Assembly: GCA_002269645.1 (NCBI GenBank)
Contig: NIVC01000283.1
Span: 372,001-436,000, forward strand
Length of the DNA stretch: 64,000 bases
Direction: 5' to 3'
Source: Macrostomum lignano
Lineage: Eukaryota
Position 1 is the first letter of the stretch, and each line of letters starts with the position of its first letter. The position numbers were made by a program, and so were the translations under genes. Under the pieces are notes generated by a model. That model did not search any database and had not been told where the DNA came from. It saw only the letters and a program-made list of their open reading frames with translations. Below, piece by piece: positions 1-64,000 of this stretch.

Positions 1-673
1 AACTCGAAACAAAAACAGGCAAGCAGTTATGATATACGACAAATTTATTTATTTTTCAGATACATGGCGCGAAAATGTACATTCAAGCCGTCCGCGTCAG
101 GCATGTAGACTTACATCGAATCCAGGTGCATTTATTTCTACTAAGAGTATGTGCTTAGCACATCGACACCGGAATTTATTGCTGACACTTTCTGTGTTGT
201 AGTTTTCTAAAAAAGAAACTCTTAAAATCCCCAACCCAATTTGGAATCACTCAGATAAGAGCGAAGATCAGAGACGATCTTATTTAAAAAAGTTAACATA
301 AAAAACTGAGAAAGTTATTTTCTTCGCCCAAAGCGCGAATTCAAATTAAGTAAAACCTACTGCGCGAGCTACGTTTTGAATTTGACTGTTGGAAAATTCT
401 AATTTTCGGTGTGTAATTAGAGGGGCCTGAAGGAATGAGATGAGTGCATGAGGATCCCTGTCTAGAATGCTAAAATACTTTGTTATACTCGTATTTAGTA
501 CCCGATGAAACAAAAACTTGCCTGCAAATTAAAAATAGTGTTTTCGCCTCGACTTGCTTACATGTGCGTTAAACATTTGTATTTGTGCTATACATCTTGG
601 AATGTAATAAATTTAGTGAAACCTAGCTAGATGATATGGAATGAAATGGCGCTCGAAGTATCTATGTGAAGAA

Positions 674-1515
674 GAGTGAGTGAATGGGGCAGTGAATCTG
701 TGAGTGAGTGAATGGGGCAGTGAATCTGTAAGTGAGTGAATGGGTCAGTGAATCTGTGAGTGAGTGAATGGGGCAGTGAATCTGTGAGTGAGTGAATGAG
801 GCAGTGAATCTGTGAGTGAGTGAATGGGGCAGTGAATTTGTGAGTGAGTGAATGGGGCAGTGAATCTGTGAGTGAGTGAATGGGGCAGTGAATCTGTAAG
901 TGAGTGAATGGGGCAGTGAATCTGTGAGTGAGTGAATGGGACAGTGAATCTGTAAGTGAGTGAATGGACAGTGAATCTGTAAGTGAGTGAATGGGACAGT
1001 GAATCTGTAAGTGAGTGAATGGACAGTGAATCTGTAAGTGAGTGAATGGGACAGTGAATCTGTAAGTGAGTGAATGGACAGTGAATCTGTGAGTGAGTGA
1101 ATGGACAGTGAATCTGTAAGTGAGTGAATGGGACAGTGAATCTGTGAGTGAGTGAATGGGGCAGTGAATCTGTGAGTGAGTGAATGGGGCAGTGAATCTG
1201 TGAGTGAGTGAATAGGGCAGTGAATCTGTGAGTGAGTGAAAGGGGCAGTGAATCTGTGAGTTAGTGAATGAGGCAGTGATTCTGTGAGTAAGTGAATAGG
1301 GCAGTGAATCTGTGAGTAAGTGAATGGGGCAGTGAATCTGTGAGTGAGTGAATGGGGCAGTGAATTTGTGAGTGAGTGAATGGGGCAGTGAATCTGTGAG
1401 TGAGTGAATGGGGCAGTGAATCTGTGAGTGAGTGAATGGGGCAGTGAATCTGTTGGTCAATGGCTAGTGAATCTGTGAGTAGGTGAATGGGGCAGTGAAT
1501 CTGTGAGTGAGTGAA
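674..1515. repeat. 28-bp minisatellite (GTGAATCTGTGAGTGAGTGAATGGGGCA)n
   Basis: Directly visible tandem units; the 277-aa minus ORF is a by-product of the repeat. Confidence 0.95.
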
Positions 1516-1982
1516 CTAGAAAGTTATATCACACTAAAATTAATGTTAGGTACGACCCTAATGATTGATTGACTAAAGGAACTTTTTTCGTTAAACCCGA
1601 AATGAAATATCTGAATTAGATATTTGCCGTTGGCTTGAATGTCCGGTAGCAGAGCACTTGCGCCCAACACTTTCTCGTAAACCTGACTGGATTCTTTTGA
1701 AATAGTCGCCCACTGAAATAGCCATTCATACTACTTGAAGCGGCAGAACATATGGAAACTTGGCTGGGCTCTTTGCGGTCATTGGTCACTGAAATGTGGC
1801 CAGTGAAACATTTTCTCTCCCAGAAATGAGTATAAGGCTTCTCTCACTCATTCTCTCAATCACTTGGGCTTGCCGTGAAATTCACTCCGTCTGTTCTGCT
1901 CCTGCTCTTGGACAAAAAATTTTTCGATCTCAAGTCTACGGCAGTTTCATGTAAGTGTAGAGTTTGAGACTGTTGCTTTTGC

Positions 1983-2388
<406 letters not shown>

Positions 2389-2762
2389 CGCATGTATATA
2401 TACTCAGTACTCATGTACAGCATTGCACACTCGGCCAGTGGCTGAGCACATGAGAGAACCTGACGGTTTTTCAACGCGCATTAGTGTGTGATCTGCACAA
2501 TATTAATCTAATTTTGTTTGGTCTTGCTGTCATTACATGTATCTTTGGCTGGTGTAACGAAAGTGCAGGAAGATACGCTCCTAAGGAATGGTTAATGCTT
2601 GTGGCTTTATCAAATCGTGTGGCATGATGGACTGCAGTTTTAGAGTTCGAGTTCGACAAAAGTTTTTTAAAAACCCAGTGAAATTATTTGAGCAATTAAT
2701 GTGAATCACAATGCGATTGACACTAACAAAAATTGATTCGATATGTAAAATAGTTTATGTCT

Positions 2763-3341
2763 AACGGATGCTGTTTCATGTCTAACAGGTTACTGTTTAG
2801 TGTCTAACAGGTTGCTGTTTCATGTCTAACAGATTGCTGTTTCATGTCTAACAGGTGCTGTTTCATGTCTAACAGGTTGCTGTTTCATGTCTAACAGGTG
2901 CTGTTTCATGTCTAACAGGTTGCTGTTTCATGTCTAACAGATGGCTGTTTCATGTCTAACAGGTTGCTGTTTCATGTCTAACAGGTGCTGTTTCATGTCT
3001 AACAGGTTGCTGTTTCATGTCTAACAGATGGCTGTTTCATGTCTAACAGGTTGCTGTTTCATGTCTAACAGATGGCTGTTTCATGTCTAACAGGTGCTGT
3101 TTCATGTCTAACAGGTTGCTGTTTCATGTTTAACACGTTGCTGTTTCATGTCTAACAGGTTGCTGTTTCATGTTTAACACGTTGCTGTTTCATATCTAAC
3201 AGGTTAATGCTGTGTTGTGTCTAACAGGTTGCTGTTTCATGTCTAACAGGTTTCTGTTTCATGTCTAACAGGTGCTTTTTAATGTCTAACATGTCTAACA
3301 TGTCTAACATGTCTAACATGTCTAACATGTCTAACATGTCT
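2763..3341. repeat. 21-22-bp minisatellite (CTGTTTCATGTCTAACAGGTTG)n ending in (ATGTCTAAC)n
   Basis: Visible tandem units containing a TCTAACAG core. Confidence 0.93.
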
Positions 3342-3916
3342 AAGGTTCTGTTTCAAGCTCTCCAAAGAAGTCCCCACCACGAGGGACACTTGTGTACTCA
3401 AACGAATTGCTTGAATCAAATGATAAAAAATTCATTCGATAGGCGGCCCTTGCTTTCTCTCTTTCTCTGTCTTTTGTCAAGATAAAGTGAGGGATGCAGT
3501 GACAAACTGGGGCCACTCTACTCTGGAATTCAACCTACCAGGCTACATCGAATAGGCACATGCTGGGTTCTCGGTTTTGAGTAATAGGAAAGTTCGAGGG
3601 GGGGGCGGGGCTTTCCCCTTTGGACCCGGCGGCTCCGCGATCGGGATCGCTTGAAATGAGCGCGTAAGGAGAAACTCACTCTTTTTTGCTAATACTTTTG
3701 AGAGGAAAAGTTGCCCCAGTTAATTAAAGACGAGAGAGGGAAGGGGAGAGAGAAGGGGTGGGCCAGAGAGAACACTGAGAGAAGTCAGCTTAAAGAACCA
3801 GATATGCCGGGTCAGTGACTCAACGCGGGTCTAATATGGAATTCTCAATACCTCAGGCTCTGAAGACTCTCTTCTTCTGCACAATTACAGTAGGGGCTCT
3901 GGACCAGCGCTGACGG

Positions 3917-4018
3917 CAATTCTGCACATTCCCCATTGCAATTCTGCACATTCCCCATTGCAATTCTGCACATTCCCCATTGCAATTCTGCACATTCCCC
4001 ATTGCAATTCTGCCCATT
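3917..4018. repeat. 22-bp short tandem array (CAATTCTGCACATTCCCCATTG)n
   Basis: About 4.5 copies. Confidence 0.9.
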
Positions 4019-4542
4019 CTCACGCAAGCTGTACAGAGAGGCCCTACCTGACTTTCTAATCGCCAGGCATGTACATTCTCTGTGCCCTGGTGGTTGGTCT
4101 CTCTCATAGTCAGACTTTTACCATTAATTTCCTTAGTAATTTTCTTTAGTATCAAAATATTCATTATACTTATAAAATTAACATTCGGTAGCAAGTCTAG
4201 ACTAAGATATTTGGGAATTAATTAAATTTTTCAGCCAATCTCTCTCTCTCAAGTTTGCGCTTCTCTCGAGCTTGGCCGGGGTCTATGAGTAGATAAAGTT
4301 AATCCAATTAGTGCAGTCAGATTCAGATTGGGTAGATTACTGCACAGCCGATTCTGGGTAGGTTATGGATGCTTATACAAAGTGCTGAAGTTGTGTCAAT
4401 ACTAGCTAGAAATGTTGTACTCTCAGTTTAAATAGATTTGGTTAATTTTAAAATCAAATAGAAAACTTCAAGTGGAAAAAATCTTCATTATCTTTGGCTT
4501 TATCATCAATCGTTTAGATTCCTTGTTTCAAAAAACCCTTCA

Positions 4543-6792
4543 CCTCAGATCCTGAGGTTCCATCTTAATTCGTTTCAGATCCCCAGGTTCCACCCGATTC
4601 CCCTTCAGATCCTGAGGTTCCATCTTAATTCGTTTCAGATCCTCAGGTTCCATCGTAATTCCCCTTCAGATCCTGAGGTTCCATCTTAATTCCTTTCAGA
4701 TCCTGAGGTTCCATCGTAATTCCTTTCAGATCCTCAGGTTCCACCCGATTCCCCTTCAGATCCTGAGGTTCCATCGTAATTCCCCTTCAGATCCTGAGGT
4801 TCCATCGTAATTCCCCTTCAGATCCTCAGGTTCCATCGTAATTCCCCTTCAGATCCTCAGGTTCCATCGTAATTCCTCTTCAGATCCTCAGGTTCCACCC
4901 GATTCCCCTTCAGATCATTAGGTTCCATCGTAATTCCCCTTCAGATCCTGAGGTTCCATCTTAATTCCTTTCAGATCCTGAGGTTCCATCGTAATTCCTT
5001 TCAGATCCTCAGGTTCCACCCGATTCCCCTTCAGATCCTGAGGTTCCATCGTAATTCCCCTTCAGATCCTGAGGTTCCATCGTAATTCCCCTTCAGATCC
5101 TCAGGTTCCATCGTAATTCCCCTTCAGATCCTCAGGTTTGATCCCAATTCCCTCAGATCCTCAGGTTTGATCCCAATTCCCTCAGATCCTCAGGTTTGAT
5201 CCCAATTCCCTCAGATCCTCAGGTTTGATCCCAATTCCCTCAGATCCTCAGGTTTGATCCCAATTCCTCTCAGATTCTTAGCTTCCATCGTAATTCCCCC
5301 TCAGATCCTCAGGTTTCATCCTAATTCCCCTCAGATCCTCAGGTTCCACCCGATTCCCCTTCAGATCATTAGGTTCCATCGTAATTCCCCTTCAGATCCT
5401 GAGGTTCCATCTTAATTCCTTTCAGATCCTGAGGTTCCATCGTAATTCCTTTCAGATCCTCAGGTTCCACCCGATTCCCCTTCAGATCCTGAGGTTCCAT
5501 CGTAATTCCCCTTCAGATCCTCAGGTTCCATCGTAATTCCCCTTCAGATCCTCAGGTTTGATCCCAATTCCCTCAGATCCTCAGGTTTGATCCCAATTCC
5601 CTCAGATCCTCAGGTTTGATCCCAATTCCTCTCAGATCCTCAGGTTTGATCCCAATCCCCTCAGATTCTCAGGTTTGATCCCAATTCCCTCAGATCCTCA
5701 GGTTTGATCCCAATTCCTCTCAGATTCTTAGCTTCCATCGTAATTCCCCCTCAGATCCTCAGGTTTCATCCTAATTCCCCTCAGATCTTCAGGTTTGATC
5801 CCAATTCCCTCAGATCCTCAGGTTTGATCCCAATTCCCTCAGATCCTCAGGTTTGATCCCAATTCCCTCAGATCCTCAGGTTTGATCCTAATTCCCTCAG
5901 ATACTCAGGTTTGATCCCAATTCCCTCAGATCCTCAGGTTTGATCCCAATTCCTCTCAGATTCTTAGCTTCCATCGTAATTCCCCCTCAGATCCTCAGGT
6001 TTGATCCCAATTCCCTCAGATCCTCAGGTTTGATCCCAATTCCCTCAGATCCTCAGGTTTGATCCCAATTCCCTCAGATCCTCAGGTTTGATCCTAATTC
6101 CCTCAGATACTCAGGTTTGATCCCAATTCCCCTTCAGATCCTCAGGTTTGATCCCAATTCCCTCAGATCCTCAGGTTTGATCCCAATTCCTCTCAGATCC
6201 TCAGGTTTGATCCCAATCCCCTCAGATTCTCAGGTTTGATCCCAATTCCCTCAGATCCTCAGGTTTGATCCCAATTCCTCTCAGATTCTTAGCTTCCATC
6301 GTAATTCCCCCTCAGATCCTCAGGTTTCATCCTAATTCCCCTCAGATCTTCAGGTTTGATCCCAATTCCCTCAGATCCTCAGGTTTGATCCCAATTCCCT
6401 CAGATCCTCAGGTTTGATCCCAATTCCCTCAGATCCTCAGGTTTGATCCCAATCCCCTCAGATCCTCAGGTTTGATCCCAATTCCCTCAGATCCTCAGGT
6501 TTGATCCCAATTCCTCTCAGATTCTTAGCTTCCATCGTAATTCCCCCTCAGATCCTCAGGTTTGATCCCAATTCCCTCAGATCCTCAGGTTTGATCCCAA
6601 TTCCCTCAGATCCTCAGGTTTGATCCTAATTCCCTCAGATCCTCAGGTTTGATCCCAATTCCCCTTCAGATCCTCAGGTTTGATCCCAATTCCCCTTCAG
6701 ATCCTAAAATTTCATTTCAATTCCCCTTCAGATCCAAAAGTTGCATTTCAATTCCCCTTCAGATCTTTAGGATCCACCCGATTTCCCTCAGA
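4543..6792. repeat. 29-30-bp minisatellite (CAGATCCTCAGGTTTGATCCCAATTCCCT)n
   Basis: 2.2-kb array with two unit variants, ending about 40 bp before the GPCR acceptor site. Confidence 0.95.
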
Positions 6793-6833
6793 TCCTCACA
6801 ACCTGATCGTCTCCCCCTCCTCTCCTCCCACAG

Positions 6834-7093
6834 GGACAATCTGTTTCCGTCGACAGTCGCTCCATCGCCAGCGAGCTCATCGTCCTGGAAGCTGGGCGTG
6901 AAAGTGCCCGTAGCCGTGATGCTGTCCATTCTGACGCTGTGGACTCTGTTCGGCAACGCGTTGGTCATTGTGTCACTGTTCAAGTTCAAATCCCTGCGTA
7001 GTGTTCCCAACCTGCTGATCGGAAATCTGGCTCTGAGCGACTTCCTGCTGGCTCTGACCATTCTGCCTCTGTCCTCTATTAACAATGTGCTGG
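6834..7093 (+). CDS. Aminergic class A GPCR (tyramine/octopamine receptor-like), exon encoding TM1-TM2
   Basis: Strong acceptor ctccccctcctctcctcccacag|6834. Encodes VMLSILTLWTLFGNALV..NLLIGNLALSDFLLALTILPLS (GN and LAxxD motifs). Donor G|GTAAGC at 7094. No ATG here, so an upstream exon is required; I did not identify it. Confidence 0.88.
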
Positions 7094-7252
7094 GTAAGCC
7101 TGCGTGCTGCGGTTAAGGGGATTATTGAGGACGTTTCTCAATGCGACCGTTCTCGCTTGCGCTGTCAATCAGAGTTAAATCCCTCTGAATCGGGACTCTA
7201 TGGACCGGTGGTACTAGTGGCTTACAGGTGACACTGTCCTCTGTCCATTAGC

Positions 7253-7527
7253 TGGACACTATCCCCTGTCTAACAGGTGTGACACTATCCCCTGTCTAAC
7301 AGGTGTGACACTATCCCCTGTCTAACAGGTGTGACACTATCCCCTGTCTAACAGGTGTGACACTATCCCCTGTCTAACAGGTGTGACACTATCCCCTGTC
7401 TAACAGGTGTGACACTATCCCCTGTCTAACAGGTGTGACACTATCCCCTGTCTAACAGGTGTGACACTATCCCCTGTCTAACAGGTGTGACACTATCCCC
7501 TGTCTAACAGGTGTGACACTATCCCTT
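7253..7527. repeat. 26-bp minisatellite (GACACTATCCCCTGTCTAACAGGTGT)n, GPCR intron
   Basis: About 10 near-identical copies. Confidence 0.95.
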
Positions 7528-7991
7528 GTCAAACTGGTGGGCACTCATAACTCTGTCAAGACAAACTTTTAAGTTGCCGATATGTATCGAAAATAAACTT
7601 TCTACGTACTTCGTAAAGCAAAGGCGATTTAAAAATGCAAATTTTATTATAGCACCAATTAAACTCATTCGCTGCACTTTTGCCAAGAATTCAATCTTAG
7701 CCAGCAGATTTGAGAAGTTGCAATTTTTCTTGCAGACCCCGCTCCTGCATATGCGTGACCTGAGCAGGGTTTAAAAAAATGTTCGAATTTCTCGAGCGAA
7801 CTGGGGACAACTCGAAGGGCCAAAAATGTTTTTTTTGCATAATTGGATCAAGCCTCGAACTCAGCTTTCGAGAGGGCTGCTGGGCACTAACTTCGATGAA
7901 GGAATTTTTTCTTATCAACAGCAGCTGCTGAAAGCGTGTAAATCTTTCGAGAAGCTTTTGCAGTTTAACAGATATGATTGATGTCTGATGG

Positions 7992-8724
7992 CTGTGATTG
8001 TGACTGTGACTGTGACTGTGAGTGTGAGTGTGAGTGTGACTGAGTGTGACTGTGAGTGTGAGTGTGACTGTGACTGTGACTGTGAGTGTGACTGTGAGTG
8101 TGACTGTGACTGTGACTGTGACTGTGACTGTGACTGTGACTGTGACTGTGACTGTGAGTGTGAGTGTGACTGAGTGTGACTGTGACTGAGTGTGACTGTG
8201 ACTGAGTGTGAGTGTGAGTGTGAGTGTGACTGTGACTGTGACTGAGTGTGACTGTGACTGAGTGTGACTGTGACTGTGACTGTGACTGAGTGTGACTGTG
8301 ACTGTGAGTGTGACTGTGACTGTGACTGTGACTGAGTGTGACTGTGAGTGTGAGTGTGACTGTGACTGTGACTGTGACTGAGTGTGACTGTGAGTGTGAG
8401 TGTGACTGTGACTGTGACTGTGACTGAGTGTGACTGTGACTGTGACTGAGTGTGACTGTGACTGAGTGTGAGTGTGAGTGTGTGTGACTGTGACTGTGAC
8501 TGAGTGTGACTGTGACTGTGAGTGTGACTGTGACTGTGACTGTGACTGAGTGTGACTGTGAGTGTGAGTGTGACTGTGACTGTGACTGAGTGTGACTGTG
8601 ACTGTGAGTGTGAGTGTGACTGTGACTGTGACTGTGACTGAGTGTGACTGTGAGTGTGAGTGTGACTGTGAGTGTGAGTGTGACTGTGACTGTGACTGTG
8701 ACTGTGACTGTGACTGTGACTGTG
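7992..8724. repeat. Hexamer microsatellite (GTGACT/GTGAGT)n
   Basis: Visible; the overlapping SH/VT/CD ORFs are artefacts. Confidence 0.95.
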
Positions 8725-9232
8725 ACAAACAAAACTTGCATGCAAAGGTTTCACATAAGACTTTCCCTTTATCTGCAACTGCAGAGGGATTAAGACAAAG
8801 CTCAAATGATGAGCTCAAAAACAACCGACTGCTCATGCAGCTCGAGGTCAATTGTCCATTGTGCTGAACTTTCTCCCTATAGAGGGGCACAAAGTCAGCC
8901 CAGTGGAACAAAGAATGCGCAGTCCTGACATTGGAGACAGGGGAAGCCTCTAAACTCATCTCAACCGCATCTCAGCTGCCTACATCTGTTGGATAATTAT
9001 TTCCATATTTCTTTGGCCAGCTGGAGAGCACGGTTGAGCACGGGAGACTCTTGTCGAGAGAAAAGGGCACAAATTTACTGAACTGCAATTTTCACCGCCT
9101 ATCTTCATCATAATTAGCAATTATTACTATTATGAAATTCTGTATCGCTCAGGAATAATGTTTGAATTTGAGGATAATTTATTTAATTATAAATTAAGAC
9201 GTTAAAAGCTTTGGGATTTAAAGAAAAACAAC

Positions 9233-9762
9233 TGGGATTTCGGATACAGGATTTAGGACTCGGGACTCAGCTGGATTCGGGATTTAGGATTTGGGATTTT
9301 GGATTCGGGATTTAGGATTCGGGATTCAGGATTCTGGATTTAGGATTCGGGATTCAGGATTCGGGATTCAGGATTCGGGATTCAGGATTCGGGATTCAGG
9401 ATTCGGGATTCAGGATTCGGGATTCAGGATTCGGGATTCGGGATTCGGGATTCAGGATTCGGGATTCGGGATTTGATACCCGGGATTTTGGATTCAGGAT
9501 TCGGGATTCGGGATTCGGGATTCGGGATTCAGGATTCGGGATTCAGGATTCGGGATTCGGGATTCGGGATTCGGGATTCGGGATTCGGGATTCAGGATTC
9601 GGGATTCGGGATTCGGGATTCAGGATTCGGGATTCGGGATTTGATACCCGGGATTTTGGATTCAGGATTCGGGAGCTGGGATTTAGGATTCGGGATTCGG
9701 GATTCGGGATTTGATACCCGGGATTTAGGATTCGGGATTCGGGATTCGGGAGCTGGGATTTG
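9233..9762. repeat. Heptamer microsatellite (GGATTCG/GGATTCA)n
   Basis: Visible tandem heptamers. Confidence 0.93.
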
Positions 9763-10555
9763 GCATTTTAAATCTGAATTAAATTTTAGGATTGCTAGAC
9801 TGACTTAACAGATTTTGGAGTTGGTATTTAAGATCTCAAATTTCGCTCCCTACATCGCATGAATTGAAAGCATCATTCCGGTCAACTTTATGGTCCAACA
9901 GGAACCCCGTTACGAAATTCTCAGAAAATTCACTCCCAATTCTTTATGAACCGTTAATGGAATATTCGATCCTCCAAAGCAAGAAAACTTTTGCATTTGG
10001 GTCTCGGAAAGAGATGACCGATGACCGCTATTGACCGTGAGAGCTCGTACAACGCTTTAATAAGTCTTGAGCATGAAGTTCGAGCCGGGCATCTTCGAAT
10101 CAATGAAGCATCCGTTACTTAACTCTGCCCCTTTCTCTCTCTGTCTCTGTCTCACTCATTATCTTCTACTTTCAGTTTGGCCGAGTCCTTGAACTGGTTC
10201 GGGCGTGTTCAGTGAGGCGCAGTCGATGAAGGCATCTGGGGTAGCTGGGGGTTAATTGACTCTGTCTGGGCTCTGATGTGTGTTTTGTCTGCCTTGCGAT
10301 CTACTGCAGTCTTGCACTTACGCATGCCGGCAGTTCTGAAGTATAAGATTTTACAACTGGTTAAGTATATATTTTCATGGTCTACTGATTGCTCAAATTT
10401 TTTTGTTTTGGATGTCGTTGTAAAAACAAAATTGTTTACTACAAAGCCAGTCAAGCGGAACTTGAGGAAACTGTTGGATCTAAATTTAGGGCACTTGAAG
10501 TTCTAAATCCGTTTAGGAACCTGCATGTCTAGCTAGTGCTTTTGCTACCACCGGC

Positions 10556-11180
10556 AGACAGACAGACAGACAGACAGAAACTAAGACAGACAGACAGACA
10601 GACAGAAACTAAGACAGACAGACAGACAGACAGAAACTAAGACAGACAGACAGACAGCAGAACACTAGGACACTAGGACACTAGGACACTAGGACACTAG
10701 GACACTAGGACACTAGGACACTAGGACACTAGGACACTAGGACACTAGGACACTAGGACACTAGGACACTAGGACACTAGGACACTAGGACACTAGGACA
10801 CTAGGACACTAGGACACTAGGACACTAGGACACTAGGACACTAGGACACTAGGACACTAGGACACTAGGACACTAGGACACTAGGACACTAGGACACTAG
10901 GACACTAGGACACTAGGACACTAGGACACTAGGACACTAGGACACTAGGACACTAGAACACTAGGACACTAGGACACTAGGACACTAGGACACTAGGACA
11001 CTAGGACACTAGGACACTAGGACACTAGGACACTAGGACACTAGGACACTAGGACACTAGGACACTAGGACACTAGGACACTAGGACACTAGGACACTAG
11101 GACACTAGGACACTAGGACACTAGGACACTAGGACACTAGGACACTAGGACACTAGGACACTAGGACACCAGGACACTCA
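10556..11180. repeat. (GACA)n followed by octamer (GACACTAG)n
   Basis: GACA block at 10556-10657, then about 63 copies of GACACTAG. Confidence 0.96.
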
Positions 11181-12036
11181 GACATACAACTTAGTCCTAA
11201 AAGTCCTAAAAGAACACATGTAGTGCTCAATCTAAAAGCGGTAAAACAGCAATGATTTTGTATCCACATCGAGCAGAGGGAACCAAACGGAAAAGCAGAA
11301 AGAAAAACACTGCCAAGCTTATTGCAAGCTTCCCTAAAACCCGGGGGGGGGGGGCGGACACAAACCATAAACCCGATTGCCATACAGCTCTAAAGATGAA
11401 ATATAATTGACAAATTTATTTATAAATAACTCCCCGCGGTACTCATGAATATCTCAGGGACAAGCGCAGCTGCCGCAGGCACAGTTCCAGGGCCGCAGGA
11501 GCTATCAATCCAGAGCGTAACAGCAGCCCTCTGAGACTTTACAGCAGCTGCCGTGCAGGCATCGATTTCGATAACAGATTCCCCCTTTGGGGACGCCCCA
11601 GCAACAAGCAGCAGGAGAAACAAATGAGGCCACACCAGTTTTCTGTTTATGTATAAAAGAGACTGTGCCAGATGCGGTGCATAATTCATCGGCAGCAATA
11701 TCTAGTGTCGCAATGCCTGCACAGAGACAAGCAATCAGTGAGCAGCCGGGTGTGAAATGCCAATTCTCAATGCCACGCAGGAAGCCATTGCGGCCGCATA
11801 AATTCGGGCCATTGCGCCTATTTTTGATCAATCTGTCGCGTCAAATAAGAGAGAAAGAGGGAGGCCTGACAAATGTTTTCGCTGCCAACTGGCTGATCGG
11901 TCAGGTCAATCTTTATTTGCCGTTCTTCTGCTTCTAGGCTGGAAAACCGCTAAAAGGACAACTGCGAAAGATTGTTGAAGATTTCTTTTGAACTGTTGGC
12001 TGACAGCCAAGACTTAATCTAATGGAGAGTAGCGAT

Positions 12037-12586
12037 GTCTAACAGTGCTGGCTGTGTGTCTAACAGTTTGTGCTGGCTGTGTGTCTAACAGTTTGTGCTG
12101 GCTGTGTGTCTAACAGTTTGTGCTGGCTGTGTGTCTAACAGTTTGTGCTGGCTGTGTGTCTAACAGTTTGTGCTGGCTGTGTGTCTAACAGTTTGTGCTG
12201 GCTGTGTGTCTAACAGTTTGTGCTGGCTGTGTGTCTAACAGTTTGTGCTGGCTGTGTGTCTAACAGTTTGTGCTGGCTCTGTGTGTCTAACAGTTTGTGC
12301 TGGCTCAGTGTCTAACAGTTTGTGCTGGCTGTGTGTGTCTAACAGTTTGTGCTGGCTGTGTGTCTAACAGTTTGTGTCTAACAGGTTGTGCTGGCTCAGT
12401 GTCTAACAGTTTGTGCTGGCTCAGTGTCTAACAGTTTGTGCTGGCTCAGTGTCTAACAGTTTGTGCTGGCTCAGTGTCTAACAGTTTGTGCTGGCTCAGT
12501 GTCTAACAGTTTGTGCTGGCTCAGTGTCTAACAGTTTGTGCTGGCTCAGTGTCTAACAGTTTGTGTCTAACAGGTTGTGTCTAACA
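12037..12586. repeat. 25-bp minisatellite (TGTCTAACAGTTTGTGCTGGCTGTG)n
   Basis: Visible; the variant switches to GCTCAG in the 3' half. Confidence 0.94.
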
Positions 12587-13154
12587 CACGTTCTTTCTCA
12601 TTGCCTCAAAAGTTTCAATTTGAAATCGTGAACAGTCCGCTTGGGGTGCAACTGAGGTCACACACTGAATTCATATTTTCTTCATCACACTGGAGTCCAG
12701 CCTCCTTCGTTATACCGTTCAATTTAACAGCCGCAAGAGGGTCACTGAAGTCCCTGCGGCTGAAGCCACTTGAAGTTTCAATATCCCATTTAGGAGCTGG
12801 GGATGCCACACTCGCACTTCGATTCCTCTTTTCCTTCTCCTCCTATTTTCCCATTCGGGAACTTTTTCAAAGTCAAATCCCGAGATTTTGCGGGTCGATC
12901 TTCAATCAAATTGAGTTCCAGCCGCTAGCGCTGATGACTGCCTGGAAACCGACTTTTTTATGCAAATTTGAAACGATAAAAATGCTGGCCAATCTGTTCC
13001 AACAAGTTGCTATCGAAGTCCGAGTTCCCATATTGGACTTGCGATTGGCTTCTTCTTTTCAGGCGCCATTAAATCCCACAAAATCCCAGGAATTTCCCGT
13101 GTTAGGGGCCGCCTGCTGATCTATTTTTAACTTTTAAACACATCTTATTCACGT

Positions 13155-14103
13155 CTAACAGCAGTGCTTCATAGCCAGCAGGTGCTGTTTTATATCTAAC
13201 AGACTCTGTTTCATATCTAACAGATTCTGTTTCATATCTAACATATTCTGTTTCATATCTAACAGGTGCTGGTTAAAATCTAACAGACTCTGTCTCATAT
13301 CTAACAGGTGCTGGTTAAAATCTAACAGACTCTGTCTCATATCTAACAGGTGCTGGTTAAAATCTAACAGACTCTGTCTCATATCTAACAGGTGCTGGTT
13401 AAAATCTAACAGACTCTGTTTCATATCTAACAGGTGCTGGTTAAAATCTAACAGACTCTGTTTCATATCTAACAGGTGCTGGTTAAAATCTAACAGAATC
13501 TGTTTCATATATAACAGGTGCTGGTTAAAATCTAACAGAATCTGTTTCATATCTAACAGGTGCTGGTTAAAATCTAACAGATTCTGTTTCATATCTAACA
13601 GGTGCTGGTTAAAATCTAACAGACTCTGTTTCATATCTAACAGGTGCTGGTTAAAATCTAACAGATTCTGTTTCATATCTAACAGGTGCTGGTTAAAATC
13701 TAACAGACTCTGTTTCATATCTAACAGGTGCTGGTTAAAATCTAACAGACTCTGTTTCATATCTAACAGGTGCTGGTTAAAATCTAACAGACTCTGTCTC
13801 ATATCTAACAGGTGCTGGTTAAAATCTAACAGACTCTGTTTCATATCTAACAGGTGCTGGTTAAAATCTAACAGACTCTGTCTCATATCTAACAGGTGCT
13901 GGTTAAAATCTAATAGACTCTGTCTCATATCTAACAGGTGCTGGTTAAAATCTAACAGACTCTGTTTCATATCTAACAGGTGCTGGTTAAAATCTAATAG
14001 ACTCTGTCTCATATCTAACAGGTGCTGGTTAAAATCTAACAGACTCTGTTTCATATCTAACACGTGCTGTTTCATATTTATCAGATTCTGTTCCATATCT
14101 AAC
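13155..14103. repeat. 42-bp minisatellite (2 x 21-bp halves, each with TCTAACAG)
   Basis: Unit TCTAACAGGTGCTGGTTAAAATCTAACAGACTCTGTTTCATA; the 316-aa minus ORF is a repeat translation. Confidence 0.94.
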
Positions 14104-14467
14104 AAATTATGTTCTGTATCAAAAACGCTTTCAAAACTTATTTAAAATCGATCCTTTTTGAGAAAAATCTCCACCTTAGCTGACCCCGGGGCACAAGCCT
14201 CTCTCCCGCGTGGATCACAGATCAAAAAGAAATCGCAAAAATTTTGTAGACTAAAATTTTTGTCTTCCCCAAAGCGACGGAAGTTGCTGAAGTAATTAAA
14301 TTCTGAGAATTAAATTGATCGCTAATCTGACTCGATTTCAGTTCTTTGCAGCAATGCCTTATCTGCATTTATATGCAGCAGTGTCTTCAACCTGGGATTC
14401 GGGAAGTTCGGGAATATGATCATGATTTAAATTTTTTTGTATTTAACTATAGTGTCAATGGTTCCTC

Positions 14468-14897
14468 ACTATCATAACCCTGTCACTCTCCATCCTTCTC
14501 TGTCACACTCCATCGTTCCCTGTCACTCTCCATCCTTTCCTGTCACTCTCCATCCTTCCCTGTCACTCTCCATCCTTTCCTGTCACTCTCCATCCTTTCC
14601 TGTCACTCTCCATCATTTCCTGTCACTCTCCACCCTTCTCTGTCACTCTCCATCCTTCTCTGTCACTCTCCATCCTTCCCTGTCACTCTCATCCTTTCCT
14701 GTCACTCTCCATCCTTTCCTGTCACTCTCCACCATTTCCTGTCACTCTCCATCATTTCCTGTCACTCTCCATCATTTCCTGTCACTCTCCATCATTTCCT
14801 GTCACTCTCCATCATTTCCTGTCACTCTCCATCATTTCCTGTCACTCTCCATCATTTCCTGTCACTCTCCATCATTTCCTGTCACTCTCCATCATTC
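14468..14897. repeat. 20-bp pyrimidine-rich minisatellite (CCTGTCACTCTCCATCATTT)n
   Basis: Visible. Confidence 0.92.
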
Positions 14898-15422
14898 TCT
14901 GATACTCACGCTTCTTCACTATTAATCTCCTACTTTCTTTGTCACTCTTAGTTTGAAATAATTATTCACAGGGCCAAGCAATTTATTTAACATAAAGTAT
15001 CACTCTACTCCTCTCCTAAAAGCAAAGAAAACAAAAATTTCCTGAAGCAGCTTAGCATAGCTCAGGTCTCGACAGGAAATCAGATTTACGAACGAGAGAA
15101 GCAGGAAGTCTCAAGCTTCAGACCGATTCTCCACACGGATCTGTGAGCAGCAGGGGAGCCTCCGTGCTCACGTGGCTGTAAAGCCACTTTCTAACAGTCC
15201 CTGCTCAGACACAGGAACAAGGATTGCTGATGGTGGGCCTCTATAAATCTATCAGTATTTCGAAAAAAACTGTGGGAAAGATAATTCTTGCCAGTTGACG
15301 TGTCACTCACTGTGCCAATCTTTTATCTTGATTTTAATAGTACGGCTCGTACTTTTTGTCCGCATTCACCTTGATAGCTTAGATTCAACTTCTAGGCTAT
15401 CCCACTCACAATTTTAACCTCT

Positions 15423-15948
15423 CGTCACTCTCTCTGTCACTCTCTCCATAACTCTCCCTGTCACTCTCCCTGTCATTCTCCCTGTCACTCTCCCTGTCAC
15501 TCTCCCTGTCACTCTCTCTGTCACTCTCCCTGTCACTCTCCCTGTCACTCTCCCTGGCACCTTGTGTCACTCCCTCATTACCCTCCCCGCTACTCTGCCT
15601 GTCACTCTCCCTGTCACTCTTCCTGTCACTGTCCCTGTCACTCTTTCTGTCACTCTCCCTGTCACTCTCCCTGTCACTCTCCCTGTCACTCTCCCTGTCA
15701 CTCTTCCTGTCACTCTCCCTGTCACTCTACCTATCACTCTCCCTGTCACTCTATCTGTCACTCTACCTGTCACTCTCCCTGTCACTCTTTCCCGTTACTC
15801 TCCCTGTCATTCTCTTTGTCCCTGTCCCTGTCACTCTCCTTGTAACTCTCTTTGTGCCTTGTCCTGTCACTCTTACAATAATTCTCCCTGTCCTGTCTCT
15901 GTCCCTCTGCTTTTCACTCTCCCTGTCACTCTCCCTGTCACTCTCTCC
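15423..15948. repeat. 12-bp repeat (CTCCCTGTCACT)n
   Basis: Visible, degenerate toward the 3' end. Confidence 0.9.
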
Positions 15949-16475
15949 CATAGAGCTTTAAAAATTGCGCAAAAGAGCATGTACAACCCACGAAAAGCAG
16001 TTTGAAGCAAGTGAGATGGGTTGGGTGGCACTCGCAGGGGCTCCTCACTCACTTTGCTACAGCGTCTGGCTAGCAGCTCATGTCCCAGATTAGGGATCAG
16101 CAAGCCTCTCGCTGCTGCTGCTGCTGCTGCTGCTGTTAATTCAGCGAAGCTAATTAATTCCCCCCAAAAAATCCCCCTGTCTCGATTTCGGAGCAGGAAT
16201 TTGAGTAGCCAAGGGGTACAAGAAATTACTTCGGATTTTCCTGCCGAGTGAGATGCCAAAGATTTTGGCCTTAAATGGAGCTTGAAACCCAAGCCTAATG
16301 CCTGACAAATTAAAATTCCCATTTTGGGAAGCATTCCGCTGCTTCAGACTGATGGCTGCCGATTACCTAGCAATTTTCGTTCGAAATTCGATTCTTAAAC
16401 GGAAAGGGGACCGCCGTAACTGCCTTCTCCTGTAGGCTGGGCGTTCACTGACTTTCTAGCTTTCATTTTTCCCTC

Positions 16476-16860
16476 ATTCACTCTCTCTTCACTCTCTCCC
16501 TTCACTCTCTCCCTTCACTCTCTCCCTTCACTCTCTCCCTTCACTCTCTCCCTTCACTCTCTCCCTTCACTCTCTCCCTTCACTCTCTCCCTTCACTCTC
16601 TCCCTTCACTCTCTCCCTTCACTCTCTCTCCCTTCACTCTCTCCCTTCACTCTCTCTCTTCACTCTCTCCCTTCACTCTCTCCCTTCACTCTCTCCCTTC
16701 ACTCTCTCCCTTCACTCTCTCCCTTCACTCTCTCCCTTCACTCTCTCCCTTCACTCTCTCCCTTCACTCTCTCTCCCTTCACTCTCTCCCTTCACTCTCT
16801 CCCTTCACTCTCTCTCCCTTCACTCTCTCCCTTCACTCTCTCCCTTCACTCTCACTCCTT
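16476..16860. repeat. 13-bp repeat (TTCACTCTCTCCC)n
   Basis: Visible pyrimidine array ending about 160 bp before the GPCR exon acceptor. Confidence 0.92.
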
Positions 16861-17019
16861 CCTCTCACCTCTCCCTCTCAACCTTTCCTTCTAACTATTT
16901 ACTCTCCTCTTCTTGTCCTTCACACATTTTACTTATTTTCTACAACTCTGTAGTCTACATAAACAAAACAATAAAAGTTTAATCAAATAAATTTTCTCCA
17001 ACACACAAATTTATACCAG

Positions 17020-17508
17020 GCCACTGGGTGTTCGGCATCGCCATTTGCAACATCTGGCTGAGCCTGGATGTCCTGTACTGCACCGCCTCCATCTGGAGTC
17101 TGGTTGTTATCGCGTTCGACCGGTTCACGGCTACGGCATTCCCGATCTGGTACCGGGAGCAGAGGAAGGTCAGGCGCTTCGGCTGCTACTCGCTGTTCAT
17201 CTGGCTGCTCAGCGGCCTGATCTGCCTGCCGCACCTGGTCGGCTGGAACGGCAAGAAATTCATCAACCCAATTGAGAAATTCAAGAAGTCGCTGGTTCGA
17301 ATCGACAACTCGAGCGACGCGGTTCAGTGCGACCTGTTCAACGAGAAGAACTACGTGCTGTACTCGGCAACTGGAAGCTTCATCCTGCCCCTGGTGGTCA
17401 TGATCGTGCTCTATTCGAGAATCTTCGTGGTTCTGCAGCGTCGGGCTCGGGTGCTCAGGCAGAATCAGAAAAAGCGCCTGAGCATTGGCCGGGTTGCTGC
17501 TTCTCAGA

Positions 17509-17539
<31 letters not shown>

Positions 17540-18094
17540 TGATGAGGAGCGACCAACCGTTGCCATCAATGGCGAGGACGCGTCAACTCTGGTGGCACTG
17601 AATGCTCCTAGCAGCTGCATGGATCCGACCACCAAGGACGAGTGCATCGCCACGGAGTCGGTCTGCGAGGAGGAGGAGACTCAACTGCAGCAGCGCAGCA
17701 GCACGCCAAGCGCAAGTCAATCGTCCAGCAGGTGTTCCAGTCGAGAAGGCACCAGCAGCAGCACGGGAATCCTGAAAGCCACCATCATCAGCACCAGCAG
17801 CATATTCAGCGGGCGGATCAGCGAGAGCAGCGCGCCACTCAGCGAATGCTCATCATCATCGTGATCTTCATCGTGTGCTGGATGCCCTTCACCCTGATGT
17901 ACCTCATCCGCGGCCTGACAAGCGACAGCGGTAGCAGCGACGGAGACGGCACCGCCTCCAAGATTGTCGAAGTGGTCCAGGAGCTGGCGATCTGGCTGGG
18001 CTACGCGAACAGCGGTCTCAACCCCATTCTGTACACCATCTTCAACAAGGACTTCCGGCTGGCCTTCAAGAAGCTGACAATGTGCCGGTCCTGA
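17020..18094 (+). CDS. Aminergic GPCR, exon encoding TM3-TM7; contains a 1-nt frameshift at 17694/17695
   Basis: Acceptor ataccag|17020 is phase-compatible with the 7093 donor (VLG-HWVFG). Encodes CNIWLSLDVLYCTASIW (D3.32), DRF, TM5 YSATGSFILP, and in the shifted frame CWMPF, WLGYANSGLNPILYTIFNKDFRLAF and TGA at 18092-18094. Confidence 0.92.
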
Positions 18095-18499
18095 GGTGTG
18101 AAGCTAATCAATGTCCAAGTTTAAAGCAGTCGATTCTAACAAAAAAACTGAACTGTATTGTCTACTCGTCTCGTTTCTTGGCTAGTGTTGTGCAGCAAAC
18201 AGGACGTACAGCAGCCGCGACTTGTCATCGTCAAAAACATTTTGAAAATAGTATTTAATATTCGTTGAAAAAATTAAGAAAACTATCAGTTTTTTTCTGT
18301 GTGTTGACCACTTCTCGAAATATTTTTTCTCTGACTACTCGCACGGAGTGTGATCAGCTGCCAGTCCACTGCAGCATCCACTTACAGAAACGCATTGAAC
18401 AAACAATAAATAATGCTGTGACCAGTCACTTCGGCGTTGCAGTCTGAAGCTTCTTGGTTGATGATGCCATATTTTCTATCATTGGCTGAGGCTTTACAA

Positions 18500-19360
18500 T
18501 CCCTCTCTCTACCCTCCTTTTCCACCCTCCTTCTCTCTACCTTCCCTCTCTACCCTCCGTCTCTACACTCTCTCTACCCTCCGTCTCTACACTCTCTCTC
18601 TACCCTCCTTCTCTACTCTCCCTCTCTACCCTCCGTCTCTACTCTCCCTCTCTACCCTCCTTCTCTACTCTCCCTCTCTACCCTCCTTCTCTACTCTCCC
18701 TCTCTACCCTCCGTCTCTACTCTCCCTCTCTACCCTCCGTCTCTACACTCTCTCTACCCTCCGTCTCTACACTCTCTACCCTCCGTCTCTACTCTCCCTC
18801 TCTACCCTCCGTCTCTACTCTCCCTCTCTACCCTCCGTCTCTACTCTCCCTCTCTACCCTCCGTCTCTACTCTCCCTCTCTACCCTCCGTCTCTACTCTC
18901 CCTCTCTACCCTCCGTCTCTACTCTCCCTCTCTACCCTCCGAATCTACTCTCCCTCTCTACCCTCCGTCTCTACACTCTCTACCCTCCGTCTCTACTCTC
19001 CCTCTCTACCCTCCGTCTCTACACTCTCTACCCTCCGTCTCTACTCTCCCTCTCTACCCTCCGTCTCTACTCTCCCTCTCTACCCTCCGTCTCTACTCTC
19101 CCTCTCTACCCTCCGTCTCTACTCTCCCTCTCTACCCTCCGTCTCTACTCTCCCTCTCTACCCTCCTTCTCTACTCTCCCTCTCTACCCTCCGTCTCTAC
19201 TCTCCCTCTCTACCCTCCCTCTCTACCCTCCCCTCTCTACCATCCCCCTCTCTACCCTCCCTCTCTACCCTCCCCCTCTCTACCATCCCCCTCTCTACCC
19301 TCCCTCTCTACCCTCCCCCTCTCTACCATCCCCCTCTCTACCCTCCCTCTCTATCCCCCT
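18500..19360. repeat. CT-rich ~26-bp minisatellite (CTCTACTCTCCCTCTCTACCCTCCGT)n
   Basis: Visible; the 336-aa P/S/L ORF is an artefact. Confidence 0.92.
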
Positions 19361-19837
19361 CTGCTCTCGAAATTCTTCAAGTATTTTATTCAACAATCAC
19401 GCGGGCCGGCTCACCCCAGCAAAGCTGACGATAGAAAGGGAAATTAGCAAGGCGAGAGCAAATCGCGCTTATGAATTGGAAAGAAAATGGGAAACGGGAA
19501 AACTCGGGCTGCTGCCACTTCCTTCCCTCTCTGGGAGCAGGCAGTTTGCAGTTTTGTCAGATTTCTGCGGTTATTGCCAACTGCAGATTTTTTTCTATGG
19601 CCTACAAGCCAAGTGTAAAGGGCGCCGGCAGTCTCAGGGAATAATATAGCACTAATAGATTCCCGCTCTGAGACTGCCAATCTCCATTGCAATATTCAAT
19701 ATTCAAATTTAACTTCTCGAGGATTTAGTTCTGTTTTACCCTTAGTCTACTTAAAGTAGAGAATCAAGCTAATGATAAATATTCTACCCATTCCTCTGGG
19801 AGAGCGAAGCATTCCACTGTACATTTTTTTGTTTCTA

Positions 19838-20378
19838 TAGTCACTCCCCGATTTCACTCTTCTAGTCACTCTCTGATTTCACTCTTCTAGTCACTCTCTG
19901 ATTTCACTCTTCTAGTCACTCTCTGATTTCATTCTTCTAGACACTCTCTGATTTCATTCTTCTAGTCACTCCCCGATTTCATTCTTCTAGTCACTCTCTG
20001 ATTTCACTCTTCTAGTCACTCTCTGATTTCATTCTTCTAGTCACTCCCCGATTTCATTCTTCTAGTCACTCTCTGATTTCACTCTTCTAGTCACTCTCTG
20101 ATTTCACTCTTCTAGTCACTCTCTGATTTCACTCTTCTAGTCACTCTCTGATTTCATTCTTCTAGTCACTCCCCGATTTCACTCTTCTAGTCACTCTCCG
20201 AATTCACTCTTCTAGTCACTCCCTGATTTCACTCTTCTAGTCACTCTCTGATTTCACTCTTCTAGTCACTCCCTGATTTCATTCTTCTAGTCACTCTCTG
20301 ATTTCACTCTTCTAGTCACTCCCCGATTTCACTCTTCTAGTCACTCTCTGATTTCACTCTTGTAGTCACTCTCTGATT
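19838..20378. repeat. 25-bp minisatellite (TCTAGTCACTCTCTGATTTCACTCT)n
   Basis: Visible. Confidence 0.94.
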
Positions 20379-21004
20379 GATTCTTTGTCACTCTTCTACG
20401 TACATGTAAATCTAAGTCACTTAAAGTCCCTTTATTTGTCACACTGCTCTCGTCACTCTCTCTATCGATTTTCCCAGTCGCTCGTTTGGTCATTACGTAG
20501 TACACATCCCCTCAGCAGTTGTGCAGTCTCTACCGAACACAGCTCGACCCTCAGATGCACCCACGCAGTCTCCATCAAGCCGGCTACACATGCTTCCATT
20601 TTTGGACAGAGCCCTGGCTGGTTCCCAGACGTCAAAAAATGCGTCATGCAGGTGACTGGGCCTCGGAGTGTGGCCACAGTAAGTTTTAAGTACGTACCTA
20701 AGAGATCTACTGGGGATAGGTAAGGGTGAATAACTATGCATACGAGTATTGCGAGCTATTTTATGCCAGTGTGGAAGGACTTCGCGGTCTTTAAGCTAAG
20801 CAGTCCGTTGGCAAATTGCAAATTACTCCATGGGGTAACGCTGTGCATGCAGTGTACAGTGAGCCTGCGTAGTGTACACGCGGTCGAGGATTTCATGGAC
20901 ATCCTTGAGGATTTAGTGGACTGGTGAACTTTGGTTTGAAGACTGCGTTTTGTAGGCGGTCGAACATATGTTGAACTTTTGTTAAACTAGAATTCAATAA
21001 ATAA

Positions 21005-24000
21005 GATGCCGCCATGATAGATAAACAGAGGTGCCATTGTAATAAAATGAGGCGCAATTTCGATAAAATGAGGAGCGCCATGATAAATGATTCACCACCA
21101 TGATAGATAAAATGAGGCGCCACCATGATAAATGATTCACCACCATGATAGATAAAATGAGGCGCCACCATGATAAATGATTCACCACAATGATAGATAA
21201 AATGAGGCGCCACCATGATAAATGATTCACCACCATGATAGATAAAATGAGGCGCCACCATGATAAATGATTTACCACAATGATAGATAAAATGAGGCGC
21301 CACCATGATAAATGATTCACCACCATGATAGATAAAATGAGGCGCCACCATGATAAATGAGGCGCCACCATGATAGATAAAATGAGGCGCCACCATGATA
21401 AATGATTCACCACAATGATAGATAAAATGAGGCGCCACCATGATAAATGATTCACCACCATGATAGATAAAATGAGGCGCCACCATGATAAATGATTTAC
21501 CACAATGATAGATAAAATGAGGCGCCACCATGATAAATAATTCACCACCATGATAGATAAAATGAGGCGCCACCATGATAAATGATTTACCACAATGATA
21601 GATAAAATGAGGCGCCACCATGATAAATGAGGCGCCACCATGATAGATAAAATGAGGCGCCACCATGATAAATGATTCACCACCATGATAGATAAAATGA
21701 GGCGCCACCATGATAAATGATTTACCACAATGATAGATAAAATGAGGCGCCACCATGATAAATGATTCACCACAATGATAGATAAAATGAGGCGCCACCA
21801 TGATAAATGATTTACCACCATGATAGATAAAATGAGGCGCCACCATGATAAATGATTTACCACAATGATAGATAAAATGAGGCGCCACCATGATAAATGA
21901 TTCACCACCATGATAGATAAAATGAGGCGCCACCATGATAAATGATTTACCACCATGATAGATAAAATGAGGCGCCACCATGATAAATGAGGCGCCACCA
22001 TGATAGATAAAATGAGGCGCCACCATGATAAATGATTTACCACAATGATAGATAAAATGAGGCGCCACCCTGATAAATGAGGCGCCACCATGATAGATAA
22101 AATGAGGCGCCACCATAATAAATGATTCACCACCATGATAGATAAAATGAGGCGCCACCATGATAAATGATTTACCACAATGATAGATAAAATGAGGCGC
22201 CACCATGATAAATGATTCAACACAATGATAGATAAAATGAGGCGCCACCATGATAAATGATTTACCACAATGATAGATAAAATGAGGCGCCACCATGATA
22301 AATGATTTACCACCATGATAGATAAAATGAGGCGCCACCATGATAAATGATTCACCACCATGTTAGATAAAATGAGGCGCCACCATGATAAATGAGGCGC
22401 CACCATGATAGATAAAATGAGGCGCCACCATGATAAATGATTTGCCGCCATGATAGATAAAAAGAGGCGCCACCATGATAAATGATTCACCACCATGATA
22501 GATAAAATGAGGCGCCACCATGATAAATGAGGCGCCACCATGATAGATAAAATGAGGCGCCACCATGATAAATGAGGCGCCACCATGATAGATAAAATGA
22601 GGCGCCACCATGATAAATGACTTGCCGCCATGATAGATAAAAAGAGGAGCCACCATGATAAATGATTCACCACCATGATAGATAAAATGAGGCGCCACCA
22701 TGATAAATGCTTCACCACAATGATAGATAAAATGAGGCGCCACCATGATAAATGATTCACCACCATGATAGATAAAATGAGGCGCCACCATGATAAATGA
22801 TTCACCACAATGATAGATAAAATGAGGCGCCACCATGATAAATGATTTACCACAATGATAGATAAAATGAGGCGCCACCATGATAAATGATTTACCACAA
22901 TGATAGATAAAATGAGGCGCCACCATGATAAATGATTCACCACCATGATAGATAAAATGAGGCGCCACCATGATAAATGAGGCGCCACCATGATAGATAA
23001 AATGAGGCGCCACCATGATAAATGAGGCGCCACCATGATAGATAAAGTGAGGCGCCACCATGATAAATGATTTGCCGCCATGATAGATAAAAAGAGGCGC
23101 CACCATGATAAATGATTCACCACCATGATAGATAAAATGAGGCGCCACCATGATAAATGATTCACCACAATGATAGATAAAATGAGGCGCCACCATGATA
23201 AATGATTCACCACAATGATAGATAAAATGAGGCGCCACCATGATAAATGATTCGCCACCATGATAGATAAAATGAGGCGCCACCATGATAAATGATTCAC
23301 CACAATGATAGATAAAATGAGGCGCCACCATGATAAATGATTCACCACAATGATAGATAAAATGAGGCGCCACCATGATAAATGATTTACCACAATGATA
23401 GATAAAATGAGGCGCCACCATGATAAATGATTCACCACCATGTTAGATAAAATGAGGCGCCACCATGATAAATGATTCACCACAATGATAGATGAAATGA
23501 GGCGCCACCATGATAAATGATTCACCACAATGATAGATAAAATGAGGCGCCACCATGATAAATGATTTGCCGCCATGATAGATAAAAAGAGGCGCCACCA
23601 TGATAAATGATTCACCACAATGATAGATAAAATGAGGCGCCACCATGATAAATGATTTACCACCATGATAGATAAAATGAGGCGCCACCATGATAAATGA
23701 TTCACCACCATGTTAGATAAAATGAGGCGCCACCATGATAAATGAGGCGCCACCATGATAGATAAAATGAGGCGCCACCATGATAAATGATTTGCCGCCA
23801 TGATAGATAAAAAGAGGCGCCACCATGATAAATGATTCACCACCATGATAGATAAAATGAGGCGCCACCATGATAAATGAGGCGCCACCATGATAGATAA
23901 AATGAGGCGCCACCATGATAAATGAGGCGCCACCATGATAGATAAAATGAGGCGCCACCATGATAAATGATTCACCACCATGATAGATAAAATGAGGCGC

Positions 24001-25530
24001 CACCATGATAAATGATTTACCACCATGATAGATAAAATGAGGCGCCACCATGATAAATGAGGCGCCACCATGATAGATAAAATGAGGCGCCACCATGATA
24101 AATGATTTGCCGCCATGATAGATAAAAAGAGGCGCCACCATGATAAATGATTCACCACCATGATAGATAAAATGAGGCGCCACCATGATAAATAAGGCGC
24201 CACCATGATAGATAAAATGAGGCGCCACCATGATAAATGAGGCGCCACCATGATAGATAAAGTGAGGCGCCACCATGATATATGATTTGCCGCCATGATA
24301 GATAAAATGAGGCGCCACCATGATAAATGATTCACCACCATGATAGATAAAATGAGGCGCCACCATGATAAATGATTCACCACAATGATAGATAAAATGA
24401 GGCGCCACCATGATAAATGATTCACCACAATGATAGATAAAATGAGGCGCCACCATGATAAATGATTCGCCACCATGATAGATAAAATGAGGCGCCACCA
24501 TGATAAATGATTCACCACAATGATAGATAAAATGAGGCGCCACCATGATAAATGATTCACCACAATGATAGATAAAATGAGGCGCCACCATGATAAATGA
24601 TTTACCACAATGATAGATAAAATGAGGCGCCACCATGATAAATGATTCACCACCATGTTAGATAAAATGAGGCGCCACCATGATAAATGATTCACCACAA
24701 TGATAGATAAAATGAGGCGCCACCATGATAAATGATTCACCACAATGATAGATAAAATGAGGCGCCACCATGATAAATGATTTGCCGCCATGATAGATAA
24801 AAAGAGGCGCCACCATGATAAATGATTCACCACCATGATAGATAAAATGAGGCGCCACCATGATAAATGATTCACCACAATGATAGATAAAATGAGGCGC
24901 CACCATGATAAATGATTCACCTCAATGATAGATAAAATGAGGCGCCACCATGATAAATGATTCGCCACCATGATAGATAAAATGAGGCGCCACCATGATA
25001 AATGATTCGCCACCATGATAGATAAAATGAGGCGCCACCATGATAAATGATTCACCACAATGATAGATAAAATGAGGCGCCACCATGATAAATGATTCAC
25101 TACAATGATAGATAAAATGAGGCGCCACCATGATAAATGATTCGCCACCATGATAGATAAAATGAGGCGCCACCATGATAAATGATTCACCACAATGATA
25201 GATAAAATGAGGCGCCACCATGATAAATGATTTACCACAATGATAGATAAAATGAGGCGCCAACATGATAAATGATTTACCACAATGATAGATAAAATGA
25301 GGCGCCAACATGATAAATGATTCACCACAATGATAGATAAAATGAGGCGCCAACATGATAAATGATTCACCACAATGATAGATAAAATGAGGCGCCAACA
25401 TGATAAATGATTCACCACAATGATAGATAAAATGAGGCGCCAACATGATAAATGAGGCGCCACCATGATAGATAAAATGAGGCGCCACTATGGTAGATAA
25501 AATCAGGCTCCGCCATGATAAAAGTAAGGC
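21005..25530. repeat. 45-bp satellite, about 100 copies (ATGATAGATAAAATGAGGCGCCACCATGATAAATGATTCACCACC)n
   Basis: 4.5-kb array; the unit is a 25+20 dimer of related subunits. Confidence 0.97.
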
Positions 25531-26467
25531 GCCGTTATGGTTCATGAGGCACTTTAGTCTTTGTCAGCTCGGCAGAGTATATTTCAGATCAAATAAAAAA
25601 GTGCATAATGTTCTTTGAATTACTTTCTAATTTCTTTTAACTGCAACTTTAAGTTCGACCTTCCAGTGCACTGCTACAAAGTTTGTTTATCATTTTTTAT
25701 CGGTTAAAGCTGTCGTCGTTGCCTTCCAATCCAGATCGCCGCAGTCCCAGAAGTCCATGTGGCGCAGCATTCGATTCAATCCATTTGCCTGGCCTGACCC
25801 TCTCGGACAGGCAAAACAGCAAAGGAAGGAGGAAACGCTTTCGTTGAAGGTTCCAAACAGGCGAAAGGAGGGAGGCAGGCAGAAGCGTACAGTTGGGAAG
25901 AAGCGAAAGCAAAGGGAACAGCGGGTGTGGGTCTATTGGGTCTAGGACTACTAAATCTAACATCTGGAGTTTTCGAATCAAATAATTATTTTCATTTAGA
26001 AAAATTCTAATCATTTTTTCGTATCCGTTTCTCAATGTTATCAGTTAGAAAGAGGACTGAAATTCAGCCAAAGTCCAGATTTGTTTGCGGGAAAATTTTA
26101 ACAATTCTTATCTAAGTAGTTTCCAGTCCAGATATCTATTAGCTCTAAAACTCCATGGGTTCATGGCAGATTTCTATTCCAGCCCAGATGGAGGTAGGAT
26201 TAAAAAGACGCGCACGACTTGAATGCCTCAGGTTGGCCCCAGAAGTTGTCTGCTGTAGCTCTCACATATTTCGAACCAGCTTTTTTTCGATATCTCAGCG
26301 TTAATTAGACTAATGATAATTGATTGCTTGCCGGTCTGACAGCTCGCCGATCGTCTTTCTCGTGTCAAATTTTTAAGAATGTCCAGCATTTCTAGCAGAT
26401 TGGCTTTTAGGAATCAGAGTGAGTGGCTTTTGTGTTCGATTAATTTGTTACTATGCCAGCCTTAGTA

Positions 26468-26803
26468 ACAGCACCTCATTCCCCTGAAGCTAGCACCGCA
26501 TTCCCCTGAAGCTAGCACCGCATTCCCCTGAAGCTAGCACCTCATTCCCCTGAAGCTAGCACCGCATTCCCCTGAAGCTAGCACCTCATTCCCCTGAAGC
26601 TAGCACCGCATTCCCCTGAAGCTAGCACCTCATTCCCCTGAAGCTAGCACCTCATTCCCCTGAAGCTAGCACCTCATTCCCCTGAAGCTAGCACCTCATT
26701 CCCCTGAAGCTAGCACCGCATTCCCCTGAAGCTAGCACCTCATTCCCCTGAAGCTAGCACCTGATTCCCCTGAAGCTAGCACCTGATTCCCCTGAAGCTA
26801 GCT
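26468..26803. repeat. 22-bp minisatellite (CATTCCCCTGAAGCTAGCACCT/G)n
   Basis: About 15 copies upstream of the TRIM acceptor. Confidence 0.94.
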
Positions 26804-27013
26804 TCTAATTTCCCTGTAAACAGCCTTAATTCCCCTGTGAAGAGCCCTAATTCCCCTCAAAGAGCCCTAATTCCCCTATAAAGAACCCTAACTCCCCTGT
26901 CCATCCGGGCAGACGCAACTGGCGAAGAGAAGGTCCGGTCCAAGAGCGTGATCGACCACTCCAGTGGCAAGTCGGCAGCAAGCGGCGGCTCCCGGTTCAG
27001 TCCCTCGCCAATC

Positions 27014-27775
27014 ATGTCGGTCCCTGTCGGCTCCGCCGGCAAGTTAGTCCAAGAAATTCACGACGAATTTCTGGTGTGCAAAATCTGCATGGAGCCGTTC
27101 AAGACGCCGAAATGCTTGGCCTGTTTGCACACTTTCTGCGAGGTGTGCATCGAGAACCACATCGCCTCGGAGGCGGCCTACAAGAAGTACTCGGACTACA
27201 GGGAGTTCACCTGTCCGCTGTGCAGGAAGCGGACTCAACTGCCGCTTGGAGGCGCTAAGAAGCTGCCAGACAATTTCTTAATCTCCAACCTCTCCGACAC
27301 GATGGACAGGCAGAAAGTGTCCGGCACGGCCAACTGCGACATCTGCAAGACCGTGGCCAAGAAGCTCAAGGACGCCGCTAGTAAGTGTCTGGACTGCAAC
27401 AAGCTTCTATGCTCGTCGTGCGTTGAGCAGCACAAGGAGACCAAGGTGACCAGGGACCATTCGATATTTGACGTTGAGACTGAGAAAGACGTCATCTGCA
27501 AGGAGCACGAAGATGAGGTGGTTCGATTCTACTGCGAGCCCTGCCAAGCCTGCATCTGCATCATCTGCACATTCAACGAGCACAAAGACCACGAGGTGTC
27601 CAACTTTAGCGAGGCCGTTGTCAAGTACAAGGCCGATATCGAAGGCATTCTGGTAGATTGCAAAAGTAAAATTGAAGTCTATGAAAAGTACGTCGAGCGA
27701 GTGGCGGGCACTGAGCGGCAGATTACGGAGGCTGAGCAGAAAATTCGCGAGCTCGCCATCGAGTTTATCTCTGAT
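27014..27775 (+). CDS. TRIM (RBCC) E3 ligase, TRIM2/3/56-like, exon 1: RING + B-box1 + B-box2 + start of coiled coil
   Basis: [28 protein letters not shown] (RING), [20 protein letters not shown] (B-box1), [32 protein letters not shown] (B-box2). ATG at 27014. The frame is open back to a CTAAC..CAG acceptor at 26912, so an upstream exon is possible. Donor GAT|GTAGGT at 27776. Confidence 0.92.
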
Positions 27776-27811
27776 GTAGGTCTTTGTTGATCTAAATCTT
27801 TGTTTGGCGCT

Positions 27812-28181
<370 letters not shown>

Positions 28182-28237
28182 TGACCGTGAAAAATCATAT
28201 TTAGCCATAACTTTCGAACTCCCCAATATCTTTGCAG

Positions 28238-28587
28238 ATCCGTCAGCGGGAGAAGCAGCTGATTGACGAGATTCACAACCTGTACGGCAAGCAGACCATG
28301 GAGGTGATCGGCAGGAAGGCCGACCTGCAGTCCGCTCTGTCCACCTTGAAAAGCACCTGCGCTCTGACAGAAATGGTTCTGCAAGGCAAAGATATCGAAC
28401 TGCTTCTGTTAAAGAAGGAAGTACAGGAGAAATTGTCCTCGCTGTCCTCGGCCATGGACCTTGACCTGCCCAAGACCATGAGCAAGGAGATTCGCTTTCT
28501 GCCTGGGCACATCGAGCTGGGCTCCATACAGGACATGGACAAGCCGAATGCCAGTAAATTTCGCAGCTGTATCGTTTCGAATTCCAG
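28238..28587 (+). CDS. TRIM exon 2 (coiled coil)
   Basis: Acceptor tttgcag|ATC (phase 0); [36 protein letters not shown]; donor AG|GTGAGC at 28588 (phase 2). Confidence 0.88.
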
Positions 28588-28644
28588 GTGAGCGGTTGGG
28601 AAAAGTTTAAAAGTCGCTTAATTGGGCTCTGTTAAGACTGTGTG

Positions 28645-29510
28645 CTTCAGAGTGTTCAATTAGGCTTCAGAGTGTTCAATTAGGCTTCAGAGTGCTCAAT
28701 TAAGCATCAGAGTGATCAATTTGGCTTCAGAGTGCTCAATTAGGCTTCAGAGTGCTCAATTAGGCATCAGAGTGCTCAATTAAGCTTCAGAGTGATCAAT
28801 TAGGCATCAGAGTGATCAATTAAGCTTCAGAGTGATCAATTAAGCTTCAGAGTGATCAATTAAGCTTCAGAGTGATTAATTAAGCTTCAGAGTGATCAAT
28901 TAAGCTTCAGAGTGATCAATTAAGCTTCAGAGTGATCAATTAGGCATCAGAGTGATCAATTTGGCTTCAGAGTGCTCAATCAGGCATCAGAGTGCTCAAT
29001 TAAGCTTCAGAGTGATCAATTAAGCTTCAGAGTGATCAATTAAGCTTCAGAGTGATCAATTAGGCATCAGAGTGCTCAATTAAGCTTCAGAGTGCTCAAT
29101 TAAGCTTCAGAGTGATCAATTAAGCTTCAGAGTGATCAATTAAGCTTCAGAGTGATCAATTAGGCATCAGAGTGATCAATTAGGCATCAGAGTGATCAAT
29201 TAGGCATCAGAGTGATCAATTAAGCTTCAGAGTGCTCAATTAGGCATCAGAGTGATCAATTAAGCTTCAGAGTGATCAATTAAGCTTCAGAGTGATCAAT
29301 TAAGCTTCAGAGTGCTCAATTAAGCTTCAGAGTGCTCAATCAGGCATCAGAGTGCTCAATTAAGCTTCAGAGTGATCAATTAAGCTTCAGAGTGATCAAT
29401 TAGGCATCAGAGTGATCAATTAGGCATCAGAGTGATCAATTAGGCATCAGAGTGCTCAATCAGGCATCAGAGTGCTCAATTAAGCTTCAGAGTGCTCATT
29501 AGGCTTCAGA
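28645..29510. repeat. 20-bp minisatellite (AGAGTGATCAATTAAGCTTC)n in TRIM intron 2
   Basis: About 43 copies. Confidence 0.95.
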
Positions 29511-29677
29511 GGGCTCGCTTATTTATCTCAAAGTGATCAGATGTGCTTCAGAGTGGACAGGCGTAACCAGACGCGCTTATGAATGTCTAGAGCGTGTTTT
29601 GGAGTGAGTACAGACGACTCGACGCCCAAAACAAAGTGAGCATTTAACCACAAAACCGCCGCCCCTGCCGCCGCCAG

Positions 29678-30245
29678 CTACTCCTCGCTCACCAGCAGCA
29701 TGGACACTGTTGGCGGCAACGAGGACACTGAAAGCGTCGAAGTTCAAACCGAGCCGGTGGACTTCCTGCGCGAGTCCTGCATGATGGTGGACTTCACGCC
29801 CACTCGCGACGTCGGCCAGTTCGGCTCCGCGATTTCAGCGGTGGCTGCGGCGGCCGCCGCCTCCGCCGCTAGCTCAGCGGAAATGGTCAGCGCCGAGACG
29901 CAGACTGTTGCTAAGGAGCTTCGAGATCAGGAGTCGGCTACGGTGCCAGTGGAACGTGAAGATCGCGGAGTGAACACGTCGAGGATGGCCTCGAGAGCTG
30001 CTCAGCAGCAGCAGCAGCAACAGCAACAACCACAGCAGGCAGTTCCGCAGTCGCCGCAGCAGCAGCAGCAGCAGCCGCAGCAAGTGAACCTCGAAGACGC
30101 AGACCAGCAGCAGCAGCAGCAGCAGCAGAGCGGCTTTTTCAATCGAAGGCGGCACCACAGGCGCATGATGGGGGCGGCCAGCCTCGATGAATTCGGCGGT
30201 GGAGGTGGGGGCGGCGGAGGCTACCCCGGAGTCACGGATCTGTAG
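29678..30245 (+). CDS. TRIM terminal exon (low-complexity, polyA/polyQ/polyG tail; no NHL or SPRY domain)
   Basis: Acceptor ccgccag|29678 is phase-2 compatible; the frame is open to TAG at 30243-30245. Spliced CDS is 1680 nt (559 aa). Confidence 0.72.
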
Positions 30246-31949
30246 TTGCAGTGGTTCACATTGGAAAAAACGATCATCAGTTTGGCCCGGCTTAAGCCAA
30301 GTACGGCTCCGGTAGAAGGTGGTTGGGAGGCTTCGTTTCTTAGAAAGTCTAGCAAGATCACAGAGTTTTTGCAAAGCTCGATTCAAAAGTCTAAAATAAA
30401 AAAAAACTCTAAAAGCAATGCTTTTCAATGGAAGCGTTAGGAACCAATAGAAGTTTTTACACGTTAGCTATAGTCCGCATATCCAAAATCACATGAGCAG
30501 AATTTAAGCCAAGGAAAACCAATGAGCTAAAAACCATGATCTGTCCTTTAAGTGTACCTGTAGTATTTCTAATATAAAATAAATAATCTAGAAATTTTAT
30601 TTTACAAACTTGAAAAGTACAAGAAAGTCACTGATTAAAAATACTTTACATAAAAGGCCATCACTTGGAATAATTATAAACATTTATTTAAATTACCAAT
30701 TATTAAATCCAGGTCCCTGAGATTTACTGAGAAATCTTTTGGTTCCTTCTACAAACTCGAGTGGTCATTGGGTAAAAGTTGTTTTAATTAATCGCTATAA
30801 TCGGCTCTATCATCTTCATTGTTAAATAAATTCTAGTTTGTTTGTTTCTCGATTTTTTCACCCTTATTTATTCTGAAAGATTTTGACTGTCAGAATAGGT
30901 TTTTTTGGCGTTGGTATCTTTCATTAAAATATTGAAATCAGTCCAGTATTATATACTGAAACGTAACTTGTTTCATTTTTCTACGGTTTTCTACGCTCGT
31001 AGTTTGTCTACGTGATGTATTTTTTCAAATATCGTATATTATGCACGCATGTTAATTAAAACAAATAATGACATGTTTTTTAACTACTGCTGAAAGTTTT
31101 CGCGCAAAGTCAAATGCTTTATTACCGCATCGCATGGACAGCATGTTCGTTTTATTCAAAAAATTGATCAAATATTTTATCATGTTATGAAAGCAATTCA
31201 ATCTTGTGGACACTAACTACACTATGCTACAGTTATTTATCATCGTAATTGGAGACAGAAATTTATATAGAATTTTTATGGTTGAAATGGCATATCTTAA
31301 TACTTCAGTCTGCCTTGCATGAAACTAATATGACTTGTTATAATGCTTGGTAAAAGTAGCTTCAAAAAATAAAGATATACAACTATAAATGCAGTGTAGT
31401 GCATATACCGCCGCTTGAGACCTGAAAATTTTTGCTTTTGGATTTTTCAAATTGAGTAAATTTTCACTGCAATAAGGTTAATTCTATTTCAAATTTAATT
31501 AGAAACAAAAGTTACGGGCGTAAAAATGTCGCTTCCGTATTTTGCGTTTCGTTTAAACACACTCAGAGGCAGCCAAAATACATGTGGATGCTTAAATCAG
31601 AAATCAACTCCCTGGAATTTAAAGTCTGCAGGCTGTCAGACTTGATGCAGAGATACTTTTTCAAGATTTTAAAAGCGAAAAAAGCGATGCTTTTTTTAAC
31701 CAAAGCCGTTTGGATTGAACAAAACCAAACATGAAAGATTGACAGGAGCTTCTTAACAAAAGAAACAAAAATGAACTGCTGCAAAAGCCAATGCAGAAGA
31801 TAAACTGAGCCTCTGCTTCTCTTTGCAAAAATTGCAAAAGTGAACCTTTTCTCCTTGGGCATATATAGAGATAGCTTAACTAGAAAAGCTTTTAAGTTGA
31901 GACTGGGACAATCCAGCTTCCCTATAATCGTCTCGATCTCAGTCTGAAT

Positions 31950-32678
31950 ATGCTGCCACAGAGGCTCCTGTTGCTAGGCTCATCACTACTTGTGACGGTG
32001 CTGGCTTGCCCGGCTCCATTCAGTCTCCAGGCGGGCCGGTGCGTCTTCATTGACAGTCGGATGGCTCACACCTGGTGCGCTGCGGCCAGGCGGTGTGCAG
32101 ATATCGGAGGCGAGCTCATCAACTTCTACAGCTCGTTGAAGCTGCTCACCAGCATGCCCGGTGTGAGCAGCTGCCCCGGCTGCCTCCTGTGGCTTGGAGT
32201 GACTGACATGGCTGACGAGAGAGACTCAAGCAGGTCGGGCTGGCAGCTGATCAACGGCAACGGCATCCTGCCTCTGAACGAGTCGATGTGGCAAGGAACC
32301 GAGCCTAACGGACCGGCCTCTGAAAATTGCGTACTGCTCAAAGACGGAGGCCTTCTCGCTAATTACCTGTGCTCTGCTCGGTTAGGCTGTGCCTGCGAAT
32401 GGGCTCCGGGTGCAGCAGCTCCGACATCGGCTGCAACCTCCTGGCAGAAGACGCCGTTCAAGCGAACCAGCTACAATCCCAGTTCCGAGTACTGCTACAA
32501 AGACATGATGCAGGTGGACAATGCAATCAAGTGCACCGCGGCCGCCACGAGGTCGGGCAGCTGCAGACACGTGCTGTACAACAGCAAGCTGAAGCTGTGC
32601 CGCCTGCTGCAGTTCACCGACACCCCAGTTGAGGAGTCGATTGAGACCAGCGACGACTGGGTGAAGTTCAGCAACTAA
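31950..32678 (+). CDS. Secreted C-type lectin domain protein with C-terminal PAN/apple-like module, paralog 1 (242 aa, intronless)
   Basis: Hydrophobic signal peptide; CTLD motifs C..GGEL, WLG, W..GTEPNG, ENC, C..C; C-terminal C..C..YNSKLKLC. Confidence 0.88.
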   Translation: MLPQRLLLLGSSLLVTVLACPAPFSLQAGRCVFIDSRMAHTWCAAARRCADIGGELINFYSSLKLLTSMPGVSSCPGCLLWLGVTDMADERDSSRSGWQLINGNGILPLNESMWQGTEPNGPASENCVLLKDGGLLANYLCSARLGCACEWAPGAAAPTSAATSWQKTPFKRTSYNPSSEYCYKDMMQVDNAIKCTAAATRSGSCRHVLYNSKLKLCRLLQFTDTPVEESIETSDDWVKFSN

Positions 32679-33559
32679 TCTAGTCGAACTTTCGAGTTAA
32701 TGCTAAGAATGCATGTATTTTAACTGCTCTGACGGTTCGCGTTTAATCAATCTGACTGAAGGTCCAGATGTGTGAGACAAAACTGCCCAATTAAAATGAA
32801 GCTGTTAATTAGCATCCTGTTTTTTTCACCTAATAAAACCGCATGCGTCACGTTGTTTATCCTACTACCAGTAGGTTCAAGCTTGGGAAATATTTGTGAT
32901 GGGGATGGACTGAGTTTTTGGGAGTTTCTACGAGTAGTCATTGCCCTTAGCAGTTAATACACTATTACACTCAAGTAATACTTGAACTGAATAATTGGAC
33001 TAAACTTATTTTACAAACATCGAACTTAAAATATACTATTTGCGTAAGAGCCCTCCCTAGGGCTGAAGCGCAGGGTAATAATTAGTCTATGGCCCAACTT
33101 ATCAAATAAAAAACCTAAGGGTATAATACGAGCTACTTGTAAACCTATTGCAAGCCTGTTTTACATCTCTCAAATTAATACATCTTTGGATTCTTGTCTC
33201 CTTTCTTTAAACTATCATATTAGGATTAATTAGAGAATAAGACGAACCAAAGCCAGAACCTGGTTCGAACTACCAGCTAAAACCAGTAGCCACAAAGACA
33301 AACGACAGATCAGAATAAGCCAGTAGACTAAACCACGGGACTCACGACTCTACAGGTAGGTATGATATTTTAGAGGTCTGCAGCGAGCGTATAGCAAGGA
33401 AAATATAATGAGCTTAAAGCGTAGATCCTAAAAATTAAGCAACCCAAATAACAAAAACATTCAGTGTTTATCCTTAAATGAAACCAACCCTGATTTGAAA
33501 AACTGAGGTTTCCTTTGGTTTCCATTGACAGGTATTTACTAACGTTTCGAAAGTCTATT

Positions 33560-34100
33560 AAAAGTCGCTGGCAAATCGGGTCTGCAAGTCCTGAAGGCTG
33601 GACCGGGAACTGGAGTCCGCTATCGTGAGCACCAACCCTAATCACCAACCTGCCCAGGCTGCAACACCAGCTCAAAGAACTGTCCAATGTGGTCGATGTT
33701 TTGAGACCACTCACGTGACCCGTCAGTGCTGAAACACATTTGTCTGATAGCTACTGCAAGAAACCAGACCATGTGAAGTCAAGATGCTACCAGATGCAGT
33801 CAGACCAGCAGCAGATGGGAAATGGGCAGGGGACCTCGAGAAAGGGCCGTCCATGCACCCAGCTAGCGCACCGAGCCAACCCACACAAGGTACAGACCTT
33901 GGTTTTGTCGACGTGATATTAGAAGGCAGAACAAGTAGTATGGCATGCTTGCTAGATTCTGAGTCCAGTATCTCCCTGCTAAGTGAAGCCGCGTGTGGAA
34001 GAGGAACACGAATCGAGGGCAGAGGCTCCAGGTTGCCAATAGTTGTGTCATATAGATTTGCTGGGTGAGTTCGTTGGGGAGTTTTCCATTGGCTCGCATA
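33560..34100 (+). mobile_element. Degenerate Ty3/gypsy gag-protease remnant
   Basis: Residual zinc knuckle YCKKPDHVKSRC (about 33761-33790) followed by QQMGNGQG, then protease-like CLLDSESSISLL (DSG>DSE) in a different frame. Confidence 0.5.
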
Positions 34101-34929
34101 AATTTCGTCAGATTCGTAGAAGTCAAACGACGGCAACCCAGGGAGTTCTGATGCATAAATTCTAAACTACCTACTTTCAGTAACAAGGCAAAGCACCGAG
34201 TTTTTTAAGTGCAGTTGCTAGGCTGGGAGAGTGACGCGCGATAAGGGCCAAAACTGTGAGCTACATAATTCCTGTGGATGCAGTTTTATTATTCAGAGGC
34301 AAATTATATACAGCGTCCAGGCATCTCGATGAGGAGAAGGAACTGAGATGAGTTTTAATGAGCAGCCGCGCATCGTGCCATGTTTGACATCCCTGCTTGT
34401 CAAGACGGACTCATCAAAGTTAAAGAAAAAAATTGGCATCTAATTGGGCTGCCTGCCTTCAATCTGCTTAAAAGACGATTCTATAGTCTGAGCAGGGGAG
34501 GCGGTGGCAGCGGGGCTCCAAAAATTCCTGACTACACCCCGCGGAGTCTGAAACAATGAAGCTCCCTAGCTGCAATTACTTATTCTGGTAAATAATGAAT
34601 CATCAGCATAGGTTTAAGCGAACCAACCAATGCGACGCGAAAAACAGCATAGACTTGTTGCATAGATTCTCGCATTGCATTTACGTACATACTTGTCGCT
34701 GTAATATACAGTGTATCGCACCCGGTAACCATAGCAACGCTAGTGTATAGGTAAAACCAAGATGATGAAACAAAGGTGGAGAGAAGGGGAGAAGAGGCAA
34801 GGTGGAGAGAAGGGGGAGGAAGCGCTAGCGCATTTAATTGGGACAATACCAAGACTCAAAACGCTTATATGTAGATTCCAAGAGCCATCGAACACCGTTA
34901 AGACAGGTGGGTGTTCAATACGCCTCGTA

Positions 34930-35652
34930 ATGCTGCAACAGGCTCTTCTGCTGCTGAGCACTCTGCATGCTCTAGTGCTGGCTTGCCCGGCTCCATTTAG
35001 CGTCGAGGCGGGCAGGTGCATCTTCGCTAACAATACGCAAGCTCACAGCTGGTGCTCTGCCAACAGGCAGTGTGCAGCCATCGGAGGCGAGCTGATCAAC
35101 TCCTACAACTCGCTGAAGCTGCTGAACAGCATGCCCGGTCTGAGCTGCACCGGATGCTACTTCTGGCTTGGAGTGACTGACATGGCTGACGAGAGAGACT
35201 CAAGCAGGTCGGGCTGGCAGCTGATCAACGGCAACGGCATCCTGCCACTGAACGAGTCGATGTGGCAAGGAACCGAGCCTAACGGACCGGCCTCTGAAAA
35301 CTGCGTACTGCTCAAAGACGGAGGCCTTCTCGCTAATTACCTGTGCTCTGCTCGGTTAGGCTGTGCCTGCGAATGGGCTCCGGGTGCAGCACCTCCGACA
35401 TCGGCTGCGACCTCCTGGCAGAAGACGCCGTTCAAGCGAACCAGCTACAATCCCAGCTCCGAGTACTGCTACAAAGACCTGATGCAGGTGGACAATGAAA
35501 TCAAATGCATCACTGAAGCCATGAGTTCGGGCAGCTGCAGACACGTGCTGTACAACAGCAAACTGAAGCTGTGCCGCCTGCTGCAGTTCACCGACACCCC
35601 AGTTGAGGAGTCGATTGAGACCAGCGACGACTGGGTGAAGTTCAGCAACTAA
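34930..35652 (+). CDS. Secreted C-type lectin/PAN-like protein, paralog 2 (240 aa, intronless)
   Basis: ATG at 34930 (MLQQALLLL signal peptide) aligns with paralog 1; same domain motifs. Confidence 0.88.
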   Translation: MLQQALLLLSTLHALVLACPAPFSVEAGRCIFANNTQAHSWCSANRQCAAIGGELINSYNSLKLLNSMPGLSCTGCYFWLGVTDMADERDSSRSGWQLINGNGILPLNESMWQGTEPNGPASENCVLLKDGGLLANYLCSARLGCACEWAPGAAPPTSAATSWQKTPFKRTSYNPSSEYCYKDLMQVDNEIKCITEAMSSGSCRHVLYNSKLKLCRLLQFTDTPVEESIETSDDWVKFSN

Positions 35653-36544
35653 GTGCCGGAAAGGGGCAATGAGCAGGACCCAAGGCACGTTGTTAAACTC
35701 CAATAGGCATCTTCAGGTTGATTTTTACTCCTGTTTCACCTGAAGAAATACCTGATTGTGTAACCAGTTAAACAGGCCGGAAAAACAAACCGATAGCAGA
35801 AATGTTGCTTTAAACCAAGCATAGCAGCCTCGCCCCCTGAGCCAAAATGCACAGCAAGGCATTCAAATGGTGTTTTGTGTTAATTTATTTTCAGATAAAA
35901 ATTTCAAAGTCAATACAGCAAATTACTTCAGAATAGCAGTACACAGGCTTTTTGGGTTGTAGTTTCATTATAATAACTAAGATGGTTGTTGAGTTTATTG
36001 CATGAGCCGAAGAAATTGCACACAGTTTCATAATTAAGAGATTATTACTGCATTTACGCATGTAGAAAGAAATTTTCAGATGCGCTTTTCAAAGAAAAAT
36101 AATTCCGACTTGTTCACGAGTAGTATCTATAGATCTATAGCTAACGCATCCGCCAGGGTTGAAGAGTTAAGATGCCAGTACAATTTAGGAATAATAACAG
36201 TTGAAGCATTTAAAAGTACACCCGACACACGAACAACAATGCAGACAGGAAGGACTATAAATAATATAAATTAATTAACAATATTTACACTTAGAAACTT
36301 ATTAGATTGAGAATATGAAAGCAGCCACAATACGAGTAGTACAAAGATGGCTTTGTAGTAATATTTATTACTTTGAGGAACTTCCAGGAACGCAGTTAAA
36401 TATAAAATGCAGGCCTTTCCTAAACAACTTTTGAATTTACTAATAGTAGTAAAAATAGGACACGAAAATTGAAATCGTGGATACCTTCTTACCGATGGCT
36501 TGTGACTCAAGGACCGTGATGTGGACTTAGGGAAGAAGAAGAAC

Positions 36545-37378
36545 CGTGGGTCAGTAGCAGACCACCAAAGGACCATGGGTCAGTGGTAGGTCACCAGAGA
36601 ACCGTAGGTCAGTGGTAGGTCACCAAAGAACCGTGGGCCAGTGGTAGGTCACCAAAGAATCGTGGGTCAGTGGTAGGTCACTAAAGAACCGTGGGTCAGT
36701 GGGAGGTCACTTAAGAACCGTGGGTCAGCGGGGTGTCACCAAAGGACCATGGGTCAGTGGTAGGTCACCAAAGAACCGTAGGTCAGTGGTAGGTCACCAA
36801 AGAACCGTAGGTCAGTGGTAGGTCACCAAAGAACCGTAGGTCAGTGGTAGGTCACCAAAGAACCGTGGGTCAGTGGTAGGTCACCAAAGAATCGTGGGTC
36901 AGTGGTAGGTCACTAAAGAACCGTGGGTCAGTGGGAGGTCACTTAAGAACCGTGGGTCAGCGGGGTGTCACCAAAGAACCATGGGTCAGTGGTAGGTCAC
37001 CAAAGAACCGTAGGCCAGTGGTAGGTCACCAAAGAACCGTGGGTCAGTGGTAGGTCACCAAAGAACCGTGGGTCAGTGGTAGGTCACTAAAGAATCGTGG
37101 GCCAGTGGTAGGTCACCAAAGAATCGTGGGTCAGTGGTAGGTCACCAAAGAACCGTGGGTCAGTGGTAGGTCACCAAAGGACCGTGGGTCAGTGGTAGGT
37201 CACCAAAGAACCGTGGGTCCGTGGTAGGTCACCAAAAACCGTCGGTCAGTGGTAGGTCACTAAAGAACCGTAGGTCAGTGGTAGGTCACTAAAGAACCGT
37301 AGGTCAGTGGTAGGTCACTAAAGAACCGTAGGTCAGTGGTAGGTCACTAAAGAACCGTGGGTCAGTGGGGGGTCACCA
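36545..37378. repeat. 29-bp minisatellite (GTGGGTCAGTGGTAGGTCACCAAAGAACC)n
   Basis: Visible. Confidence 0.94.
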
Positions 37379-37469
37379 AAATGAACATGAAGTACAACAA
37401 ATGTCACAAACTTTTCGCATCTTCCTTTAACTACAGTTGGTCAGAGAAGTTTCACTACAGTATCAGCTG

Positions 37470-37694
37470 TCACTGTGCCGGTAGTACGCCGTACGGCTTG
37501 GAGTTAAAATGCAATCTCAACTGCGCGTGCAACTGCTCAGGCTGCAGAGCTGATAGTCGCCGCTGAAACTTGGTAGTCAACAGTTTACTGGGCGGCGCGG
37601 CCGTGACAGGCAGCACAAGCAGATGTTGCAGAAATCGCCACAGATGAGGAATAGTGGTGCTCTTGTGCTCCCAGAATGTGCGCCAGGAGCAGAC
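37470..37694 (-). CDS. HHCC-hAT chimeric gene, exon 6 (terminal): hAT C-terminal dimerisation-like domain; missed by the ORF track
   Basis: Acceptor ctcatacag|37694 (phase 0); VCSWRTFWEHKSTTIPHLWRFLQHLLVLPVTAAPPSKLLTTKFQRRLSALQPEQLHAQLRLHFNSKPYGVLPAQ then TGA at 37472-37470. Confidence 0.8.
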   Translation of the reverse strand, partial: VCSWRTFWEHKSTTIPHLWRFLQHLLVLPVTAAPPSKLLTTKFQRRLSALQPEQLHAQLRLHFNSKPYGVLPAQ

Positions 37695-37755
37695 CTGTAT
37701 GAGTTGTACACGGTATAGATAGCTTTTTTAACCTAAAATAATAACACTGTTGAAA

Positions 37756-37885
37756 TTCAGGGCGATTCTTTAGGGTATTTCAGGGCGATTCTTTAGGGTA
37801 TTTCAGGGTGATTCTTTAGAGTATTTCAGGGCGATTCTTTAAGGTATTTCAGGGCGATTCTTTAGGGTATTTCAGGACGATTCTT
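37756..37885. repeat. 23-bp repeat (CAGGGCGATTCTTTAGGGTATTT)n in intron 5
   Basis: About 5.5 copies. Confidence 0.9.
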
Positions 37886-38122
37886 TAGGGTATTTCAGGG
37901 CTATTCATGGACTTCTGGGTGATTATTCAGGGATTTCTGAGCCAGCAAATAAATGCTAAAAGAGCCAAGGTCAGGCAAACTGCAAAATTAGTTCAAAGGC
38001 GATTCACAAAGAGACACATGGCAGGGGAATGGATGTTATGTTTCACACTGAGATCATGCTGATATGCACTAAGACAAGCTTGATTAAAACACTAAAGCAC
38101 CAACACTATAAGCATTACAAAC

Positions 38123-38992
38123 CTGCTCTCTATAGGTAATCAAAGCTCTATTGAGCTGCTCCTTCACTTTGGCATAGATCTCGGCAACAGGCCGCTTGAC
38201 CAGCACAGTCATGCACTGGTCATCAATTAGCACCTGTCGAGTCTCGCAGAATGCCAGATGATTCTGCTGGCACAGGTATTCAATAAGCTCGTCAACCTCA
38301 GCCTGATCGTAGTGCCTCTCGCCGCTGTCCTTGAATTTCGGATGCAGCACAGCGCACAGGCTGAGCAGTGTTCTCAATCGCCGATTCTTTAAATAGATAT
38401 CGCGCAGCGACACTAGCAGAGTATCCGTTAGCAACCGGAACAGAGGCTGCTCAGAGTACGGACTCGAGGCAAGCAGATTTTCCAGATCTTTCAACAGAGA
38501 GATGGTGGAGGCCAGAGGTAGAAAGTCATGCGAGCTGCCCAGCTGGGTGAGTTCCTGAGTATAGGAGGTCACTAGCTGCAGGTAGTGATGCACAATCACC
38601 AGCTCTTGAGTGTTCAGAGCTCCGTGGACGTTCATCTGGCCCATGTAGACAGACAGTCGGCAGAACTGCTGGGTCAGGCCGGGCTGAAATGCTTTTTCAG
38701 GCTCCGGCACCCCGCTGAGCAGGAACTGCTGCACCTTCTCGCCAACAAACGGGGCGTATTCTCTCAGAGATCGGTTTACTGAGAAGCTCAAGGCGGACAC
38801 GAAACACGGCACCACTAGGATATTGTCCTGCTGATACTCCACGTAGGACATCGCTTGAAGTTCTTCCTCTGTCAGGCTGAGCGTCATGGGCATGCCCATG
38901 GCCGACTCCAGGCCCGGGATGAGGCGAATGAAGCTGACGATGTCAGTCTCGGCTATGAGCGGGTAGGAGCCCACGTATAGTACACCGTCAAT
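38123..38992 (-). CDS. HHCC-hAT chimeric gene, exon 5: hAT transposase-derived core
   Basis: Acceptor ccgctccag|ATT at 38992; donor CAG|GTTTGT at 38122; both phase 0. Motifs VPCFVSALSFSVNRSL and CAVLHPKFK. Confidence 0.85.
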
Positions 38993-39164
38993 CTGGAGCG
39001 GAGTAGCGGGTGGTTCATTTAGAGTGGCTGTAGAACCACGGCTTGTGATAGGTCACTAAAGTATCATGGGACACAGGGGGTCACCAATGTACTATAGGGT
39101 AATATGTGCAGGAGGTCAACAATGTAACATGGGCGTCACAGGTCAAAAAAATTACCATAGGAAA

Positions 39165-39685
39165 CAAAGGTCACCATGGGGGACAAACGAGGTCACTAAA
39201 AAATTAGGGGAGCCAAAGGAGGTTACCAAAGTACCATAGGGAACAAAGTAGGTCACTAAATTACTATATGGGATAAATGAAGTCACTAAATTACCATAGG
39301 GGACAAATGAGCTCACTAAAGTATCATACGGGACAAATGAGGTCACTAAATTACCATAGGGGACAAATGAGGTCACTAAAGTACCATAGGGGACAAATGA
39401 GGTCACCAAAGTACCATAGGGGACAAATGAGCTCACTAAAGTACCATAGGGGACAAATGAGGTCACTAAAGTACCATAGGGGACAAATGAGCTCACTAAA
39501 GTACCATAGGGGACAAATGAGCTCACTAAAGTACCATAGGGGACAAATGAGGTCACTAAATTACCATAGGGGACAAATGAGGTCACTAAAGTACCATAGG
39601 GGACAAATGAGCTCACTAAAGTACCATAGGGGACAAATGAGCTCATTCAAGTACCATAGGGGACAAAGGAGGTCACCAAAGTAGC
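39165..39685. repeat. 30-bp minisatellite (GGGGACAAATGAGGTCACTAAAGTACCATA)n in intron 4
   Basis: Visible. Confidence 0.93.
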
Positions 39686-39715
39686 ATGGGCAGTGGCAGG
39701 TCAGCAAAGGCCCAC

Positions 39716-40134
39716 CTTAGGATTGTAGCCAAACACGCTAACGGCAATCTGGCCGCCAGACACAGTCCAGTGGGTGGCGGACACGGCAGTAGGATTAGAA
39801 GTTTTCAAAACGTCCTCTTCCAGGTTCAGCACCAATTCGTGCTGGGGACCGCACAGCTGCTGCAACACGTCGGTGGGGTACAGGTGAGTGACGGACAGAT
39901 TTCTCAGAGTCTCCATGCTCAAGGCAGGAGTATCGACGGCGGCCGCCAAAGCGGCAGAATCAGCTGCTGCCGCCGATGCACCCGAAGAGGAAGTTCGGAC
40001 ACCGGTGGGGAGCGGGAGGCAGGTCAGCGTCGGCTTGGTCGGGGTGCCCGCGGAGCCGGAGGTGACCGATGCCAGGACTGAGGCGCCGCCGAGAACGGGA
40101 AAGTCGGATAGGCCGGCCTGGCTGATGGGGTCGG
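39716..40134 (-). CDS. HHCC-hAT chimeric gene, exon 4: low-complexity linker + start of RNase H-like fold
   Basis: Acceptor ctacgcag|40134 (phase 1); donor AAG|GTGGGC at 39715; ends ..AVSATHWTVSGGQIAVSVFGYNPK. Confidence 0.82.
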
Positions 40135-40162
40135 CTGCGTAGGGGGGTGAAGGGGCTATTAA

Positions 40163-40320
40163 ACGAATTTCTAGGAATTTTAAGACGATTTTCTAGGAAT
40201 TGATGGGCGATTTCTAAGAATCGATAGGCGATTTCTAGGAATTGATAGGCCATTTTCTAGGAATTGATAACTGATTTTTTAGGAGTTTTTAAACGAATTT
40301 CTAGGAATTTTTAGGCGATA
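40163..40320. repeat. Degenerate ~21-bp repeat (GATTTCTAGGAATTGATAGGC-like) in intron 3
   Basis: About 7 diverged copies. Confidence 0.7.
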
Positions 40321-40379
40321 GTATTAGAATAAATTCGATTTTGACTAAACACATGAGAACAATATGAAACGCAACTCAC

Positions 40380-40567
40380 AGCCGATGCAAGCATCCTCAG
40401 AGATGCTAGTTAGGTAGGCCTGTTCTCTTTGCTCGATAGCTTTCAGAGCGCTCTGTCTGTGCTTATTGTATAGGCCTTCCTCTTTCAGACTGTTAGTGAA
40501 GATGCGATAAGACTGCAGGCGCTTGGCACATACTGGGCACAGCTTCAGGAACAGCTCGATCACCGAC
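40380..40567 (-). CDS. HHCC-hAT chimeric gene, exon 3: CxxC half of the HHCC motif
   Basis: Acceptor ttgtcag|40567 (phase 2); SVIELFLKLCPVCAKR..; donor T|GTGAGT at 40379. Confidence 0.85.
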
Positions 40568-40635
40568 CTGACAACAGTTGTTGGGAGGTCCTGCGGCTGT
40601 CAATGCTCGAATGGCTCGCTGCCCCCCTCTCGTCC

Positions 40636-41999
40636 CAGATCCCTCACTGATTTCCCCAACCTGCAGATCCCTCACTGATTTCCCCATACTGCAGATCCCT
40701 CACTGATTTCCCCAACCTGCAGATCCCTCACTGATTTCCCCAACCTGCAGATCCCTCACTGATTTCCCCAACCTGCAGATCCCTCACTGATTTCCCCATA
40801 CTGCAGATCCCTCACTGAGTCTCCCCATACTGCAGATCCCTCACTGAGTCTCCCCAACCTGCAGATCCCTCACTGATTTCCCCATCCTGCAGATCCCTCA
40901 CTGAGTCTCCCCATACTGCAGATCCCTCACTGAGTCTCCCCATACTGCAGATCCCTCACTGAGTCTCCACATACTGCAGATCCCTCACTGAGTCTCCCCA
41001 ACCTGCAGATCCCTCACTGATTTCCCTATCCTGCAGATCCCTCACTGATTTCCCCATACTGCAGATCCCTCACTGAGTCTCCCCATACTGCAGATCCCTC
41101 ACTGAGTCTCCCCAACCTGCAGATCCCTCACTGATTTCCCCATCCTGCAGATCCCTCACTGAGTCTCCCCAACCTGCAGATCCCTCACTGATTTCCCCAT
41201 CCTGCAGATCCCTCACTGATTTCCCCATACTGCAGATCCCTCACTGAGTCTCCCCATACTGCAGATCCTTCACTGAGTCTCCCCAACCTGCAGATCCCTC
41301 ACTGATTTCCCCATCCTGCAGATCCCTCACTGAGTCTCCCCAACCTGCAGATCCCTCACTGATTTCCCCATCCTGCAGATCCCTCACTGAGTCTCCCCAT
41401 ACTGCAGATCCCTCACTGAGTCTCCCCATACTGCAGATCCCTCACTGATTTCCCCATCCTGCAGATCCCTCACTGAGTCTCCCCATACTGCAGATCCCTC
41501 ACTGAGTCTCCACATACTGCAGATCCCTCACTGAGTCTCCCCATACTGCAGATCCCTCACTGAGTCTCCACATACTGCAGATCCCTCACTGATTTCCCCA
41601 TACTGCAGATCCCTCACTGAGTCTCCCCATACTGCAGATCCTTCACTGAGTCTCCCCAACCTGCAGATCCCTCACTGATTTCCCCATCCTGCAGATCCCT
41701 CACTGAGTCTCCCCAACCTGCAGATCCCTCACTGATTTCCCCATCCTGCAGATCCCTCACTGAGTCTCCCCATACTGCAGATCCCTCACTGAGTCTCCCC
41801 ATACTGCAGATCCCTCACTGATTTCCCCATCCTGCAGATCCCTCACTGAGTCTCCCCATACTGCAGATCCCTCACTGAGTCTCCACATACTGCAGATCCC
41901 TCACTGAGTCTCCCCATACTGCAGATCCCTCACTGAGTCTCCACATACTGCAGATCCCTCACTGAGTTTCCCCATACTGCAGATCCCTCACTGAGTCTC
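40636..41999. repeat. 29-bp minisatellite (CTGCAGATCCCTCACTGAGTCTCCCCATA)n in intron 2
   Basis: About 47 copies. Confidence 0.96.
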
Positions 42000-42026
42000 C
42001 GCTGCCCCTCCCACCCAAGCACAAAC

Positions 42027-42223
42027 CTGGGGATCTTGTGATACTGCTCGCCCAGAGAAGTCTGCGTCTTCTTAATGCCGCAATGAATGCCGTCCTGAAT
42101 GTGGTAGGCGCTCAGAATATCGTAGAAGCGCTCAACAGTGGCCACGCGTTTGAATACGTTGCTGTCGCCTTCTTTGCGAGAGCACACCAGGATCTCTCGC
42201 ATGCCGCCGCCTGCGCTGGGCAC
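42027..42223 (-). CDS. HHCC-hAT chimeric gene, exon 2: HxxxxxH half of the integrase-type zinc-binding domain
   Basis: Acceptor ctaatccccataaaccag|42223; KRVATVERFYDILSAYHIQDGIHCGIKKTQTSLGEQYHKIPR; donor AG|GTTTGT at 42026. Confidence 0.85.
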
Positions 42224-42314
42224 CTGGTTTATGGGGATTAGTGTAGATTAGGAGAAGCAAATGTTGGAAACTAAACTGAAGAGGACTCATAGGGTGGATT
42301 ATTAAGTGGCGTCT

Positions 42315-43598
42315 AGTTCTTACGGTGGATTAAAGGGCGATTCTCATAGAGTGGATTAAAGGGCGATTCTCAAAGAGTGGATTAAAGGCCGATTCTCATA
42401 GAGTGGATTAAAGGGCGATTCTTATAGAGTGGATTAAAGGGAGATTCTCAGAGAGAATGGATTAAAGGGCAATTATCATAGAGTGGATTAAAGGGCAATT
42501 ATCATAGAGTGGATTCAAGGGAGATTCTCATAGAGTGGATTCAAGGGAGATTCTCAGAGAGTGGATTCAAGGGAGATTCTCAGAGAGAGTGGATTAAAGG
42601 GCGATTCTCATAGAGTGGATTTAAGGGCGATTCTCATAGAGTGGATTAAAGGGCGATTCTCATAGAGTGGATTAAAGGCCGATTCTCATAGAGTGGATTA
42701 AAGGGCGATTCTCATAGAGTGGATTAAAGGGCGATTCTCATAGAGTGGATTAAAGGGCGATTCTCAAAGAGTGGATTAAAGGCCGATTCTCATAGAGTGG
42801 ATTAAAGGGCGATTCTTATAGAGTGTATTAAAGGGAGATTCTTATAGAGTGTATTAAAGGGCGATTCTCATAGAGTGGATTAAAGGGCGATTCTCATAGA
42901 GTGGATTAAAGGGCGATTCTCATAGAGTGGATTAAAGGGCGATTCTCATAGAGTGGATTAAAGGGCGATTCTCATAGAGTGGATTAAAGGGCGATTCTCA
43001 TAGAGTGGATTCAAGGGAGATTCTCAGAGAGAGTGGATTAAAGAGCGATTCTCATAGAGTGGATTAAAGGGAGATTCTCATAGAGTGGATTAAAGGGTGA
43101 TTATCATAGAGTGGATTAAAGGGCGATTCTAATAGAGTGGATTCAAGGGCGATTCTCATAGAGTGGATTAAAGGGCGATTCTCAGAGTGGATTAAAGGGT
43201 GATTCTTAGAGAGAGTGGAGTAAAGGGCGATTCTCAAAGAGTGGATTAAAGGCCGATTCTCATAGAGTGGATTAAAGGGCGATTCTTATAGAGTGTATTA
43301 AAGGGAGATTCTTATAGAGTGTATTAAAGGGCGATTCTCATAGAGTGGATTAAAGGGCGATTCTCATAGAGTGGATTAAAGGGAGATTCTCATAGAGTGG
43401 ATTAAATGGCAATTATCATAGAGTGGATTAAAGAGCGATTCTCATAGAGTGGATTAAAGGGCGATTCTCATAGAGTGGATTAAAGGGCGATTCTAATAGA
43501 GTGGATTCAAGGGCGAATCTCATAGTGGATTAAAGCGCGATTCTCAGAGTGGATTAAAGGGTGATTCTTAGAGAGAGTGGATTAAATGGCGATTCTCA
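42315..43598. repeat. 26-bp minisatellite (GATTCTCATAGAGTGGATTAAAGGGC)n in intron 1
   Basis: About 49 copies. Confidence 0.96.
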
Positions 43599-43685
43599 TT
43601 TTAATAAGACGTCTAAATTTAGGGATTAAAGATTTGATTATGAAAGACGAACAAAAACTATAAAAGAAAATTTACAGTCACTAAC

Positions 43686-44360
43686 CTGTAAAATTCTGAA
43701 CTGCTTTTTCCTCACAAACAGCCTAAAGGCGGAGTCCTGCTCAGTTCTTGGATCTTTCAGGAAGCTGATAATCCTATCGGCAAATTCCTGGCGAATTTCG
43801 CCGCCAATCGATCGGCTGGTGGGCGGGTAGTGATTGATCAGGTGGGTGTTGAACTCCTCGCGATCTGGCAGCAGCGGCGTGTTGGCAGGCGGCGGGTCCA
43901 AGTCTTCGCCACTCAACAGGGCGCTTGGAACCGTGATGACGTCTTCATCAACTATTGGCGGAGAAGCCAGCATCTGCTGCTGCTGATGATGATGCTGATG
44001 ATGCATCAGGTGGCTGCCGCCGCCAAAGCCAGTCAGGTAGACTGAGTGCGGCTGTACACCTGTAGGCACTTTAGCGATTGGACCAGAACCGGAGCCGCTA
44101 GCGCTGGAAATGCTGACTGAAACTGTTGGTCGGACAACAATGTGCTGCTGCTGCTGATGCTGCTGGTGGTGGTGCTGGTCCAGCTGGTGAGACAGATCAT
44201 GCGAAGTTGAAACTTCGATAGAGTTTAAAACGGCTGGGGGCTCATCGTTAGGGCCGCCAACAACTGATCCGCTGGCGCTGCCGAGGCTGCCACCGCGGGA
44301 CAACGGGAGCTGCAGGTATTGCATCTCCGACATGGCGACGGCTTCGAAGGAGCGCTTCAT
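43686..44360 (-). CDS. HHCC-hAT chimeric gene, exon 1: His/Gln/Ser-rich N-terminus + start of NOL4-like domain
   Basis: ATG at 44360 with an in-frame TAA 8 codons upstream; ends ..FADRIISFLKDPRTEQDSAFRLFVRKKQFRILQ; donor CAG|GTTAGT at 43685. Confidence 0.82.
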
Positions 44361-44753
44361 TCTTGCTAGACTTTCACAAACTTAAAAACACAAAGATAAA
44401 CCAATTCAAATCGAGAGTTAAATTGTGAACAATTAAAGCAGGAATTGGTAAATTTTCATGTTATTACCCATACGCAAAATAACTGCAACATGATTGTAGG
44501 CACACTGATACACAACTTTCAGCAATATTTTCCTGTCAACAACTGAAAAAACCAGCGAAGTGTCCCTATTGTAGCTAAGGCTTAAATCATACTAGACTGT
44601 TATTTAAGTCTGCCCAAATTCAATTCAAAAGTGCCCCTATTGGATAAGAATCACCAAAACCCGCGGACACCGCACAGGGGTTACTTCAGAGGGGCGCGCC
44701 TGTGCAGCCCTATCAAAATAAGTGGCTTGGACACCTCCTGTGCAAAAGACTGA

Positions 44754-44802
44754 AGTAACTATAACTGTCTTTTTAGGGCTAAATGCCTTGTCATCTAATT
44801 AG
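44754..44802 (+). other. 49-bp degenerate LSU (28S) rRNA-like fragment (R2/I-PpoI target region)
   Basis: 39/49 ungapped identity to the conserved 28S sequence AGTAACTATGACTCTCTTAAGGTAGCCAAATGCCTCGTCATCTAATTAG, as recalled from memory. Confidence 0.6.
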
Positions 44803-47530
44803 CACTACCTTTATATTTTTGGGTAGGCATTTTTGCAACTTATCCACAGTCCACCACAATTTATGGTGGCCAGATTAGCTAGGTTGGCCAGTGCTCAGTT
44901 GCACATGTATGATTTCTAGAAATCATTAACATAGTTTAACAAATTTTGTTGCAGGTAATAATTGCACTATATTTACGTTTGTAAATAATGATAAATTTTG
45001 GTAGCTAAGTATTTATTGCATGAGATAAAAGTAATTAATAAACAATAGAAAACTATTTGGCCAAGAATGTTGAATGTTAGGCCTTTGAATTACACTTTTC
45101 TAGTTTTCTACATTTGCCTATTCATTTTGTAAGTGAAGCATAGGCCATGAACTCATGCATGCCTACATACCTACATATGAGTATAATGTACATGCAGACA
45201 TACCTATAAGTGCACCCACCACCTGCCCTTTCTTAGGCGCAATGGACAGGCATATGCAAAATAAAGACTTGTTCCAATAGGGAAAAGTGCAGTAAAAAAG
45301 CTAGCCCTCTTTTTGTAGATACTTGAGCTTTGGCAAACTGCGTGCATCAAACAACTTTCCACAAAAGTGCTTAGCTACAATAAGGCTAAATAGCTAATTC
45401 TGCCTATTTTGCTTACTTTTAAGCAAATAAAAATATATCAATGTTAAGGAATTTTATATAATATATATCTAAATAAATCTGTCTATAAGGCTGTCCTTCA
45501 GCTATGAATCAGAAAAATTCTTTATGTTTCAAAACTTGTTATAATATATTATAATGTATTATAATGTGAAAAAGCTATTATTAGACAATAGTCTATAGCC
45601 AAAATGTTTATTTTTTACTTAAATTAGTGCATATACTAATAATGAGTAAGTATGAATTTAGACTTATTATTCCATATCATTCTAAGGCTGTAGATGCTTA
45701 GATGACCATCACTATAAATAAAAAGTATAACTTGGGATTGTTCTGCTCACTGTATAAAAAAGCATTATATGCTAATGGACTAATACTTTAATCAGATGCC
45801 TATAGCTATGTTGGCTGAATATTTTATCTATTACTAGTAGATAGTAGTGATTTATCACTTTTCTAATCTATAGTTTTGTGTTATTAAAAATATTATAACT
45901 ATACTTTAGGCTGTTTTGGCTAGGCCTATAGACTATGCTATTGACATTTTAAGATCAAGATCAAATATATTTTATAATAAGTTTTAAAATAAAAAATATT
46001 GCTGAATCAGACTTGTCTTTTAAAAGTAGTTATTACTTAAACATCTCATAAATTAATTTTATATCTAAAGCCAAAATAAATTAATAAACAAAGACAAAGT
46101 AAAAAACTTGACAATTGCAAAATTTTTAAGTCTAACTCTAACATTGATATACATAATTGGTATATAAAAATGGCCAACCAATGTAAGGTTTGGTATTAAA
46201 CTGTATAACAAAATTTGAATCAAAGAAGAATCTTAAAATAATAACAACTAAAATGGAATTAGCATAAAACCTGCTAAGAAAATGAAAGTAAAACAAACAA
46301 AGAAATAAAATTAAATGCTTGCTATATCTAGACTATTGATAGGTACCAGCCACTGTATTATTTGTTCTAGAATATGCATATCCAATGCTCATGGAATATA
46401 TATATATATATGAATATAATATATCTTAAAAGTTCTTTTAAATGTAATTAAATGTATATTAAAAGTTTTGTGATTTTTATATAAAAAATAATAAGATTTA
46501 AATAATGCTTTATAGAAAAATAAACGAAGGTAAAGCTATAGTCAAGGTCCTAGGATAGGATACTAATTTAATACATAGGACTAGCTTAGTATGTATAGCT
46601 AGTTTAGCTTAGCTTAGTTAAATAGACCTTACTTTAACAGATTATGGGTATGGCCTAGTCTCCATTAAAGAGGTTAATAGAATAAAACATCAAAACGGAC
46701 ATAACATAATATGTCTGACTTATTTAACACCAATTATAAAAAGATCTAATTGCAACTTGCAAGTTAGCCTACTTAATTAACTTAATAAGAAAAGAAAAAC
46801 TTAGAGGCCTATTAAGCCTAGGCCTGCTATACTATTTTAGTAATTAAATAATCCAAGTATAAGTCAGGACATATTCTTGTAAATTACGTATGGATTCAAT
46901 TTAAACAGCAAATAATTAGTGAATACAATAAACTAGGCGGGCCCGGGGGGCGACTTTGCACTTTGAAATCTGTTACTTTCGCAGAAAATGGAAATTCTGG
47001 AATTATAGCCCTTGAGTGGATCAAAGCAGAAATGAATTTGGTCAGACATTTTTATTTGACAAAAAACAAACTTTTAGCTGTTCCGCTATATTTATATCTG
47101 TGGTTTTGTTTATTATTAACTTTTATTTATTATATAGCGAAATTCCTAATCTTAATTAATTACTAATTCAACAACTTTTGAACGTGTGTTTTAATACGTA
47201 CTTTCCGGAGCTTTTAGTAAATCGTCCTGTATCTGCATGAAAAATGATTCCTACTACTACTAAAAACCAGGGATAGCATTGCAGAGCAGTTATTATTTTG
47301 TATTATAACCGAGTAATACTGGTAGGCAAACCGGCAAACGGAAAAGTTATTGGGAAAATTTAATTTTTTTGGCTAGTCTACACCTTAGGCCCATAATAAA
47401 GGCAATTGTTATTGTTACGGTGACGTGACCGTATAAATAACAAAACGGTTAAGATCAGCACATCAGCAGTTCGAGACCTGCAGCAGCATCGGCTGCCGCA
47501 GCAGCAGCGGTCAACGACCTTGGTCAGCAG

Positions 47531-48580
47531 ATGCCGCGGCGAAGTGCGAGAAGCGAAGTGTCCGAAGACCCGCCAGACGAGCTTCTGCCAGGTTTGGACG
47601 ACCTCGGCCAGAACATCAGGCCCCAGGATGTGAGAACGATGATGGCATCTCTGCAGCAGCAGATGGAGCGGCCGGTAAGAAAGTCTGTTAAGATTGTAAA
47701 GTACACGCCCAGCCAGGACATCCATGTCTGGCTCGCCGCGTTCGAGCAACGCTGCGAGATGGAGCGCATCGAAGATCCGATCGAGATGAAGCAGCACCTC
47801 GTTGCGAGTCTAGACCTGGCGACTGCTTAGCCGGCTCTGCTCAGTATGCACCTCCCACGCTATGCTGGCTACGAGGAGGTCAAGCAGCGATTGATCGAGA
47901 GATTCGCCCGCCACGGTGGCGCTGATGAATATCGAGAGCTGCTGAGGCGCCGTCAGAAAGGCAAGAATGAGTCAGCGGAAGAGTACGCTGACGCCCTGCG
48001 CACCTTGGGAGAGCGAGCGTACCCTCGAATGCACCCTGAGGATCGAGAGCGGGAGCTGGCTGATCAGTTCCTAGCTGGCATCAGGACGACACCAGATCTG
48101 CGCGAGCGGCTCTATTGGGTCCGCCCGAACAATCTGCTGGCCGCTATTCGAGAACTACATCGTCTGGAAGGCGCTAAAGAACTGGCGCAGCGCTCTGCTC
48201 AACCCCCGGTTCGCATGCTGAACGGGGAGCGCGACGGTGACCCGACGCCCGACGCCACCGCTCAAGCTCTCCTGGCTCTGACTGATCTGCTAGAGAAACA
48301 GCAGCGACTGCTAGACAACCTGGTGCAGCGTGACCAGCAGCAGAAGACGAGTCCGCCTGCGAAAGCCATGATCTGCTATGGCTGCGGTCAGCCTGGTCAT
48401 CGCAATGCACAGTGCCCGCTACGCCAGAACCAGGGAAACGGCGAGACGGAGAGCGCCCCCGGCAACGCCCTCCGCAGAGCCCAAGCCCCGGCTACTTGGC
48501 AGACTCCGAACGCTCACCAGAAGAAGAGGATGTCGGCTGCGCAGGCGCCAATGCCCAGTCCGACAGTCGCTCATCAGTAA
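47531..48580 (+). pseudogene. Gypsy gag (one in-frame TAG at 47828-47830), with CCHC knuckle
   Basis: ORFs 47531-47830 and 47846-48580 share a frame; CYGCGQPGHRNAQC. Confidence 0.88.
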
Positions 48581-49875
48581 GTGAGGCTGAGTGCGGAGGT
48601 TTCGTGGACACCTCCGATGATCAAAAAATCCATGCGCGTGAGGCCGATCCGTACGTCACCGGCCGATTGGCGGGCCGAGAGGTTCCCCTCTTGCTAGACA
48701 GCGGCAGCCGGAAAAACTTTCTTGGAGCGTCGACCTGGGCCAATGTTAGACGTCGGATGCCTCGTTGTATCATATCGCATGCTATCCCAGATTGCGTGAC
48801 CATGTACGACGGTACGCAGCTACCCCTTGCGTGTAAGGTGATCATCCCGGTGGAGTTCGGTGATGTCGTCGCGGACACCGAATTCCTGGTCACGGTCACC
48901 GATTGTGAAAATTTGCTTGGTATTGATTTCATGCGTGAACACTGCCAAAACTTGGACTTTGCTCAAGGAATATTAAAGTTCAACAATGGCGCGTGCATTC
49001 CCGTTCGATATTCGCGCCGTGAGCTTCAATCATGCCGGGTGTACACCTCCGAGAAGTGCACTCTGCCGCCCAGAAGCTCAGCGCTGTTGGCCGTCCAGTT
49101 GGATGTCGGCCACCCCGAGAACCGAGGATCGCCATCAATCGTCGAGCTGGTGAAGTCGAGACTGCACCCCAGCTGCAACACTCTGGAAGCAGCTCCAGCT
49201 CTGATGACGATGCCTGAAGGTCGAGGCTACATCGAGGTCGTCAACACTGCTGACTGCGAGGTGTTCCTGCAGTCGGGCATCCGCGTTGGTGTTGCGACAC
49301 CACTTAGAACTGCCGACCTGATGTACCTGGAAGAGACGCCGGAACCTGAAGTACGACATTTGCCAAGGAGCCCTGAAGAGTCCAGCACAGCTTGGCTAGA
49401 GGAAGTCGAGATCAACAGCGAACTGTCCGAAGATCAACGACAGAGAGTGCGAGATCTACTAGTTGAGTGTCAAGCAGCCTTCTCGAAGCACCTGCTAGAC
49501 GCTGGCCTGACACACCTGGTGACCCACGAGATCATCCTGAAGGATCGGACACCAGTTGCGCTACCACCGCGCAGGATCCCGCCTCATCTGAAGGACAAGT
49601 TAGACGCCCTGCTAGACGAGATGCTGGCGAAGCACATCATTCGCCCAGCTTATTCTAGTTACAACTCGCCAATGCTGATAGTGCCCAAGGAGGACGGCAA
49701 GATCAGGCTGGTGCATGACTTCAGAGCTCTCAACGACAAGTGCGTGTACCACCCGTACCCGCTGCCGCACATTCAGGAGACCTTCGCGAAGCTGCGTGGT
49801 GCCTAGTGGTACTCTAGCTTGGATCTCGCTCAAGGATTCTGGCAGATCCCGCTGCGCGACTGCGATCAGCACCTC
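48433..49875 (+). pseudogene. Gypsy pol (aspartic protease + N-terminal RT), -1 frame to gag, TAG at 49804, truncated at about 49875
   Basis: LLDSGS protease; SPMLIVPKEDGKIRLVHDFRALN..YPLPHI..A*WYSSLDLAQGFWQIPL. YxDD, RNase H and integrase are absent. Confidence 0.9.
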
Positions 49876-50345
49876 AGCAATGCAAGATTGGAGACCTGCA
49901 CTAAAAAGCAACAGTCGTAAGGTCTGTGGAGCTGATTTTTTATATATACACAGATTTCAGATGGTAAATTGCGAAAATGAAATTTGTTAACAGTAGTTGT
50001 TGGGTATTTAATTCGTAGTTCCAGGGGCAGAACGATTTGGCCTGTATGCGAAATTCTGCAATTACTGACGTTTCAACATCACGCTATGCAAGATTAGAGA
50101 CGTGCACTGAAGCAACAGTAAGGTCTGTGAAGCTGATTTTTTTATATATAGACAGATTTCAGATGGTAAATTTTAGTTTCGAGTCAAAAATCGTTCTATT
50201 ACATTCAAGTTTTTTTGCAAAATTGATCTTTTTGTTATTTTTATCTTATCGGGAACTGGAACTGAAAAACCGGTCATGTTCGTTCACTTCATTTAGATGG
50301 TATTTGTTTTAAGTATTAACCGTAAAAATAACAGTCTCGCTCTTG

Positions 50346-50724
50346 GGTCTCCCTATAAAACACGCACCGCACCGCCCGCGCAGCGCTACACATTAAAACA
50401 AATTGGACTACAACTGAAGACATTTCAAAATGCGTTTTCTGTTAAGCATTAAGTTTTTATTAAATTTAGTTTTTTTACTTTGAAATATAAAATTCGGTGA
50501 ATAATAAGTGGTATTAATAATAATATTAATGAAAAATAATAAGATAATATAATAATGAAAACGAAAATATGAAAAATAATAATAATATTTAAAATAATAA
50601 TTAAAGTTATTTATTCCATTACTTTTACAACAAATAGTTTTCTTTGCAATCAAATACTGCATTGACAAAAAATGATATAATGTGTAGCGGTTCCGGGCGG
50701 TGCGGTGCGTGTTTTAGAGAGACC
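50346..50724. mobile_element. MITE-like element: ~48-bp GC-rich inverted repeats around an AT-rich core
   Basis: 50346-50395 ggtctccctataaaacacgcaccgcaccgccc..gctacacatta is the reverse complement (imperfect) of 50678-50724; no TSD found. Confidence 0.7.
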
Positions 50725-51549
50725 GGCCTCGGTATTTACACGGTCACCGTAACAGCCCATAATAAAGCCTCAATAATTGTTCAATATTATCATTAGGGCA
50801 ACACTCACCTAGGTTCAGATATAGTTAGCTAGCTTCTTAGAGCACGCTCTAACTTGGGTAGTCCGCTAGTAGTTAGAGCGTGCTCCCAGTAAAATGTCCC
50901 TGCAACAGCATACTCCCTGCATGCTGACAGCCAATGTAGTAATACGTGGAAAAGACCAATAATAATTTAAGTACATCCCTTTAAGTTTGTTGATTGTTTA
51001 TTTAACAGACTTAAATTAATAAAAAATAGGCCCAACCTAGCCGTCCTAGGCCTATCCTTATTTAATTAAGTCCTAATCCGAATGTGGAGTGGGGAGTTGG
51101 GGACTGATTATTGGCTTTATTGCCTATAGGCCCTAATTTTTCTATAACTTTTCTAGGGCAAATTTTGCTAGGCTAGCCTGGCTAGGGGCCTAGGGCCGGT
51201 CACCGATCACTTCGGCGACAGGTCACTTCGGCGACAGTCACTTCGGCGACAGGTCGTCACTTCGGCGACAGTCACTTCGGCGACACATTTGAATTGCTTT
51301 GGCGACAGACATACATTGCATAAGCAGTAACCCTACGCATTTGTTTCCCGATCGATATTTAGATTGATATTCGAAAATTAACAAAATCTCTGCTCTGCAA
51401 AAATATTTTAGAACGCCGTTTGACAGGAAAAAAGTGCAACTAGGTACATTGCAAAAATAAAGTTTCAGCTCGATCCGTCATTCTGGCTCGAAATGGCACC
51501 GATTTTCGATGTGCTCCTATTTAAAATACATGTGATTTTATAAGGCAGA

Positions 51550-51930
51550 GCGATATTCGAGTACATGGGCTACTGGGAGCAGCGGGGCCTGGAGCTCAGC
51601 CCGCAGAAGCCCGCCCTGTGGCTGCGCTACATCGACGACATCTTCGGCGTCTGGCACGGAACGAGAGACGAGCTGGTCCGCTTCCATGAGCTCCCGGATG
51701 GCCTCGACCCGAACATCAGGTTGCAGCTGAGCTACAGTAGCACCGAGGTCAACTTCCTGGACACCACCGTCTTCTGGGACCGCGAGGGGGACTCCAAGCG
51801 TCTGGCGACCAGAGTTTTCTTCAAGCCCACGGACAGCCGAGCTCTTATCCACCGCGACTCATTTCACCCGAGGCGGACGTTCAAGGGTGTGGTCAAGTCC
51901 CAGCTCATCACATACGCCCGCAGGTGCTCC
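51550..51930 (+). pseudogene. Penelope-like element reverse transcriptase fragment (YIDD to thumb)
   Basis: LWLRYIDDIFGVWHG..NIRLQLSYSSTEVNFLDTTV..RVFFKPTD..LIHRDSFHP..KGVVKSQL..RRCS. Confidence 0.85.
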
Positions 51931-52449
51931 CGGATGGTCACCCTCCTGAGCATTCTCCAGCTGAAAGAGCTCGGCTTCGACAACAAGTAATCGGCCGAGC
52001 TGCCGCTAACCTGTTTGTCTCGGCAAATCAGGTCGCTCGTGAGGAGATTCTTCACACAATGGATCAGTTCACTGTAAGCAACTTACGTATGTACCTACCT
52101 TAATTATTACCATACCTTTGCCTCTTGCCTCCTCTTCTCTCTCCACTCTCTCCTCTCTTTCTCTCCACCATCTATCCTGTCTTCTGTACACTGTACCTCT
52201 GAAATCTCTAATTTTACTTCACACAGGCCGCACCAGCAGTACCAAACGCTGCAAATCTGGCGCAAGCGGCGAATCATCAACCCGCATAGCAAAATTACGT
52301 ATCCAATAGAAAGTGGGACGTCTCCGATACGTAACTTTTTTGGTTGCAGGAACGTCCTTGATACGTATCCATTTTTATGATCCTCTAAAGAAGCTCGTTT
52401 CTGCAAAAATGGTGGAATAAATAATCAATAATATTACAAGCATATTATC

Positions 52450-52653
52450 TGGGATCTTTTCACCATTTTCGAGGGCCGCATGGTCTCTATCGACTCGCGG
52501 TTGGTGTCACAAGGTGCTCTGAGGCGGTTGCAGCGAAAGAAGTACAGCCTGCAGCGACAGTCCAAATACTTCAAACTTTGGTCGGAGTATCAAGCTGGAG
52601 ACCGATCGATTCAGTCACTTCTGGGAGGCTTGCAGCAAGCTGAATGGACCTTA
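52450..52653 (+). pseudogene. MULE-type transposase C-terminal remnant
   Basis: RLVSQGALRRLQRKKYSLQRQSKYFKLWSEYQAGDRSIQSLL, then after a +1 shift EACSKLNGP*. Resembles, from memory, the RLVSE..L.R.QRKKY..LW..Y..G.R...LL.ACS end of invertebrate MULE transposases. Confidence 0.55.
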
Positions 52654-53041
52654 AGCTGTCTATGGTGCATCTGCTGATCTGCATATGCTTAACTTCTGTA
52701 ATGCTAAGACTTCTTTGCGTGCTACGTGTAACATCTTTGCTTTTAATGCATGTTTATTATTCTAGCTCTTTCTCTTTCTTTATTTCTGCAACGGAGTGAC
52801 AGAGTGTATGTGCCTGTACATGTACTTGTGTATGCCAAATTAATTTATCACAATACTTACAGTACTATATAATGCAAGTCAATTCATTTTGTACTTTATC
52901 GTAATGGGCGAATATCAATCAAGGAAAACGTGATATCAATCTATTAATTTAATTATCGTTCATAACGAAATACTGAAAATTTGTGTTGCTTTTTTAATAA
53001 ATCCGGATAAATCACACTTTTTAATCGTGAAGTTTGTAGTA

Positions 53042-53880
53042 CACCTTAATTTCGTAATTTAAATTGGTTCCGGCTCAAATACGAAGACACTCGACCCAGA
53101 AAGTCATCGAACGGTTCGGATCCGTTGAAGGGTGCCGGCTTCGGCACCGACGGAAGCTGGATTGCTTGTTGATATACCGGTGCGCATAGGTTGCGGTCGC
53201 CAGCGCCAGGGTGAGATCCGCCTTGGAGCAACGGAGCCCATGGTTCGGCCATACGGTGCACAGAGGGTCTTGGTGGATGTGTCACTGCAGCTGGCGCAGC
53301 TGCCGCGGAAGGCCTGGTGTCCAGCAGGAATGAGTCTCCCGTCTCCATGTAGTTCGTTGACGGTTGGCCGGGCCCGGGGGGCGCTGGCACTTGAGACTGA
53401 CAGCAGCGTGCTTCATCGACAGAGAGTTGCACAGGGTCGAGGTCACGAAGCTCTTGATAGCGCCGCCAGTTCGCCTCCCGTTCGGATTCTGGCTCACTGG
53501 TTGACAAAGAGGTGTTAGCCGTAGCCGCAGCGGTCGGACGTAAAATATCGCGAGTTCTCAGTCTTAGCCGTTGAGGCTCTTCTGCCTCACGTTCTGACCA
53601 CATGATGATCGATGACAGGTACGTGTAAGGTCTTTTATGGCACAGCTCCCCGCTTACTAGGCACACTCTAAAGCATAGCCAGTAACAGTTCGAGCTATGA
53701 TTCAGCATTTATTGGACTCACCATCGAGCTAAGGCGATGAAATTCAGCTGATATAAAGTTACGAATAAAGTATTGAACGAAACGAAAATATACGAGTATT
53801 ATTACATTGCAATGCGATTACTTTGCTTTACTTAACACCCGCCTCGAGTTGGCACCAATTTAAATTACGAAATTAAGGTG
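53042..53880. mobile_element. 839-bp non-autonomous TIR element (TA TSD, IS630/Tc1/mariner-type) carrying a gag-like fragment
   Basis: Perfect 27-bp TIRs CACCTTAATTTCGTAATTTAAATTGGT (53042-53068, 53854-53880), with TA on both sides. Confidence 0.85.
53069..53610 (-). pseudogene. Retrotransposon gag N-terminal fragment
   Basis: ..IQLPSVPKPAPFNGSEPFDDFLGRVSSY resembles the KPxxFxG gag motif; the fragment is cut off by the TIR. Confidence 0.5.
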
Positions 53881-54970
53881 TAATTTCATGTACAGCTAAA
53901 TTTATTTGCATGAAATATATAACATGTTTATATACCTGCATAGCAGTTAAGTACTGAGTCCGCTTCTTACCCCCCCCCCACCTTCACGTTTTCAAAAAAT
54001 CTAGATCTTTTTTAAAATGCTATTGTAATTACGGTTATATGCTTTGATACATTGGCATAAAAAAGTTTTTTTTCGTTTTTTTTTGGATTTTTCGTTCGAA
54101 CTTCATTCGCAACTTATCGTAATCAAAGTAATCTCGCAATTAAAGCTATACCTAGTAATTCGTACTCATTTTTGTATTAATATTTATAATCGTTGTTAGT
54201 TGTTAGTCGTCACTTTTCGTCCAAAAATACCGTAAAAATTCTGGCGCGCTTTCAAATACTTTATCTTTAACAATAAACTCGTCAAATCGTCGTCAAATCG
54301 TCTTTATAAACTTCTATTTCGAAAATTTTTCCAAATACATAGCTCTATAATATATTGGCCAAACAGGCTAATTGCCTGAGCCAAATTCTTACTACTACTA
54401 CTACAAGTTTTTGATAATTGGCAAAAATTACGTGTTATTATATAAATGCGCTCTAAATAGCGAACTTACAGTTGTCGCCGAAGTGATCCAAGTGTGTCGC
54501 CGAAATGACTGTCGCCGAAGTGATCGACTTGTCGCGGAAGTGACTGTCGCCGAAGTGACTTGTCTACATGATATGATGATATGATACGGAAGCTACATGA
54601 TATAGTCTATTAGTTGACAGTATTTTATATGGTCCTGACAATTGGTCATTGTCATATTTTCCTTATTCTTGGTTTTTTAGTCCAATGCCAATGTAGGCCA
54701 ATTTCACTAGCCACCCATGATGGCCATGAGTCCATGACTCCTATCATTACCATTTAAGCATAGGCCTAGCATTTCTATGTTGGGCAATAGCCTAGGCCTA
54801 TAATGGATCCTATTCCTATGGTATAAGCCTAGTTATAAAAGGTTCTTCTAGTTTGTAGAGGCTAGAAGCATTAGGCCTAGCTTGGCTTTCAGTAAATTCA
54901 TTTTATTTAAATTATTTTCAAAAATACATTTATAAGCTACTAATTCTATTGATAATATTAGCAAAGAGTT

Positions 54971-56179
54971 GGCTATCCTGCATTTTCGTTCGTTAAATTA
55001 TTTTTTCACGTGGAATTAATTTTACATGATCTCACAAGTTCAGCATAGGCAATAAAAATATTATGGGACATACAGAACACCCAAAAAGTTTAAGAAAGTT
55101 TGCTATAGTCAAGTCAGTTTAAACATTAGTCTCCAGATTATAGTGGGTAGTAATGGGTCACCCAGTACAGAAAGTTGCCGAAATGATGCTCATTTGGGTA
55201 GAGCCGGCGCCACAGGAACTCCTGCAGGTGCGACTCGAAGAGCCCATCGCTGGTACCGTGCCCCTGACGCAGCTTGGCCTTGCAGTGCGCCCAGCTGCCC
55301 TTGATTGTGTTGGTGTGCACTGTCGGGTCCTATGGGTCCACAAAATTGAGTCAATGGTTGACACTCGCATGGTTGAAGCCCATGGCAGCAAGGCCGTTGT
55401 ACGACTGCCATCCGTCAGTGATGACTCGGGAACCGGGCAGGATGTACTGCTGCAGAATAGGCAGCAGTGTTTCGGCACGTCAATTCTCAACCACCACCAT
55501 CATGCATTTGTTACTGCCACGCTCTACCATTCCAAGCACCCAGTGGCCCTCACGATAGTTGCCAACATGGTACTTGCGGTGGAAGAATTTGCTCTCGTCC
55601 ACCTCCACTTCAATGTTCGGGCCACCAAGCTGCATTGGGTGGTCAATGAGTACCTGGGCACACACATCGCGGCAGAAGTTGGCCCAGTCGACACTGGTAT
55701 GCGGCTGCTGGATGTCACACTGCAGCATGATGTCCTTCAGTGGTGTCTTCAGTGCCCACCAGTACACAAAGTCCACCAGTTGGTTAAGCGCTAGGTGGCT
55801 TCTCTCGAAAAAGGAGCCCTTCCTTATGGACTCCTGGCCGTGACACTCCTTGCAAGCCCAAGCCCAGCCATCTACATACCGGTCACCCTGACGACGCTGA
55901 AGGCGCATTTGAGGTGCAGCAGGGCAATGGCACCGACGCTCGTTTGACAGCAGTTAGTATTTGGCCAGCCAGCGCATCAGAGACAGTGTGTCAGTGGTCA
56001 AAAGAGCCAAGTCCCGCATCCTTATGAGCGGCAGGTCGCATAGTTCCGCAGTAGGTCTTATCTCAGCTGGTGGGATGATAGTAGTGGGAGCAGCTGGACG
56101 AGGACGACCTGCCATGTGGATGTGCAGTGTGGCTGAAAAAATGAAAAAATAATTTAACGAACGAAAATGCAGGATAGCC
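54971..56179 (-). mobile_element. Merlin (IS1595/ISXO2-like) DNA transposon A
   Basis: Perfect 38-bp TIRs GGCTATCCTGCATTTTCGTTCGTTAAATTATTTTTTCA; 8-bp TSD AAAGAGTT/AAAGAGTC. Transposase 56115-55138 with VEVDES, HWVLGMVER, ITDGW, VNH, HT, EFLWR; four in-frame stops and no frameshift. Confidence 0.93.
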
Positions 56180-56190
56180 AAAGAGTCTAT

Positions 56191-57504
56191 GGTAATCTTT
56201 CGTTACCCGACCGTAAATTATTTTCTAAGTTTTTTCGAATTTTTTATATTTAAAATGTAAATATTTTTACAGGCTTACGGTAAAAGCTAAAAGTCAGCAT
56301 GGGTAAAAGTCAGCATGGGTAAAAGTCAGCATGGGTAGTAGTGCTAGACCCAGTAAATGAAATTTTCAAAATGATGCTCTCCTCCCCAATGGCGCCTCCA
56401 GATAAACTCCTGGAGGTAAGTGTCAAAGAGTGCGCCCGACATGCCACGCATCCGTCTTAGCTTGGCCTTGACATGACCCCACGTTCCCTCGATGTTCTGG
56501 GTGTGCACAGTTGGGTCCGCAGGGTTGACGAAGTTGAGGGAGTGGTTGACAGTGGCATGGTTTGGCAGCTGGTTGTACACAGCCCACTGGTCAGTCAGGA
56601 TGCATGAGCCGGGTAGCACATGCTGTTGAATTAGAGGCAGTAGAACAGCAGCTAACCGGGACTCAACTGTCATCATGACAAAGTTTCTTGAGTCACGCTC
56701 AATCATGCCGAGTACCCAGTGACCCTCTCGGTACTGGCCAACATGGTACTTGTGGTGCATGAATTTCGACTCATCAATTTCCACAGTACGTCCGGGACCA
56801 CCCAGCTGCTGGAGATGGTCGATTGCCCACTGGCAACAGACATTGGGGAAATAGTTGAACCAGTCAACTATTGTCTTAGTTGAACCTATGCCAACCTCTC
56901 GCATGACAACGTCGTACTTGACATCAAGTGTCTACCAGTACATTAGCTGGATGATCTTGTCCAGTGGCAGGTGACTATTGTAGAAGAAGGAGTCTTGTTG
57001 CAATGACTTGTACCCCTTGCACTCTTTGCAGTACCAAGCATGGCCATCCATTGTATTGCGTGCGCGATTGACAAAGCCCATAGGCGTGTGGCAGCACTGC
57101 ATGGTGTTACGGAGCAGGCCAAGGGTTGCCAGCCAGTTTATTGTATCGTCCATTGTGTCCGTCTTCCTGTGGACATCTTGCAGCTTCAGGGCCAGGGCTT
57201 GCAGCAGCTGGTCAGCCGGAATGACCGAATTCTGGGGTACAATGGTTGTTGGGGCTCGAGGTCAATCAGCCATTGCTAAAAGGATGCGGAAAACACGTTA
57301 AAGACATGAGAAATAATTTTTGAGATATTGAGATATTTAAGATATTTGAGATTATTAAAAAATTAAAAAATCCAAAATTAAAAACATTTTTTTCTTTTCT
57401 TAAAATGTGCGCCCCACATATATACACAACTTCAGCCAAAAAAATTAAAAGAAACTGAAACAGGAAGCTGAAAATAATTTACGGTCAGGTAAGGAAAGAT
57501 TACC
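56191..57504 (-). mobile_element. Merlin DNA transposon B (different subfamily)
   Basis: 34-bp TIRs GGTAATCTTTC.. (2 mismatches); 8-bp TSD GAGTCTAT/AAGTCTAT. Transposase from ATG 57273 with VEIDES, LTDQW, NIEGTW, EFIWR; three in-frame stops. Confidence 0.93.
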
Positions 57505-60122
57505 AAGTCTATTAGTATTCTATTTCTATTTTTGAATAAAAAGAAGACTTTGAAATTAAGTGATAAGTAATAAAAATTGCTTTGCAAAATCCTGATTTAT
57601 TTAAATTAAAGTTTATCATAAAAATCTAAGTTAATCATTTACCAGATAGGCCTAGTTCTAAGCCAATGCCTATGTTATAAGAAAATAAATAAATCTAAGC
57701 CCAAGATAGGTGAGTAAATATAAAAAAATCTTGAATAGCAATTTTTAGATAGACTTATAAATATTTATATTTCTAGCTCCTTATTCTATCATTTTGTTTA
57801 TTTGGAAATAAAATCTAGTCTTACAAATTTTTAGAAAATCAAGTCCTAGGCCTATTCATGTCGTAGGGCTCCTGGGTAATCTATTAGAATCCCACTGATG
57901 TCACTAAAATCTGTTATAGGGATATTTATGGGATTCTTGGGATTTCTAAAAGATATGCTAATTTTATTACTAATAGGAGTAAGCCAATGGTTGCTCCTGG
58001 TGGCATGAGTGTCAGAGCGGCAAGACATTGTCTATAGATTAAAAACTGTCCAAGGGAGGGCTACGCGGCGGATCAGAGTTGCCTGGGGAATTATCGCATA
58101 ATGGGATTTTCTAATAACTAATAGGGAATGATTTCATGGGGAAGAGTTCGCTCAATAGAATCACTAAGGGAGAGGCTAAGATTTCTAATAGTTAAACTTC
58201 AAAGTAGGGGAACGAAATACTGGGTCAGTTGGGAGTTAGAGTTGGGCAACAATTGGGCAACAGTAGGTCTGGGTAGGGAGTTGGCTGAACTCCAGGTCAA
58301 ATTCTGGGGTCTGGGGGTTAGGGAAGGAGAGAGAGAGACGAAGCTCTTGTTCACTAGGGATAGGGGATGAGGTAATAATTGCGCGTGTCTGCGGGGTTGG
58401 AGGGGGAAAGGCTGTACGCTTATAGCTAAATAGATCCTTCTTGGGGAGAGGGGAGAGGCTGTATGCTTCGACTGAACAGGCCTTGGGAAAGGGCTGAGCG
58501 CCTAAATAAGGAACAGTGAGTCAGGCAATGCCCAATTAAAACCTTTGTATTAGCCAACCTCTTAAAGGAGAGTGGGCCACACAAGGAGTATGTCTCTCCT
58601 GACATTACAATTGCTCGCTTATATAATATATTTTGTCAAAATGTTGGACAATTTTAAACAAACATTTTACTAGATAACAATTTTTTACTAATATTTAAGT
58701 GCGCATTTATATTTTTAAGCAAAAGAAAACATTATACAAGCTCACATATTTTATGATATTAAAGGCAGAAATTTAGTTGTGAAGGCAACAAAGAATAAGG
58801 TATTAAGATGCATTACTATATTAAACTGCCCGCCTCATTCAAAAATATATATGAAAGACAAATTCTAAACTAAGAATATATATGTAAAGTACTTTTCCTA
58901 TACTATAGTCCTAATGCCTGCATTGCCTTCACATTTTATATTTCTATTGCAGTGTTGCTCCTTGTCATCTTTTGATATATCTATCTCTGCTTTCAAGTCT
59001 TATGTCCCTAACCCCTTGTTCTACTAAGTCTCTTAAGTCTATGCCTATAAAATTCAACTAGCTAGCTTTAGGCTTTGACCTTTGTCTATATCCCAGCCAA
59101 CATTCATGTACATGCACAGCCTCCAAAATTTGGTTGGCTGTGAAACTCAGTTTTTGGCCAAAAATGCAATTTACATGTAGGCCCTAAAAGAAACCCTAAA
59201 GCAAAAGTAATACAACTTTGGTAAATGGAAGAAGCAATTGTATTACGGCCTAATAAGGCAAAATGCCTCATCATCTACATAGTACTACTTGGGTATTTAT
59301 TTAGGTAGACATTTTTGTGATTTATCTTGGTTGGCCACCAAATTGGTCAGCCAGATTGGCTAACTTGGCCAACTGTTGCGCATGTATGCCAACATTGCTA
59401 CTAATGCTAAGTCTTCTTAGGCCTAAAGCCATTTATTTTAATCAGCCTGAGCCTAGTTCTCTTAGGCCTAAGGTTTTTAAGTTTTTAGGTTCTCTTAAGT
59501 TTTTTAGGAGCATGTCTTAGGCCCTAATTACCCTTCTAAATCTATATATCTACTAATTCTGCTAGGCCTATGCCTATAAATTTTAGCCAGCCAACTTGTT
59601 AAGTCAATGTTGCAACTAACATTTATGCTCATTGCTTATGCTAAGTGTCCTAGGTCTATCTACCTAAATGGCAGGAATTTAAAATAGACCCTTAAACACA
59701 TTAAAATAAGCCCTCTATCGCATCTTTGGCAAAGAAAGAAAGGACTAATTTTGGCACATTGGTGTTCAGCACACGTTTACATTTTGTCTACTGGAGTTGA
59801 AAAATGGTCTAATGTGACCTTTGACTATATAGGAGTCCTAGGCCTATAAGGTCCCTCTCTAAGTCCCTTATAATTTGGCCTAGAAACATAAGCCAATATG
59901 TTCCCTTTCTTTCCTCATAGAAGAAGGGGGACAAAATGCTTTTATTGATTTTATTGGTTAGCCTATACCTTTGACCTCTTGCAATTGGCCTAGTCTACTA
60001 CTTTATTACCTCCTATTGGCTCCCTCCACTTTAGTTCTATATATACCTCCTATCTTTGCTTTACATGTATAAATATAATGGTGCAATATAACTAATATAG
60101 GGTGTTTCCTATATTTTTGCAG

Positions 60123-61385
60123 CTGCAGGCAGTCAGGGCCAGGCTAGTCAGAATCAGAATCAACTGAATCATCCCACTCTTAGAACTGCTGCAGATGCAG
60201 CAAATTATTTGCTGCATATATGAAAATTATTTGTTATTCATTTAATTATACAATTTTTTGATTTCTCAATATTCATATTTATACTTAGATAAAAACTGGT
60301 ATTTAGTTTTTCATTAAAGCTGTCTATATGTTGAGCTATTAAGTTCTAAGAAATAGCTTGATTAAGTAGTGATGGCTTGGTAGGTACAATTAATATTTTA
60401 AAAGATCATCTTATGACCTAAAGTCGCCAAAACCATGGCCTGCATGTGATTGAGAAGTTGTGCTTAACAAGGCTGCAAAATTTTAATATTGTTCTTAGTA
60501 TTATATTTGCAGTAAAACATAAAGAGTGCAAAATCCTTATTTTCTATGTCCTCAAGCTTTTTATTTTCTTTGACTATGCGCTGGAGGGTCACAGTTCTCC
60601 TATTAGCTACATTCCTCAGTTGCTGCTTCTCAGTAGCCAATAGACATCTGTACTCTTGAAATACTGTTGGTGTTTTTTGTTTTTTTGCAACAAGGCAGGC
60701 TAGGCATGATGCCTATTTGGACTACATTGTCTTAGGTATCCCTATTGGAATAAGTTTTAAAAACCCGCAGATGTGCAACACAGGTACCAAAATTGTGCCC
60801 TCAAAAGCGCGACGTGACACCAAATTTTGTTGACTGGGAGGGCAGCGATGCGCGACACAACATTGATGTCTGATGACCAGGGGGGGGGGGACGCCACAGC
60901 AGCCATGTCACATTGCACATTGCCCACCTAATCAATCATATTCTCAATCTCATTAAATCCTTCACCTGCTCTTCTTGTCCAGTTTTTCCTTGATGCCCTG
61001 AACCAGTGCCTAGACTTTGGATCAGTTGGTCAACGCCAATCGGGAGGGAACACCTGAGATGGCTGAGAGGAAGAGGCAGAGGCTGCAGAGCCACTGGAGC
61101 CAGAGCCAGCATTATTAGCCTTGTGCCACCATTCACAATGCTGATCCTGGTCATACACTCGTGCTGACTTGCAATAGTCCAACCTCAGCTTCTGCTTTAG
61201 GCTTGATGCTGAGCCTGATGCAGCTGACTAAGCTAAGGCAAAGGCTGAGGCTGCTAGTAGCCGCTTAAGGCATGGAATACAATACCTAAGCTCAGACTAC
61301 TCAGTTTCTGCATCTGCAGCAGTTCTGAGAGTGGGATGATTCAGTTGATTCTGATTCTGACTAGCCTGGCCCTGACTGCCTGCAG
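60123..61385. repeat. 78-bp inverted duplication (60123-60200 / 61308-61385)
   Basis: 77/78 identity as reverse complements. Confidence 0.85.
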
Positions 61386-62642
61386 TTACAAAAAAGAAAG
61401 AGTAAATCTTGGCCTGCTTTGCTGGAGGTAGTGCAGGATTAGGAGCATGCTGCTGCTGCTGCTCGTGCTCATTAGGCTCAGAGGAGTCAGAGTCTGTCTC
61501 TGTCTGCACTGTGACTGTCTCGCCTCATAAACTCATAAACCGCATAAACTCATAATCTGAATTGCTGTCAGAATTAACATCTATTTGACTTGACTGACTT
61601 GTGACACTGCAATATTGGAAATTAATTGGTAATTACTAATTGGTATTAGTAATTTGGTATGCAGTAATTCACATTCATTATTAATTAATAACTAATCAGT
61701 ATAGATACAGCTAGAGTATTAGACTGATTAGAGTAGAATGCAGCAGCAGTGAATAGAATTCTTAGTTGCTTTTCTAATTATAACTTATAGTCATAGACTA
61801 GATTCTAGAAAACTAAGAAAAATTGGTTAATCTTATTTATCCTATTAGTAATTAGTAGTTAATAAACAAGGAACAAGCAGAAGAACAATAAACATTAAAC
61901 AGTTAAACTCATAGGTAGGTATCATAGCAAGCAATATAAGGCACAAATGATTTTAAAAGTTATAACAAAAAACAAGTTCTAAACTTCTAACAAAGTCAAG
62001 TCAAACTAGTTAAAGGAAACAAAATAACTACCAACTGAGTCTAAGGTTATCTTATATTCTGGAATTTCTGGATAACTGGATTATGTAATGTTTATTACTA
62101 TTTACTAAGTTTACTAAATAGTACATGTACAAGTACAAGGTAGTGCAAGTAAGGTACACAAACTTAATAGATCGCGAGTTGCAAAATATTGAAATTATTG
62201 GATCATTAAACTTGAACTGGTAATAAAAACAGTGAAAAAAGTAAAAGTAAATGATGCATTCTCTATTACCATGATCAAGGCATAAGCATTCAACTTGTGC
62301 ACAAACTACAAACAATTAAATAAACCAATGTACTCCATTTGTAGATACACATGACAGTCCAAAAAACCAACAAAATCAGGGCATCAAGGATTCACTTAAA
62401 CTGACAATTCCCATTCTGTTATTCACTCCCAAGACCCAGACCATGGGGCAAATGACAAGAGCATTCCTTTCAATTTTGCAAAAAAGAAATGAAATTAAAA
62501 AACAATAAAAAGTGAAACAACAAAGGTACAGCAGTTAGAAAAACAGTGCACATGTTGTAACTAACAAGTGACATTTTTAATAATTATATTTGAAGTATTA
62601 GTTATTTCACTGTCAAAATAAAAAAAAACAATTCAAAAACTA

Positions 62643-64000
62643 CGAGGGGTGTCCAAAAAGTAGTGATACTTTTGCTTGTATATCTTTATTGTATGCTTGA
62701 AAATCAGCAAGTTTGGTGTTGTTGGAAAGCGGAACATATCAGCTTTAATTTGACTACAAACATTTAACAAAAACACAACCTATAACAAAGTTATGGATAG
62801 AAACACACAACAAGGTCGACCATAGAGTTACAATGAATTTGTGCATGGTGCAACAGGTCAAGAAGTTGCAACAGTTAGTATGCCTCATCATCATCAGGGA
62901 GGGAAGCTTTCTCGACATAATTGCCCATCAATTGCATGCACTTCTCCCAGCAACGAAACAAGCAATCAATCGCATCTGCGTAGATCTGTTGTGGAATCAC
63001 ATGCAGAAGTACTCTGCGGACTTCCTGTTCCATATGATCACGGTTGGCATGGACATGGCCCCTCAGGTGGCGCTTCAATTGAGGGAAAAGGGCAAAATCT
63101 GCAGGTGCCAGATCTGGCGAATATGGCGGATGAGGCAGAAGGTCAAACTTTAGCTTTTTTATGGCCTCCATTGTTTGGCGGGCAATATGCGGCTGGGCAT
63201 TGTCATGATGCAAGATGACTGGCTTGACTCCTAAGCGCCGCTTGTTTTGGATGTCTGCCTTCAGGCTTGCAAGGAGAGATGAATAATGGTCTGCATTGAT
63301 CGTCATATTCGGCTCCAGGAAGTCAATGGTAATTGGGCCATTACAGTCAAAGAAAACTGACAGCATGATTTTCTTACAGTGAGTTTCACGGCGAGTCTTG
63401 AATGGTGGGTCGGAACCCTTGAGTGCCCACACTTTAGACTCTTGCTTTATCGATGGGTCAAAATGTGGAACCTATGTCTCGTCACCAGTAACAATCAACT
63501 GGCGGAACTGATTCTAGCCACTGCGTTGACTCACTAGATTCAGGTTGCTTTGGCATGTCTGCTGGCGCTGCAGTCGCATATCAGCAGTGAGGAGCTTTGG
63601 GACCCAGCGGGCGCTCAGCTTAGCGAAGTTCATGTTGGTCAGGCAGAGATGGACCGTTGATCGTGGGGTGTCGAGTCTGTCAGCAATCTCACGAATTGTC
63701 AATCTGCAATCTTCTTCCAGAAGATCAAGAATCCGGTCAGCCAAAGCCTTTGAGCTTGGTGTGGATGGCCTTCCTGACCTTGGCAAGTCAGCCAAATTTG
63801 TTCTTCCTGACTCAAATTGCTCGACCCATCGGTACACCATCATGCGACTTACTGCTTCGGCTCCATGAATGCTGCACAGATGATGGTAAATCTCCTGTCT
63901 ACTTTTTCCGATACTCCATAGGGTATGAATTGCGTGTCGCTGTCCTTTCTTTGAGTGCACATCCATAACTGTCGGCTGAACAAAATCTGGTCTTGAAAAA
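62643..64000 (-). mobile_element. Mariner (DD34D) element, other TIR beyond the window; transposase 63966-62875 with two TAG stops
   Basis: TA|CGAGGGGTGTCCAAAAAGT TIR. HTH region, WVPKLL, IVTGDET*, HHDNAQPH and HPPYSPDLAPADF all lie in one frame. Confidence 0.93.

Follow-up and report, generated by a model that had tools for sequence, protein, structure and literature searches.

Genes that have captured transposase domains are a recognised origin of new regulators in vertebrates. To our knowledge, few such genes have been documented in flatworms or other spiralians. Among the closest described systems is SCAND3/ZBED9, a published integrase and hAT chimera that is a host gene confined to therian mammals (PMC3575427). 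Like the gene described here, it has an integrase-derived part with an HHCC motif (of the GINGER2 clade in SCAND3/ZBED9), introns, a single or low copy number and constraint; its C-terminus is hAT-derived and includes the hAT dimerisation module, which the flatworm protein possibly shares (PMC3575427). SCAND3/ZBED9 carries a SCAN domain at its N-terminus along with an entire integrase core and a full-length transposase of the Buster type. The flatworm protein lacks both SCAN and rve, and its hAT signal spans ~44 residues. Since SCAND3 is restricted to therians, any resemblance would be convergent, and SCAND3 was not among the matches of any of our searches. A sequence-only reading of this DNA had held that no gene of this architecture was described; the SCAND3/ZBED9 precedent (PMC3575427) contradicts this, and the gene itself was already annotated as a hypothetical protein.

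Three further groups invite comparison. Host-transposase fusion genes arise through captured transposase DNA-binding domains (Cosby et al., bioRxiv 10.1101/2020.05.07.082677), and here too an N-terminal domain from a transposase or integrase, itself non-catalytic, is spliced to other exons to give a probable DNA-binding regulator. The described fusions are from vertebrates and mostly contain a recognisable host domain (KRAB, SCAN), whereas the partner in the flatworm gene is an orphan body that may itself be transposon-derived. Domesticated hAT genes (the ZBED family, DAYSLEEPER, Kat1) are likewise immobile and intron-containing, with a hAT dimerisation end that the flatworm protein possibly shares, but their hAT domains are clear and most of them have a BED finger, while no BED or hAT catalytic region could be detected here. 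Finally, Ginger2-type or cellular-type integrases (KRBA2, sponge proteins P0003 and P0019) have the extension domain and HHCC finger in common with our protein, with identical ligand spacing. They carry an rve DDE core, whereas the flatworm similarity ends at the CxxC; its membership of Ginger2 rather than another integrase clade is putative.

Structure of the gene and its annotation

The window, i.e. the whole stretch of Macrostomum lignano DNA that we analysed, is 64,000 nucleotides long. Six minus-strand exons spliced from it join to 2574 nt, corresponding to 857 codons and a stop, with zero internal stops:

37470..44360, minus strand: whole gene, start to stop codon, 6 exons, 857 aa (= PAA86353.1)
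43686..44360, minus strand: exon 1, aa 1-225, low-complexity N-terminus followed by the first part of the integrase-type module
42027..42223, minus strand: exon 2, aa 226-291, holds both HHCC histidines (H266, H272)
40380..40567, minus strand: exon 3, aa 291-354, holds C301 and C304, then a basic helical stretch
39716..40134, minus strand: exon 4, aa 354-493, linker rich in S/A/T/G (about aa 346-440), after which the C-terminal body begins
38123..38992, minus strand: exon 5, aa 494-783, central part of the C-terminal body, predicted at low confidence as short strands then long helices
37470..37694, minus strand: exon 6, aa 784-857 and stop

All five introns begin with GT and end with AG, and the exon lengths give phases 0,2,1,0,0. 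The spliced product is identical to GenBank PAA86353.1 (P0015; Mlig012647.g1 / BOX15_Mlig012647g1, hypothetical protein, Macrostomum lignano), whose gene span of 6891 nt is the one (37470-44360) that the sequence-only reading had proposed together with the six exons, their splice sites and phases, and the 2574-nt, 857-aa product; its model was exact. The gene is real and intact in M. lignano and already present in GenBank. Its ATG is closely preceded by an in-frame stop (exon 1 lies in a stop-to-stop ORF at 43641-44381), and the first part of the protein (aa 1-165, in exon 1) is of low complexity and rich in Q/H/S/G. At exon 2 the UniProt model P0001 uses a different donor; homology to P0003 favours ours.

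Read-through of the exon 3 donor would yield a 364-aa product with the N-terminal module alone. Exons 1-3 and 4-6 could then chiefly encode separate products, this module protein and a C-terminal one, with the 857-aa fusion being minor or artefactual. The GenBank model of the second genomic copy, PAA90686.1 (P0016), indeed stops 11 codons into intron 3, and a model from the older assembly, P0017, begins in intron 3 and spans exons 4-6 alone. However, P0017 lacks an initial methionine and seems to be a truncated prediction, and two independent older models, P0001 and P0002, connect the N- and C-terminal parts. Furthermore, Mlig_3_7 gene models were built from RNA-seq assemblies (PMC5730564), and PAA86353.1, which comes from this pipeline and represents the present copy, links all six exons. 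The exon phases agree, and in both copies all splice sites are preserved and the frame stays open over the junction. We consider chiefly separate products improbable. The second copy may give rise to a shorter isoform or to a distinct transcript, as its RNA-seq-derived model ends in intron 3.

An integrase-derived N-terminal module

40516..43859, minus strand: integrase-derived N-terminal module by homology, aa 168-308, from exons 1-3 with introns 1-2

The module (aa about 168-308) consists of an N-terminal extension domain and an HHCC zinc finger, with no catalytic core after it. The motif H-x5-H-x28-C-x2-C, which had been noticed from the letters, is present at H266, H272, C301 and C304, and the order and spacing of these ligands are identical in the rve-bearing sponge protein P0003. 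BLASTP against the sponge protein P0019 gave 44% identity with an E of 1e-27 over aa 183-308 (about 125 residues). All four ligands fall within this alignment to a protein that continues into rve, which bears out the integrase origin claimed for the zinc motif. The similarity to P0019 stops at the CxxC (aa 308), and beyond this point nothing alike was found in comparison with either P0019 or locus L003. P0003 proceeds into a Pfam rve core (E 6.6e-11), and on a second, unrelated contig the same module is followed by an rve ORF; relatives of the module always run on into such a core. In the M. lignano protein, zero Pfam matches to the rve (DDE) core were obtained up to E 10.

The best match to Integrase_H2C2 (PF17921) scored 19.7 bits (E 9e-4), below the gathering cut-off of 25.5, and the sponge relative, at 22.1 bits, is likewise under it. 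With Pfam at E up to 10 this was the sole family match in the N-terminal half, where zf-BED is absent, and no Pfam match to a SCAN domain was seen in the protein. An exhaustive HMMER search of 1.84 billion representative proteins returned relatives for the N-terminal module alone. At the level of sequence, these comparisons show that the module was captured from a Ginger-like, cellular-type integrase, with the DDE (rve) core missing.

The C-terminal body and its hAT-like end

37545..37676, minus strand: hAT-dimerisation-like segment, aa 790-833 (PF05699 model positions 23-65 of 84)

The rest of the protein is probably a lineage-restricted body of ~420 aa, joined to the module via a low-complexity linker. 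Its extreme C-terminus matched Dimer_Tnp_hAT (PF05699) over ~44 residues with 20.4 bits, one bit under the Pfam cut-off of 21.4 (aa 790-833, E 4.6e-4), at a position from which a full domain would end close to the stop codon. When the reversed sequence and nine shuffles were used as controls, the best E was 0.12 and none of the matches was to hAT; the value of 4.6e-4 against 24,736 models is about 250x better than the best of these 10 controls. No further hAT-associated family (BED finger, hAT RNase H-like regions) appeared in Pfam at E up to 10. Residues 430-790 matched nothing in Pfam, the PDB or the 1.84 billion representative proteins, among which the C-terminal half as a whole had no detectable relative. 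Structures of hAT transposases such as Hermes were absent from the results of the PDB sequence and fold searches. AlphaFold2 run without an alignment produced two models with pLDDT of 34 and 36 in which strands precede long helices, an order that at this confidence is compatible with an RNase H-like fold plus helical insertion but is not diagnostic. Foldseek on these models, which are too poor to interpret, gave no match better than E 0.4.

These results bear on two of the earlier claims. The C-terminal ~440 aa had been said to follow the hAT motif order, which our searches did not show: the sole hAT signal is the sub-threshold Pfam match at aa 790-833. The "hAT transposase body" remains tentative, with a near-threshold match for its dimerisation segment and nothing for aa 430-790. 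Of the Pfam families anticipated, Dimer_Tnp_hAT and Integrase_H2C2 were both matched below threshold, and no RNase H-like family was at E up to 10.

In our view the last 85 or so residues probably serve as a dimerisation region of the hAT type; the protein would then be a chimera of two transposon superfamilies. A hAT ancestry of the C-terminal half is plausible. Alternatively, the integrase module may be fused to an orphan or fast-evolving host domain, with the hAT match reflecting a chance likeness of an amphipathic tail. A score below the gathering cut-off, the lack of companion hAT families and the zero hAT proteins in the exhaustive protein search and the PDB sequence and fold searches would all agree with this, and the same region also draws chance 15-bit matches to antibody light chains in the PDB sequence search. 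We nevertheless regard an orphan domain as rather unlikely, given the distance of the match from the controls and its location: the domain occupies this same C-terminal position in hAT proteins, and the match is in step with the length of the model. Moreover, the H2C2 match in the same protein was likewise sub-threshold and turned out to be real.

A single Ginger-like element might also have given rise to the whole protein, the body then being a degenerate integrase core plus the element's own C-terminal region. The relatives of the module, which proceed into rve without exception, invite this idea, and strands followed by helices in low-confidence models fit any RNase H-like fold. However, there is zero rve signal at E up to 10, the likeness to P0019 and L003 ends at aa 308, the low-complexity linker between HHCC and body is about 130 residues long vs about 20 in P0003, and the sole family signal of the body is hAT. 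A common origin in one element therefore seems quite improbable to us, and a hAT-type end remains our preferred reading.

Copy number, selection and possible function

A second genomic copy of the gene lies inside a collinear duplicated block of >21 kb (window 52756 to 31100), and the collinearity includes neighbouring genes. Such blocks are common in the M. lignano assembly, which contains 180 Mb of them at >=95% identity, i.e. at least 95% (PMC5730564). In the second copy all six exons are intact, the splice sites are kept and the frame is open. Only these two loci were recovered, and the species has only two protein clusters. The copies differ by 26 synonymous and 4 non-synonymous codons (binomial P 2e-12 vs a 75% non-synonymous expectation). 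The resulting dN/dS of 0.05-0.08 indicates purifying selection. Neither the protein collections nor the metagenome scan yielded an orthologue from another species, so the constraint is that seen between these two copies, which are recent (dS about 0.04). Taken by itself, the C-terminal body has a dN of 0.0011 and a dS of 0.044 between the copies.

No convincing TIRs surround the gene, as had been reported from the sequence: the only pairs spanning it are AT-rich, 21-22 nt long and 76-77% complementary, and the target-site duplication and TIRs characteristic of a Ginger2 transposase were likewise not found around it beyond these weak pairs. Because of its introns, the lack of TIRs, the collinear second copy and a dN/dS of about 0.05, we conclude that this is a low-copy nuclear host gene under purifying selection and not a mobile element. 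The sequence-only reading had called it a domesticated host gene, and the same four observations uphold this, though not in the sense of long-standing conservation across species, since no orthologue outside M. lignano was found. We give very little credence to the idea that the gene encodes the transposase of an undescribed DNA transposon that is still mobile and combines an HHCC finger with a hAT-like enzyme. Its frame is intact, purifying selection also acts on transposase genes, and the sponge relatives of the module are multi-copy and flanked by inverted clusters of a palindromic repeat. Against these points stand the missing TIRs, the five minisatellite-filled introns, the recovery of just two loci collinear over >21 kb, the two protein clusters and an undetected DDE core.

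Slightly better than even is the chance we give to the explanation that we favour for the whole, a constrained host gene with a captured integrase module, in which the extension domain and HHCC finger were kept and the rve core is missing, and a probable hAT-type end. The HHCC domain is a zinc-binding unit that promotes multimerisation (PMC2615046). The protein would be non-catalytic, its zinc-stabilised integrase module may provide nucleic-acid or chromatin contact as well as self-association, and its C-terminal helical region may dimerise. Its role would be that of a DNA- or chromatin-bound adaptor or regulator, a function that is entirely predicted. The extension domain and finger are kept under strong constraint without the catalytic core, suggesting that the module is useful in its own right, through either nucleic-acid/chromatin binding or multimerisation. 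More tentatively, and with somewhat less than even confidence, we propose a flatworm-restricted regulator that was assembled independently from a core-less Ginger-like integrase module and a diverged hAT body keeping its dimerisation end. If true, it would be a convergent invertebrate counterpart of SCAND3/ZBED9 in which an integrase N-terminal domain acts alone in a cellular protein, and the host is a regenerating flatworm that is experimentally tractable. A hAT-derived C-terminal half would make this a second, independent integrase and hAT chimera after SCAND3/ZBED9; otherwise it would be ordinary domain capture by a lineage-specific gene.

Finally, we looked at the surroundings of the gene and at its introns. 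Nearby transposable elements had been described as full of stops; a few transposase fragments do occur, far off, and the surroundings are mainly minisatellite arrays and host genes. In a tblastn search of the window only the six exons matched, with no additional gene fragments. The following tandem arrays were mapped in the introns:

42325..43599, no strand: intron 1 minisatellite, 26-bp unit, about 49 copies; the second copy of the gene has it too
40636..42000, no strand: intron 2 minisatellite, 29-bp unit, about 48 copies, tandem repeat
39173..39687, no strand: intron 4 minisatellite, 30-bp unit, about 17 copies, tandem repeat

The array in intron 4 creates a spurious 164-aa ORF at 39152-39646.

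Gene structure and host-gene status

The six minus-strand exons proposed for the gene at window 37470-44360 splice into a 2574-nt reading frame, uninterrupted over 857 codons up to its terminal stop. GT-AG boundaries are present at all five introns, and the exon lengths give intron phases of 0, 2, 1, 0 and 0, as had been reported. The product is identical at every residue to GenBank PAA86353.1 (BOX15_Mlig012647g1, "hypothetical protein", from the free-living flatworm Macrostomum lignano). That entry's gene lies on contig NIVC01000283.1, in a segment identical to window 27470-54360 once the window sequence is reverse-complemented. This is thus a real gene that has been annotated but not characterised. 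Since the gene models of this assembly were built from RNA-seq with StringTie, TACO, TBONE and TransDecoder (PMC5730564), the annotation also lends indirect transcript support to the junctions. What the sequence-only reading observed is largely confirmed. An older UniProt model of the gene (P0001, A0A1I8J0J3) uses another exon 2 donor and another exon 3 acceptor at intron 2 (window 40567-40600 and 42027-42140), a splice choice that deletes both zinc-motif histidines; the homology of the N-terminal module (aa ~168-308, see below) favours the proposed junction over that of P0001. Pfam shows no domain that would back the names given to older models (ankyrin repeat, Rho-GAP, spastic paraplegia 11), and those names were rejected.

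We also considered whether the two halves belong to one transcript. In PAA90686.1 (P0016, the RNA-seq-derived product of a second genomic copy) the exon 3 donor is read through to a stop 11 codons on, giving a protein of 364 aa with the N-terminal module only, and an older partial model (P0017) contains exons 4-6 only. Read-through is likewise possible in the window copy, where it ends after 11 codons (window 40380-40400; position 13568 onward in L002, the second-copy locus). Three other gene models join both halves, and a short isoform may therefore exist beside the full-length product.

Several lines of evidence indicate a host gene and not a mobile element, as the sequence-only reading had inferred. 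No convincing inverted repeats bound it, in agreement with the reported absence of TIRs, and a tblastn of the 64-kb window matched the six exons only. A stretch of >21 kb around the second copy (contig NIVC01000105.1, locus L002) is collinear with the window from position 52756 down to 31100; it includes the gene's neighbours on both sides as well as the minisatellites of its introns, with 93.6-98.7% identity across aligned blocks. This fits the known large-scale duplication in the assembly, where duplicated blocks with identities of 95% or more add up to 180 Mb (PMC5730564). All six exons of the second copy are equal in length to those of the window copy, the splice sites are kept and the 857-codon frame is open. 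Between the coding sequences of the two copies there are 30 codon differences, of which 26 are synonymous and 4 non-synonymous, with a dN/dS of 0.05-0.08 by three methods and a binomial probability of 2e-12 for so few non-synonymous differences; none of the amino-acid changes lies in the integrase-derived module and one lies in the C-terminal body. Finally, the family has only two protein clusters in M. lignano. Taken together, the evidence shows a host gene in low copy number and under selective constraint, the constraint being shown only for the short time since duplication (dS ~0.04).

The integrase-derived module and the C-terminal half

Pfam gave just two matches in the whole protein, both sub-threshold: Integrase_H2C2 (aa 260-307) and Dimer_Tnp_hAT (aa 790-831). 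When 1.84 billion representative proteins were searched exhaustively with HMMER, relatives from outside Macrostomum turned up only for aa ~168-253, and none for the C-terminal half. The best relatives, P0003 and its cluster-mate P0019, are integrase proteins of the sponge Ephydatia muelleri (44% identity over aa 183-308, pairwise E 1e-27). H266, H272, C301 and C304 lie inside this alignment, and the H-x5-H-x28-C-x2-C spacing is identical. Past the module, P0003 has an integrase core matched by Pfam rve (6.6e-11), and an unrelated environmental eukaryotic contig has the same module followed by an rve ORF. The similarity of the flatworm protein to its sponge relative stops at the CxxC, and no rve core gave a Pfam signal in it at E up to 10. 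The earlier assignment of the zinc motif to the integrase-type HHCC class is thus borne out by the sponge homology, the ligand spacing and the rve core of P0003. More precisely, the gene has kept two parts of a Ginger-like integrase of the cellular type, its N-terminal extension domain and its HHCC finger, and lacks the catalytic core. Ginger2 transposases have an H2C2 finger and a DDE core without the extra motifs of Ginger1 (Bao et al., PMC2836005).

Other searches with the N-terminal part added little. A profile search with its alignment matched 37 short ORF fragments, all of them unnamed, and so was of no use for naming it, and a PDB sequence search with the profile gave chance matches only. 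Intron positions differ between the gene and the relative in L003 (a locus with another relative of the N-terminal module), so this comparison is uninformative. Vertebrate NOL4, considered as a carrier of a similar module, was absent from all search results and was dropped. The sponge integrase gene is multi-copy and flanked by palindromic-repeat clusters in inverted orientation: in the E. muelleri locus L004, clusters of a 16-bp palindromic repeat lie at 7855-7956 and 11616-11807, ~3.8 kb apart, around the gene. Such flanks are what a cut-and-paste element would be expected to have, and the clusters resemble its subterminal repeats.

The C-terminal ~440 aa had been said to follow hAT transposase motif order. 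A low-complexity S/A/T/G-rich linker (aa 346-440) precedes a part that looks globular (aa ~441-857). A word-indexed search with the C-terminal 424 aa, allowing E values as high as 10, found its own M. lignano cluster (P0001) only; the same kind of search with the full-length protein found two M. lignano clusters only, and a metagenome scan with exon 5 found no relatives. Three queries against PDB sequences (full protein, C-terminal 509 aa, C-terminal 158 aa) gave chance matches only, with no hAT transposase such as Hermes among them. When sub-segments were scanned against Pfam, the hAT dimerisation match rose to 20.4 bits (E 4.6e-4), one bit below the curated Pfam cut-off of 21.4 bits. It aligns aa 790-833 with positions 23-65 of the 84-position model, a register that would put the end of the domain close to the stop codon. 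Controls (the same 98 residues reversed and in nine shuffles) gave a best E of 0.12 and no hAT match. No other family was matched within aa 430-790 in the sub-segment scan.

AlphaFold2 models, made with no informative alignment, had pLDDT values of 34 (857-aa protein) and 36 (509-aa C-terminal model); Foldseek searches of the PDB with both gave nothing below E 0.4, noise only, and a single integrase appeared as a non-significant fold match (rank 50, E 4.4). The low-confidence predicted secondary structure has a few strands, then ~215 residues of long helices, then terminal helices, a layout that is compatible with a hAT-like arrangement but does not count as evidence for one. Given a single sub-threshold match, no other family match and uninformative models, the claimed motif order over ~440 aa could not be verified, the sole hAT signal being that at aa 790-833. 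We regard a hAT-type C-terminal end as plausible, with the balance roughly even.

Precedents and putative function

The closest precedent for an integrase-plus-hAT host gene is mammalian SCAND3/ZBED9, a single gene that combines a SCAN domain with both a complete integrase of the GINGER2 clade and a Buster-type hAT transposase of full length (PMC3575427). The statement that no gene of this architecture had been described is therefore incorrect. In contrast to SCAND3/ZBED9, the flatworm gene has neither a SCAN domain nor an integrase core, and any hAT part it has is highly diverged; as SCAND3/ZBED9 is therian-restricted, the flatworm gene cannot be its orthologue. Gene birth by capture of transposase DNA-binding domains is a known class (bioRxiv 10.1101/2020.05.07.082677), to which the flatworm gene belongs. 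With the SCAND3 precedent and the existing GenBank annotation, its newness is only moderate. The original interpretation is partly supported: this is a host gene and its HHCC module does derive from an integrase, while the hAT body is unproven, although hAT ancestry is probable.

Since no DDE core is detectable, the encoded protein most likely has no catalytic activity. As is typical of regulators, it contains long disordered stretches rich in Q/H and in S/A. The C-terminal regions of hAT proteins mediate dimerisation, as in the definition of the Pfam family. The HHCC domain of integrases is a zinc-binding domain that favours multimerisation (PMC2615046). The protein would act as a nuclear DNA- or chromatin-associated adaptor and self-associate through one or both ends; this function is inferred, whereas the architecture itself is shown.

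Surroundings of the gene

Features of the window (window positions)
16983-18091, plus strand: two adjacent rhodopsin-family 7TM receptor (GPCR) ORFs, E 2e-29 and 4e-15
20994-25520: minisatellite array, 4.5 kb, 45-bp unit, ~98 copies, open in one frame
26882-30245, plus strand: RING plus B-box (TRIM-like) gene, GenBank-annotated, 606-aa product, inside the block duplicated with the gene
34744-35649, plus strand: C-type lectin domain ORF, E 5e-6
36539-37380: 3' flank minisatellite, tandem array
37756-37906, 39173-39687, 40164-40318, 40636-42000 and 42325-43599: intron tandem arrays, a different minisatellite in each of the five introns
47831-49803, plus strand: zinc-knuckle (CCHC) ORF overlapping a 490-aa ORF without family match, GC-rich (56%) stretch
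56347-56931, minus strand: IS1595/Merlin-type transposase fragment, DDE domain match
62878-63999, minus strand: mariner-like transposase remnant, HTH and DDE in separate ORF pieces

Neighbouring TEs in the window had been described as full of stops. Transposase fragments do occur, and the mariner-like one is split (at least two ORF pieces with at least one interruption, extending to the window end), but minisatellite DNA makes up most of the window and the recognisable nearer neighbours are the rhodopsin-type GPCR, the RING/B-box gene and the C-type lectin ORF, with the zinc-knuckle ORF and the transposase remnants farther off. No hAT or integrase sequences were found around the gene within the window. 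The intron and 3'-flank arrays have units of 22-30 bp in up to ~49 copies; they span ~0.5-1.4 kb in introns 1, 2 and 4, are short in introns 3 and 5, and recur in the second copy with differing lengths. Two apparent genes, a 1490-aa ORF at 20994-25466 (no family match) and a 164-aa ORF inside intron 4, were rejected as translations of tandem arrays.

The two 7TM ORFs probably belong to a single GPCR gene interrupted by an intron or a change of frame, and the GenBank locus listing for the contig segment has no gene call at the C-type lectin ORF. The zinc-knuckle stretch is 98.7% conserved in the second copy and could represent either a gene missing from the annotation or the remains of a gag-like sequence. 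Finally, ~1.8 kb upstream of the gene in the second copy (L002 5477-7280) is absent from the window copy (window ~47453-47460); this is an insertion/deletion between the duplicates.
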